From Nitrospirota bacterium (GTDB lineage Bacteria > Nitrospirota > Thermodesulfovibrionia > Thermodesulfovibrionales > SM23-35), in the NCBI GenBank assembly GCA_016212245.1, contig JACRGU010000127.1, positions 1 to 35,584 on the forward strand: a stretch of DNA of 35,584 bases. The letters are read 5' to 3'. The position numbers were made by a program, and so were the translations under genes. Of the stretch, positions 1-35,584 are shown piece by piece. How positions within the stretch are numbered: position 1 is the first letter of the stretch; the number at the start of each line of letters is the position of its first letter. The notes beneath the pieces were generated by a model. The model was given only the letters and a program-made list of their open reading frames with translations, did no database searches and had not been told where the DNA came from.

Positions 1-1320
1 GCAGGTGCTTACTGGAGAGGTAATGAGAAAAACAAGATGCTTCAGAGGATTTATGGGACATCATTTACAGATGAGAAGGATTTAAAGGAATATCTTAATT
101 TTCTTGAAGAGGTTAAGAAGAGAAACCACAGGAGGCTTGGAAAGGAGCTTGACCTGTTCAGTATCAGCGAAGAGATTGGAGCTGGACTTATCATCTGGCA
201 CCCAAACGGTGCGATGATAAGAAAGATGATAGAAGATTTCTGGATAAATCAACACTATATGGCAGATTACAAAATCCTTTATACACCCCATATAGCAAAG
301 CTCCAGTTATGGCAGAAGAGCGGCCATCTCGACTATTACAGGGATAATATGTATTCTCCGATGGAGATTGAAGGAATAGACTATGAGATTAAGCCCATGA
401 ATTGTCCCTTTCATATCCATGTCTATAAAACCTCATTAAGGAGTTACAGAGACCTTCCGATAAGATATGCTGAATTGGGGACAGTTTACAGATATGAACG
501 TTCAGGCGTTCTGCATGGCCTTCTACGTGTCAGAGGTTTTACGCAGGACGATGCACATATATTCTGCAGGGAAGATCAGATAGAGGATGAGATATTGAGG
601 GTGCTGGACTTCACATTGTCTATACTCAAGACATTTGGATTTAATGAGTATGATGTTTATATTTCTACCCGACCGGATGAATATGTTGGCACACTTGAGA
701 ATTGGGAGCTTTCTACAGAGGCCCTCAGGCGGGCACTCGAGATAAAAGGTCTGTCATATAACATAGACCTAGGTGCAGGTGTTTTCTATGGTCCTAAAAT
801 AGACATAAAGGTCAAGGATTCACTCAACAGGCCGTGGCAGTGCAGCACCATACAGGTTGATTTCAACAACCCTGAAAGATTTGATATGACTTACAGAGGA
901 AGCGATGGTAAAGAGCACAGACCGATAATGATACACAGGGCATTGCTGGGTTCTTTAGAAAGGTTCTTCGGGATATTGATAGAGCATTATGCAGGGGCAT
1001 TTCCTTTATGGCTTGCACCTGTGCAGGTTGAGGTTCTTACAATTGCCGAGAGACATGCCGATTATGCAGTGGCCGTGTCAGGAAGGCTAAGATCAGAAGG
1101 GATAAGGACTGAATTAAATCTTGAAAATGAAAAGGTCGGCTATAAAATTAGGAATGCAACTATGAGGAAGGTGCCATATTTGATTATAATAGGTGATAGA
1201 GAAATTTTTGAAAAAAAAATTACAGTAAGAAAACGTAGTGGTGAAAATATCGGCCCATTGATGGTAGAAGAATTTATCGGAATAATTAAAAGTGAGATAG
1301 ATGATAAGAGAACAATATAA
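1..1320 (+). CDS. thrS: Threonine--tRNA ligase, C-terminal ~440 aa (5' end lies upstream of the window)
   Basis: Frame 1 is open from base 1 ([22 protein letters not shown]...), so the Met at 37 in the ORF track is internal. The class II catalytic core and anticodon-binding region are recognisable. It is followed by infC-rpmI-rplT-pheST as in many bacteria. Confidence 0.95.
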
Positions 1321-1334
1321 ATGGAGGTGAGAGT

Positions 1335-1829
1335 ATAACCAGAGATATAAGGGTCAACGAACAGATAAGGGCTAAGGAGGTTAGATTGATAGATGTTGAT
1401 GGGAAACAGCTTGGCGTTATGAGAGTAAGCGATGCATTGACAATTGCGGAGGACAGAGAGTTAGATCTCGTAGAGGTAGCAGCAAATGTTAACCCGCCGG
1501 TTTGTAAGATACTCGATTTCGGAAAATACAGGTATCAATTAAGCAAGAGACAGACACAGAGGAAGACAATAGAGATTAAGGAGGTTAAGATCAGGCCTCA
1601 GATAACAGAACATGACCTTGGGTTGAAGGTGAAAAATATCAGGCGTTTTCTTGATGAGGGTAATAAGGCAAAGGTGACGATGTTTTTTAAAGGGAGGGAG
1701 ATTATCAGGCCTGAACTCGGTATGAAGGTATTTGAGAAGATATCACGGTTACTTACCGGAAAGTTTAACATTGAACAGGCACCAAAACTTGAAGGTAATC
1801 ACATAACAATGGTTATAGCACCGAAATAG
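1335..1829 (+). CDS. infC: Translation initiation factor IF-3, probably starting at a non-canonical ATA codon
   Basis: The ORF track starts at TTG 1386, but the same frame is open from 1308. It encodes ITRDIRVNEQIRAKEVRLID..., matching the conserved IF-3 N-terminus (E. coli ...RINGEIRAQEVRL...). The only start-like codons there are ATA at 1335 and 1347, and GGAGGTGA at 1323-1330 precedes 1335. Confidence 0.85.
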   Translation: MTRDIRVNEQIRAKEVRLIDVDGKQLGVMRVSDALTIAEDRELDLVEVAANVNPPVCKILDFGKYRYQLSKRQTQRKTIEIKEVKIRPQITEHDLGLKVKNIRRFLDEGNKAKVTMFFKGREIIRPELGMKVFEKISRLLTGKFNIEQAPKLEGNHITMVIAPK

Positions 1830-1837
1830 GGGGATAG

Positions 1838-2035
1838 ATGCCAAAATTGAAAACACATAGAGGTGCTGCCAAGAGATTTAAGATTACGGCTAATGGCAAG
1901 ATTAAGAGGAGAAAGGGATACAAAAGCCATCTTCTTACAGGAAAATCTGCAAAAAGGACAAGAGGTCTCAGGGCAGCTACTCTGGTTTCAGATAGCGAAT
2001 ATGTTAATATTAAAAGACTTTTACCATATAAGTAG
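1838..2035 (+). CDS. rpmI: 50S ribosomal protein L35
   Basis: [26 protein letters not shown]... is a typical L35. An SD (GGGGGA) lies upstream, and the gene sits between infC and rplT. Confidence 0.95.
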
Positions 2036-2040
2036 AAAAC

Positions 2041-2117
2041 AGTGAATAGTGAACAGTATTTAGTGAATAGTAAAAATGTCTCTAACTATCAACTGTTCAC
2101 TGACGACTATTCACTAT
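2041..2117. repeat. Inverted pair of period-7 repeat arrays (AGTGAAT/AGTGAAC ... GTTCACT/ATTCACT) between rpmI and rplT
   Basis: agtgaatagtgaacagt at 2041-2057 is the imperfect reverse complement of actgttcactgacgactattcact at 2091-2114. The 7-nt periodicity is visible by eye. Confidence 0.8.
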
Positions 2118-2134
2118 ATAAGTAGGAGGGATGG

Positions 2135-2497
2135 ATGCCGAGGGTAAAAGGTGGATTTAAAACAAGGAGAAGAAGGAAGAAGATATTAGAGAGGGCAAAG
2201 GGCTACTACGGAGCTAAAAGTCGTCTTTACAGGGTTGCTACAGAAGCTGTTGATAAGGCACTGCAATATGCATACAGGGACCGTAAGGTAAAGAAGCGTG
2301 AATTCCGATCGCTCTGGATTATCAGGATAAATGCTGCCGCACGTGCACTCGGACTGAGTTACAGCCAGTTTATGTCCAGACTGAAAAAGGCAAATATTAC
2401 ATTAAACAGGAAGGCACTTGCGGATATGGCTTACAATGACCCATTTGCTTTCAGTCAACTTGTAGAGACTGTAAAGACAGTGACAAGTGACGAGTGA
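2135..2497 (+). CDS. rplT: 50S ribosomal protein L20
   Basis: [18 protein letters not shown]...GYYG is a typical L20, with SD AGGAGGG upstream. The last ~7 codons (KTVTSDE) lie inside a repeat that recurs at 30867. Confidence 0.95.
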
Positions 2498-2518
2498 CAA
2501 GTTGACACAGTTTCTTGA

Positions 2519-2574
2519 GTTTATTGAGTCTCTTGGGTTTTAATAACTCAATGAACTGTGTAAACTCAATAAAC
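2519..2574. repeat. 56-bp palindromic-ended element (11-bp terminal inverted repeats gtttattgagt/actcaataaac), copy 1
   Basis: The 51-nt stretch 2524-2574 is 50/51 identical to the reverse complement of 30922-30972. Confidence 0.85.
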
Positions 2575-2611
2575 CCCGTAACCCTAACGGAACTCGTTAG
2601 TCGTTATTGTT

Positions 2612-3625
2612 ATGCTTGATATCATCCCTCTCAAAAAGGCATTCCTCGATGAATTGAATTCTATCACCAATCTATCTGAGCTCCAGCAGCTAAGGGTAAA
2701 ATACTTGGGTAAAAAGGGGCTTGTTACTTCAAAACTCAAGACCCTTTCCACAGTCTCCCCTGAGTTAAGACCAGCATACGGTAGAGCAGTAAATGAAGTT
2801 AAAGACTATATTGAAGAGGAGGTAAAGAAGAGAGGGTCTCTCCTAAAAAAAGAAGAACATAAAAAGCGCATCCTTTCAGAGGCTATAGACATGACTCTGC
2901 CAGGTAAGTTTACACCATTCGGAAGGGAACATCCAATCAATAAGGTCCTTTATGAAATTATAGATATCTTCATATCAATGGGATTCGAGGTTGAAGAAGG
3001 CCCTGAGGTAGAATTCGACTATTATAATTTTGAAGCATTAAACATGCCGAAGGACCATCCTGCGAGGGACATGCAGGACACATTTTATATCTCTGAGGAT
3101 ATTATCCTGAGGACTCATACCTCACCTGTCCAGATAAGAGTTATGGAAAAGAGAAGGCCACCCTTGAAGATTATCGCTCCGGGCAAAGTTTACAGGTGTG
3201 ATGTAGATATATCCCATACACCGATGTTCCATCAGGTAGAGGGATTCATGGTTGATACAGATATCGCCTTCAGTGATCTCAAGTGGGTACTGGAATCATT
3301 TATCCATAGCATTTTTAGTGTAGAGACGCCTGTTAGGTTCAGGCCGAGTTTTTTCCCTTTTACAGAGCCAAGCGCTGAGGTGGATATCGGTTGTACCTTC
3401 TGTGCCGGGAAGGGATGCAGGGTATGCAAGAACACAGGATGGCTCGAGATATTAGGTGCGGGTATGATAGATCCGAGGGTTTTCGAAATGGTTGGGTATA
3501 ACCCTGAATTATATACGGGTTTTGCCTTTGGAATGGGTGTGGAAAGGGTAACTATGCTCAAATATTCGATAGATGATATAAGGCTGTTTTTTGAGAATGA
3601 TATGAGGTTTTTAAAACAGTTTTAG
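2612..3625 (+). CDS. pheS: Phenylalanine--tRNA ligase alpha subunit
   Basis: It has the class II motifs (HPARDMQDTFY, FRPSFFPFTEPS, GFAFGMGVERV) and sits upstream of pheT. Confidence 0.95.
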   Translation: MLDIIPLKKAFLDELNSITNLSELQQLRVKYLGKKGLVTSKLKTLSTVSPELRPAYGRAVNEVKDYIEEEVKKRGSLLKKEEHKKRILSEAIDMTLPGKFTPFGREHPINKVLYEIIDIFISMGFEVEEGPEVEFDYYNFEALNMPKDHPARDMQDTFYISEDIILRTHTSPVQIRVMEKRRPPLKIIAPGKVYRCDVDISHTPMFHQVEGFMVDTDIAFSDLKWVLESFIHSIFSVETPVRFRPSFFPFTEPSAEVDIGCTFCAGKGCRVCKNTGWLEILGAGMIDPRVFEMVGYNPELYTGFAFGMGVERVTMLKYSIDDIRLFFENDMRFLKQF

Positions 3626-3691
3626 CCAAAGATTATGGTAATTAAGGAGGGTATAGTATTTGAGCGGTTTTGAATTTAGGATTTAACAGAG

Positions 3692-5776
3692 ATGCGTGTA
3701 CCATTTGAATGGTTAAGGGAATTTGTTGATATCTCAGCTTCTCCTGAAGAGGTAGCAGAAAGACTTACCATGGTCGGATTTGAGGTTGAGGCAATGGAGT
3801 CTGTAAAAGACGATACTGTTTTTGAGGTTAATGTTACGCCGAACAGGCCTGACTGTCTCAGTATACTCGGTATTGCGAGAGAGGTATCTGTAGCCTTTAG
3901 GGTTCCTCTGAAAATACATGTATGCGAGATTAAAGGGGAGCTGCCTCTTTCTGATTTTTCTGTTGAGATTTTTAACCACGAGCTCTGCAGTAGATATGCA
4001 GGCAGGGTAATAAAAGATGTGAGGATTTCTGATTCTCCTGAATGGATTAAGACACGGCTCGAGAAGTGCGGCATAAGGGCTATAAATAGTGTTGTTGATA
4101 TTACAAACTATGTTCTTTTAGAGTTTGGGCATCCACTCCATGCATTTGATGCTGATACAATCAATGGTAAAAAAATAAAGGTTGGCATGCCAGATACTGT
4201 ACTCCTCCAAACTCCAAACTCCAAACTCCAAACTAAAATTAAGACACTCGATGGTGTTGAGCGTGAAATATTAGGAGACTCTCTTCTGATATGGGATGCT
4301 GAAAATCCCATAGCCGTTGCTGGAGTTATGGGTGGGCTGGAAACAGAAGTCAATGACTCCACAGCGAATGTATTTCTTGAAAGTGCATATTTTGAGCCTT
4401 TTTCGATCAGGAGGACATCAAAGAGGCTGAATCTCATAAGCGAGTCTTCCTACAGGTTTGAAAGGGGGGCTGATATAGAGTTTCTTGAGAAGGCCCTCAA
4501 CAGGGCAGCCCTCATGATAAGGGAAATTGCTGGAGGAACTATATATGAAATAATAGATGTGTATCCAGTGAGATATGTGCCTGAACCTATAAAGATAAGA
4601 TACGATAGGATTAATAGAATCTTAGGGACAGAGATCTCGAATGCTGATATGCTCAAGATCCTGAAGAAGCTGGGCATTACCACAGAGGATAAGGGAGATT
4701 TTTTTATTGTATATCCCTCTGCATACAGGCGTGACATTAAGAGAGATAGTGATGTAGCTGAAGAGATAGCGAGGTCTTACGGCTATGATAGAATTCCATC
4801 GAGGATTCCGAGGAGCCCTCTTTCTTCAGGAAAGCTGGATAAAAAGATGATGAATATCATTCGGATAAGGGAAGCTATGAGAAAATCAGGATTCACAGAG
4901 GTTATTAATTACAGTTTTATGAGTCCATCGAGTCTCGATGTGATTGCCGTCCCTCAGGCTGACAGGAGGCGGAATGTTATTGTCATAAATAATCCTTTAA
5001 GACAGGATGAATCCCTGCTGAGGACAACACTGATTCCAGCCTTGATTGGAAACTTTAAATATAACCTGGATAGGGGGATAAGAGATATAAGGTTCTTCGA
5101 GATATCGAGTGTCTTTGAGGATATTGGGAGGCCCCTTCCATTAGAAGAGTTAAGGCTTGGAGGTATATTCTACAGGGATAAGACCCCTTCTCTATGGAAG
5201 GAGGATGTAGAGGGATTCTTTATCACAAAGGGTGCTATCGAATCCATGTTTGAAGAGTTAAAGATAAATGAATATTCATTCTCCTCATCTTCAGAGCTAT
5301 TTCTACATAAAGGCCAGGCATCTGATATATATGTTAGAGGCGCTTATGCGGGATACCTCGGGGTCCTCGGACCAGAAATAGTAGAAAGGCTTGATTTAAA
5401 GAAACAGAGACCGGAGATTGTTGTATTCGAACTTAACCTCGATCTGCTTTTGACACTCATACCTGATTCGATAAAATATAACGAGATACCGAGGTATCCC
5501 TATGTGGAGCGTGATATTGCCATTATTGTTGATGAAAGCCTCTCTGCTTCTGAGATTAAAGAGATCATCAGAACTTTCCCCTCAGAACTCATAGAAGAGG
5601 TTTCAGTCTTCGATTCCTACAGGGGAAGCAATATCCCTGAAGGGAAGAAAAGCCTCGCATTCAATATCAGGTACAGGGCGAAGGACAGGACACTGACCGA
5701 CGATGAGGTTGAAGAGCTTCATGCCTCACTTGTGGAGCATATACTTGAGAAGACAGGTGGGGAACTGAGAAGGTAA
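3692..5776 (+). CDS. pheT: Phenylalanine--tRNA ligase beta subunit, short form (694 aa) lacking the N-terminal OB-fold tRNA-binding (B2) domain
   Basis: The N-terminus MRVPFEWLREFV... passes directly into ...VNVTPNRPDCLSILGIAREV. The B3/4, B5 and FDX-ACB-like C-terminal regions are recognisable. Four tandem TCCAAAC heptamers lie in frame at 4206-4233. Confidence 0.93.
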   Translation: MRVPFEWLREFVDISASPEEVAERLTMVGFEVEAMESVKDDTVFEVNVTPNRPDCLSILGIAREVSVAFRVPLKIHVCEIKGELPLSDFSVEIFNHELCSRYAGRVIKDVRISDSPEWIKTRLEKCGIRAINSVVDITNYVLLEFGHPLHAFDADTINGKKIKVGMPDTVLLQTPNSKLQTKIKTLDGVEREILGDSLLIWDAENPIAVAGVMGGLETEVNDSTANVFLESAYFEPFSIRRTSKRLNLISESSYRFERGADIEFLEKALNRAALMIREIAGGTIYEIIDVYPVRYVPEPIKIRYDRINRILGTEISNADMLKILKKLGITTEDKGDFFIVYPSAYRRDIKRDSDVAEEIARSYGYDRIPSRIPRSPLSSGKLDKKMMNIIRIREAMRKSGFTEVINYSFMSPSSLDVIAVPQADRRRNVIVINNPLRQDESLLRTTLIPALIGNFKYNLDRGIRDIRFFEISSVFEDIGRPLPLEELRLGGIFYRDKTPSLWKEDVEGFFITKGAIESMFEELKINEYSFSSSSELFLHKGQASDIYVRGAYAGYLGVLGPEIVERLDLKKQRPEIVVFELNLDLLLTLIPDSIKYNEIPRYPYVERDIAIIVDESLSASEIKEIIRTFPSELIEEVSVFDSYRGSNIPEGKKSLAFNIRYRAKDRTLTDDEVEELHASLVEHILEKTGGELRR

Positions 5777-5777
5777 A

Positions 5778-5810
5778 CCCCGTTAGAAGAGCTTCGTCTT
5801 TCTAACGGGG
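5778..5810 (+). terminator. Perfect 11-bp stem hairpin immediately after the pheT stop (no T tract)
   Basis: ccccgttagaa (5778-5788) pairs with ttctaacgggg (5800-5810). The same arm sequence recurs at 21700-21727. Confidence 0.5.
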
Positions 5811-5817
5811 TAAACCA

Positions 5818-5846
5818 TTGACACTTTATATATTTTCGAGTATAAA
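5818..5846 (+). promoter_or_regulatory. Sigma70-like promoter (TTGACA-17 nt-TATAAA) directly in front of the cytochrome gene
   Basis: TTGACA lies at 5818-5823 and TATAAA at 5841-5846. The ATG at 5854 follows 7 nt after the -10 box with no SD, so the mRNA may be leaderless. Confidence 0.45.
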
Positions 5847-5853
5847 TTAGACA

Positions 5854-6879
5854 ATGAATAGAGCTATAAAATTTTTCTCTGTATGTTTTTTACTTATTAT
5901 CCTGCCAATCTTAGGATGTACCTATCTTAAGACCTCAAGACCTATCCTTCCTATAAAAGAATACGAAAAGATGATTGTGGGGAGATTTGACGCTGAGTAT
6001 GTTGGCACTGACAGGTGTCTTTCAGCCTGTCATGCCCATGATAGGATAAGGGCATCTTTTGATGTAAGCACAATGGGGGTTCAGCTCTCGAGAGAGTCAG
6101 GCCTTCCGCTTGTAAACTGCGAATCCTGCCATGGCCCTGGAAGCTTAGCAATAAAGGATATAACCTTAGAAAGGGTAAGGGCTGATGAGGAGAAAGGAAT
6201 AAAGACGACATGCGACTACAAGACCCTTATTGATATCAAAAACCTGCCTGCCCCTGCCCAATCACTTATCTGTCTGAAATGCCATACAGGTAATGCAACC
6301 TTTAATCTTCATAACTGGAATGCAGGTATCCATGCTATAAATGATGTCTCATGTCTCGATTGTCATGATATCTGTAAAACCTTTAAAGCTGGTAGTCCTG
6401 ACCTGAAGGTGAGGCCGAGGGATACGGCTGAGATGTGCTATAAATGCCATACCCATGCGAGGGCTGAATTTATGCTTCCGAGCCATCATCCTGTTCCTGA
6501 GAGAAAGGTCTTCTGCACAAGCTGTCATGACCCCCATGATGGTGGTAGTGAAAAACCATTCAGGAGGTCAACTATCAAGGATACATGCACATACTGCCAT
6601 GTAGAAAAGGCAGGGCCATTCGTCTTTGAACATGGCGGTTTAACAGATGACTGTATGGCATGCCACAGCAGCCATGGTTCTCCTAATAATAACCTTCTTA
6701 ATGTCAGGATGCCATTTCTATGTCTCCAGTGTCACGAGGGTCATGTTGTCAGCAGGGATGGGACTCCAACTATAGCGGAATCAAAGAGGGCCTTTTACAC
6801 AAGATGTACAGACTGTCATCCAACAATTCATGGAACAGATATTCCATCAGCAGGTGGAAGAGGAAGTTTTACACAATGA
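5854..6879 (+). CDS. Decahaem c-type cytochrome, lipoprotein signal (MtrA/DmsE/PioA-like)
   Basis: It has nine CxxCH motifs plus one CxxxCH (CLSACH) in 341 aa. The lipobox is LPILG-C. GPFVFEHGG...CMACHSSHGS and the C-terminal CTDCHPTIHGTD are typical of periplasmic multihaem wires. Confidence 0.85.
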   Translation: MNRAIKFFSVCFLLIILPILGCTYLKTSRPILPIKEYEKMIVGRFDAEYVGTDRCLSACHAHDRIRASFDVSTMGVQLSRESGLPLVNCESCHGPGSLAIKDITLERVRADEEKGIKTTCDYKTLIDIKNLPAPAQSLICLKCHTGNATFNLHNWNAGIHAINDVSCLDCHDICKTFKAGSPDLKVRPRDTAEMCYKCHTHARAEFMLPSHHPVPERKVFCTSCHDPHDGGSEKPFRRSTIKDTCTYCHVEKAGPFVFEHGGLTDDCMACHSSHGSPNNNLLNVRMPFLCLQCHEGHVVSRDGTPTIAESKRAFYTRCTDCHPTIHGTDIPSAGGRGSFTQ

Positions 6880-6924
6880 ACCCATCATGCCAACAAGTCT
6901 ATACGTACGAAAGGGAATAAAAAT

Positions 6925-7063
6925 GTCATTCCCGCGCAGGCGGGAATCCAGACGTCGTCCCCCGTATCAAGTACGGGGCAGGCTCTGCGAAACTTGTCCC
7001 TGCGGAAGCAGGGAGCAGGGAACTATACAAAAGGAATTGGATTCCTGTTTTCACAGGAATAAC
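6925..7063. repeat. Composite MITE/REP-like element built from four short hairpins, copy A
   Basis: The four hairpins are attcccgc-gcag-gcgggaat, ccccgta-tcaag-tacgggg, tccctgc-ggaa-gcaggga and attcctgt-tttc-acaggaat. It shares modules and a 37-nt identical block (ctatacaaaaggaattggattcctgttttcacaggaa) with 10125-10243. Confidence 0.8.
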
Positions 7064-7129
7064 AGATTAGGAGTATTTCCAGGTGAAATATATTAAAAAA
7101 GTAGCAGTGCAGCAGAGCAACAATACGGT

Positions 7130-7918
7130 ATGTTTCTTTTTCTACTGTATCCTCTTACTGTTTACTGTTCACTGTTTCCTGCCTATGCTGAAGAGCCAGA
7201 CGAAGAGTATGAGGTAGAAGAAGAGATTACGCTCGAATATGTTTATGAGGAAGAGGTCCCGAAGATTAAACCCCAATTTAAAGTCAAATTAGGCTATGGG
7301 ATTGTGGATGAAAGTGGTTCTGGAAGGGCTGGCGAATTCGATTATCTCCATTCCTCTCTCACAGGTGGCCTCAAGCTTACAGCGTACCCTCTTCCACACA
7401 GGATCGAGCTTGAGTATGAAGGTCTGAATATAAAGGACTTTTATTCTGAGATAGCTTATGCATACAAAGACATATTCCTTTCGAGGCTTATATCCACAGG
7501 ACTCTATCATAACCTCGACCATTACTATTACCCGACCCCGTATGGTGTAAATTTAGAGTCCCCACCACGTGTCCTGATGTATAACGACAGAGACTCTGAG
7601 GACAAATATGGTGTAAGGGTGGATATGCATTATCTATTCTTGAGATTCAAGATACCTGACTTCCCCCTGCATCTGTATTTAGATGGGAAGCTTTATGAGA
7701 AGGAAGGGACAAAACAGCAGAGGTTTCTCAGCGGTTATCATGGAAACATAGAGATGGTCTCAAGGACAAGAAGTATAGATTTTAGAACAGAAGAGGTTAC
7801 TATAGGTACTAATAGCCACCTCGGACCAATAGAGATTGACCTCAGCCATTATGAAAGAAACTTTAATGTTAAAGGTGATAGGGTCCTCTATGACAACTTT
7901 CCTGCTACTGCGGGGTAG
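7130..7918 (+). CDS. Outer-membrane beta-barrel protein, N-terminal part (MtrB/PioB-like); probably one gene with 7836..9095
   Basis: The signal peptide is MFLFLLYPLTVYCSLFPAYA-EE, followed by alternating amphipathic strands. The ORF ends at TAG 7916 just after a GGGG run, and the barrel-like sequence continues in the next frame. Confidence 0.7.
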   Translation: MFLFLLYPLTVYCSLFPAYAEEPDEEYEVEEEITLEYVYEEEVPKIKPQFKVKLGYGIVDESGSGRAGEFDYLHSSLTGGLKLTAYPLPHRIELEYEGLNIKDFYSEIAYAYKDIFLSRLISTGLYHNLDHYYYPTPYGVNLESPPRVLMYNDRDSEDKYGVRVDMHYLFLRFKIPDFPLHLYLDGKLYEKEGTKQQRFLSGYHGNIEMVSRTRSIDFRTEEVTIGTNSHLGPIEIDLSHYERNFNVKGDRVLYDNFPATAG

Positions 7919-9095
7919 GGCTGCAGATATATACCCGCACAATCTTATACCAGAGATAAGGGAATCGTCTAACACTATTAAGATTCATACATCATATACA
8001 GGACAGATAGTTGCTTCTGCAACACTTAATAGGGGTGAGAGAAGGAATAAGGACAGCAGAGCTGAGGTTGATTATCTAAATGGTGTAGGAGAGCTTACAT
8101 GGATGCCTCAACACAATATTGCGGTATTTCTTAAATACAGGCATTTTGACCATGATGTAGATAATCCGGATACGGTTTCGATCACGGGAACGGGGTTAGG
8201 TAATACATATACATATGCAGTCAGACCATCTCTATCTACAGAAAGGGATGTGATTTCTACTGCCTTGAGGTATCGGCCAGTGAATAACCTTACCTTGCGG
8301 GCTGAATATTCATGGGAGGAGATTGACAGGAAGAATAGTGATAAATGGAACCTTCCAGGTAAGACAAATAAGAACACATTCACCCTTTCTGCAACAACAA
8401 GACCTCTTAAAAGATTGAATCTGAAGGCGTTCTATACACATAAGGAGATTGACAATCCAGCATACAACTATGAGCCAGATATCTCTAACCAGGCGAAGCT
8501 GACCGCCACATGGAATACCACTCCTGAACTTACATTCTTTGGGACTTACAGCCTTACAAGAGACAGGAGAGGTGATCTCGGCAATCAACTCTCTGAGGGT
8601 GAAAGAAGTGCAGATAGGGATATGATAATGGGAAATATGACATATATGATTTTGAAAGACCTGTCCTTTACAGCAGGCTATGCATATTTTAGAAATGAGG
8701 TAAAGCAGGATATAAAATATAGGCAACTTGTGGGTGGGGCACTTGGTACCGCCCTCAATGACAGGGGAGTCCCTTACAAAGATACTATAGATAATTTTTA
8801 CATCGCTCTCAGTTATATAAAAAATAGATTCAATCTGAACGGGCATGTTAGCTATACCATTTCAGAGGGTAAATTCAGTCCTAACATCACTGAAGCCCTT
8901 CAACCTGCCTCTATAGCATTATTCTCTAAATTAAAGGTCTATGAAACCGAGACTTCTATATGGGGAGAGTATGAGGTTACAAAGGGTTGGTGGGTTGGAT
9001 TGAGATATGAATATAATAATTTCGATGATAAGATTGACAGCAGCTATGATAGTAGAGTCCATATGACCTTTTTAACTATCTCGAAGAGGTGGTGA
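7836..9095 (+). CDS. Outer-membrane beta-barrel protein, C-terminal part (MtrB/PioB-like); real coding probably starts near 7917 as a continuation of 7130..7918
   Basis: Tyr/Arg/Asn-rich strand-turn pattern (YSLTRDRRGD, FTAGYAYFRNEV) is visible. The C-terminal aromatic residue (...TFLTISKRW) is typical of BAM-dependent OMPs. It lies directly downstream of a decahaem cytochrome. Confidence 0.7.
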   Translation: MTSAIMKETLMLKVIGSSMTTFLLLRGRAADIYPHNLIPEIRESSNTIKIHTSYTGQIVASATLNRGERRNKDSRAEVDYLNGVGELTWMPQHNIAVFLKYRHFDHDVDNPDTVSITGTGLGNTYTYAVRPSLSTERDVISTALRYRPVNNLTLRAEYSWEEIDRKNSDKWNLPGKTNKNTFTLSATTRPLKRLNLKAFYTHKEIDNPAYNYEPDISNQAKLTATWNTTPELTFFGTYSLTRDRRGDLGNQLSEGERSADRDMIMGNMTYMILKDLSFTAGYAYFRNEVKQDIKYRQLVGGALGTALNDRGVPYKDTIDNFYIALSYIKNRFNLNGHVSYTISEGKFSPNITEALQPASIALFSKLKVYETETSIWGEYEVTKGWWVGLRYEYNNFDDKIDSSYDSRVHMTFLTISKRW

Positions 9096-9180
9096 TGGAC
9101 AAAAAAAGTTCAAAGTTGAAAGTTCAAAGTTTAAAGTTAAAAGTTATTTTTTATTTTTTACTTCTCACTTCTCACTTGTA
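9096..9180. repeat. Period-7 repeat array pair (AGTTCAA/AGTTGAA/AGTTTAA/AGTTAAA ... TTCTCAC x2)
   Basis: The sequence is gttcaaagttgaaagttcaaagtttaaagttaaaagtt, then a T-rich loop, then ttacttctcacttctcactt. The two halves are imperfect reverse complements. Confidence 0.85.
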
Positions 9181-9215
9181 ATGTATTTGCTGCTGAGAAG
9201 GCCATCGGCATAATC

Positions 9216-10052
9216 ATGACAGGCAATATCCCCTACTACAATGAGATGCATCATGCCTTCGTCTCAAAACTTCAGAGAGAGGGATATGCCGATAACGTGA
9301 AGATAATAATCCAGAAGCCTTATCCTGACCCTATTTCATGGAGCAATGCTGTAAGAAAACTTGTGGCAGCAGATGTTGATCTCATCGTGACATACGGGGC
9401 ACCTGCAACACTGTCAGCCGTCAGGGAAAGGATAAAAATCCCAATTGTCTATTCAGGTGTTTATGAACCGATTGCTAAGGGCATAAAATCTAAAAATGTA
9501 ACAGGCATCAGTTTCAGGGTACCTGTTTCGAGTCTCATCCGTTATCTCAGAGGTGTAACGACTGTTTCGAGCCTTGGGGTTATTTATAATGAGGCTGAGG
9601 AAGACTCGGTTCATCAATTAATGGAATTGATGAGACTTTCAGAACAGTATGGGTTTGAGGTCGAAAAGATAAGACTGAAAAGGCCTGAGGATGCTAACAG
9701 GATGCTCTCTTATAAAAAGACTGATGCTATCTTTATTACCAGTAGCTCCTTAGTGAATATGGCGGCTGATAGTATTATTAATATTGCAAAGGCCAATAGA
9801 GTTCCTACAGTCTCATTGCTTTCAGGCACGACAGGATCGGAAGCAATTATCACCCTTTCTGTAAAGCCTGGTGAACAGGGTGAAAAAGCCGCAGAAAAGG
9901 TCATTAAGATACTTAATGGGATACCGGCCGAAAGGATTCAGGCAGAATCATCGAGGGGTACAGAGCTTATCTTTAACATGAAAGAGGCTAATGCTATGGG
10001 GCTCAGGTTGTCAATGGACCTTATAACAGAGGCTACGAGGATAATAAAGTGA
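9216..10052 (+). CDS. Periplasmic substrate-binding-protein-like protein (ABC_sub_bind type); start uncertain
   Basis: The type I PBP-like pattern (GIIMTGNIPYY..., VDLIVTYGAPAT, TDAIFITSS) is present. The frame is open back to 9141 and encodes a signal-peptide-like KLFFIFYFSLLTCNVFA-AEK. No ATG, GTG or TTG is available there. Confidence 0.7.
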   Translation: MTGNIPYYNEMHHAFVSKLQREGYADNVKIIIQKPYPDPISWSNAVRKLVAADVDLIVTYGAPATLSAVRERIKIPIVYSGVYEPIAKGIKSKNVTGISFRVPVSSLIRYLRGVTTVSSLGVIYNEAEEDSVHQLMELMRLSEQYGFEVEKIRLKRPEDANRMLSYKKTDAIFITSSSLVNMAADSIINIAKANRVPTVSLLSGTTGSEAIITLSVKPGEQGEKAAEKVIKILNGIPAERIQAESSRGTELIFNMKEANAMGLRLSMDLITEATRIIK

Positions 10053-10090
10053 TTAAAAATAAATTCAAAATTCAAACCCTTATGCCATAA

Positions 10091-11128
10091 GTGGTACAAA
10101 AGAATATGAAAATGCTGCCAGATTGTCATTCCTGCGGAAGCAGGAATCCAGACGCCGTCTCTGCGAAAGCAGGGAGCTATACAAAAGGAATTGGATTCCT
10201 GTTTTCACAGGAAACTCTGGATTCCCGTTTTCACGGGAATGACATTTTCGGAGCAAAACTCAAAATTATAGGACTCGTGTTCTTTATCTTAATCCTCATT
10301 TCCCCTTTATACGCATTCTCTGAACAGAAGGAGTTACTTATAGGGCTTATCCCTGAAGAGAATATCTTCAAGCAGATGGATCGCTACAGGCCCTTAGCTG
10401 CATATCTCTCTGAGAAACTCGGTATTAAGGTAAGGTTAACCATTCTCAGCAAGTATGGAGATGTTATTGATAGATTTGCCTCTAGAAGGATGGATGGCGC
10501 CTTTTTTGAGGCGTTCACAGCAAACCTTGCTATGGTAAAACTTAATGTTGAACCCATAGCAAGGCCGATGAACCTTGATGGGACATCAACTATTAAAGGT
10601 TACATATTTGTTAGAAAAGACAGTGGAATAAAGTCTATAAAGGATATGAAGGATAAAATTGTAGTATTTGTTGATAAGGCAACAGCAACAGGTTATGTAT
10701 TTACTATTGCCTTCTTCAGGGAAAATGGTGTTAGAGATATAGACAGCTATTTCAGCGAATACTATTTTACAGGAAGCCATGATTCAGCAGTGTATGCTGT
10801 TTTAGATAACAGGGCAGATATAGGCAGTGCAGGAAGCAGGTTTTATCAGAGGATAATAGATAAGGACCCGGCGATTAAGAATGAACTGCAGATTTTAGCG
10901 ACATCTCAGGAAGTTCCTGATATTACCCTCTGTATAAGGCGTGATCTTCCTCCTGAGCTGAAACTCAGGATAAAAGAGGTGCTCTTAAATATGGATAAAG
11001 ACCCTACAGGGAAAGAGGTCTTGAAGAAGTTTGGGGCATTGAGGTTTATCAGTGCTGGTAAGGCTGATTTCAAGCCTGTCTTTGATTTAGCAAAAAAGGC
11101 AGGGATAGACATTATAGAGATTAGATAA
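10091..11128 (+). CDS. PhnD-like (phosphonate-binding fold) periplasmic binding protein; true start probably well downstream of 10091
   Basis: LLIGLIPEENIFKQMDRYRPLAAYLSEKLGIKV...GYVF...DIGS is the PhnD-family pattern. The signal peptide KLKIIGLVFFILILISPLYA-FSEQ begins about 10256. Codons 10106-10243 are repeat-derived. Confidence 0.75.
   Translation: MVQKNMKMLPDCHSCGSRNPDAVSAKAGSYTKGIGFLFSQETLDSRFHGNDIFGAKLKIIGLVFFILILISPLYAFSEQKELLIGLIPEENIFKQMDRYRPLAAYLSEKLGIKVRLTILSKYGDVIDRFASRRMDGAFFEAFTANLAMVKLNVEPIARPMNLDGTSTIKGYIFVRKDSGIKSIKDMKDKIVVFVDKATATGYVFTIAFFRENGVRDIDSYFSEYYFTGSHDSAVYAVLDNRADIGSAGSRFYQRIIDKDPAIKNELQILATSQEVPDITLCIRRDLPPELKLRIKEVLLNMDKDPTGKEVLKKFGALRFISAGKADFKPVFDLAKKAGIDIIEIR
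10125..10243. repeat. Composite MITE/REP-like element, copy B, bounded by 27-nt inverted repeats
   Basis: gtcattcctgcggaagcaggaatccag at 10125-10151 faces ctggattcccgttttcacgggaatgac at 10217-10243. Its translation gives the ...DSRFHGND... type peptide typical of spurious ORFs over this repeat family. Confidence 0.8.
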
Positions 11129-11131
11129 TCA

Positions 11132-12601
11132 ATGAAGAAAAGACTTGTTCTTTCACTCTTCCTTTTATTCCTTCTGTTTTCAGCAGGTGCAGGCATGAGC
11201 GTGCTCTATATCAATAAAACAACCTCAGATCTCGACTCACTGATAAAGCTTCACAGGGTAGAGATAATACGCCAGGATCTTGTTATCAATGTTCATACTG
11301 TTCAGACACATCTTTATACTATAGAGACTGAATTTGGTAAGGAGCTTGATGTAATAGTTGAGAATGTCACAGACCTCGACAATTCTGTCCAGAGCTGTAT
11401 TGGATGCCATCATGGTAAGGAGATTTCAGCAAAGATAGAGGATATCAGGAATTTAGTGGAACAGTATAAAGAGGCATTGAGTTACTTTATAACAACAACT
11501 GCTAACCCGGAGAGGGTTAAGAGACTGCAGATGGTTGGTGCAGAGATAGGAAATTCATTGCTATCAAAGACACAGGAGATGGCCTTTATTGCAAACCGGA
11601 GGCTAAATGATAGGACTATAAAGGCGATGAAGGATATCAAGAATTCAGAGATTATACTTTTTATAACCATTATCCTTGCGTTCTTTATCGCCCTTCCTAT
11701 TGCTGTCGTCCTGACAAGGGGAATAACAAAGCCTATATCAGAGCTTGTTAGTGCTACAAGAAAGGTAAAGACAGGTGAGTTAGGATACACCTCAGCCTAT
11801 AAAGGTAAGGACGAATTTGGCGAACTTATAAGTGCCTTCAATGAGATGAGCATCTCTCTTAAAGAGAGTAATGATAGGATTTTACAACAGATGCAGGAAC
11901 TCAAGGATGCACAGGAACAGCTTATCCAGACTGCAAAGCTTGCAGCATTAGGAGAGATTGCATCCAATATCGCCCATGAGCTTAATAACCCCCTCACATG
12001 TATCCTCGGCTATGCAGGATTGATTAAGGAAGAGAAGGAGATTGACAGTATTATGCGCAATACCGAGGTGATTATAAAAGAATCCATGAGGGCGAGGGAT
12101 ATCGTACGTCAGTTGCTCGAGTTTTCAAGAAAAAGGCCACTTGAGATAAAAAGGGTTGATCTAAATGAGACCATCAAAGATATTGTCAGGTTTGTTTCAG
12201 TCCAGTTAAAGAATGCGAATATTACGACAATCGAGAACTATGGTGAGATTCCGCATATATCAGGTGATGAAAATCAGCTTAAACAGGTCTTTCTTAATGT
12301 CATCAATAATGCAATATTTGCTATGCCCAAGGGTGGGAACATAACCATAAATACTGATGTTAAAGACGGACAGGTATATATAGATATCTCTGACACAGGG
12401 ATTGGAATTCCAGAAGAAATAATGCATAGGATTTTCGAACCATTTTTCACTACAAAACAAGAAAGGGGTACAGGCCTCGGCCTATCAATAAGTTACAGGA
12501 TAATACAGAGCCATGGCGGGAGGATTAATGTTGAAAGTGAGGAGGGGAAGGGGACGAGATTCATTATCACATTTCCTGTAACCCTCAAATCAGTTTCCTG
12601 A
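11132..12601 (+). CDS. Sensor histidine kinase (2 TM, periplasmic domain with CxxCH, HAMP, HisKA, HATPase_c)
   Basis: TM1 covers residues 5-27 and TM2 about 173-195. CIGCH is at residues 89-93 (11396-11410). H-box [10 protein letters not shown]-box [11 protein letters not shown]-boxes DTGIGI and GTGLGLS are present. Confidence 0.9.
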
Positions 12602-13235
12602 CATATATCTCCTTTGCTATCTCAGGGTCAATCGCAATAGTTGTTTCATCTATCTGTAGGACATAAGATGGGGTTCTCTGTAAGAGTCTTATAATACTCC
12701 CTGCGGTGATTCCCAGGGAATTGAGCTTGCTCAGCCTCGATGATTTTGCTGGTACAATAAAGGTAATTCTACCCTTTGAGCCCACCTCAAATTCGGACAG
12801 TCTGGTAACAACAGGCTCAACTTCCACTCTGTATTTCTTGCAGCACTCTCCCCTCGGTATGGGCTTATCATGGGGGCAGGTTGGTGGATGGCCAAGGAAG
12901 GTGCACACACTGTCAGTAAGCTCTTCGCTCAGTATGTGTTCCATCTTACATGCATCTGTAATGACAGTATCTCCAGGCATCTCAAAGACATCGGTGAAGA
13001 GGCGTTCTGCAAGGCGTAGCCTTCTTACCAGTGCCTTTGCCAGTGAATAGCCTTTATCAGTGAATTGAATTTTATCCTCGGAAATGACTGTAAGTCCTTC
13101 GGTTTTCAGTGTGACAATGAGGTTTTCGACATCATCATCCTCAGAACTCAATCTGAAACGATTAAGGCTATGATGGCCTTCTTCATTAAGAAGCCATATC
13201 AGCTCTAATGCCTCATCAATTTGTTCTTTATCCAT
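12585..13235 (-). CDS. DtxR/MntR-family metal-dependent transcriptional regulator with C-terminal FeoA/SH3-like domain
   Basis: It has an N-terminal wHTH and the dimerisation/metal-site region RRLRLAERLFTDVF...MEHILS...LGHPPTCPHDKPIP. The C-terminal FeoA-like segment is (L)SEFEVGSKGRI...LNSLGITAGSII. It overlaps the kinase 3' end convergently. Confidence 0.8.
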   Translation of the reverse strand: MDKEQIDEALELIWLLNEEGHHSLNRFRLSSEDDDVENLIVTLKTEGLTVISEDKIQFTDKGYSLAKALVRRLRLAERLFTDVFEMPGDTVITDACKMEHILSEELTDSVCTFLGHPPTCPHDKPIPRGECCKKYRVEVEPVVTRLSEFEVGSKGRITFIVPAKSSRLSKLNSLGITAGSIIRLLQRTPSYVLQIDETTIAIDPEIAKEIYVRKLI

Positions 13236-13277
13236 GTTAATTCTTACTTCTCACTTTACATTTTATAAAAATAAAAG

Positions 13278-13889
13278 TCAAAATGGAAGCTCTAATGACA
13301 TTACCCTCTGAAAACTTTTTCTGTGGATAGGGCAGGGGCCGTATAACCGTAGCATATAGAGATGTTCTCTCGTGGAATAACCCTTATGTTTTTCAAAATT
13401 ATAATCTGGATATTGCCGATGATAATCTATCATGATCTTATCCCTTACAAACTTTGCGATTATCGAGGCAGCAGCAACTGAGGCACTTATGCCCTCTCCT
13501 TTTATGGGTGATAACTGCTTTATTGGAATTGATGGAAGGAATACTGCATCAATGACAAGTATATCCGGAGGTGTGGAAAGGTCGTCTACTGCAATCTGCA
13601 TCGCAAGTCTCGTGGCCCTGAGGATATTTAATCTATCAATCTCTTCAGGACCGACAATGCCTATGCCTATATCTTTAGAGAAACTGAGAATCTCGTAGAA
13701 AAGGAATTCTCTTTCTTTCTCAGGTACTTTTTTGGAATCCCTGAGCCCTTCAATCCTGATGCCTTCTATCAGGACAACTGCCGCAGCAACAACAGGGCCA
13801 GCAAGTGGACCCCTTCCAGCCTCATCAATACCAGCTATCCTTAAAAACCCTTTTTTTCTGAGGGATTCGTCATGCTGGTAAATATCCAT
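13278..13889 (-). CDS. rnhB: Ribonuclease HII
   Basis: IAGIDEAGRGPLAGPVV...DSKK...ASIIAK motifs are present. Confidence 0.92.
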   Translation of the reverse strand: MDIYQHDESLRKKGFLRIAGIDEAGRGPLAGPVVAAAVVLIEGIRIEGLRDSKKVPEKEREFLFYEILSFSKDIGIGIVGPEEIDRLNILRATRLAMQIAVDDLSTPPDILVIDAVFLPSIPIKQLSPIKGEGISASVAAASIIAKFVRDKIMIDYHRQYPDYNFEKHKGYSTREHLYMLRLYGPCPIHRKSFQRVMSLELPF

Positions 13890-13892
13890 GTC

Positions 13893-14252
13893 TTATTCGG
13901 ATGCAAATTCTCTTTCTTTTTCTTTGATCTTAGCTGCCTTACCCTTTTTGCCTCTTAAATAATATAGCTTTGCTCTCCTTACACTTCCTCTCTTCAAAAC
14001 CTCTATCTTATCAATGGTGGGAGAACAGAGAGGAAAGATTCTTTCTACGCCAATACCAAATGATACCTTTCTCACCATAAATGTCTCCCTTGTGCCGCTC
14101 CCGCGCATGGCAATTACAATACCTTCAAATGGCTGGATTCTTTCCTTATCACCTTCTATGACTTTTACTAATACTCTGACAGTATCTCCAACATTGAAAC
14201 TTGTGACATTCTTCTTAAAGCCTTCTTCAACAGCCTCGAGCAGGTTCATCAT
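13893..14252 (-). CDS. rplS: 50S ribosomal protein L19
   Basis: [29 protein letters not shown]....TF.VRK is a typical L19, and it lies downstream of trmD. Confidence 0.95.
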
Positions 14253-14983
14253 GATTCCTCCTTTATTTCACCAATTAATTTATAGTCCTCATCGCTGAGT
14301 CTAATTTTTTCAAGAAGCTCAGGTCTTCTTTGTAGTGTACGGCGCAGGGCCTCTTTTCGTCTCCATCGCCAGATATCTCTATGGTTTCCAGAAAGTAAAA
14401 TCTTTGGCACTGCCATATCCCTAAACACAGAAGGTCTTGTATAATGAGGGTAGTCAAGTATCCCCCACGAAAACGATTCTGTCTCAGCAGAACGCTCATC
14501 GCCGAGCACTCCGGGTATTAATCTGGCAACAGCGTCTATTATAACTAAAGCAGGTAGTTCTCCGCCAGTCAGTATGTAATCACCTATGGATATCTCATCA
14601 TTAACAAGGGCTGTTCTTACCCTCTCGTCTATTGCCTCATATCTTCCGCATAAGAATATAAGCTCTCTGTGTTCATTAGAGAGTTCTACTGCAATATCCT
14701 GATTGAATTTTTTGCCCTGAGGGCTGAGCATGATAACCCTTCTTTTTGTGCTGTCAGGACATAGTGCCTCTACAGCAGCAAAAAATGGTTCAGGCTTCAT
14801 AACCATGCCTGCACCACCCCCATAAGGGTAATCATCAACAGTTCTGTGTTTATCTGTGGTGAAGTCTCTCAGGTTATAAATCTTCATGTCTATGAGCCGC
14901 TTCTGTATTGCCCTCTTTAAGATACCCTCACTAAGATAGGCATAAAAGATTTCGGGGAAGAGTGTAATAACATCACACTTCAT
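14249..14983 (-). CDS. trmD: tRNA (guanine37-N1)-methyltransferase
   Basis: [13 protein letters not shown]...[11 protein letters not shown]...[10 protein letters not shown] are TrmD motifs. I prefer the ATG at 14983, which forms an ATGA overlap with the ruvC stop, over the upstream Met at 15010. Confidence 0.92.
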
Positions 14984-15540
14984 CTTGACTGCCTTGTATT
15001 CATGTGACATAAGGCGAGGGCAAGGGCATCTGCACTGTCCTCGGTGAGATTTGGCCCCGAATCAAGTTCAGGATGACCCCGTAACTTCACAAAGTTACGG
15101 GGATGAGATTTAAGATTTAAGATTCTCATCACCATCTCCCGAACCTGCCTCTTTTCAGCCCTTCCATAACCGGTAATAGCCTTTTTAACCTCAAGGGCAC
15201 TGTACTCGTAAATATTAAGACCCTCAGATGCAGCGCAGAGAAGGGCTATACCCCTCACCTGCCCAAGGTTTAATGCTGCTTTTACACCCTTTGCAAAAAA
15301 TATACGTTCAATTACCATTTCGTGGGGATTATATTCCCTGATTATACTGATAAGTGCATCATAGAGCTCTTTTAATCGTAGATGCAGCGGACTTTCTGGT
15401 GATAAGGCTATCCTCCCGGAGGCAATGTAGATACAGTCAGCAGTTTTTTGACTCTTGATTCTCGACTGTTGACTATTGACTGTCTCTATCAGTCCGTAAC
15501 CACAGATAATGCTTCCAGGGTCAATACCGAGGATCTTCAC
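14980..15540 (-). CDS. ruvC: Crossover junction endodeoxyribonuclease RuvC, with two in-frame repeat insertions
   Basis: [10 protein letters not shown]...GYG, ...VIERIFF..., ...[13 protein letters not shown]... and [12 protein letters not shown] are RuvC motifs. The extra segments [12 protein letters not shown] and [21 protein letters not shown] coincide with repeat DNA. Confidence 0.88.
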
Positions 15541-15546
15541 CCTCTC

Positions 15547-16131
15547 CTATCTTTTCCTTGGCACTTCAAATAGTATCTCCTCTACCATCTGACAGAGGAT
15601 GTGGCCAAGTGTGATATGTGTTTCCTGAATCCTCGGGGTATTGTCTGATGGGACAATAAATGCATAGTTTGCCTTCGATGCGAATTTCTCTCCCTTTGCA
15701 CCTGTGAAGGCAATGGTCTTTAATTTTTTCTTCTTTGCTACCTCCATTGCCTTCAGCACATTTCCTGAGCTACCACTTGTGCTTATTGCTATGACTACAT
15801 CTCCTTCATCAGCGAGGGATTTAAGCTGTCTTGCAAAGATCTCGGAGAAGTCATAGTCGTTAGCAATGGATGTAATCACTGCCATGTCTGTATTGAGCGA
15901 TATTGCAGGAAGACCAGGGCGATCTTTCTTGAACCTGTTTACAAACTCTGCTGCAATATGTGATGCATCTGTAGCACTTCCACCATTCCCGAAGAGAATC
16001 AATTTTTTCCCGTCATTGAATGCATCGGCGATTGCCTTTGAGACCTCTATAATTGCGTCAATATTTCCCTGTACGAATTTCTCTTTTATGCTGATGCTTT
16101 CTTCAAATGCCTTTAATATCTTTTCCTTCAT
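15547..16131 (-). CDS. gmhA: D-sedoheptulose-7-phosphate isomerase (SIS domain)
   Basis: GNGGSATDASHIAAEF, ...ISTSGSSGNV and ...ETHITLGH are GmhA-type motifs. The ATG at 16131 is preferred; the ORF track extends to TTG 16164. Confidence 0.85.
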   Translation of the reverse strand: MKEKILKAFEESISIKEKFVQGNIDAIIEVSKAIADAFNDGKKLILFGNGGSATDASHIAAEFVNRFKKDRPGLPAISLNTDMAVITSIANDYDFSEIFARQLKSLADEGDVVIAISTSGSSGNVLKAMEVAKKKKLKTIAFTGAKGEKFASKANYAFIVPSDNTPRIQETHITLGHILCQMVEEILFEVPRKR

Positions 16132-16191
16132 GGCTGGCTCTACGTTTGATTTAGAGTAACTCAATCTGATTTTTATGTCAATTAGTAATCT

Positions 16192-17187
16192 CTATCTTTG
16201 TGGAATAAAAACAACGTCTCTTATCTCTGAATATGTGCCTTCCTTTGAGGGGCCGAGTGCTGTTATCCTGTAGGCCCTTTTTGTTAATGGCTTCTCCTTG
16301 TCAAGGAATGTCGGGGTCTGGGTCTCTCCTATAAGTATAAACCCCTCTTTTTTATCAACTTCCCTGTAAATCCTGTAACCGCTTATCCATGTCTCAGCAG
16401 GTTCCTTCCAGATGAGGTATACATTTTCCGGTGTAGATAATGCCTGAAGGCCACGAGGAGGGGGTGGTATAAATTCCGAAGGGTTTATTTCGAGTTCCTC
16501 TGATGCAGGGCCCTCATCTCTCGTATTGCCTCCTATAAGGCTTCTTACTGTGTAATAGACAGGCCTTTTTATGTCGAAGTTGTCCTTGAAAGATGTTTCT
16601 CTGATTGGTTCTTTATTCGCGGGTGTTAACTGGTATCTGCCTTTCTCATTGCCTTTATAGATGTTATATAGAATTCCATCTCCTGCACCTTCCCAGTTCA
16701 ATGTTAGTGAGTCATGTTCTACTTTAAATAGAATCTTTCCGGGAGGGGAGGGTACAGGCTTAGGAATGATGGTTATAATATTTGAATCACCACTCGTTAT
16801 ACCTCTCAGATTCTGGGAAATAGTTTTATATTTATATTCAGAGCCGATTTTAAAGTTAGTATCCATATAAGAGCGTCTGTCATTCTCAATAAATGCAATC
16901 CTTTCAAAATCCCCACCTGTTGATTTCATTATATAAAACCCTTTTATGAATGGTTCTCTGTATTTTGGAAATTCCCATAAGAGGATGATCTCAGACTCTC
17001 TATGAATGGCCTTAAGTTTAGAAGGGGGGTCTGGTTTTTCGTATGATTTCAGGGTAGGGTCACCTTTTTTACCGCAGGAGGCGAGGATGGACAGAACACA
17101 GATAACAGATATCAGATGATAGACGATTAGTCGATACTGAAGAGAAGGCAGGAGATTGCCCTTGAGCGGTTTTGAATTCCGATTCAT
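16192..17187 (-). CDS. Lipoprotein with two fibronectin-III-like repeats, function unknown
   Basis: The lipobox is ILAS-CGKKGDP (YifL-like N-terminus). Two similar ~90-aa beta-rich repeats follow (LKAIHRESEIILLWEFP... / LQALSTPENVYLIWKEP...). Confidence 0.6.
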   Translation of the reverse strand: MNRNSKPLKGNLLPSLQYRLIVYHLISVICVLSILASCGKKGDPTLKSYEKPDPPSKLKAIHRESEIILLWEFPKYREPFIKGFYIMKSTGGDFERIAFIENDRRSYMDTNFKIGSEYKYKTISQNLRGITSGDSNIITIIPKPVPSPPGKILFKVEHDSLTLNWEGAGDGILYNIYKGNEKGRYQLTPANKEPIRETSFKDNFDIKRPVYYTVRSLIGGNTRDEGPASEELEINPSEFIPPPPRGLQALSTPENVYLIWKEPAETWISGYRIYREVDKKEGFILIGETQTPTFLDKEKPLTKRAYRITALGPSKEGTYSEIRDVVFIPQR

Positions 17188-17270
17188 CGGAATTCACCTC
17201 GGAGCCCTGCACCATCTCATGATGCGGGGCGAGAATGAGCAAAAGGGTAATCTCCTGCCTTTGTGCGCTA

Positions 17271-18644
17271 TCATCCGATCAGGCTTCCGAGCCTTCTTAT
17301 CTGTTTTTTCACCGCATCAGGAGATGTGCCACCCCTCGATGTCTTTGTCTTTACAGAATCCTCAACCTCAATATAGGAATATATGTCTTTTGTAATTACA
17401 GGGGAAAATTTCTTGAACTCATTGATAGAAAGCTCCCTGAACTGTTTCCTGTTTTTGATGCAGTAAAGAACAATCTCTCCTGTGATCTCATGTGCCTTTC
17501 TGAACGGAATGCCCTTTCTGACAAGATGTTCTGCGATATCTGTTGCAGTAGAATATCCCTCTCCAGCAGTTTCAAACATCCTTTCTGTGTTGAATTTTAT
17601 ACCCGGCAGCATTCCATTCAGGACAGTGAGGCATGATTTTACAGTATCCACGGTATCAAATATAGGTACCTTATCTTCTTGCAGATCTCTGTTATATGAG
17701 AGCGGCAGGCCTTTCATTGTGGTTAAGAGAGAAAGCAGATTCCCGTAAACCCTTCCAGTCTTTCCCCTGATAAGCTCTGCTACATCTGGATTCTTTTTCT
17801 GTGGCATGATACTTGAACCTGTTGTGAATGCATCAGGAAGCTCGATGAATCTGAATTCCTCTGTTGACCACAGTATAAGCTCTTCAGCAAACCTTGAGAG
17901 GTGCATGATAAGGATGGCTGCATTTGATAGAAACTCTATTGCAAAATCCCTGTCAGATACCGCATCAATACTATTTTCAGATATGCCTTTGAAACCGAGT
18001 AGTTTTGCGACATAACCCCTGTCTATGGGGAGTGTTGTGCCTGCGAGTGCGCATGAACCCAGAGGGATGATATTTATCCTCTTTAATGTATCTTCAAGTC
18101 TCTCTCTGTCTCTCTGCAACATCTCGACATAAGCGAGTAGGTGATGAGAGAGCAGCACCGGCTGTGCCCTCTGCATGTGTGTATATCCTGGCATTAATGT
18201 GTTTAGATATTTTGTTGCAGTGTTAAGAAGTGTTTTCTGGAGTTTCTTTATAAGGGATATTATCTCTTTTGTTTCTGCCCTTAGATAGAGTCTGAGGTCA
18301 AGTGCGACTTGGTCATTCCTTGAGCGTGCTGTATGGAGTTTCCCGCCGATAGGGCCTATCTTTTTTGTAAGTGCGTTCTCGATATTCATATGGATATCTT
18401 CGAGGTCTTCTTTGAACCTGAACCTCCCTGTTTCTATCTCTCTGGCTATTTCTTTAAGTCCTCTTATTATCTCTTCGGAATCTTCCTTAGTGATGATGCC
18501 CTGTTTGCCAAGCATCTTTGCATGGGCAATACTTCCCTCAATGTCATATCTCCAGAGGCGATTGTCAAAAGAAATGGATTCTGTGAAATGTTCCACAATC
18601 TTTGATGTCTTTTCCCTGAACCTTCCTGCCCATGGTTTTTTCAT
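17271..18644 (-). CDS. argH: Argininosuccinate lyase
   Basis: WAGRF..., GKLHTARSRNDQV and the fumarate-lyase signature GSSIMPQKKNPD are present. Confidence 0.95.
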   Translation of the reverse strand: MKKPWAGRFREKTSKIVEHFTESISFDNRLWRYDIEGSIAHAKMLGKQGIITKEDSEEIIRGLKEIAREIETGRFRFKEDLEDIHMNIENALTKKIGPIGGKLHTARSRNDQVALDLRLYLRAETKEIISLIKKLQKTLLNTATKYLNTLMPGYTHMQRAQPVLLSHHLLAYVEMLQRDRERLEDTLKRINIIPLGSCALAGTTLPIDRGYVAKLLGFKGISENSIDAVSDRDFAIEFLSNAAILIMHLSRFAEELILWSTEEFRFIELPDAFTTGSSIMPQKKNPDVAELIRGKTGRVYGNLLSLLTTMKGLPLSYNRDLQEDKVPIFDTVDTVKSCLTVLNGMLPGIKFNTERMFETAGEGYSTATDIAEHLVRKGIPFRKAHEITGEIVLYCIKNRKQFRELSINEFKKFSPVITKDIYSYIEVEDSVKTKTSRGGTSPDAVKKQIRRLGSLIG

Positions 18645-18703
18645 GATGGGCTAAGAATAAAATTTTATGAATGATGTGTCAAGGGGTTTGTGAGCCATAT
18701 CTT

Positions 18704-19354
18704 TTAATCCTCTCCCTTCCACCCATACTCTCCTATTAGAGGCACGAATATGCATGGGGTGTGGTATTCCTCGGAAAGCCTACCCTTAGACTTTTTAACC
18801 TTTATAAGCTGTTGTGAAAAACGGTCACCGACAGGTGCAATGATTATACCTCCTTCGGATAGCTGTTCTATAAGAGGGTCAGGAATCTTTGGAGTGCCTG
18901 CAGTTATTATAACCCTGTCAAATGGTGACTCCTCTGGCCATCCTAAGGTTCCATCACCAACCTTAACATGAATGTTTCCATACCCGAGAAAATTAAACCG
19001 TTCCTCTGCCCTTTTTACAAGTACTGCAACACGCTCAATTGTATAGACCTCTTTTGAAAGCTCAGCGAGGATTACTGCCTGATACCCTGAGCCTGTACCT
19101 ATTTCTAATATCTTTTCATTTCCCTTAAGTTCAAGTAGTTCTGTCATGATGGCTACCATATAGGGCTGTGAAATGGTCTGGCCTTCACCAATTGGCAGGG
19201 CCATATCATCATAAGCCTTATACTGTATGGACTCATCAACAAAGAGATGCCTCGGAACTCTTCTCATCGCATCAAGCACACGCCTGTCCTTTATCCCACG
19301 AGTGATAAGCTGGGTTTCAACCATCAAGTCCCTTATTTTTTTAAACTCGTCCAT
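18704..19354 (-). CDS. pcm: Protein-L-isoaspartate O-methyltransferase
   Basis: VPRHLFV, ALPIGEGQTISQPYMVA and ILEIGTGSGYQAA-like motifs are present. The ATG at 19354 is preferred over TTG 19363. Confidence 0.9.
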   Translation of the reverse strand: MDEFKKIRDLMVETQLITRGIKDRRVLDAMRRVPRHLFVDESIQYKAYDDMALPIGEGQTISQPYMVAIMTELLELKGNEKILEIGTGSGYQAVILAELSKEVYTIERVAVLVKRAEERFNFLGYGNIHVKVGDGTLGWPEESPFDRVIITAGTPKIPDPLIEQLSEGGIIIAPVGDRFSQQLIKVKKSKGRLSEEYHTPCIFVPLIGEYGWKGED

Positions 19355-19436
19355 GTAAATCAAAAATTAGAAATCAAAAAGCAAAATTACAATTCAAAAT
19401 TCAAAAATAAAATTCCTTAATTTTTATTTTTAATCT

Positions 19437-20831
19437 TTAAATTCTTTTTATTATTTCCCTCGCAGCTATCACCCCTGAGGCCGATGCCTGGATAAGCCCT
19501 CTGCTTACTCCTGCTCCATCACCAACTGCGAAGAGGTTTCCTATCTCTGTCTCGAGGGAGTTTGTAAGTTTGAGCTGCATCGAATAAAACTTTACCTCAA
19601 CTCCATAAAGAAGGGTGTGTCTTGAATTTACACCAGGTGCAATTTTGTCGAGTGCCTCGAGCATCTCAAGAATATCAGACAGATAACGATAAGGTATAAC
19701 AAAGCTTAAATCACCTGGTGTTGCATCCTTGAGTGTTGGTTGTACAATCCCCTTTGATATCCTCTCACGGGTCGAGCGTCTCCCTTGCTGTAAATCTCCA
19801 AGCCTCTGAATAATAACACCCTTGCCGAGGAAATTTGCGAGCCTTGCAATATATCTTCCGTATGATAGGGGTTCATTAAAAGGCTCTGTAAAGAATGTGC
19901 TGACTAAAAGTGCAAAGTTTGTGTTGTTTGTTTTCCTGTTTGCATAGCTGTGACCATTAACCGTCCATATACCCTTAAGGTATTCTTTTACAACCTCACC
20001 GTATGGATTGACGCAGAAGGTTCTTACCCTGTCGTCGAATTTTTTTGAATAAAATATTAATTTGGGTTCATAGGTTGCCTTTGTGAGGGGCTCAAATACA
20101 GATGCAGGTATCTCGACCCTTACACCTATATCAACAGGGTTTTTAAGCAGTGTGAGGTGTAGCCTCTTTGATTCTTTTTCAAGCCATCTTGAGCCTTCTC
20201 TTCCAGGCGCAAGTATTACAAATTCAGAATAAAGTTCTGTGCCGTCCTTAAGCCTTATACCAACAGTCTTCCTGTTTTTTGTGATAACTCTGTCCGCCTC
20301 CAAGCCGAATACAGTCTCGATTTTTCCATTAAGAGGCTCCTTGATTTTTTTCAGCAGGGCCTTGCATCTGTCAGTACCTATATGTCTTATCCTTGAGGGG
20401 ACAAGTACGAGATCATTTTTTGATGCAAGTCTTTCTATTGCTGCTATATCTTCCTTGTTGTCTCCGTAGGTCTGGCCCGGTGCCCCGTATCTTATATAGA
20501 TTTTATCTACATAGATGATAAGTGACTGGAGTGTATCTTTATCAATATACCGTGAGAGGAATCCACCCACTTCTGGTGATAGGCTCAGTTTCCCATCGCT
20601 GAAGGCCCCTGCTCCACCCCACCCACTGAGAAGTGCACATTCAGGACAGGTTGTGCATGATCCTGAACTTGATTCAGGATCACCTATCTTCATCGGACAT
20701 ATCCTTTTGTCAATGTCCTTGCCTTTTTCGATGATAAGGATTTTTGTATCTTCTTTTTGCTCGATGAGTTCGAGGGCAGAGAATATGCCGGCAGGACCAG
20801 CCCCGACTATTATGACATCATAAGTTTTCAT
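19437..20831 (-). CDS. FAD-dependent oxidoreductase (uncharacterised FAD-dependent dehydrogenase, COG2509-like)
   Basis: The N-terminal dinucleotide fold is YDVIIVGAGPAGIFSA. The cysteine cluster C..GSCTTCPEC and the C-terminal GDGAG motif are present. Confidence 0.75.
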   Translation of the reverse strand: MKTYDVIIVGAGPAGIFSALELIEQKEDTKILIIEKGKDIDKRICPMKIGDPESSSGSCTTCPECALLSGWGGAGAFSDGKLSLSPEVGGFLSRYIDKDTLQSLIIYVDKIYIRYGAPGQTYGDNKEDIAAIERLASKNDLVLVPSRIRHIGTDRCKALLKKIKEPLNGKIETVFGLEADRVITKNRKTVGIRLKDGTELYSEFVILAPGREGSRWLEKESKRLHLTLLKNPVDIGVRVEIPASVFEPLTKATYEPKLIFYSKKFDDRVRTFCVNPYGEVVKEYLKGIWTVNGHSYANRKTNNTNFALLVSTFFTEPFNEPLSYGRYIARLANFLGKGVIIQRLGDLQQGRRSTRERISKGIVQPTLKDATPGDLSFVIPYRYLSDILEMLEALDKIAPGVNSRHTLLYGVEVKFYSMQLKLTNSLETEIGNLFAVGDGAGVSRGLIQASASGVIAAREIIKRI

Positions 20832-21610
20832 TTGCCCTTGATCTCTGCGTTAGATAGAGCCCATTCTTTCTTAAGGAGTTTTAATGCCTCATAATTTGTA
20901 AGGTCAAGGTGGATGGGAGTGATAGAGATAGAGCCTTCCTGAATGGCCTGAATATCTGTGTCCTCACCGTGCTCCCAGTAAGGCTTTCCTCCACCAATCC
21001 AGTAATGTTTCTCTCCTTTCGGGTCAAAGGTCTCCTGAATGGAGTTGTCATATATGCGCTTCCCCTGTCTTGTGAATTTGATCCCCATAATGCTGTTTCT
21101 GTGAACATTGGGGACGTTTACATTTAAAAGTGTGTCATATGGCAGGGATTTTTCGAGGATATATCTGCCGATTTCAATAGCAACTCCAGATGCAGTATCA
21201 AGGTGTAGAGGCATAGCACGCTGCGTCTCTACCACGAGAGAGATGGCAAATGATGATATACCCATCATTGTACTCTCTATCGCAGCAGAAACAGTGCCAG
21301 AGTAAGTAATATCATCCCCGAGGTTTGCACCTTTGTTGATGCCTGAGACAATAAGTGCAGGCCTTTCAGAAAGAATCTTATTTACCCCTATTGTTATGCA
21401 GTCTGTTGGTGTGCCGTTAATACTATAGACATGTTCCCTGAGTTCTTCGACCTTGAGCGGTCTGTGCATTGTCAATGAATGGCTGACTGCACTTCTTTCT
21501 CTATCAGGTGCGACTATGTATGCATCACCGAGTTCCTTCATGGCCCTGAAGAGGGCAATCAGGCCCGGTGAGTGAACTCCGTCATCATTTGTAACAAGGA
21601 TAACTGGCAT
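20828..21610 (-). CDS. surE: 5'/3'-nucleotidase SurE
   Basis: MPVILVTNDDGVHSPGL...GINKGANLGDDITYSGTV are SurE motifs. The internal Met at 21610 matches the normal SurE N-terminus, and the ORF-track extension to 21667 is unlikely. Confidence 0.9.
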   Translation of the reverse strand: MPVILVTNDDGVHSPGLIALFRAMKELGDAYIVAPDRERSAVSHSLTMHRPLKVEELREHVYSINGTPTDCITIGVNKILSERPALIVSGINKGANLGDDITYSGTVSAAIESTMMGISSFAISLVVETQRAMPLHLDTASGVAIEIGRYILEKSLPYDTLLNVNVPNVHRNSIMGIKFTRQGKRIYDNSIQETFDPKGEKHYWIGGGKPYWEHGEDTDIQAIQEGSISITPIHLDLTNYEALKLLKKEWALSNAEIKGK

Positions 21611-21647
21611 CAAAACTATTTTATCAGAAAAATAAAAAATCTTGCTC

Positions 21648-21675
21648 TTGACACCCTCTTTATGCAAAATATAGT
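21648..21675 (+). promoter_or_regulatory. Sigma70-like promoter for purM (TTGACA-16 nt-TATAGT)
   Basis: TTGACA lies at 21648-21653 and TATAGT at 21670-21675, about 65 nt upstream of the purM ATG. A 10-bp hairpin (21700-21727) lies in the predicted leader. Confidence 0.5.
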
Positions 21676-21741
21676 GGGTTTTAAAAATCCTCCTGCTGAC
21701 CCTGTTAGAAGGTTTTCTCTAACAGGGCTGAGAAATAAGAA

Positions 21742-22776
21742 ATGGGCAGCGAACTTACCTATAAAAAGGCCGGTGTTGATATTGGTGAGGGAGAGAGATT
21801 TGTGAGCCTTATCTCCCCTATGGTCAAAGAGACATTCAGGCATGAGGTCATGACAGATATCGGTTCTTTCAGCGCCCTTTTTAAACTCGACATAACAGGA
21901 TATAAAGAGCCTGTGCTTGTGAGTGGGACAGACGGGGTCGGCACAAAGTTAAAGATAGCCTTTATGATGGACAGGCATGATACTGTTGGTATTGACCTTG
22001 TTGCTATGTGTGTTAATGATATTCTCACAAGCGGTGCAGAACCATTATTTTTCCTTGATTATTTTGCAACAGGCAGGCTGAAACCAGAAAAGGCAGCAGA
22101 GGTCATAGAAGGGATAGCGGAGGGCTGTAAAGAAGCAGGCTGTTCCTTAATAGGTGGAGAGACCGCAGAGATGCCAGGATTCTATTCGGAAGGCGAATAT
22201 GACCTTTCTGGCTTTGCTGTAGGGGTCGTTGAAAAGGATAAGATAATAGATGGCTCTGATATAAAAGAGGGTGATGTCGTCATAGGAGTTGCATCGAGCG
22301 GTCTTCACAGCAATGGATATTCCCTTGTGAGGAAGCTATTTTTTGATATTAAAAAAATGGATGTTGCCACTTATATCGCAGAGATAGGAACATCTCTTGG
22401 AGAGGAGCTCCTTAAGCCCACGAGGATTTATGTAAAGGCATTCAATGCAATTAGAGATAAGATTAGGGTGAAGGGTATGGCTCACATCACAGGCGGAGGG
22501 ATTCCTGGAAACTTACCGAGGATACTCCCTGAAGGTGTTTGTGCAAATATCAGACATGGTTCATGGCCTGTGCATACAATCTTTAAAATAATAGAAGATG
22601 TGGGGAATGTACCTTATGAAGATATGAAAAAGACTTTTAACATGGGGATAGGGTATATTATGGTCGTTCCAGGAAATGCATCCGAGGATGCCGTAACAAC
22701 CCTCAACAGGGCAGGATACAAGGCTTTTATAATCGGTGAGATAGAGAAAGGAGGTAAAGGTGTTAGATATTCATAA
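21742..22776 (+). CDS. purM: Phosphoribosylformylglycinamidine cyclo-ligase (AIR synthetase)
   Basis: LTYKKAGVDI..., GTDGVGTKL and GGETAEMPG are PurM motifs. Confidence 0.95.
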   Translation: MGSELTYKKAGVDIGEGERFVSLISPMVKETFRHEVMTDIGSFSALFKLDITGYKEPVLVSGTDGVGTKLKIAFMMDRHDTVGIDLVAMCVNDILTSGAEPLFFLDYFATGRLKPEKAAEVIEGIAEGCKEAGCSLIGGETAEMPGFYSEGEYDLSGFAVGVVEKDKIIDGSDIKEGDVVIGVASSGLHSNGYSLVRKLFFDIKKMDVATYIAEIGTSLGEELLKPTRIYVKAFNAIRDKIRVKGMAHITGGGIPGNLPRILPEGVCANIRHGSWPVHTIFKIIEDVGNVPYEDMKKTFNMGIGYIMVVPGNASEDAVTTLNRAGYKAFIIGEIEKGGKGVRYS

Positions 22777-23614
22777 GATTAAAAGATTGTTTAAAAAGGC
22801 TTTTACCCCTATAACAATCATGTTAATCCCTCACAGCAGTACTAAACCCTTAAATCTGAAGATTCCATCAATAGGGGTACTCGTTTCGATACTGTTGTGG
22901 CTTATTTGTACCACTTATGTCCTTTCAATCGCCATAGATACATCCGAATACTACAGGATGAAGGAGAAGCTGAATTACTATTCAAATCAGTTTATTGAGC
23001 TAAGGACAACAATATCAGCACTCAAGAATGCTGAGAACGAGTTCAGAAGATTGTTTTCCCTCGGCTCTAAGGAGAAGGTTCTTGAGAATATAGACATCTC
23101 AAATAGTGGTTCAATTGATATAGAAAATCTCAAGCAACAGATTAAGAAAACAGCTGAAACTCTCGGTGAAATAAAGGATTATTTGAGTCAGCAAAGAGAC
23201 CTCTATATGGCAACTCCTAAGGGCTTGCCTGTTAAAGGAAATGTAACCTCTTATTACGGGAGAAGAGAACATCCGAGAAGCGGCGAAGAAGATTTTCATG
23301 CGGGGCTGGACATAAGTGCTAACCCCGGTAATCCTATTACAGCTACCGCAGATGGCATTGTGAGTTTTTCTGGCTGGAATGGTGGAAATGGTAATCTCGT
23401 GGTTATCGAACATGGCTTTGGATATTCAACATTTTATGCTCATAATAAGATGAATGCAGTTAAGGTTGGCCAGCGCGTAAAAAGAGGAGACATCATAGCC
23501 TATGTCGGCTCAACAGGAAATTCAACAGGCCCTCATCTCCATTACGAGGTATGGAAAAACGGGAGACCTGTTAATCCAAAGATATATATTGACTCTTTAC
23601 GTGCTTCACCATAA
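22760..23614 (+). CDS. M23-family peptidoglycan DD-metalloendopeptidase with N-terminal TM and coiled coil
   Basis: HAGLDI...G.PI.A.ADG.V...G...GNLVVIEHGFGYST.YAH...V..G..V..G..I..VGSTG.STGPHLHYEV is the LytM/M23 signature. The GTG start overlaps the purM end. Confidence 0.9.
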   Translation: MLDIHKIKRLFKKAFTPITIMLIPHSSTKPLNLKIPSIGVLVSILLWLICTTYVLSIAIDTSEYYRMKEKLNYYSNQFIELRTTISALKNAENEFRRLFSLGSKEKVLENIDISNSGSIDIENLKQQIKKTAETLGEIKDYLSQQRDLYMATPKGLPVKGNVTSYYGRREHPRSGEEDFHAGLDISANPGNPITATADGIVSFSGWNGGNGNLVVIEHGFGYSTFYAHNKMNAVKVGQRVKRGDIIAYVGSTGNSTGPHLHYEVWKNGRPVNPKIYIDSLRASP

Positions 23615-23635
23615 ACTGCCACAATCTCTGAAAGA

Positions 23636-24595
23636 ATGATATTTTTAACTCTTTACCTTTTTTTGCTTAATCTTTCTCTTGAAAGTGTACACAAGTTTAC
23701 TCTTGAGTCTTACGATTATCCTAAATCAGTCTATATTTCTCCAGATAATAAAAGGGTGTATGTCTGTAATCTGGAAGGACATAACATACTTATTATTGAT
23801 AGAGAAACGAAAGAGATTATTGATAGAGTTAAGATTATTGGTAAGCCTGTAGAGATTACTTTTACTGAAGGGGGAAGGTATGTCTGGGTTTCTCTATTAA
23901 AGGCAAGGGCAATTGCAATTTATGATACAGTTCTTAAGAAAGTTGTCAAAAAAATTTTGGTTGGTAAGGAGCCAAAGATTTTACGGGTGGATCCTCATGA
24001 AAGGCATGTCTTTGTCTCCAACTGGGGTAGCAAAAGTGTAAGTGTTATTGATGTGCCTTTAAAAAAAGAAATCAAAAGAATTTATGTGGGTAGAAATCCA
24101 AGAGGTATAGAATTTCACCCTGTAAAAAATTTAGCTTATGTAGCAGTTATGGACGGACAGAATATTGCTGAGATTTCCCTTGATTCTCTTAAGGTGATTG
24201 GTAGAATAACAAAAGGTGTGGGTAGAGCACCAAGGCATCTCGCTATTACAAAGGATGGAAGATATCTTTATGTTAGTTGTAATATTGCATCTTCAGTTCA
24301 GAAAATTGACCTTGAAAAAAAAGAGGTAGTTAAAACCCTTAAGGTAGGAAGACATCCAAGAACAATATCTTTATCACCTTCTGAGAAATATCTTTTTGTT
24401 GTTAATTATAAGACCCATTCTCTTAATGTTATTGATACAGAAAAAATGGAAAATATTTATAATGTTAAAACATCCCCTCATCCAATCGGAGTTGATATAT
24501 CAAAAGATGAAAAAGAAGTATGGGTTACAAACTACTTCCCTATGTGTTCAATTTTTGTATATAATCTTCAAACACCAGTTTTTTCAGAAAGATAA
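23636..24595 (+). CDS. Secreted YVTN-type beta-propeller repeat protein
   Basis: An N-terminal signal peptide is followed by roughly 40-aa repeats ending in ...P..I....DG(K/R)..YV.N.....V.VID. Confidence 0.8.
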   Translation: MIFLTLYLFLLNLSLESVHKFTLESYDYPKSVYISPDNKRVYVCNLEGHNILIIDRETKEIIDRVKIIGKPVEITFTEGGRYVWVSLLKARAIAIYDTVLKKVVKKILVGKEPKILRVDPHERHVFVSNWGSKSVSVIDVPLKKEIKRIYVGRNPRGIEFHPVKNLAYVAVMDGQNIAEISLDSLKVIGRITKGVGRAPRHLAITKDGRYLYVSCNIASSVQKIDLEKKEVVKTLKVGRHPRTISLSPSEKYLFVVNYKTHSLNVIDTEKMENIYNVKTSPHPIGVDISKDEKEVWVTNYFPMCSIFVYNLQTPVFSER

Positions 24596-24620
24596 ATTAT
24601 AGAAAGGAGGAAAACAACAG

Positions 24621-24992
24621 ATGTTTTCAAAGAATACAGAGAAGCTCGAATCTTTTGTAGGCAGTAATAGTCATTTCAAAGGTGATATAGATACAAAAGG
24701 AACACTTAGGGTTGATGGCATTGTGGATGGAAACGTGACAGCTGATTGGGTAATACTTGGAGAAAAATCTCATATAAAGGGTGATGTGGCAGCACGGGGA
24801 ATTGTTATTGGCGGCAGGATTGATGGTAATCTCAAGGCAAAGGAGATTGTTGAGATAAAATCAAAAGGCCAGGTATTCGGAGATATCTTAACAGGCAAGC
24901 TTTCAATTGCAGAGGGCGGTATCTTCGAAGGTAAGTCTTCAATGCACAGAGAAGAATCAAAGATAATAGAGTTTCAGACTTTTTCTCGTTAG
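24621..24992 (+). CDS. Bactofilin (polymer-forming cytoskeletal protein, DUF583)
   Basis: F.G.I...G.L.VDG.V.GNV....V.LGE...I.GDV.A..I.I.G...G.L.A is the beta-helical repeat pattern. A strong SD (AAAGGAGGA) precedes it. Confidence 0.88.
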   Translation: MFSKNTEKLESFVGSNSHFKGDIDTKGTLRVDGIVDGNVTADWVILGEKSHIKGDVAARGIVIGGRIDGNLKAKEIVEIKSKGQVFGDILTGKLSIAEGGIFEGKSSMHREESKIIEFQTFSR

Positions 24993-25150
24993 ACTCCAAG
25001 CCAGATTATAAACCACAGAGATACCGAAGGTCGAATCGAAAAGGGTGCAGAGCGGTGAGGGTGAGATAAATAGAACAGTTGTTCTATTTTAAGCATCAAA
25101 ATAAATTGTTTACAAAAATGCACTATTTGTTTCCAAATATAATTTTTTTG

Positions 25151-25178
25151 TTGACAAATAAAATTTATCTGTTATATT
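25151..25178 (+). promoter_or_regulatory. Sigma70-like promoter (TTGACA-16 nt-TATATT) in an AT-rich spacer
   Basis: TTGACA lies at 25151-25156 and TATATT at 25173-25178. The SD AGGTGA and the ATG at 25196 follow. Confidence 0.55.
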
Positions 25179-25195
25179 AATATATAGGTGAATAA

Positions 25196-25741
25196 ATGCT
25201 GAAAAGTTTATTCTCATCTTCAATAAGGGCAGATGTCCTGGCACTCCTTCTAAATAGCCCGGACGAGCAGTTCTATATCAGGGAGATAGCAAAGCTTCTC
25301 AGAAAAAATCCATCAGGTGTGAAGAGGGAACTCGACAACCTTGAGAAGATGGGTGTAGTAATTAGTGAAAAGGTTGCCAACCTAAAATATTTCCGGGCAG
25401 ACAAAGACTCGCCCCTGTACTCCGAGTTAAAAAATCTTATAGCTAAGTCTCTCGGGTTGCCTGGGGCGATAAAGGCAGTCTTGAGGGCTTCAGGTGCAAA
25501 AGCTGCTTTCATATACGGTCCTTATGCAGAAGGAGAAGATGTTGACACAGTTAACCTTTTTGTAATAGGGGCGTCATTAGCCCTAACTAAAGGTCTAAAA
25601 GATATTGAGAAAAAATTCGGCCAGAGGGTCGAATCTATAGTGATAGAAGAGGCTGAGTATAGGCTTAAGAGAAAAAAGAAAGATGCAAATCTGAAAAGAC
25701 TTCTGTCAGGAAAGAAGATTACCCTGATAGGTAGGCTTTAG
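25196..25741 (+). CDS. Winged-helix (ArsR-like) DNA-binding protein with degenerate nucleotidyltransferase-like C-terminal domain
   Basis: The N-terminal wHTH is SIRADVLALLLNSPDEQFYIREIAKLLRKNPSGVKRELDNLEKMGVV. The C-terminal AAFIYGPYAEGEDVDTVNLFVIG resembles the minimal NTase fold but lacks the GS/DxD residues. Confidence 0.6.
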   Translation: MLKSLFSSSIRADVLALLLNSPDEQFYIREIAKLLRKNPSGVKRELDNLEKMGVVISEKVANLKYFRADKDSPLYSELKNLIAKSLGLPGAIKAVLRASGAKAAFIYGPYAEGEDVDTVNLFVIGASLALTKGLKDIEKKFGQRVESIVIEEAEYRLKRKKKDANLKRLLSGKKITLIGRL

Positions 25742-25796
25742 CTCAGAGCGTCCCGCACTTTCATAGAAAGTGCGGGATAGAAAGGGGGTGAATTTA

Positions 25797-25868
25797 ATGG
25801 CAACAAAAAAGGCAGCAGCTAAGAAGCCTGCTAAGAAGGTAACAAAGAAGACCGCAAAGAAGAAATAA
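25797..25868 (+). CDS. 23-aa Lys/Ala-rich basic peptide (MATKKAAAKKPAKKVTKKTAKKK), histone-H1-tail-like
   Basis: It is below the ORF-track size cutoff. SD GGGGGTGA lies at 25784-25791, 5 nt before the ATG. A strong intrinsic terminator follows at 25897-25929. Confidence 0.55.
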   Translation: MATKKAAAKKPAKKVTKKTAKKK

Positions 25869-25896
25869 GTTTCCCCTACGCTTACACACATTTTTA

Positions 25897-25929
25897 GGCT
25901 GGGGAAGGAATTCTCCAGCCTCTTTTTTT
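25897..25929 (+). terminator. Rho-independent terminator
   Basis: The ggctgggga / tctccagcc stem is followed by tcttttttt. Confidence 0.8.
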
Positions 25930-26009
25930 GCGGTCTTCTACAATAATGAAACCCAATTTGGGGGAAAAATTCAAGTAAAATTTGTAACTTCTTGAAAAAT
26001 AAAGGTTTT

Positions 26010-26882
26010 TTAAGTCAGGGCTGGTTGCTGTTTTATCTCTGACACTATTTCCCAGCAGTCCTGATAGGAAAGCAGCTTTTTCAGGAATTTCAGGTTTGTT
26101 GTATGACCTGACTTACTGGCAATAATGTGACCGTAAATGGGAAATCCGAGTAAAGAAAAGTCACCAATCAAATCAAGCATTTTATGGCGTACAAACTCGT
26201 CTTTAAATCTCAGGCCAGACGAATTCAATACACCATCGTTACCGAGTATTATAGCGTTGTTGAGAGAACCACCCTTTGCAAATCCATTTGCCCTCAGGTG
26301 TTCGACATCCTTAAGAAACCCGAAGGTTCTTGCAGGGGCTATCTCTCTCGCAAAGATTTCCTCGGTAAGTTCTAAGCTCAACCTCTGCTCTCCGAACAGG
26401 CGATGATTAAAATAAATTCTGTATGTTATTCGTCTCCCATCATAAGGAAGGGCTGCAATCTCAGAGTGACCGTCATATAGGATTACAGGTCTTGTTATCC
26501 TGAGATATGGCCTTTTTTTACCCTGCTTTGCAATTCCACCTCTGAGTATTATGTTTATCAGCTCTGTTGAGCTTCCATCAAGTATAGGGATTTCAGGTCC
26601 ATTGACTTCTATGAATAGATTATCTATCCCGAGGCCAGATAGGGTTGCAAGGATGTGTTCAACAGTCCTAATCCTTGTTCCATTATAGCCAAGTGTGGTT
26701 GAAAAGGCAGTATCTGTTACTGAACATATATGGGCCTTTATCGTTATGCCCTTATCAGCCCGCACAAATATTATACCTGTATCTCTCGATGCAGGTTTCA
26801 GACTGACTGTTGCGTATCTGCCTGTATGGAGGCCGATACCTTCGAAACTGATTTCCTTTTTCAGGGTTCTTTGTAGGCGCAT
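26010..26882 (-). CDS. lpxC: UDP-3-O-acyl-N-acetylglucosamine deacetylase
   Basis: RLQRTL...GIGLHTG, ...VEHILA(T)L.G.GIDN, ...RTFGF and ...GHIIASKSGH are LpxC motifs. Confidence 0.93.
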   Translation of the reverse strand: MRLQRTLKKEISFEGIGLHTGRYATVSLKPASRDTGIIFVRADKGITIKAHICSVTDTAFSTTLGYNGTRIRTVEHILATLSGLGIDNLFIEVNGPEIPILDGSSTELINIILRGGIAKQGKKRPYLRITRPVILYDGHSEIAALPYDGRRITYRIYFNHRLFGEQRLSLELTEEIFAREIAPARTFGFLKDVEHLRANGFAKGGSLNNAIILGNDGVLNSSGLRFKDEFVRHKMLDLIGDFSLLGFPIYGHIIASKSGHTTNLKFLKKLLSYQDCWEIVSEIKQQPALT

Positions 26883-27000
26883 AATTTCAGTCTAAAGGAA
26901 ATGCAAATATAGTGCCACTGAAAACCTATTATTAAATCAAAGGATTACATGCACAGGTGTGTTAATAATCATCCTCAGATGTGTAGTATTCAACACAGTG

Positions 27001-28383
27001 CTACACCTTGCCGCCGACTACCATCTCAGGGATCCTCAGCGTTGGCATTGCATCAGAGACAGGGACTCCCTGGCCATCTTTCCCACATGTCCCGATGGAG
27101 AACCCTAAATCAGAGCCAACCATGTCTATAGACCTCAATACATCTGGTCCGTTTCCTGTAAGGGTTGCACCCCTCACAGGTTCTCCTCTTTTGCCCTTAT
27201 TGATAAGGTAGCCTTCCTGAACCTCAAAGACAAAATCACCTGTAACTGTATTTACCTGTCCTCCTCCCATTTTTTCCACCAGAAGCCCACCTTCTACAGA
27301 TCGGAGTATCTCTTCCGGGGATATTTCCCCTGGTGCAATGAAGGTATTGGTCATCCTCGGTATAGGCCGATGCTGGTATGATTCTCGCCTCCCATTGCCT
27401 GTTGATCGTACCCCATCTTTTGTAGCAGTTAACCGGTCGTACATATAGCATTTTAAAATCCCATTTTCTACAAGGACAGTCTTCTGGGATGGTGTCCCCT
27501 CATCATCGAACCTGAAAGAGCCTCTTTTCTGTGGAATGGTTGAATCATCTATGACTGTTATAAGACTGGATGCAACCTGTTTGTCTATCTTTTTTGAGTA
27601 GACGGATAATCCCTGCTGTGCAAGGTCGGCTTCAAGCCCATGTCCTATAGCCTCGTGTATCATGGTGCCCCCTGCAGTAGATGAGATAACAACAGACATC
27701 CTGCCACCAGGTGCCTGCCTTGCATTAAGCATCATTACAGCCCTTTTTGCTGCCTTCAGGCTTAGCTCTTCTATATCTATATCATCAAAGAGTTCGAATC
27801 CGATAAAGCCGCCTGCTGGCTCATATCCTGTTTGTATGATATCGCCATCTGCAGCAATTACCTGTACTGCTATAAGTGTATGTACCCTCTCATCCTCTGC
27901 AATTATTCCCTCTGATGTTGCGATCTGGACCCTCTGGATAGAGTCCCTGTACATGACATTAACCTGTCTTATTTTAGGGTTAAAACTCCTTGCAACATTA
28001 TCTGCCCTTCTTACAAGAGATATCTTTTTCTCCATCGGTATACCTTCTGGAAACAGCCTTATATCAAATGAGACAGAAGGAGTTTTAGTCCTCAGGTCAA
28101 TGATAGTATCGCTGATCGCTCTTGATGCAGTCCTGCTTACCTCAGATGCAGCTCTTAGCAGTGATTTCTCTGATAGGTCATTGCTGTAAGCATATGCAGA
28201 TTTACCTTTATAAATGAGCCGTATGCCTGCACCGTAATCAATACCTGTAATTACCTTTTCGACCCTGTTGTCTTCAAGTTGAATAGAAACTGGCTTCCTT
28301 TGTTCTACAAATATGTCTGCGTATTCGCCGCCGTAAGAGATCGTTTTCTTCAGCACATTTAAAAGTAATTGTTTGTCTAACAT
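27001..28383 (-). CDS. tldD: TldD-family metalloprotease
   Basis: The HEAIGHGLEAD zinc motif and the C-terminal GTCGKDGQGVPV are TldD features. The ATG at 28383 is preferred; the ORF track starts at GTG 28389. Confidence 0.88.
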   Translation of the reverse strand: MLDKQLLLNVLKKTISYGGEYADIFVEQRKPVSIQLEDNRVEKVITGIDYGAGIRLIYKGKSAYAYSNDLSEKSLLRAASEVSRTASRAISDTIIDLRTKTPSVSFDIRLFPEGIPMEKKISLVRRADNVARSFNPKIRQVNVMYRDSIQRVQIATSEGIIAEDERVHTLIAVQVIAADGDIIQTGYEPAGGFIGFELFDDIDIEELSLKAAKRAVMMLNARQAPGGRMSVVISSTAGGTMIHEAIGHGLEADLAQQGLSVYSKKIDKQVASSLITVIDDSTIPQKRGSFRFDDEGTPSQKTVLVENGILKCYMYDRLTATKDGVRSTGNGRRESYQHRPIPRMTNTFIAPGEISPEEILRSVEGGLLVEKMGGGQVNTVTGDFVFEVQEGYLINKGKRGEPVRGATLTGNGPDVLRSIDMVGSDLGFSIGTCGKDGQGVPVSDAMPTLRIPEMVVGGKV

Positions 28384-28483
28384 CCCCACCTTATATTAAA
28401 AAGAGTGATGTATTTGCCTGATAATGTAGGTTATTATAGCACTATGCTTGCCAGCTTGTAAGCTTGTCATACTGGAGGTGTTA

Positions 28484-29269
28484 ATGCCGAGGATAGGTAT
28501 TATTGGGGGGAGCGGCCTGTATGATATACCAGGATTAACTATCAAAGAATGTAAAAAGATTACAACTCCTTTTGGAGACCCTTCAGATGTCTACCGGATA
28601 GGAGAATTCTCAGGTGCGGAGGTTGTATTTCTCCAAAGACACGGCACCCCGCATCATATATCTCCACACAAGATAAACTACAGGGCAAACATATGGGGTT
28701 TCAAGGAACTCGGCATAGAAAGGATTATCTCAATAAGCGCTGCTGGTGGTATAAGCCATGAGATGAAACCTGGTTCGATTGTTGTTCTTGACCAGGTGAT
28801 TGACATGACAAAAGGAAGGCCATCCACATTTTATGACAGTGATGAAGTAGTGCATATAGATTTCACAGAGCCTTACTGTCCTGAGATGAGAGAAACGATT
28901 TTTACTGCAGCGGAAAAGGCAGGGGTTGGTATAAAAAGATCAGGCACATATATATGTGTTGAAGGGCCAAGGCTTGAGACTGCAGCAGAGATAAGGGTAT
29001 TCTCTATGCTCGGTGCTGATGTTGTAGGGATGACAGGTATGCCCGAGGCATCACTTGCGAGAGAAATAGAGATATGCCTTGCAGGTATCGCTGTTGTCAC
29101 AAACTATGCTGCGGGGATAACAGGGAAGAGGCTTACAACAACGGAGGTTCTGGAGACAATGAAGGCAACAACTGAAAGGCTGAAATCCATCCTGAAAGAG
29201 GTGTTTACATTGATTCCTTTAGATAGGACATGTGCTTGCAAGAATGCCCTCAAAGAGGCAAGGATGTGA
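28484..29269 (+). CDS. mtnP: S-methyl-5'-thioadenosine phosphorylase
   Basis: MPRIGIIGGSGLY...FL.RHG..H...P..INYRANIW...LG...I...AAGG...GMT..PE are MTAP motifs. SD GGAGGTG precedes the ATG at 28484, so the ORF-track extension to 28448 is unlikely. Confidence 0.88.
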   Translation: MPRIGIIGGSGLYDIPGLTIKECKKITTPFGDPSDVYRIGEFSGAEVVFLQRHGTPHHISPHKINYRANIWGFKELGIERIISISAAGGISHEMKPGSIVVLDQVIDMTKGRPSTFYDSDEVVHIDFTEPYCPEMRETIFTAAEKAGVGIKRSGTYICVEGPRLETAAEIRVFSMLGADVVGMTGMPEASLAREIEICLAGIAVVTNYAAGITGKRLTTTEVLETMKATTERLKSILKEVFTLIPLDRTCACKNALKEARM

Positions 29270-29270
29270 T

Positions 29271-30650
29271 ATGATATATTCTATGGATACAATCCTCATA
29301 GTAGAAGACAAAGAATCAATGGCAGAGATGCTAAAGGAGACCATCGAGTCTGAAGGTTACAGGGTTCTCCTTGCGAGGGACGGTATGGAGGGGATTAAGC
29401 ACCTTAAGGAAAGCAGAACAGACCTTGTCCTGACTGACTTAAGACTGCCTAAAAAAGACGGTATGGAAGTGCTGAAGGCAGCAAAAGAAGAAAGCCAGCT
29501 CACTCCTGTAATAGTCATGACAGCCTATGGTTCTATTGAGACAGCTGTGGCAGCTATGAAAGAAGGTGCTTTTGACTTTATTACAAAACCTTTTGATACA
29601 GACCACCTTCTTGTGCTCATAAGGAGAGCGATTGAGACACAGAGGGTTTTTACAGAGAACATCCTGCTGAAAGAGGAATTTGTATCAAAGCTCGGATTTC
29701 CGAGGATTATCGGAAGGAGCGAAAAGATTACAGATGTTGCGCAGAAGGTGCAGAAGGTTGCGACTACTAGGACAACAGTGCTCCTGATTGGTGAAAGCGG
29801 TACAGGGAAAGAACTCTTTGCAAGGGCCATACACAATCTGAGCCCCAGGCGGCATTACCCATTCGTGCCGATTAACTGTGCAGCAATACCGAGGGAGCTC
29901 CTTGAATCAGAACTCTTTGGTCATGAAAAGGGCTCGTTTACAGGGGCTGATGTAAAAAAACTCGGAAAGTTTGAACTTGCTGATAAGGGGACAATATTTC
30001 TGGATGAAATAGGAACGATGGACCTGTCGCTACAGGCCAAGCTTCTCCGGGCGATTGAGGAAGGCGAGATAGAAAGGGTCGGAGGTGTAAAAAGTATTAA
30101 TATTGATGTAAGGATTGTTGCTTCAAGCAATAAAGATCTTGAAAAGGCTGTTGAGGATAATAAGTTCAGGGAAGACCTTTTTTACAGACTTAATGTCTTC
30201 CCGATAATGATACCACCTTTGAGAGAGCGAAGAGAAGATATTCCTTTACTCGTAGAATTCTTCATAAATAAATACTGTCTTGAGATAAAGACCTCTGTAA
30301 AGACTATTTCAAGAGAGGCACTCGACATGCTTATGAGTTATCCGTGGAAGGGTAATGTGAGAGAGCTTGAGAATGCTATAGAGCGAGCAATTATCCTTTG
30401 CGATGGGAATGTGATTATGCCGGAACATATTGTACTGAGTCAGCAACCTGTCCTCGAATCCACGATGCGGTCCTTGCTGATGGAAGGACCCCTTGAGGAT
30501 GTGGCAAAAGAGGCAACGAGGATAGCAGAGACCCAGCGCATCAGTAAGGCACTTAAAGAGACAAAAGGCAACAAGAGCAGGGCAGCAGATATTCTCCAGG
30601 TGAGCTACAAAACACTGCTCACAAAGATTAAAGATTACAGGATAGAGTAA
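29271..30650 (+). CDS. Sigma54-dependent response regulator (REC + AAA+ + Fis-type HTH, NtrC family)
   Basis: The REC domain has ILIVEDK...DLVLTDLRLP. The AAA+ domain has GESGTGKE, GSFTGA and ...FREDLFYRLNV. The C-terminal HTH is KSRAADILQVSYKTLLTKIK. The start is ATG 29271 or 29283. Confidence 0.9.
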   Translation: MIYSMDTILIVEDKESMAEMLKETIESEGYRVLLARDGMEGIKHLKESRTDLVLTDLRLPKKDGMEVLKAAKEESQLTPVIVMTAYGSIETAVAAMKEGAFDFITKPFDTDHLLVLIRRAIETQRVFTENILLKEEFVSKLGFPRIIGRSEKITDVAQKVQKVATTRTTVLLIGESGTGKELFARAIHNLSPRRHYPFVPINCAAIPRELLESELFGHEKGSFTGADVKKLGKFELADKGTIFLDEIGTMDLSLQAKLLRAIEEGEIERVGGVKSINIDVRIVASSNKDLEKAVEDNKFREDLFYRLNVFPIMIPPLRERREDIPLLVEFFINKYCLEIKTSVKTISREALDMLMSYPWKGNVRELENAIERAIILCDGNVIMPEHIVLSQQPVLESTMRSLLMEGPLEDVAKEATRIAETQRISKALKETKGNKSRAADILQVSYKTLLTKIKDYRIE

Positions 30651-30702
30651 GTGGGGTTACAAATTTTAATTTTAGCTGGTAATATAATTTAGTAAGTCAT
30701 AA

Positions 30703-30769
30703 GTCAAAAAAGTATTTTTATCTAATGACTATTGACTAATGACTGCTGACTTTATGACTGCCGAAGGCA
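30703..30769. repeat. About 60-nt repeat (gtcaaaa..gtattttt..atgactaatgactgctgactttatgactgccgaaggca), copy 1, abutting tRNA-Ser(GCU)
   Basis: It is near-identical to 32451-32506, and copy 1 carries one extra heptamer unit. Confidence 0.85.
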
Positions 30770-30772
30770 AAA

Positions 30773-30865
30773 GGAGAGGTGGCCGAGATGGTCGAAGGCA
30801 GCCGCCTGCTAAGCGGTTGTGGGGGTAAAATCTCACCCAGGGTTCGAATCCCTGCCTCTCCGCCA
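30773..30865 (+). tRNA. tRNA-Ser (anticodon GCU), CCA encoded
   Basis: The cloverleaf folds by hand: acceptor ggagagg/cctctcc, anticodon loop ct-GCT-aa, long variable arm, T arm cagggttcgaatccctg, discriminator G. Confidence 0.92.
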
Positions 30866-30921
30866 TTAAAGACAGTGACAAGTAACAAGTGATGAGTGAC
30901 AAGTTTCGTTAGGTTTACTAA

Positions 30922-30978
30922 GTTTATTGAGTTTACACGGTTCATTGAGTTATTAAAACCCAAGAGACTCAAAAAACG
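30922..30978. repeat. Palindromic-ended element, copy 2, interior inverted relative to copy 1
   Basis: 30922-30972 is the reverse complement (50/51) of 2524-2574, while the upstream 17-mer taaagacagtgacaagt (30867-30883 vs 2472-2488) is in direct orientation. Confidence 0.85.
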
Positions 30979-31029
30979 GTGTCAACTCGTTACTTGTAAC
31001 TTGTTACTAAAAATTAAGGAGGTTGAACC

Positions 31030-31587
31030 ATGAATAAAAAGGTAGCAGCAGTTGTATGTAGCCTTGCCCTGACTGTTTCAGTGAGTGCATGTAAGAAGAG
31101 GGAAACTCAGCCACCTGCTCCACAGGTACCAGGTCCGATGATGCAGGGTCCAATATCACCAGAGGCACAGCAGACAGTTCCAGGACATGGTGTGACAGTA
31201 CCAAAGGGTGAAACACAGGTAGTAGTGCCTGATTCGGTTAAGGGCAGATGGAGTGCAGTAAAGATTGTTGTTGAGGATAGAGGGACAAAAAAGACTCAGG
31301 AATATAAGATAAGTCTGCACAGCGACTTTGTAATCCCTAATTCTAACCTTAAGGTTACAGTAGGAGAGTTTCTTCCTGATTTTAAGATGGATGGACTTAC
31401 TCTAACTTCAGTATCCAATCAGCCTAATAACCCAGCTGTTGGAATAAGGGTTTTTGAAGGCGATAAACAGATATTCCCTGCCCCTGAAAAACAGTGGGGG
31501 TGGTTGTTTTCAAAGATGCCTTCGGTACACCCATTTGAGCATCCAAAGTATGGTATTACATTAAAGGAAGGTGTAAAGAAGGGATAA
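31030..31587 (+). CDS. Lipoprotein of unknown function (possibly DUF2155-like)
   Basis: The lipobox is TVSVSA-C, SD AAGGAGG is present, and a Pro/Gln-rich linker precedes a beta-rich domain ending ...[13 protein letters not shown]. Confidence 0.55.
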
Positions 31588-31592
31588 GGGTT

Positions 31593-31669
31593 GCGCCCAT
31601 AGCTCAGATGGATAGAGCGACGGACTACGAATCCGCAGGTCGGGGGTTCGAATCCTCCTGGGCGCGCCA
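31593..31669 (+). tRNA. tRNA-Arg (anticodon ACG), CCA encoded
   Basis: Acceptor gcgccca/tgggcgc, D arm gctcagatggatagagc, anticodon loop ct-ACG-aa and T arm gggggttcgaatcctcc. It closely resembles E. coli tRNA-Arg(ACG). Confidence 0.92.
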
Positions 31670-31671
31670 AA

Positions 31672-31697
31672 GCAAATTTTGCTTTTGCAAAATTTGC
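31672..31697 (+). terminator. Perfect 11-bp hairpin after tRNA-Arg
   Basis: gcaaattttgc - tttt - gcaaaatttgc. No clear T tract follows. Confidence 0.4.
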
Positions 31698-31784
31698 AGT
31701 TGTTAGTACTTGAATTTTTTTGTTTACTATTCACTAATCACTAATCACTTTTCACTATCTACCGTCGTTAAATAGGATTCAATA

Positions 31785-32243
31785 GTGATCAGTAAAGACA
31801 AAGATATTTATTTTATGAGGCTGGCACTCAAAGAGGCCAGCCTCGCTTTTATTGAAGGCGAGGTCCCTGTGGGTGTGGTACTTGTAAAGGACGGTAAGGT
31901 TATTGCAAAGGCACATAACCACAGGGAGACTTTAAAAGACCCAACAGGCCATGCTGAAATCCTTGTACTCAGGTCTGGTGCAAATGAAAATGATAGTTGG
32001 CGACTAACAGATGCAACGCTTTATGTGACAAAAGAGCCATGCATTATGTGCGCAGGTGCAATGGTGAATGCGAGACTTGGCAGACTTGTTTATGGATGCA
32101 AGGATGAAAAGGCTGGGGCAGTTGATAGTCTTTATAACATACTTTCGGATAAAAGACTTAACCATCAGATAGAGGTTGTATCAGGTATTCTTGAGGACGA
32201 ATGCGCCTTGATATTGAAAAGGTTTTTTAAAGAGAGAAGATAA
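31785..32243 (+). CDS. tadA: tRNA-specific adenosine-34 deaminase
   Basis: The CDA-fold zinc motifs are GHAEILVLR and PCIMCAGA. Size is 152 aa. The start is GTG 31785 (or ATG 31815). Confidence 0.9.
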   Translation: MISKDKDIYFMRLALKEASLAFIEGEVPVGVVLVKDGKVIAKAHNHRETLKDPTGHAEILVLRSGANENDSWRLTDATLYVTKEPCIMCAGAMVNARLGRLVYGCKDEKAGAVDSLYNILSDKRLNHQIEVVSGILEDECALILKRFFKERR

Positions 32244-32309
32244 AGTTTTAATTTCTTTTCTTGTTGTAAACTAAAAACTGTTCACTATTCACTGATAACT
32301 GTATTTATT

Positions 32310-32399
32310 GGAGAGGTGCCAGAGTGGTTGAATGGGGCGGTCTCGAAAACCGTTGTGGGGGTAACTCCACCCAGGGTTCGAATCCCTGCCTCTCCGCCA
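32310..32399 (+). tRNA. tRNA-Ser (anticodon CGA), CCA encoded
   Basis: It has the same acceptor and T arms as the GCU isoacceptor, with anticodon loop ct-CGA-aa and a long variable arm. Confidence 0.92.
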
Positions 32400-32450
32400 T
32401 TGAGAAGTTAGAAGTTAAAAATGAAAAGTTAAAAGTTTAAATTAAAAGTG

Positions 32451-32506
32451 GTCAAAAGTATTTTTCTGATGACTAATGACTGCTGACTTTATGACTGCCG
32501 AAGGCA
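32451..32506. repeat. About 60-nt repeat, copy 2, abutting the 3' end of the minus-strand tRNA
   Basis: See 30703-30769. The block ctaatgactgctgactttatgactgccgaaggca is identical in both copies. Confidence 0.85.
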
Positions 32507-32508
32507 GG

Positions 32509-32604
32509 TGGAGAGGGGCAGTGAGAATCGAACTCACCAGGGCATATTATTGTACCCCAACACTGGTTTTGCAGACCAGGTGAGACACCAGTCCCTTACC
32601 CCTC
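32509..32604 (-). tRNA. Non-canonical 96-nt tRNA: selenocysteine-tRNA-like architecture (8-bp acceptor + 5-bp T stem, long variable arm) with Cys anticodon GCA and U73, CCA encoded
   Basis: Hand fold of the minus strand: acceptor 1-8 (gaggggta) pairs with 85-92 (tgcccctc). D stem 10-14/19-23 has a 4-nt loop tggt. The anticodon stem is 26-30/38-42 with loop ct-GCA-aa. The variable arm is 43-67 (5-bp stem). The T arm is gtgag-ttcgatt-ctcac (68-84) and directly abuts the acceptor strand. The discriminator is T, followed by CCA. Confidence 0.8.
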
Positions 32605-32606
32605 AA

Positions 32607-32984
32607 TTATTTTGAATCTCCGGTTAATTTATCTATCACCTTCTCTTCGTATTCTGAAAAATCTTCGAGGTTAAAGGGTTTTTTGCGTATTATATTGAGT
32701 TTCAAAAGTTTGAAATTTAGCTCTCTGAGTTTCTTAAGTCTTTCTTTATCATCATCAATTGTATTCATCAATGCGCACATATTTATTATCTCGTTTCTCA
32801 GCTCAAGCTCAGGTGGAGTACAGCCTGCATTTTTCAAAATCCTGTAAGCCATTCTCAGGTCCTCAGGAATCCATGTCTCATCCTCAAAATTGATGGGCCT
32901 TCCTTTTCCTTCAAGGTTTTCAAACTCACCATTTTCCATGGCCTCTATAATTCGTCTTTCAGCAATCCTATCAAAGATATTCAT
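32607..32984 (-). CDS. DUF1992 (DnaJ-C28-like) domain protein
   Basis: AE..I.EA...G.F.NL.GKG.P...ED..W.PEDLRMAYRILKNAG..P is the characteristic DUF1992 N-terminal motif. Confidence 0.7.
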   Translation of the reverse strand: MNIFDRIAERRIIEAMENGEFENLEGKGRPINFEDETWIPEDLRMAYRILKNAGCTPPELELRNEIINMCALMNTIDDDKERLKKLRELNFKLLKLNIIRKKPFNLEDFSEYEEKVIDKLTGDSK

Positions 32985-33021
32985 TACAGCACCTCACAAA
33001 CTATAAATATCATAGCAAAAA

Positions 33022-33822
33022 TCACCGTTTTCTTCTAAGGATTAAGGAGATAAAGAAAAGCAGGGTGGCTGTCAGGACAATACTTCCTCCGGGCGCAATA
33101 TCAAATTCATAAGACAGGAAAAGCCCTGTAATTGTAGAAAACACTGCAGCGCCGCATGAGATTGCAATCATAGAAGTCAGACTTTTAGCAAATAGCTGTG
33201 CGGTCGCCCCTGGTATGACGAGCAGGGCTGAGATAAGGATGATACCCACAACCTTCATCGCGATAACAATGGATATTGAAAGGACAAGCAGGAAAAGGAT
33301 ATTAATGGCCCTCACTGAGATACCGCTTACTTGTGCTATCTCTTCATTATATGTTGTCAGAAATATCTCTTTTAAAAAGAGCAGGATGACCCCGATTACT
33401 GATATTGTTGTAAGCAGTGTAATTAGGACTTCTCTGTCAGTAATGGCTAATATATTTCCGAAAAGATAACCAAAGAGGTCAACATTATATTCCCTGGAGA
33501 GACTTACGAGTATAATACCGAGTGCCCTCGAGCTCGCAAAAAATATTCCAATAGAGGCGTCTTCTGAAACCTTCCCCTTTCTGCTTACTACTTCAATCCC
33601 GAGTGCAACTGCGATAGAATAAATAGTTGCAGTAATGAGGGGATTTATACCGGTAAAAAACCCAATCGCCACTCCACCAAATGCTGCATGTGATATGCCA
33701 GCGCCTATGAAGGACATCTTACGCAGTACTACAAATACTGAGACCAGGCCTGATATCAGACTGACCATGATACCTACAAAAAAGGCCTTCTGCATGAATG
33801 CAGAGCTTAAGATTTCGATCAT
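33022..33822 (-). CDS. znuB: Metal (Zn/Mn) ABC transporter permease, ABC-3 family
   Basis: It is a polytopic membrane protein of about 8 TM segments with FMQKAF..G and ...GAGISHAAFGGVA.G patterns, sitting in an operon with the ATPase and the SBP. Confidence 0.8.
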   Translation of the reverse strand: MIEILSSAFMQKAFFVGIMVSLISGLVSVFVVLRKMSFIGAGISHAAFGGVAIGFFTGINPLITATIYSIAVALGIEVVSRKGKVSEDASIGIFFASSRALGIILVSLSREYNVDLFGYLFGNILAITDREVLITLLTTISVIGVILLFLKEIFLTTYNEEIAQVSGISVRAINILFLLVLSISIVIAMKVVGIILISALLVIPGATAQLFAKSLTSMIAISCGAAVFSTITGLFLSYEFDIAPGGSIVLTATLLFFISLILRRKR

Positions 33823-33833
33823 CTACCCCCCTC

Positions 33834-34619
33834 TCATTCCCTCCTCAGTCGCTCACACTTATCGCACATATCTGTGTGCATAAGGACGTCTACGTTTTTA
33901 CCGTAGAGACCTGTTAATACTCCTTCATTTAGAGCACCAAGCGGATTCCCATGGTAGTGAAATGTGTGATTCAGACATGCTATTTCATCCACATAGGTTG
34001 TTATAGCTCCAATATCATGCGAAGCCATTAGGACAGTAAGATTAAATCTCTTCTGTAGGCCTTTCAGAAGGTGGTAGAAATCTTCCTGTCCGACCACATC
34101 AATACCTGTACTGGGCTCATCGAGTATTAAAATCCTCGGTTCTGCGGCAAGTGCCCTGGCAATTGAAACCCTCTGCTGCTGTCCTCCCGAGAGTTGACCG
34201 TAAGGCACATCTTTAAGATCCGCCATCCCCATCATGGAAAGACATTCTACTGTTTTCTCTATGTCCTTTCCACGTGGCCATCTCAGCATGCCGACCTTCC
34301 CATACCTTCCCATCATAACCACATCTATTACCCTGACAGGAAAATTTGGCTCGATCTTTAAGGTTTGTGGTAGATAACCGAATATACCGCCAGTTCTTAA
34401 AATATCTTCAGGGGGTTTTCCAAAGATACTTACTTCTCCTGACGAAGGCTTTATGAGTCCGAGTATTACCCTCAGAAGTGTTGTTTTGCCACCTCCGTTC
34501 GGGCCTACAATACCTAAAAACTTTCCTTCATCCATGGAAAGGCTTATGTCTTTCAAGATATCTCTGCCGCTGAGGGCCACACTTAAGTTATTAATTTCGA
34601 TTGCCTTCATATCATGCAA
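33834..34619 (-). CDS. znuC: Metal (Zn/Mn) ABC transporter ATP-binding protein
   Basis: Walker A GPNGGGKTT, signature LSGGQQQRV, Walker B ILILDEP and H-loop SHD are present. The C-terminal tail contains CDKC. Confidence 0.85.
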   Translation of the reverse strand: MHDMKAIEINNLSVALSGRDILKDISLSMDEGKFLGIVGPNGGGKTTLLRVILGLIKPSSGEVSIFGKPPEDILRTGGIFGYLPQTLKIEPNFPVRVIDVVMMGRYGKVGMLRWPRGKDIEKTVECLSMMGMADLKDVPYGQLSGGQQQRVSIARALAAEPRILILDEPSTGIDVVGQEDFYHLLKGLQKRFNLTVLMASHDIGAITTYVDEIACLNHTFHYHGNPLGALNEGVLTGLYGKNVDVLMHTDMCDKCERLRRE

Positions 34620-34693
34620 AACAATTAAAAATTACTAATAAGTTCATAAGTAAGATGTCATCCCGTCATCTCTTTTTACTCTTAACTTTTAAC

Positions 34694-35584
34694 CTATTTC
34701 ATCACATTTTCCATAACTGAAATATTATATCTCATCATTTCTATGTACGTCTCTCTACCTTTCTGTCCGCCGATAGGGTCGAGGTATAAGACCTTTGCGC
34801 TGCTTTCCCTTGCTACAGCCTCAGCAATCTTAGGATTAAATTGAGGCTCGGCAAAGATAACCCTGTTTCCGATGCGATTGACTTCTTGAATAATCCTTGC
34901 AATATGTTTCGGACTCGGCTCTTTGCCTGGTGCTTCCTCAATAACACCAGCAACCTTGAGTCCGTATCTCTTTGAAAAATAATTCCATGCTGAATGAAAT
35001 GTAACATATTCTTTTATTGTAAAAGTCTTAACTTTTTCGGAGATCTCCTTATCGAGGTGTAGAAGCTTTTCTCTATATATAGATGCATTTTTTTTATAAA
35101 CCCCGGCATTGCTTGGGTCAGCCTCGATAAGTGTCTTTTCTATCTTTGTAACTATATCCCTTGCAATCAGAGGGTCAAGCCAAATGTGAGGATCGGCATA
35201 TGAGTCAAGTGATGAGTGTTGAGTGATGAGTGTTGAGTGATGAGAATGAACATCTCTTATCAATTGTATCCCAAATGATGAATCAACAACGATGAGCCTT
35301 TTACTTCCTGATGCCTTTATCATCTTTTCTGCCCAGAATTCAAGCCCAGCACCTATCTTAACGAATACCCTCGCCTCAGATAATTCTTTCATAACCTTAG
35401 GCGTTGGTTCATATGTATGCGGGCTTGCACCAGGAGGCAGGAGCAATTTTACATCAACACGCTCTTCTCCCACCTGTCTTACAAAGTCATATAAGGGGTA
35501 AATACTGACGATTACCTTCAGTTTCTGCCCTCCATAGAGTGAAGTAAAAAGTAAAAAGTGAAAGATGAAAAGTAAGATTATTGA
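34694..35584 (-). CDS. znuA: Metal (Zn/Mn) ABC transporter substrate-binding protein, TroA/ZnuA family; start codon lies beyond the window end
   Basis: The frame stays open upstream of the GTG at 35473 to the window edge (SIILLFIFHFLLFTSLYGGQKLKVIVSIYPLYDFVRQVGEERV...). That stretch is a signal peptide plus the conserved N-terminal strand. The PPGASPHTYEP and DPHIWLDP metal-ligand motifs are present, with a His-containing loop between them. Confidence 0.85.
   Translation of the reverse strand, partial: SIILLFIFHFLLFTSLYGGQKLKVIVSIYPLYDFVRQVGEERVDVKLLLPPGASPHTYEPTPKVMKELSEARVFVKIGAGLEFWAEKMIKASGSKRLIVVDSSFGIQLIRDVHSHHSTLITQHSSLDSYADPHIWLDPLIARDIVTKIEKTLIEADPSNAGVYKKNASIYREKLLHLDKEISEKVKTFTIKEYVTFHSAWNYFSKRYGLKVAGVIEEAPGKEPSPKHIARIIQEVNRIGNRVIFAEPQFNPKIAEAVARESSAKVLYLDPIGGQKGRETYIEMMRYNISVMENVMK

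Follow-up and report, generated by a model that had tools for sequence, protein, structure and literature searches.

A probable MtrAB-type porin-cytochrome pair, with a barrel gene frameshifted as sequenced and periplasmic sensor genes following it, in a Nitrospirota bacterium

The DNA analysed here is a stretch of 35,584 nucleotides (35.6 kb; the window) from a Nitrospirota bacterium, comprising positions 1 to 35,584 of contig JACRGU010000127.1 in GenBank assembly GCA_016212245.1. Directly downstream of pheT it carries a gene for a multihaem c-type cytochrome, which is followed on the same strand by genes for an outer-membrane barrel, two periplasmic binding proteins and a sensor histidine kinase (Table 1). 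The cytochrome and barrel pair, first noticed in an earlier note on this DNA, is confirmed. The same note had stated that no MtrC-type gene is adjacent, and this holds: pheT lies upstream, and no further cytochrome gene is present in the window. Moreover, the window encodes no quinol oxidase or reductase, no periplasmic shuttle and no surface cytochrome.

Table 1. Features of the cytochrome-barrel locus, with coordinates given as positions in the window.
Feature	Position	Strand	Basis
Signal peptide with lipobox (..ILG-C22)	5854..5919	+	Read from sequence
Decahaem c-type cytochrome, DmsE/MtrA family, predicted lipoprotein, 341 aa	5854..6879	+	TIGR03508, MtrA 6r2q_A alignment, motif count
First haem motif CLSACH (CX3CH, not CxxCH), residues 55-60	6016..6033	+	Motif read; 120/120 close homologues
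Palindromic repeat element in 250-bp cytochrome-barrel spacer	6924..7064		Inverted repeat
MtrB/PioB-like 26-strand barrel gene, 654 codons once repaired, +1 frameshift inside	7130..9095	+	PF11854, AF2, Foldseek
Frameshift site GGGG-TAG, one base more than in intact homologues, giving an in-frame TAG	7912..7918	+	Homologue comparison
Orphan periplasmic binding protein gene (ABC_sub_bind, PF04392)	9094..10052	+	Pfam 103 bits; L002 comparison
PhnD-like periplasmic binding protein	10091..11128	+	PF12974 193 bits; TIGR01098 154.9 vs 112
Sensor histidine kinase: TM, periplasmic domain, TM, HAMP, HisKA, HATPase	11132..12601	+	Pfam
DtxR/MntR-type metal-dependent repressor with FeoA domain, convergent with operon	12585..13235	-	Pfam

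The cytochrome passes the NCBI DmsE/MtrA decahaem model TIGR03508 with 230.8 bits (cut-off 192.2) over model positions 1-257 of 258, and MtrA (6r2q_A) aligns colinearly with its residues 50-333 (E 1.4e-32). The earlier description of ten haem motifs in 341 residues was correct as to length, whereas the number ten is reached only when the non-canonical CX3CH is added to the nine CxxCH motifs. In the 6r2q_A alignment this CX3CH is placed opposite the first CxxCH of MtrA, with a one-residue gap. It is the first motif in all 120 close homologues and, among representatives of 50%-identity clusters, is restricted to the three nearest clusters; approximately 83 other DmsE-family representatives have ten CxxCH motifs. 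Nine non-motif histidines and Met74 are also invariant in the clade, Met74 aligning with an MtrA histidine. The dN/dS ratio of the cytochrome gene relative to the nearest relative (L002) is 0.07, and that of flanking housekeeping genes 0.06-0.18. Kinship with NrfB, NrfH or NrfA was rejected: the grouping with NrfB-type cytochromes that the earlier note had raised as a counter-argument did not occur, all matches being partial and below threshold (PF22678, 22 vs 27 bits; TIGR03153, 26 vs 134), and no nrfA gene is found in the window.

Classical DmsE, MtrA, MtoA and PioA cytochromes have a plain Sec signal peptide and are soluble periplasmic or barrel-inserted proteins. The cytochrome described here lacks the plain signal peptide expected of such members; its N-terminus reads MNRAIKFFSVCFLLIILPILG followed by Cys22 (codon at 5917-5919). 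The lipobox, which had been pointed out before, is real and is retained in every close homologue, as in the 120 closest ones the signal peptide always closes with a small residue before the Cys, after which comes the conserved stretch LK[ST]S[RK]PI.P.KEYE. Only a minority of the other DmsE-family representatives have a lipobox.

The barrel of about 650 codons that the earlier note had described exists as a repaired product of 654 residues ending in ...SKRW, but not as a single open reading frame, the gene being broken into an ORF of 262 aa (7130-7918) and one of 419 aa (7836-9095) that do not share a frame. The extra base lies within 7912-7916, and dropping one base from GCGGGGTAGG (7910-7919) yields a continuous barrel that stays colinear with intact homologues (76% and 73% identical) on both sides of the junction. 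The aromatic C-terminus is conserved across homologues, of which more than 200 are full-length. The C-terminal ORF matches the Pfam family MtrB_PioB (PF11854) with 49.9 bits against a gathering threshold of 23, and precomputed PF11854 matches are present in many, not all, homologues. On the stricter NCBIfam model TIGR03509 the repaired barrel scores 34.4 bits, below the cut-off of 240, and intact homologues score 25-47. The AF2 model of the repaired barrel (pLDDT 88, pTM 0.81) contains 26 strands that are each 8 or more residues long, in agreement with the 26-28 or so anticipated earlier. Its top Foldseek match in the PDB is MtrB (6r2q_B; E 1.8e-21, TM 0.73), and the next matches are all TonB-dependent receptors with TM values of about 0.4, so that the earlier concern that the barrel might belong to an unrelated porin or outer-membrane protein family does not apply. 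Identity to the MtrB sequence is 13%, and a PDB search with a profile of eight barrel sequences did not pick up MtrB at the sequence level. The sole cysteine of the repaired barrel is residue 13, inside the signal peptide, and the protein contains neither a CxxCH motif nor selenocysteine. Nine CxxCH motifs in 341 residues, a model score of 231 bits and over 200 barrel homologues of full length lie far outside what chance would produce.

Synteny was analysed in 80 species-level relatives, mostly Thermodesulfovibrionales. The adjacency of decahaem gene and barrel gene noted in this genome recurs in relatives, the former lying directly upstream of the latter in all 73 species-level loci with room for it. 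The barrel gene is followed by an ABC_sub_bind gene, often overlapping the barrel stop codon, in 65 of 69 loci. Among the 62 loci with enough downstream DNA, the next gene encodes a methyl-accepting chemotaxis protein (MCP; sCache_3_2, HAMP, MCPsignal) in 40, and 14 have the arrangement found here, i.e., a PhnD-like gene and a histidine kinase gene with a periplasmic CxxCHH. In the kinase of this locus the haem-c motif is CIGCHH (11396-11410, residue 89), and CxxCHH is invariant in all 14 homologous kinases whose genes occupy this place downstream of the barrel; no Pfam family or solved structure shows detectable sequence similarity to the periplasmic domain. An upstream MtrC/MtrF-like gene for 6-10 haems occurs in approximately 17 of the 80 related loci (about one in five), and four examples pass PF22113. 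Relatives of the barrel were found in at least 149 loci of a one-genome-per-species collection, and the clade is spread widely across Nitrospirota (Thermodesulfovibrionales, Ca. Sulfobium) and occurs in some Desulfobulbaceae. As read from the sequences, the clade is marked by a conserved predicted lipobox, a first haem motif that is always CX3CH, a Met that invariably replaces an MtrA His, and a barrel that scores below the TIGR03509 cut-off.

Because the family models, the fold and the adjacency in 73 of 73 loci agree, the locus probably encodes a porin-cytochrome conduit of two components that belongs with MtrAB, MtoAB and PioAB. The earlier interpretation as an MtrAB/PioAB-like pair is supported by the DmsE-family and MtrB_PioB models alike. 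By homology to the solved MtrAB complex, a haem chain of approximately 320 residues would be threaded through the barrel, with haem 1, at the N-terminal end, on the periplasmic side and haem 10 exposed on the outside of the cell, so that electrons could hop across the outer membrane through this chain. As in MtoAB and PioAB, such a conduit would operate without an MtrC-like partner encoded here, and the N-terminal lipid anchor would tie the periplasmic end of the cytochrome to the inner leaflet of the outer membrane. The MtrAB-type assignment is already present in public annotation, where homologues are labelled 'DmsE family decaheme c-type cytochrome' and 'MtrB/PioB family outer membrane beta-barrel protein'; the link to periplasmic sensor genes is the more unusual point.

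Since the barrel gene is frameshifted and the next gene lacks an in-frame start, the conduit in this genome has either been inactivated recently in the population or is affected by sequence errors. Recent inactivation, which would leave a truncated barrel, a binding protein that is not exportable and the cytochrome gene alone intact, is a serious possibility that we place somewhat short of even. It is favoured by the occurrence of two disruptions in two consecutive genes, the second lying between 9094 and 9216; comparison with L002 indicates that the mature part of the ABC_sub_bind protein (9216-10052) is intact and that the frame is lost over the start codon and the n-region of its signal peptide. 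Both breaks are reproduced without gaps in Logan contig L087, independently assembled from SRR12113407, and some 30 other ORFs inspected in the window include no split genes. In addition, the barrel signal peptide lacks a basic n-region, and the cytochrome-barrel spacer, 250 bp here versus 0-15 bp in many relatives, contains the repeat element, a 22-mer of which recurs at 10129, 10192 and 10218 (0 matches expected by chance). The first 55 or so codons of the PhnD-like ORF run through a repeat element, as seen when its N-terminus is compared with L002. However, L087 and the GenBank assembly derive from the same reads, which leaves room for a systematic error in the reads or for a variant present in a minority strain. 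Moreover, dN/dS relative to L002 is as low as in housekeeping genes for the barrel (0.18) and the ABC_sub_bind protein (0.14), and the repaired frames contain no further stops, so any inactivation must be very recent. With the barrel broken as sequenced, this metagenome-assembled genome should not be credited with a working conduit before the reads are checked.

The binding-protein, chemoreceptor or haem-kinase genes that follow the barrel suggest that the pair may have a sensory role. According to such a reading, which we consider unlikely, the pair mainly reports the redox state outside the cell or at its surface to periplasmic signalling proteins of the same operon, and equally unlikely is the accompanying proposition that it serves taxis or gene regulation and not bulk respiration. 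The high frequency of ABC_sub_bind genes after the barrel, and of either an MCP gene or a PhnD-like gene with a CxxCHH kinase gene thereafter, argues for it, as do the lack of an adjacent ABC permease or ATPase gene in the window, the lack of a respiratory partner encoded nearby, and a periplasmic cytochrome end that is specialised in this clade by lipid anchor, CX3CH and Met74. Nevertheless, adjacency of genes alone does not show transfer of electrons or signals from cytochrome to sensors, and the sensors might do no more than control how a respiratory conduit is expressed or guide cells to its substrate. Besides, the binding-protein gene is missing in 4 of the 69 loci, and the loci with an added MtrC/MtrF-like gene have a surface cytochrome typical of respiratory conduits. 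The specific proposal that a lipid-anchored MtrA-type wire, whose periplasmic entry haem is specialised by the CX3CH motif and possibly His/Met-ligated, relays the redox state of the surroundings to the sensors of its operon, i.e., to a binding-protein-dependent chemoreceptor in most species and to the haem-c kinase here, is unlikely. If the sensory reading were true, the cell would 'feel' electron donors or acceptors in its surroundings, in place of or besides respiring them.

It is very improbable that barrel and cytochrome import a solute or metal together with the adjacent binding proteins, although Soares et al. 2024 (PMC11492766) reported Geobacterales operons that combine MtrA/MtrB-like and ABC-transporter genes and proposed a role in metal uptake. 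Consistent with uptake, two binding-protein genes follow the barrel here and the repressor gene is convergent with the operon; this repressor, which has sub-threshold NCBIfam DtxR and MntR matches, occupies the same position in L002 and L003. Against it, the binding-protein genes have no ABC permease or ATPase gene beside them, here or in the loci inspected, they are followed by genes for signal transducers, and in the MtrAB structure (6R2Q) the cytochrome fills the lumen of the barrel.

A programmed +1 frameshift, with ribosomes slipping at GGG-TAG (7913-7918) in the manner of prfB to make the full-length barrel, would fit the position of the break exactly at an in-frame stop, and a slip from GGG to GGT restores ...PATAG-RAADIY..., colinear with homologues. 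It is nevertheless hardly credible: the intact homologues examined all read through this site without a shift, a conserved stimulatory element was not observed, and the next gene is frame-disrupted as well, at an unrelated sequence. Finally, the reading as an ordinary porin or TonB-dependent-type barrel beside an NrfB-like or NrfH-like periplasmic carrier, to which weak matches to Porin_4, NrfB-like and NrfH models might point, is effectively refuted by family models, Foldseek and synteny, as those matches lie below curated cut-offs while the DmsE and MtrB_PioB models pass, TonB-dependent receptors superpose far less well than MtrB, and the window has no nrfA or other reductase gene nearby.

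Porin-cytochrome conduits allow Gram-negative bacteria to exchange electrons with minerals, electrodes and partner cells, and to our knowledge they have been characterised almost only in Proteobacteria. A distinct and well-conserved MtrAB-type clade that is common in anaerobic Nitrospirota bears on how iron and sulfur are cycled in sediments and aquifers, and its near-constant genetic link to chemoreceptors or a haem-containing kinase provides a testable lead on the sensing of insoluble electron acceptors or donors.

Among the known systems, Shewanella MtrCAB (6R2Q) shares a colinear cytochrome and a barrel on which the model superposes (TM 0.73), but it differs in having MtrC, which is absent here and has a counterpart in the mtrC position in approximately 17 of the 80 related loci. 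In MtrA itself the signal peptide is plain and all ten haem motifs are CxxCH. The Geobacter GSU2203/GSU2204 pair provides the best-scoring NCBIfam model for the barrel (NF041027, 128.2 bits, cut-off 350) and the second-best for the cytochrome (NF041028, 210.7 bits, cut-off 325); membership of that family was rejected, both scores being below the cut-offs and the barrel being without CxxCH or selenocysteine. In Desulfuromonadia and Desulfobacterota, mtrAB-like genes are clustered and mtrC is absent or located elsewhere in the genome, and in Geobacterales genes annotated as 'ABC transporter substrate-binding protein' share an operon with mtrAB-like genes (PMC11492766, PMC12133095); the lipobox, CX3CH, chemoreceptor genes and haem-kinase genes are not described in these papers.

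In the two-component porin-decahaem conduits MtoAB of Sideroxydans and Gallionella and PioAB of Rhodopseudomonas palustris, a DmsE-family decahaem gene likewise lies directly upstream of an MtrB/PioB-type barrel gene and the operon likewise has no MtrC-type gene. The MtrB of metal-reducing Gammaproteobacteria has a conserved N-terminal CXXC, which is missing from the MtoAB and PioAB barrels as it is here. Compared with MtoAB and PioAB, this locus differs in having a predicted lipoprotein as its cytochrome, with CX3CH as first motif and an invariant Met for one MtrA His; its barrel reaches only 34 bits on TIGR03509 (cut-off 240), and binding-protein and sensor genes follow in place of mtoD/mtoC-like or pioC-like genes; the hosts also differ, being anaerobic Nitrospirota here and Proteobacteria there. 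Desulfovibrio DcrA and the Geobacter chemoreceptors GSU0582 and GSU0935 have periplasmic haem-c sensor domains, and the kinase of this locus resembles them in carrying a CxxCH motif in its periplasmic sensor domain.

The decahaem cytochrome and the outer-membrane barrel encoded downstream of it on the same strand are supported as a member of the MtrAB/MtoAB/PioAB kind of porin-cytochrome electron conduits, in line with the MtrAB/PioAB-like reading proposed in the earlier note. The cytochrome scored 230.8 bits with the NCBIfam model of DmsE-family decahaem cytochromes (TIGR03508, cut-off 192.2), and its sole strong match in the PDB was MtrA (6R2Q chain A; E 1.4e-32, residues 50-333), with all motifs in register in the alignment. 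The ten haem-binding motifs that had been counted are present, but the first of these is a non-canonical CX3CH. Grouping with nitrite reductase-associated cytochromes, the alternative raised at that time, did not occur: the NrfB, NrfH, and NrfA models gave partial, sub-threshold matches to the cytochrome only, and an NrfB or NrfH identity was dismissed on these scores and on passage of the TIGR03508 cut-off. Modeled by itself with AlphaFold2, the cytochrome reached only a pLDDT of 45 and a pTM of 0.38, as expected for a multihaem chain modeled without haem, and this model was too poor for use in fold searches.

The barrel passed the Pfam MtrB_PioB model (49.9 versus 23 bits), and remained below the cut-off of the stricter NCBIfam model TIGR03509 (34 versus 240 bits) as well as that of its best NCBIfam model, the GSU2204 family (128 bits, cut-off 350). 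A PDB search with an eight-sequence barrel profile returned chance matches only. The AlphaFold2 model of the repaired barrel, built from 65 sequences, reached a pLDDT of 88 and a pTM of 0.81 and contained 26 strands of at least 8 residues, which falls within the approximately 26-28 that had been anticipated and equals the strand number of MtrB (PMC12133095). Its top Foldseek match was MtrB (6r2q_B; E 1.8e-21, TM 0.73), and all other matches were TonB-dependent receptors at a TM of approximately 0.4. The kinship of the barrel with MtrB is therefore visible only via Pfam and structure, and these same results led to dismissal of a reading as a generic porin.

When one genome per species was scanned, 149 loci emerged, of which 80 were kept; most of these come from Nitrospirota, Thermodesulfovibrionales, and Ca. 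Sulfobium, and some from Desulfobulbaceae. All 73 loci with room upstream have the decahaem gene directly 5' of the barrel gene, and it is mainly this constant pairing, along with the fold, that underlies the reading as an MtrAB-type conduit. By analogy with the solved Mtr complex, the cytochrome would sit inside the barrel. The earlier observation that an MtrC-type gene is lacking next to the pair held for the entire window, in which no third cytochrome was found; pheT precedes the pair and the other ORFs are housekeeping genes. Of the 80 related loci, about 17 have a gene for a cytochrome of 450-870 aa with 6-10 haems in the mtrC position, immediately 5' of the decahaem gene, and the four examples tested passed Pfam PF22113 (MtrC/MtrF-like domains II/IV), indicating that the clade holds two-gene and three-gene forms.

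The cytochrome displays several clade-specific traits. A signal peptide with a lipobox at its end forms the N-terminus (MNRAIKFFSVCFLLIILPILG-C22), as had been noticed before, and a lipobox (a small residue followed by Cys) terminates the signal peptide in all 120 closest homologues, among which the stretch LK[ST]S[RK]PI.P.KEYE after the lipobox Cys is conserved and the first motif is invariably CX3CH (120/120). Among representatives of 50%-identity clusters, the combination of an initial CX3CH with nine CxxCH motifs was encountered only in the three nearest clusters; in approximately 83 other representatives of the DmsE family, comparable in length, all ten motifs are CxxCH, and just a minority of these have a lipobox. 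Moreover, nine non-motif His residues are invariant in the clade alignment, as is Met74 in an STMG motif (window 6070-6081), which faces a His in the alignment with MtrA. Together these residues represent ten candidate distal ligands. On the basis of this ligand count and of the His aligned with Met74 in MtrA, a haem close to the periplasmic end may be His/Met-ligated. In the literature, no description was found of MtrA homologues whose first haem has a CX3CH, nor of this Nitrospirota clade of MtrAB-type pairs.

In 65 of 69 loci, the gene after the barrel encodes an ABC_sub_bind protein (PF04392) and frequently overlaps the barrel stop codon. Among the 62 species loci that have at least 3.2 kb of DNA 3' of the barrel, the binding-protein gene is followed by a chemoreceptor gene (sCache_3_2, HAMP, MCPsignal) in 40, by genes for a PhnD-like protein and a histidine kinase, which is the arrangement of the window, in 14, and by another gene in 4; it is absent after the barrel in the other 4. 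The chemoreceptor is approximately 690 aa and replaces the PhnD-like gene and the kinase, and some loci contain several in tandem. The window kinase and 14 of 14 position-matched kinases share an invariant CxxCHH at residue 89, in a periplasmic domain between two transmembrane segments that had no Pfam family match and gave only chance-level matches in a PDB search. As the binding-protein genes lack an adjacent gene for an ABC permease or ATPase, their orphan products look like sensor partners instead of transport components. The only literature mention found of binding-protein genes near MtrA/MtrB-like genes concerns Geobacterales operons, for which metal uptake was suggested (Soares et al. 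2024, PMC11492766); no report was found that links a chemoreceptor or haem-containing kinase to a porin-cytochrome pair. This gene linkage is evidence for a role of the pair that is sensory or regulated by sensors, though it falls short of proof. The position of the DtxR/MntR-type repressor gene hints at a link with metals; it is found at the same position in the closest relative's locus (L002) and in another related locus (L003). A scan of positions 5700-13300 for promoters and terminators gave counts no higher than in shuffled sequence and is thus uninformative on operon structure, and Rfam gave no match within the locus.

The window copy is disrupted in two places. The barrel of about 650 codons ending in ...SKRW, as claimed in the earlier note, is recovered as a 654-aa protein with that ending upon deletion of one base from GCGGGGTAGG (7910-7919), but the gene is frameshifted as sequenced. 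The repaired protein is unbroken across the junction (..FPATAG-RAADIYPHN..) relative to intact homologues that share 76% and 73% identity with it, and DNA alignment with the closest locus revealed a single additional base in the window. Directly after the barrel, the in-frame start of the binding-protein gene is lost: the ATG at approximately 9094 opens the n-region of the signal peptide, and the h-region and mature protein (9216-10052) are in another frame. A Logan contig separately assembled from run SRR12113407 matched window positions 7039-10052 without gaps and with a single mismatch, and both disruptions are therefore present in the consensus of the reads. The repaired frames contain no further stops, and dN/dS values relative to the closest locus (barrel 0.18, binding protein 0.14; flanking housekeeping genes 0.06-0.18) reveal no relaxation, which makes a very recent inactivation indistinguishable from sequence error; the disruptions reflect either the former or erroneous bases. 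A prfB-like +1 shift would also restore the full barrel protein, by a slip at GGG-TAG, but has no other support.

Palindromic repeats that resemble miniature mobile elements fill two intergenic spacers of the operon; their core, TGGATTCCTGTTTTCACAGGAA, occurs in 4 copies where 0 are expected by chance. In the closest relative's locus, both of these spacers also contain palindromic elements, but different ones. At the 5' end of the PhnD-like ORF (10091-10276), the first approximately 55 codons pass through the repeat element, and the true start of the ORF is uncertain, since the window has no ATG, GTG, or TTG beside the signal peptide; the closest relative's locus has a GTG there. Elsewhere in the window, the tRNA gene has anticodon loop CUGCAAA with anticodon GCA (Cys) and was called tRNA-Cys by ARAGORN; it is not adjacent to any sel genes. 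The ZnuABC-type transporter has no relation to the orphan binding proteins encoded near the barrel.

Coordinates of features in the window and of example genes in related loci (L numbers)
Feature	Sequence	Position	Strand	Remarks
Decahaem cytochrome	Window	5854-6879	+	341 aa; nine CxxCH, first motif CLSACH (residues 55-60)
Palindromic repeat elements	Window	6924-7064; 10113-10255
Barrel ORF 1	Window	7130-7918	+	262 aa; 250-bp spacer after cytochrome gene
Barrel ORF 2	Window	7836-9095	+	419 aa; other frame, overlaps ORF 1
Histidine kinase	Window	11132-12601		Periplasmic haem-c attachment motif CIGCHH at 11396-11410
DtxR/MntR-type repressor	Window	12585-13235	-	FeoA domain; convergent with kinase gene
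ORF without Pfam match	Window	16192-17187	-	331 aa; among housekeeping genes
tRNA gene	Window	32513-32604	-	Rfam tRNA-Sec, 55.4 versus 47 bits; long variable arm
ZnuABC-type metal ABC transporter	Window	33022-35473	-	ZnuA-like binding protein, ATPase, ABC-3 permease; window end
Upstream 6-10-haem cytochrome	L076	6805-8817
Upstream 6-10-haem cytochrome	L081	6165-8786
Upstream 6-10-haem cytochrome	L065	5840-8326
Upstream 6-10-haem cytochrome	L021	7559-8923
Chemoreceptor	L029	12845-14920
Chemoreceptor	L068	12792-14888
Chemoreceptor	L050	13046-15109

The core identification is ordinary, since automatic annotation already recognises the kind: public data hold over 200 full-length barrel homologues of about 640-700 aa and thousands of cytochrome homologues, and many of these bear the names 'MtrB/PioB family outer membrane beta-barrel protein' and 'DmsE family decaheme c-type cytochrome', respectively. 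What is added are the cytochrome features specific to the clade, the almost universal coupling of the pair to periplasmic sensors, and the warning that the window copy is frame-disrupted. Finally, the barrel, which has no Cys beyond its signal peptide, differs from gammaproteobacterial MtrB, of which an N-terminal CXXC is a feature, and from the GSU2204 family, in which the barrel protein itself contains CxxCH.

What the first reader, a model, noticed from the sequence alone, without database searches (positions are those of the whole stretch)
9096..9180. Pervasive period-7 repeat arrays fill almost every intergenic spacer
Arrays of degenerate heptamers occupy at least these intervals: 2041-2117, 2476-2511, 9096-9180, 10050-10080, 13236-13262, 19364-19436, 30690-30770, 30866-30905, 30985-31010, 31715-31765, 32265-32305, 32400-32506, 34640-34693 and 35535-35584. 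The heptamer families seen are AGTGAAY, AGTTNAA, GTGACAA, ATGACTN and TCAAAAN.

They often occur as two arrays in inverted orientation around an AT-rich loop, for example 2041-2057 against 2091-2114. Such pairs could form long imperfect hairpins.

This density and strict 7-nt phase are unusual for bacterial intergenic DNA, and I cannot assign them to a named repeat class.
Basis: seen in the sequence. Interest (0 to 1): 0.65.

Follow-up and report, generated by a model that had tools for sequence, protein, structure and literature searches.

The report
Heptamer (AGTNNNN) repeat arrays in spacers
About half of the gene-to-gene spacers of this uncultivated groundwater bacterium hold tandem 7-base repeats built on a shared AGT core, the same kind of repeat long known (function still unknown) in cyanobacteria and giant sulfur bacteria, here in a different, probably Nitrospirota-like lineage.

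Summary
The period-7 arrays are real. All 14 listed intervals show lag-7 self-identity above every other lag and above shuffles. Intergenic lag-7 identity is 0.346 against 0.276 in shuffles (z 8.3), and coding DNA shows none. "Almost every spacer" is overstated: 11 of 26 spacers of at least 30 nt carry a significant array.

The five "families" are one degenerate family, AGT[T/G]A[A/T]N (ACT on the other strand). AGT/ACT is by far the most 7-phased trinucleotide.

The same arrays occur in 68 related metagenome loci, often at orthologous tRNA-flanking spacers, with exact 7-nt indels between close relatives. They are essentially absent from 80 loci of unrelated bacteria. Identical array types sit in over 100 other contigs of the source metagenome.

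Arrays also occur as in-frame insertions in pheT (10 aa), ruvC (11 aa) and a znuA loop.

Pairs always run AGT array, loop, ACT array. Five of about eight pairs fold significantly better than shuffles. Two composite hairpin elements are duplicated within the window.

This is a known kind: heptanucleotide long SSRs, cyanobacterial STRRs and the TAACTGA repeats of Beggiatoaceae. It is a new member in a probably Nitrospirota-like lineage.

Two things remain unexplained: the AGT core, and the strong conservation of some tRNA-flanking arrays.

The parts
2041..2119 (+). Inverted heptamer pair filling the rpmI-rplT spacer: AGT units x5 (2041-2075), a 9-nt loop region, then ACT units x5 (2085-2119).
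   Evidence: RNA fold of 2030-2125 gives -24.9 kcal/mol, z -3.4, 0 of 200 shuffles as good. rpmI lies at 1838-2035.
2472..2611 (+). Composite hairpin element of about 140 nt, copy 1, in the rplT-pheS spacer and overlapping the rplT stop. It has an AGTGACA-type heptamer arm (2479-2506), an AGT-phased 9-mer core (2509-2581) and an ACT/AGT-CGTT arm (2593-2611).
   Evidence: D12, I1. Fold z -5.9.
4205..4234 (+). Perfect (CTCCAAA)x4.3, equal to ACTCCAA units, 30 nt, inside pheT. It encodes an extra LQTPNSKLQT in the B3/4 domain.
   Evidence: TRF gives 100% matches. There is a 10-residue gap in the PDB homologue 2rhs_B exactly here. Word depth is 2856 against 8 in the flanks in run X1.
7155..7181 (+). 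ACTGTTT/ACTGTTC x3-4 at the 5' end of ORF 7130-7918.
9105..9180 (+).
   Evidence: lag-7 identity 0.73. It is not a significant hairpin (z -0.8). The array matches more than 150 other contigs in X1.
10053..10080 (+). Weak AAATTCA x2.3 array, one substitution away from AAAGTTC.
   Evidence: p = 0.033.
13236..13262 (+). Short ACTTCTC-type array (2-3 units) between two minus-strand genes.
   Evidence: D3; lag-7 identity 0.70, p = 0.0005.
15448..15485 (-). AGTCAAN-type units x5 inside ruvC, encoding an extra loop [13 protein letters not shown].
   Evidence: There is an 11-residue gap in both RuvC structures 6lw3_A and 1hjr_A exactly here.
19363..19436 (+). Degenerate AAAATTC array, about 8 units, without an AGT core.
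   Evidence: TRF gives 69% matches; lag-7 identity 0.64.
30689..30772 (+). Hairpin element with AGTCA / TGACT heptamer arms plus a GCCGAAGGC mini-hairpin, abutting the 5' end of tRNA-Ser(GCT). This is copy 1.
   Evidence: Fold z -4.3. 30733-30779 is 94% identical to 32470-32516 (D5).
30867..31012 (-). Composite hairpin element of about 140 nt, copy 2, inverted relative to copy 1. It lies between tRNA-Ser(GCT) and the lipoprotein gene: AGT units x5 (30874-30908), the 9-mer core, then ACT units x4 (30985-31012).
   Evidence: (I1, 88% complementary over 84 nt). Fold z -6.7.
31726..31760 (+). Solitary ACTAATC/ACTATTC x5 array, 25 nt upstream of tadA.
   Evidence: No significant fold.
32260..32304 (+). 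ACT array x5 abutting the 5' end of tRNA-Ser(CGA), conserved across relatives.
   Evidence: It is 44/46 identical to L116, 40/49 to L125, 38/45 to L138 and 37/42 to L134, against about 73% for neighbouring tadA DNA.
32405..32506 (+). AAGTTAA x6.6 array right after tRNA-Ser(CGA), then copy 2 of the AGTCA/TGACT hairpin element ending at the 3' end of tRNA-Sec.
   Evidence: Fold z -2.4.
34640..34693 (-). Weak AGT-then-ACT pair between two minus-strand ABC transporter genes.
   Evidence: lag-7 identity 0.47, p = 0.005. No significant fold.
35208..35244 (-). (AGTGATG AGTGTTG) x2.6 inside znuA, encoding HSHHSTLITQHSS in the variable metal-binding loop.
   Evidence: TRF period 14 gives 100% matches.
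35542..35575 (+). AAGTAAA x4.9 array upstream of znuA. It is ACT-sense with respect to that minus-strand gene.

Best explanation
The window comes from an uncultivated, probably Nitrospirota-like groundwater bacterium. Its non-coding DNA is colonised by one family of degenerate heptanucleotide tandem repeats with unit AGT[T/G]A[A/T]N (ACT... on the other strand). They are the same kind of element as heptanucleotide long SSRs, cyanobacterial STRRs and the TAACTGA repeats of Beggiatoaceae.

Shown here:
- Arrays grow and shrink by whole 7-nt units, the signature of slipped-strand mispairing.
- They occur at many loci in this lineage and in the source community.
- They are about 10-fold concentrated outside ORFs.
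- Where they sit in genes, they are in-frame, stop-free insertions in loops.
- Pairs always run AGT array, loop, ACT array, and several form stable imperfect hairpins.
- Two composite hairpin units have been duplicated within this genome.

Inferred:
- Arrays are tolerated, and some are maintained, in transcribed spacers with a fixed polarity. The stop-rich, purine-rich AGT strand follows the upstream gene or tRNA. The open, pyrimidine-rich ACT strand lies in front of the next gene.
- There they act at the RNA level like REP/STRR elements, as intercistronic or tRNA-flanking hairpins or single-stranded heptad tracts. They would affect processing, stability or translation. They would not act as classical terminators or phase-variation switches.
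- The kept AGT core implies either recognition by some factor or a sequence-specific bias in how arrays are generated. Which of these applies is not known.
For: Statistics.

AGT/ACT core:
- 35 in-phase triples at spacing 7, against 0-4 at spacings 4-12.
- 10 of 12 agnostically detected arrays in the window and 22 of 40 in relatives have AGT in the consensus, against about 0.2 by chance and 5 of 18 in unrelated bacteria.
- AGT columns are the best conserved within arrays: 0.76-0.82 against 0.58-0.72.

Lineage-wide:
- 80 AGT triples at spacing 7 against 1-8 at other spacings in 502 kb of relatives. Unrelated bacteria give 11 against 2-7 in 1.4 Mb.

Slippage:
- Exact 7-nt indels separate L122 from L120/L123, and L089 from L087/L090.

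Dispersal:
- Word depth at (CTCCAAA)n is 2856 against 8 in the flanks. More than 150 other X1 contigs carry (AAAGTTN)n with unrelated flanks.

In-frame insertions: ruvC 11 aa, pheT 10 aa, znuA loop.

Hairpins: z -3.4, -4.3, -6.7, -5.9 and -2.4 in the window; L147 -5.0 and L087 -3.8.

Duplicated composite elements.

Maintenance:
- The array starts 8-9 nt after the tRNA-Ser(GCT) 3' end in 15 of 40 distinct trailers.
- The ACT array before tRNA-Ser(CGA) is 82-96% identical across relatives whose tadA DNA is about 73% identical.

Strand asymmetry: the AGT strand closes at least 2 frames with stops in 42 of 50 arrays, while the ACT strand closes only 0-1 in 28 of 50.

Literature:
- Heptanucleotides are the commonest long SSR. 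Close Cyanothece strains differ by 7-nt indels. TAACTGA repeats lie in ORF surface loops. The "forward" (ACT-strand) orientation lies upstream of start codons (PMC4679880).
- STRRs are 7-bp units that can form hairpins between hupS and hupL, with unknown function (PMC2670836).
Against: - No transcript data exist for this organism; no RNA run holds the stretch. RNA-level action is therefore pure inference.
- Half of the arrays (the flagship 9098-9185, 34620-34693 and all solitary arrays) do not fold better than shuffles.
- In relatives the two arms differ freely in copy number, and the consensus stem shows no compensatory changes.
- The polarity rests on only 5 unambiguous independent sites. 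For pairs, the AGT-then-ACT order reads the same on both strands, so it says nothing about transcription.
- The perfect array inside the essential pheT gene looks like a mutational liability, not a function.
- The taxon assignment rests on one marker: ArgH is 64-68% identical to Nitrospirae MAGs.
Confidence: 0.6

Rival explanations
1. The arrays are purely neutral or slightly deleterious by-products of replication slippage ("junk" long SSRs) with no cellular role. Their spacer location, polarity and stop-free in-ORF forms would reflect only purifying selection against harmful insertions.
For: - Unit-step indels between close relatives.
- A perfect, probably recent array inside the essential pheT gene and an insertion in ruvC.
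- Many arrays have no predicted structure.
- Distant relatives L139-L144 do without arrays in 24-37-nt spacers.
- The polymerase-footprint slippage hypothesis for heptamers (Mrazek 2007, as cited in PMC4679880 and PMC4692102).
Against: - Neutral slippage from random seeds does not predict one shared AGT core across arrays, or AGT columns better kept than the other four.
- The array boundary is fixed 8-9 nt after tRNA-Ser(GCT) in many lineages.
- The ACT array before tRNA-Ser(CGA) is more conserved than the neighbouring coding DNA.
Confidence: 0.25
2. The arrays are multimeric binding platforms for a single-strand nucleic-acid-binding protein with a 7-nt footprint or spacing. Candidates are a Csp or S1 OB-fold protein (as MacGregor proposed for TAACTGA) or a HutP/TRAP-like oligomer that reads a triplet every 7 nt. 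Together they would form a global post-transcriptional code.
For: - A conserved triplet plus a variable 4-nt spacer is the signature of triplet-reading oligomers. From my own knowledge, HutP reads UAG-N4 repeats and TRAP reads (G/U)AG-N2-3.
- The AGT core and its higher conservation.
- AGT also recurs at 9-nt spacing in the core of the 140-nt element.
- ACT-sense, pyrimidine-rich arrays end just before the Shine-Dalgarno sequence of five genes.
- B. subtilis CspB binds heptamer direct repeats, one protein per heptamer (cited in PMC4679880).
Against: - No candidate protein was identified, and none is encoded in the window.
- Arrays occur in both orientations and inside ORFs.
- Copy number varies freely.
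- No binding data exist for any heptamer-repeat system.
Confidence: 0.12
3. The arrays are primarily arms or remnants of small non-autonomous mobile hairpin elements (MITE, REPIN or cyanobacterial SDR-like) that spread by transposition. Tandem heptamers would be their terminal inverted repeats or footprints.
For: - Two composite hairpin elements are present twice in the window. One pair is in opposite orientation with the arms preserved.
- Identical array types occur at more than 100 places in the metagenome.
- A second, unrelated nested-hairpin element (6920-7060 and 10124-10248) shows that such elements are active in this genome.
Against: - The composite elements are not found in any of the 68 related loci, so they look recent and local. 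The arrays themselves are lineage-wide and sit at orthologous sites.
- Most arrays are solitary, with no element body.
- No transposase or RAYT gene lies in the window.
- Unit-step indels are explained by slippage without any transposition.
Confidence: 0.12
4. The inverted arrays are Rho-independent transcription terminators.
For: - They lie just after genes and tRNAs.
- In several relatives the hairpin is followed at some distance by a T-run before the next gene's Shine-Dalgarno sequence.
Against: - None is called by the terminator scan, and terminator-like sites are not above chance.
- The stems are A/U-rich.
- The T-run is in the loop (9144-9160) or about 17 nt from the stem.
- Two hairpins sit inside the infC-rpmI-rplT-pheST operon, where termination would be harmful.
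Confidence: 0.05
5. The arrays are contingency loci: phase-variation switches, or assembly artefacts.
For: SSRs in promoters or ORFs cause phase variation in host-adapted pathogens (PMC4692102, PMC4679880).
Against: - The arrays flank housekeeping genes and tRNAs, not surface genes.
- A one-unit change in the pheT or ruvC array would frameshift an essential or core gene.
- The arrays are reproduced in independent assemblies (X1, X2 and 68 JGI loci), so they are not artefacts.
Confidence: 0.02

Closest known systems
TAACTGA heptamer direct repeats of marine Beggiatoaceae, some cyanobacteria and Bacteroidetes (MacGregor 2015, PMC4679880)
   Same: - Intergenic tandem heptamers of 2-7 units, mixed with related heptamers.
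- TAACTGA rotates to ACTGATA / AGTTATC, which fits the consensus AGT[T/G]A[A/T]N found here.
- The ACT-strand ("forward") orientation lies upstream of start codons.
- Indels come in 7-nt steps between close strains.
- Occasional in-frame copies lie in surface loops of proteins.
- The phylogenetic distribution is patchy.
   Different: - There are no TAACTGA tandems here: one isolated copy on each strand.
- The units are highly degenerate rather than one exact heptamer.
- The arrays stop before an intact AGGAGG Shine-Dalgarno sequence instead of replacing it.
- Inverted AGT/ACT pairs forming hairpins are common here, whereas BOGUAY has one indirect repeat among 170 sets.
- The arrays flank tRNA genes.
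- The phylum is different.
Cyanobacterial STRR (short tandemly repeated repetitive) sequences
   Same: - 7-bp tandem units of several sequence types.
- Intergenic and intercistronic location.
- Able to form hairpins, for example between hupS and hupL.
- Function unknown, with transcript stability or translational coupling proposed (PMC2670836).
- From my memory (not verified here), the classical units CCCCAGT and CAACAGT also contain AGT.
   Different: - STRRs are defined in (mainly heterocystous) cyanobacteria. This organism has a sigma-54 activator, an MtrB/PioB-type porin and ArgH closest to Nitrospirae MAGs.
- The units here are A/T-rich, not the classical STRR units.
Heptanucleotide long simple sequence repeats (LSSR; Mrazek, Guo and Shah 2007, as summarised in PMC4679880 and PMC4692102)
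   Same: - Tandem repeats of 5-11-nt units that are longer than chance.
- Heptamers predominate.
- They are enriched in intergenic DNA.
- Replication slippage is the proposed origin.
- Inverted pairs have been noted in Xanthomonas (PMC4692102).
   Different: LSSR is a statistical class with no sequence constraint. Here one core (AGT) is shared by nearly all arrays, and some arrays are positionally conserved.
REP / BIME / REPIN elements of Proteobacteria (PMC3116915)
   Same: - Short dispersed intergenic sequences that pair in inverted orientation to form imperfect hairpins.
- Located between genes of operons.
- Duplicated within the genome.
   Different: - REPs are single palindromic units of about 20-40 nt, not tandem heptamers.
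- REPINs are linked to RAYT transposases; none was seen here.
- REPs do not show unit-step length variation.

Membership tests
Heptanucleotide long SSR (LSSR) | Head-to-tail repeats of a 5-11-nt unit, longer than expected from composition | tested here: met
   TRF finds period-7 arrays. Lag-7 z is 8.3 against shuffles. Per-interval p is at most 0.005 for 13 of 14 intervals.
Heptanucleotide long SSR (LSSR) | Length changes in whole units between related genomes (slippage) | tested here: met
   Exact 7-nt indels in alignments A2 and A3.
Heptanucleotide long SSR (LSSR) | Genome-wide excess, mainly intergenic | tested here: inconclusive
   Enrichment outside long open frames is about 10-fold in the window and in 502 kb of relatives. 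Many other metagenome contigs carry the same arrays. The rest of this genome could not be retrieved.
Cyanobacterial STRR | Tandem 7-bp units of several types in non-coding DNA, able to form hairpins | tested here: met
Cyanobacterial STRR | Host is a (filamentous) cyanobacterium; units are STRR1-3 | tested here: not met
   The window has a sigma-54 activator and an MtrB/PioB porin. ArgH is nearest to Nitrospirae MAGs. The units are AGT[T/G]AAN.
TAACTGA direct repeats (MacGregor 2015) | Tandem copies of the exact heptamer TAACTGA | tested here: not met
   There is no tandem TAACTGA or TCAGTTA, only one isolated copy of each. Single ACTGATA units occur inside mixed arrays.
TAACTGA direct repeats (MacGregor 2015) | ACT-containing strand in sense orientation, directly upstream of start codons | tested here: inconclusive
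   This holds at 2085, 9160, 30985, 31726, 34641-54 (minus sense) and 35543 (minus sense). However, the arrays end before an intact Shine-Dalgarno sequence, and only about 5 sites are independent and unambiguous.
REP / REPIN / MITE | Multiple dispersed copies of one hairpin-forming element | tested here: inconclusive
   Two element types have 2 copies each in the window. None is found in 68 related loci. The whole genome is not available.
REP / REPIN / MITE | Associated RAYT or transposase, or target-site duplications | tested here: not met
   No transposase-like Pfam domain was found in any window ORF scanned. This covers the window only.
Rho-independent terminator | G+C-rich stem immediately followed by a T-run | tested here: not met
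   No array is called, and terminator-like sites are at chance level. The stems are A/U-rich.
Phase-variation contingency locus | SSR in a promoter spacer or the 5' ORF of a variable surface gene, with unit changes switching expression | tested here: not met
   The arrays flank translation genes, tRNAs and transporters. The in-ORF arrays lie in pheT, ruvC and znuA as in-frame loops.
Known structured RNA families (Rfam) | Match at gathering score | tested here: not met
   Only 3 tRNAs and tRNA-Sec were found in the window.

The most novel reading that the evidence does not exclude
AGU/ACU-phased heptads may be a cross-phylum cis-code (Nitrospirota-like bacteria, cyanobacteria, Beggiatoaceae, some Bacteroidetes). 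It would be read on single-stranded RNA or DNA by a protein with a 7-nt register, such as a Csp or S1 OB fold or a HutP/TRAP-like oligomer. On this reading the arrays are maintained regulatory or processing elements around tRNAs and at 5' UTRs, and slippage serves to tune the number of binding units. The shared ACT/AGT core of TAACTGA and of the family found here would then reflect a common reader, not horizontal transfer of the repeats.
Probability: 0.1. Interest if true: 0.8.

Novelty: new member of a known kind. Interest (0 to 1): 0.4.

Why it matters
Tandem heptamer repeats have been known in cyanobacteria since 1990, and as the commonest long SSR in bacteria since 2007. Neither their origin nor any function has been established.

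This locus adds an independent, deep-branching lineage. Three features can be read more clearly here than in the described cases:
- Nearly all arrays share one conserved AGT core. The TAACTGA unit of Beggiatoaceae and cyanobacteria also fits that core.
- Rapid unit-step turnover coexists with long-term positional and sequence conservation next to tRNA genes.
- The arrays have repeatedly invaded essential genes as in-frame loop insertions.

If the AGT core reflects a reader protein or a sequence-specific generation mechanism, the old question of what these repeats do would become testable.

In practical terms, the arrays break short-read assemblies: contigs end at them. They also inflate ORF calls.

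Tried and rejected
- Exact look-up of the window's ArgH to fetch more of the same genome: not on record.
- RNA runs for the tRNA and array region: none available. Transcript ends could not be checked.
- A check for AGT-phased heptamers in a cyanobacterium, using the only accessible Nostoc DNA (plasmid pCC7120alpha, 1-50 kb): no heptamer arrays at all, so uninformative. This agrees with PMC4692102, which found none of its GGGGA(C/T)T repeats on that strain's plasmids.
- Literature search for the STRR unit sequences: only irrelevant hits. The STRR units are therefore quoted from memory and flagged as such.
- Terminator and promoter scans: arrays are not called, and counts are at chance level.
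- Rfam scan: only tRNAs.
- Consensus folding of the orthologous tRNA-Ser trailers: a 10-pair A/U-rich stem with no compensatory changes.
- BLAST of the two composite hairpin elements against all 149 fetched loci: copies only in the window.
- Search of plasmids for the unrelated nested-hairpin element: no match.
- CRISPR was considered and rejected: the units are 7 nt with no spacers.
- Polarity of AGT-then-ACT pairs relative to transcription was rejected as evidence. The arrangement is its own reverse complement, so it reads the same on both strands.
Full report
**Observation**

I read the flagship spacer and ran Tandem Repeats Finder on the whole window. Period-7 arrays are reported at or inside nearly all the listed intervals.

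I printed the 14 intervals in rows of seven and tested each one.
- Lag-7 self-identity is 0.47-0.74.
- That is higher than any other lag from 4 to 12 in every interval.
- It is reached by at most 0.5% of shuffles in 13 of 14 intervals. The exception is 10050-10080, which is weak at p = 0.033.

Over all intergenic DNA, lag-7 identity is 0.346 against 0.276 +/- 0.008 in dinucleotide-preserving shuffles (z = 8.3). Harmonics appear at lags 14 and 21. Coding DNA shows nothing (0.253).

A strict array caller finds 7 arrays at lag 7 in the window and none at lags 5, 6 or 8-11. It finds only 3 lag-7 arrays in 1.4 Mb from 80 unrelated bacteria.

The signal is therefore real, specific to period 7 and not a composition effect. 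The wording "almost every intergenic spacer" is too strong. With rpmI and the tRNAs added to the gene map, 11 of 26 spacers of at least 30 nt hold a significant array and two more are borderline.

**One family, not five**

I asked which trinucleotide is most often found three times in a row at spacing 7. The answer is AGT/ACT, with 35 cases against 0-4 at spacings 4-12. The runner-up is AAA/TTT with 17.

Nearly all the arrays can be written as (AGTNNNN)n or, on the other strand, (ACTNNNN)n. This covers AGTGAAT, AGTGACA, AGTTCAA, AGTTAAA, AGTGAGA, AGTGATG and AGTCATT.

Pooling 204 units from 50 distinct arrays in the window and its relatives gives AGT[T 41%/G 33%][A 69%][A 54%/T 25%]N.

With an array caller that knows nothing about AGT:
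- 10 of 12 arrays in the window have AGT in their consensus.
- 22 of 40 arrays in relatives do.
- Chance expectation is about 0.2, and unrelated bacteria give 5 of 18.
- Within such arrays, the A, G and T columns agree with the consensus in 76-82% of units. The other four columns agree in 58-72%.

The A-rich arrays at 10061 and 19363 (AAAATTC) lack AGT. They are one substitution away from AAAGTTC.

**Organism and context**

The window encodes:
- thrS-infC-rpmI-rplT-pheS-pheT
- a multihaem cytochrome with an MtrB/PioB-type porin
- ABC binding proteins and a histidine kinase
- an iron-dependent repressor, RNase HII, L19, TrmD and RuvC
- ArgH, PCMT and SurE
- PurM-like, M23 peptidase, bactofilin, LpxC, TldD/PmbA and a purine/uridine-type phosphorylase-family protein (Pfam PNP_UDP_1)
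- a sigma-54 response regulator
- a small lipoprotein, TadA and a ZnuABC transporter

The window also holds tRNA-Ser(GCT), tRNA-Arg(ACG), tRNA-Ser(CGA) and tRNA-Sec.

In 185,579 species genomes, ArgH is nearest to "Bacterium BMS3Bbin05" (68%) and to Nitrospirae MAGs (67% and 64%). The DNA is found in groundwater metagenome runs: X1 holds 92% of the sampled words and X2 holds 55%.

I therefore call it an uncultivated, probably Nitrospirota-like groundwater bacterium. This rests on one marker and is an inference. It is not a cyanobacterium.

**Not confined to the window**

The lipoprotein gene 31030-31587 retrieved 68 related metagenome loci with 34-73% protein identity.
- In their 502 kb there are 80 AGT/ACT triples at spacing 7, against 1-8 at other spacings.
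- The 80 unrelated loci give 11 against 2-7.
- Density is highest in the window, about 1 per kb against 0.16 per kb.

Laying the metagenome contigs on two arrays showed the following.
- The array itself has a word depth of 2856 ((CTCCAAA)n) or about 4400 ((AAAGTTN)n). The flanks have 7-8.
- More than 150 other contigs in X1 carry the (AAAGTTN)n type with unrelated flanks. X2 has 99 and a hot-spring run has 20.
- Short-read contigs end at the arrays.

In both the window and the relatives, arrays are about 10-fold enriched outside long open frames.

**Evolution at orthologous sites**

The order tRNA-Ser(GCT), lipoprotein, tRNA-Arg, tadA, tRNA-Ser(CGA) is conserved in nearly all relatives. This gives orthologous spacers to compare.

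Downstream of tRNA-Ser(GCT):
- 20 of 40 distinct trailers begin with an AGT array.
- In 15 of those the first AGT lies 8-9 nt after the tRNA 3' end.
- The 4-nt variable parts differ from lineage to lineage. An ACT arm may or may not follow.
- Close relatives differ by exact 7-nt indels. L122 lacks TATAACT relative to L120 and L123. L089 lacks one unit relative to L087 and L090. L117 has 3 units where L128 and L106 have 5.
- The most distant relatives (L139-L144) have 24-37-nt spacers with no array.

Upstream of tRNA-Ser(CGA), the ACT array is strikingly conserved. It is 44/46 identical between the window and L116, 40/49 with L125, 38/45 with L138 and 37/42 with L134. The adjacent tadA coding DNA is about 73% identical.

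So the arrays turn over quickly by unit-step slippage. At least some have nevertheless persisted, in place and partly in sequence, over considerable divergence.

**Arrays inside genes**

Four arrays lie in or at the edge of ORFs.
- In ruvC, the AGTCAAN array coincides exactly with an 11-residue insertion relative to the Pseudomonas and E. coli RuvC structures.
- In pheT, the perfect (CTCCAAA)4.3 array of 30 nt coincides with a 10-residue insertion in the B3/4 domain relative to Staphylococcus PheT. The X2 strain has a diverged version of similar length.
- In znuA, the array encodes HSHHSTLITQHSS in the variable loop.
- The fourth array, ACTGTTT x3-4 at 7155-7181, lies at the 5' end of ORF 7130-7918. 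I did not test it against homologues.

The three arrays tested against homologues are in-frame and stop-free. The AGT strand of arrays closes at least two reading frames with TGA or TAA in 42 of 50 cases. The ACT strand is largely open. This explains why two of these three in-ORF arrays (pheT, znuA) are ACT-sense.

MacGregor described the same behaviour for TAACTGA repeats, including a copy in a surface loop of an RpoC-like protein (PMC4679880).

**Hairpins and composite elements**

Whenever two arrays share a spacer, the order is AGT array, loop, ACT array. This arrangement is its own reverse complement, so it says nothing about the direction of transcription.

Folded as RNA, five regions beat all or nearly all of 200 shuffles:

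| Region | z-score |
|---|---|
| 2030-2125 | -3.4 |
| 30685-30772 | -4.3 |
| 30866-31015 | -6.7 |
| 2470-2612 | -5.9 |
| 32400-32508 | -2.4 |

The flagship 9098-9185 (z -0.8), 34620-34693 and every solitary array do not. Relatives give the same mixed picture: L147 -5.0 and L087 -3.8, with the others not significant. The conserved stem shows no compensatory changes.

Two composite hairpins are duplicated in the window.
- A 140-nt element has AGTGACA-type heptamer arms and an AGT-phased 9-mer core. It lies at 2472-2611 and, inverted, at 30867-31012.
- An AGTCA/TGACT hairpin lies at 30689-30772 and 32446-32506.

Neither is found in the related loci, so these are recent, local duplications.

None of the hairpins looks like an intrinsic terminator. 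Two sit inside the infC-rpmI-rplT-pheST operon.

**Polarity**

Solitary arrays next to the 3' end of an upstream gene or tRNA are AGT-sense. Arrays in front of the next gene or tRNA are ACT-sense and stop just before an intact AGGAGG.

This holds at the five unambiguous independent sites. It matches the "forward" orientation of TAACTGA upstream of start codons in the Orange Guaymas "Maribeggiatoa" genome (PMC4679880).

A simple filter could account for it. [quoted passage not shown] This is inference only.

**Comparison with what is known**

- According to the reviews in PMC4679880 and PMC4692102, Mrazek and colleagues found heptanucleotides to be the most abundant long SSR in many prokaryotes. 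They proposed a polymerase-footprint slippage origin.
- Cyanobacterial STRRs are 7-bp tandem repeats in intergenic DNA. They can form hairpins, and their function is still unknown (PMC2670836).
- TAACTGA repeats occur in Beggiatoaceae, cyanobacteria and a few Bacteroidetes (PMC4679880). TAACTGA rotates to ACTGATA / AGTTATC, which fits the consensus found here.

The present arrays meet the definition of heptanucleotide long SSRs and behave like STRR and TAACTGA repeats. They are not members of those two named families in the strict sense, because the host and the units differ and there are no TAACTGA tandems.

I found no report of such repeats in Nitrospirae in the searchable library, but that library is incomplete.

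**Verdict**

This is a real and conspicuous feature of a known kind in a new lineage.
- Shown: unit-step slippage, lineage-wide and community-wide dispersal, non-coding enrichment, in-frame invasion of genes, hairpin-forming pairs, and duplicated composite elements.
- Inferred: an RNA-level REP/STRR-like role.
- Unexplained: the AGT core, and the conservation of the tRNA-flanking arrays.

The most novel reading not excluded is a heptad code read by a single-strand-binding protein. I give it about 10%.

Noticed in passing
window 6920-7060 and 10124-10248: A second, unrelated dispersed element built of nested hairpins (AAAATGTCATTCCCGCGCAGGCGGGAATCCAGA ... TCTGGATTCCCGTTTTCACGGGAATGACATTTT) is present in two copies. 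Its word depth in the source metagenome is 6000-8000 against about 8 for the genome, so it is extremely abundant in the community. Pieces of it occur in spacers of relatives L083, L091, L096, L111 and L132. It has no match in PLSDB plasmids. It makes ORF 6830-7096 and the first 55 or so codons of ORF 10091-11128 look spurious.
   Followed up: partly
window 1838-2035: rpmI (ribosomal protein L35, 65 aa) lies here and falls below the ORF-list cut-off. The gene order is thrS-infC-rpmI-rplT-pheS-pheT. Heptamer hairpins fill both the rpmI-rplT and rplT-pheS spacers.
   Followed up: yes
window 5854-9095: A multihaem c-type cytochrome (paired CXXCH motifs) is followed by an MtrB/PioB-like outer-membrane porin that is split over two overlapping frames (7130-7918 and 7836-9095). 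This is a possible frameshift, pseudogene or assembly error in an extracellular-electron-transfer module.
   Followed up: no
window 32509-32604 (-): A selenocysteine tRNA (Rfam tRNA-Sec, 55 bits; ARAGORN calls it Cys-GCA) is convergent with tRNA-Ser(CGA). The two are separated only by heptamer arrays.
   Followed up: partly
window 25124-25178: A 21-nt direct repeat (TATTTGTTGACAAATAAAATT, 2.4 copies) overlaps a near-consensus promoter-like site (TTGACA, 16 nt, TATATT with an upstream TG). It lies upstream of the unannotated gene 25196-25741 and looks like an operator/promoter arrangement.
   Followed up: no
window 2509-2581 and 30913-30951: Period-9 repeats (AGTTTCTTG, AGTTTATTG, GTTTACTAA) are also phased on AGT. 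They form the core of the 140-nt composite element. The AGT motif therefore recurs at a second spacing.
   Followed up: partly
L072 13206-13247; L066 7777-7804: Isolated ACT-phased heptamer arrays occur in unrelated bacteria fetched as controls: (ACTCTTA)x6 in a Prosthecobacter MAG and (ACTTAAC)x4 in a Desulfotignum MAG.
   Followed up: no
window 14980-15540 (-), residues 148-167 of RuvC: RuvC carries a second insertion ([19 protein letters not shown]) relative to the solved structures. It is not associated with a heptamer array.
   Followed up: no

Follow-up and report, generated by a model that had tools for sequence, protein, structure and literature searches.

A 96-nt tRNA gene on the minus strand of the window, by which we mean the whole 35,584-nucleotide stretch of Nitrospirota DNA analysed here, very probably belongs to the tRNAReC class, also known as selC* tRNACys. 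The 8/5 GCA type and the host phylum have both already been reported; what is particular to the window copy is its location, which illustrates that a tRNAReC gene may lie apart from the selenium loci. The selC* tRNACys genes were described as encoding tRNASec-like tRNAs that carry U73 and either GCA or UCA as anticodon, whose host genomes, including those of Thermodesulfovibrio and Nitrospirae, all carry a complete selABCD set, and whose secondary arrangement is conserved and particular to each phylum; in some delta-proteobacteria selB* and cysS* lie downstream of them (Mukai 2017, PMC5389517). They were renamed tRNAReC by Vargas-Rodriguez et al. (RNA Biol 2018), according to two later papers (PMC11415595, PMC13582414). 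A 2024 review by the same first author states that the tRNASec-like tRNACys(GCA) of Desulfotomaculum nigrificans reads UGA as Cys and is carried by SelB, with no interaction with EF-Tu (PMC11415595), and later reviews state that CysRS charges a Desulfotomaculum member. In the operational definition of a 2026 survey, a tRNAReC is 80 nt or longer, has UCA or GCA as anticodon and carries a discriminator U; the survey reports that GCA and UCA types both mediate UGA recoding with a downstream SECIS, and its authors regard the respective roles of tRNASec and tRNAReC as unclear (PMC13582414). The discriminator of tRNASec is G73, whereas U73 holds across the selC* class (PMC5389517, PMC13582414).

The original prediction, made from the sequence, had pointed to tRNASec-like tRNACys species from the Soll laboratory, one of them charged by CysRS and delivered by SelB. 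The former are the selC* tRNACys, later tRNAReC (PMC5389517), and the latter corresponds to the D. nigrificans tRNA with its SelB delivery to UGA (PMC11415595). The prediction had also called the class rare and poorly understood; rare it is, but no longer obscure, being named, operationally defined in genome surveys (PMC13582414) and known from Nitrospirae hosts since 2017. The window gene leaves the knowledge of the class unchanged. The tRNAReC species are among the few natural tRNAs that are built for a specialised elongation factor and read a non-matching codon.

ARAGORN called a tRNA-Cys (gca) on the minus strand at exactly 32509-32604, the coordinates that had been predicted. On the other hand, Rfam cmscan assigned 32513-32604 (-) to tRNA-Sec (RF01852; 55.4 bits, E = 9.9e-9, gathering score 47 bits), and the general tRNA model RF00005 took the other three tRNAs of the window, not this one. 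The minus-strand sequence of 32509-32604 is GAGGGGUAAGGGACUGGUGUCUCACCUGGUCUGCAAAACCAGUGUUGGGGUACAAUAAUAUGCCCUGGUGAGUUCGAUUCUCACUGCCCCUCUCCA, with the following parts.

32509-32604, minus strand: very probable tRNAReC / selC*-type tRNA-Cys gene, 96 nt including the encoded CCA (ARAGORN, Rfam, fold)
32597-32604, minus strand: acceptor stem, 5' strand, nt 1-8, GAGGGGUA, pairing with nt 85-92
32513-32520, minus strand: acceptor stem, 3' strand, nt 85-92, UGCCCCUC, directly abutting the T stem
32582-32595, minus strand: D arm, 5-bp stem (nt 10-14/19-23) and 4-nt loop UGGU (sequence, RNAalifold)
32563-32579, minus strand: anticodon arm, 5-bp stem and 7-nt loop CUGCAAA (sequence, ARAGORN, RNAalifold)
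32572-32570, minus strand: anticodon GCA, with A36-A37-A38 present in the loop
32538-32559, minus strand: long variable arm, nt 46-67, 22 nt, a 7-bp hairpin (fold)
32521-32537, minus strand: T arm, 5-bp stem (nt 68-72/80-84) and loop UUCGAUU (fold, covariation, RNAalifold)
32512, minus strand: discriminator U73, nt 93 (read in the sequence)
32511-32509, minus strand: encoded CCA (read in the sequence)

The spacing from C61 to the discriminator is 12 nt, not 11, which gives an acceptor/T domain of 13 bp. The predicted CU-GCA-AA anticodon loop and U73 are both read in the sequence, in agreement with the Cys(gca) call of ARAGORN, and the predicted long variable arm folds as a 7-bp hairpin. For the D arm, a stem of 5-6 bp with a 4-nt loop had been proposed; five pairs and the loop UGGU were found, but not the sixth pair, whose position is an A9/A24 mismatch, although a sixth A-U pair is possible in some relatives. 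The window tRNA thus has all the sequence-level features of tRNAReC, namely a tRNASec-like body, a length of at least 80 nt, U73 and GCA.

An 8-bp acceptor stem stacked on the 5-bp T stem, also proposed at the outset, is supported by the RNAfold centroid, by covariation and by RNAalifold. RNAfold gave an MFE of -39.4 kcal/mol (z = -3.18) with a centroid of 8 + 5 bp, from which the MFE structure differs solely by 67:85 in place of 8:85, i.e. a 7 + 6 arrangement. The canonical 7/5 cloverleaf had been judged inaccessible, and indeed the 7/5 register breaks the T stem and shifts the TPsiC loop, and no better 7/5 fold was found. Covariation was examined over 32 distinct Nitrospirota-type homologues among the matches listed from the family survey described below, in a gapless construct joining the 5'-terminal 8 nt to the 3'-terminal 34 nt, which was used instead of a full-length MAFFT alignment of 38 sequences, where indels had accumulated at the 5' end and put the acceptor strand out of register. 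Over these homologues, 99.3% of the cells of the 8/5 structure are standard pairs and 7 of the 13 pairs are changed on both sides, values matched by none of 500 shuffles; sliding the partner by 1-3 columns lowered the pairing to 53-70%. All eight acceptor pairs are retained, six of them with double changes, and the pair 8:85 that distinguishes the centroid is AU in 30 homologues, GC in 2 and broken in none. The T-stem pair 71:81 covaries (GC, AU, UG, GU, UA). In the 7/6 alternative, by comparison, the pair 67:85 is broken in 6 of the 32 and doubly changed in none. RNAalifold with 17 sequences of near-equal length gave independent support for 8 + 5, with an 8-bp acceptor, a 5-bp T stem, a 5-bp anticodon stem and a 4-bp D stem (11:22 to 14:19, with covariation at 12:21 and 13:20). 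Because the homologues carry these compensatory changes, a chance origin of the structure is ruled out. The anticodon arm GGUCUGCAAAACC is invariant across 38 Nitrospirota-type sequences.

The window tRNA may be set beside several known kinds of tRNA. It resembles the D. nigrificans tRNAReC in its tRNASec-like body, GCA anticodon and U73, and Bacillota relatives (e.g. L013, L014, L063, L065, L078, L106) share the 12-nt spacing and the 13-bp domain; it differs from it in phylum and primary sequence, the Nitrospirota type having the invariant anticodon arm and the GAGGGGUA acceptor. The selC* tRNACys of delta-proteobacteria (Desulfomonile, Desulfobacterales, Syntrophobacterales; PMC5389517) share U73, GCA or UCA, an 8-bp acceptor, the long variable arm and, as a class, linkage to selenium genes, but their 8/4 domain comprises 12 bp and has A51a bulged out (11-nt spacing, 28 listed loci), unlike the 8/5, 13-bp domain of the window tRNA, and they are followed by a dedicated selB* and sometimes cysS*, neither of which adjoins the window tRNA. 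With bacterial tRNASec (selC, RF01852) it has in common the 8/5 helix, the 4-nt D loop, the long variable arm, A36-A37-A38 and a score above the Rfam gathering score; the discriminator is U and not G, however, the anticodon GCA and not UCA, the D stem 5 bp and not 6 (some relatives can form the sixth pair), and Cys would be expected directly from CysRS rather than from Ser converted by SelA. The tRNASec(GCA) of Aeromonas salmonicida likewise combines a selenocysteine-tRNA body with a cysteine anticodon, but keeps Ser/Sec identity and inserts Sec at UGC (Mukai et al. 2016 via PMC11415595), whereas the window tRNA with U73 would have Cys identity and be expected to insert Cys at Sec codons. The allo-tRNAs (8/4, 9/3; Mukai et al. 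2017), which were found with the same tRNASec covariance model, also have a long variable arm and a long acceptor stem; they differ in their 12-bp domain, use of EF-Tu, mostly Ser identity and many anticodons. Finally, the canonical tRNACys is a 7/5 cloverleaf with a variable loop of 4-5 nt, in contrast to the 22-nt variable arm, the 12-nt spacing and the best Rfam family, tRNA-Sec, of the window tRNA.

The surroundings of the gene are as had been predicted, the tRNA starting 2 nt after the stop codon of a gene of the former DUF1992 family at the tail of a znuACB-like operon.

32607-32984, minus strand: DJC28_CD gene (PF09350, formerly DUF1992; YhdN-like; Pfam 85 bits; NCBIfam PRK10203)
33022-33822, minus strand: znuB (Pfam ABC-3, ABC_tran and ZnuA hits over the znuB, znuC and znuA genes)
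33834-34619, minus strand: znuC, metal-uptake ABC operon gene
34694-35473, minus strand: znuA, metal-uptake ABC operon gene
32400-32508, no strand: 109-nt spacer between the tRNA and the convergent tRNA-Ser(CGA), with period-7 repeats

The znuACB genes (33022-35473, -) lie upstream of the DJC28_CD gene on the same strand as the tRNA. The opposite strand near the tRNA carries, as ARAGORN found, the two predicted tRNA-Ser genes, tRNA-Ser(CGA) and tRNA-Ser(GCU), and additionally a tRNA-Arg(ACG). A scan for promoters and intrinsic terminators at the tRNA gave chance-level matches only, none of them convincing; a single -10-like site, separated from the mature 5' end by 2 nt, is unable to serve the tRNA. 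Co-transcription with the upstream gene is therefore the simplest reading, and the DJC28_CD gene is the probable partner.

The window contains lpxC, sigma-54 regulators and a DmsE/MtrB-type cytochrome-porin pair, a content in keeping with an uncultured Nitrospirota bacterium, and none of selA, selB, selC, selD, yedE, yedF or cysS within its 35.6 kb; ARAGORN found no canonical tRNA-Cys within it either. In-frame UGA recoding candidates had been envisaged, and a search of in-frame TGA between long open frames gave no credible selenoprotein candidate in the window, where no ORF is broken by an in-frame UGA. Megablast of 30000-35584 against plasmids returned no match. Two ORFs at 7130-7918 and 7836-9095 (+) match the NCBIfam 'GSU2204 family CXXCH-containing (seleno)protein' with 35 and 94 bits, against a cut-off of 350, and a selenoprotein reading of them was rejected; they lie in different frames, which indicates a frameshift and not a UGA, and the second (7836-9095) also matches MtrB/PioB. 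Directly following a DmsE-family decahaem cytochrome gene (5854-6879), they are an MtrB/PioB-like outer-membrane barrel gene split over overlapping frames by a frameshift or an assembly error.

For the family survey, one genome per GTDB species was scanned with a pattern (CTGCAAA, 28-42 nt, GTTCGAWTC, 11-12 nt, TCCA), which gave at least 120 loci. Among the 120 matches listed, at least 84 were called by ARAGORN as long tRNA-Cys (gca) genes, whose U-CCA end is required by the search pattern, and many matches are Nitrospirota with the same acceptor sequence. Anchoring at the 3' end with at least 7 of 8 acceptor pairs retained 92 loci and the window among the matches listed, a few of which (e.g. 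L011, L066, L077) resemble chance or unrelated matches. The C61-discriminator spacing among the matches listed is 12 nt in 65 (13 bp, as in the window) and 11 nt in 28, mostly of the delta-proteobacterial 8/4 type. ORFs within 3.5 kb of the tRNA in the 92 listed loci were clustered and named by NCBIfam, with these recurrent neighbours.

Immediately downstream, same strand: selB (TIGR00475, 357-390 bits), 29 of 92 listed loci (8 Nitrospirota)
Upstream: selenium-metabolism LysR regulator (LysR_Sec_metab, NF040786, 315 bits), 18 of 92 listed loci
Nearby: yedF, 12 of 92 listed loci
Nearby: yedE, 7 of 92 listed loci
Nearby: double-cubane-cluster reductase, 18 of 92 listed loci
Nearby: activase of the double-cubane reductase, 13 of 92 listed loci
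Nearby: DVU_1551-family NTP transferase, 6 of 92 listed loci

At least one of these seven families is present at 62 of the 92 listed loci overall and at 26 of the 37 Nitrospirota loci, but not at the window locus. Nitrospirota homologues share the acceptor and anticodon arms of the window tRNA, and in related loci selB, LysR_Sec_metab, yedF and yedE adjoin the tRNA. The recurrence of selenium genes ties the family to selenium utilisation by genomic association, though the window copy is not so tied, and these neighbours (selB, the selenium-associated LysR regulator, yedF, yedE and the double-cubane reductases) are testable leads on when the tRNA is used. A full-length selB begins 14-160 nt downstream on the same strand at L007, L022, L025, L029, L031, L064, L088 and many delta-proteobacterial loci. 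Genes for double-cubane-cluster anaerobic reductases (NF040772) and an ATP-dependent activase recur at L007, L009, L016, L032, L057, L069, L074 and others.

Whether the window gene is under selection may be judged from its nearest relative among the matches listed, locus L034 of Nitrospirota bacterium MAG042. The gene order there is identical (znuA-znuC-znuB-DJC28-tRNA, tRNA-Ser(CGA), tadA, a hypothetical gene, tRNA-Arg, tRNA-Ser(GCU), sigma-54 regulator), the junction of DJC28 and tRNA is the same, and the proteins encoded at the locus are 83-96% identical. Fifteen of 96 positions distinguish the two tRNAs, 13 of them within stems, with fully compensated pairs at 12:21, 49:64 and 71:81 and five transitions between G-U and Watson-Crick pairs, and 30 of 31 helix pairs are intact in each. 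This divergence with the pairs kept indicates that the tRNA gene is under selection and is not decaying. Beyond L034 the linkage to the operon is not conserved, since none of the best 50 of 80 metagenome loci with DJC28 homologues (47-81% identity) has the tRNA downstream. At L150 (5765-5875) and L152 (1843-1952), a convergent tRNA-Ser(CGA) follows the DJC28 gene after about 19 nt, with neither tRNAReC gene nor spacer, and L144 (2918-3013) has the same DJC28/tRNA-Ser(CGA) junction at a contig end. The absence of tRNA and spacer at these junctions points to an insertion common only to the window and L034, and the tRNA with its 109-nt spacer is thus a recent lineage-specific insertion after the znuACB-DJC28 operon, away from selenium genes.

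Such an insertion might also have left a decaying relic or a non-translational RNA of mobile origin with no decoding role in the lineage, an outcome that the original prediction had set against its own reading and that we regard as very unlikely. It would fit the presence of tRNA and spacer only in the window and L034 but not at the syntenic DJC28/tRNA-Ser(CGA) junctions of metagenome relatives, the failure to find a convincing promoter or terminator of its own, and the lack of selenium genes nearby in the window. On the other hand, compensatory changes and G-U transitions make up the overwhelming share of the 15 differences from L034, all but one of the 31 helix pairs stand, no damage is seen in the anticodon loop, the T loop, U73 or the CCA, and the Rfam score is well over the threshold. 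With the gene taken as a selected tRNAReC, its place behind the operon leaves a slim chance that a recoding tRNA has left the selenium loci occupied by its relatives and that its level is set by Zn/Mn rather than selenium status; if so, a shortage of metal would be linked to SelB-dependent replacement of Sec by Cys, or the tRNA would become available for a use other than UGA recoding. An unusual regulation of the window copy therefore has a small chance, which comes from its location.

In the proposed mechanism, the window tRNA would be transcribed either together with the upstream DJC28 gene or from a start inside it, and be released by RNase P and by processing of its 3' end. Through U73 and its GCA anticodon it would be a substrate of cysteinyl-tRNA synthetase, as expected from the identity rules of CysRS and from what experiments have shown for other members. 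The 8-bp acceptor and 13-bp helix would keep it off EF-Tu and bring it onto SelB, as reviews describe for the Desulfotomaculum member, and SECIS-bound SelB would then carry the Cys-tRNA to the UGA of a selenoprotein mRNA, where the G34-A mismatch would be tolerated. Insertion of Cys when selenocysteinyl-tRNA is scarce may be a safeguard for selenoprotein synthesis. We take charging, elongation-factor discrimination and UGA decoding from the literature on other members, and the full mechanism (CysRS charging, SelB delivery, Cys at UGA) has a somewhat better than even chance of operating in the window organism. The split annotation (Cys by ARAGORN, Sec by Rfam) suggests that UGA of selenoprotein genes in this organism may be read as Cys as well as Sec. 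Against the mechanism, the tRNA sits in a metal-uptake operon and not in a selenium locus, and the 35.6-kb window has no sign of selenocysteine use.

The long variable arm is also the main identity element of SerRS, which counts against the Cys reading. SerRS might charge the tRNA through this arm and SelA convert the product, so that Sec would be inserted at UGC, as with the A. salmonicida tRNASec-GCA, or at UGA, as with tRNAReU. The Rfam tRNA-Sec score and the tRNASec-like D arm with its 4-nt loop, besides the variable arm, agree with such a Ser/Sec acceptor; moreover, U73 allo-tRNAs are considered Ser acceptors (PMC5389517), and a natural tRNASec with a GCA anticodon exists (PMC11415595). 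We nevertheless give it little credence, because all the homologues have U73, in place of the G73 of tRNASec (in part a consequence of the search pattern), as does the whole class in the literature, because the window tRNA has A2:U71 and G3:C70 where both tRNA-Ser genes of the window have G2:C71 and A3:U70, and because the D stem has 5 bp with an A/A mismatch, not 6 bp. A Cys-charged tRNA might alternatively be an ordinary elongator, an odd tRNACys isoacceptor that EF-Tu delivers to UGU/UGC and possibly the main tRNACys of the genome. Its GCA anticodon is cognate for UGC/UGU, 12-bp 8/4 and 9/3 allo-tRNAs are used by EF-Tu in E. coli (PMC5389517), and the window is without a canonical tRNA-Cys, though 35 kb is too short to expect one. 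This alternative is unlikely, since the helix has 13 bp, not 12, and a 13-bp length is what moves the binding of a tRNA away from EF-Tu and towards SelB (Baron and Bock 1991, via PMC7609411), the D. nigrificans member is reported not to interact with EF-Tu (PMC11415595), and the homologues cluster with selB and selenium genes, which would be unexpected for a housekeeping tRNACys.

Several minor observations accompany these results. Intergenic period-7 tandem repeats (units e.g. AAAGTTC, AAGTTAA, ACTAATC) are present at 9105-9145, 19357-19415, 30722-30761, 31726-31757, 32401-32449 and 35542-35575, several of them directly flanking tRNA genes, and AGTCA also recurs every 7 nt just 3' of the 96-nt tRNA (~32470-32505). 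A tadA-like tRNA adenosine deaminase gene adjoins the tRNA-Arg(ACG), its expected substrate (window 31593-31669 and 31785-32243, + strand, for the pair), and the pairing is kept in L034. The metagenome-assembled genome VGWY01 has two different tRNAReC-like genes on two contigs (L007, L025), each followed by selB, which may reflect either a genuine duplication or a bin of mixed origin.

Long tRNAReC-like genes with GCA and U73 also occur in metagenome-assembled genomes labelled Chloroflexota, Actinomycetota (Solincola, Thermoleophilia, Coriobacteriia) and Acidobacteriota (L008, L041, L045, L058, L082, L091, L092, L109, L112, L117); none of these phyla is named in the text of the 2017 description (PMC5389517). 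In a scan of viral contigs, judged without the acceptor/T spacing, no obvious tRNAReC-like gene was seen. The IMG/VR contigs matching the same pattern (L202-L221) carry phage tRNA clusters with 89-93-nt GCA/U73 tRNAs that combine a long variable arm with a D arm of the canonical class-II kind. These long-arm tRNAs, some of which adjoin a normal 74-77-nt tRNA-Cys, are a different phenomenon from tRNAReC.
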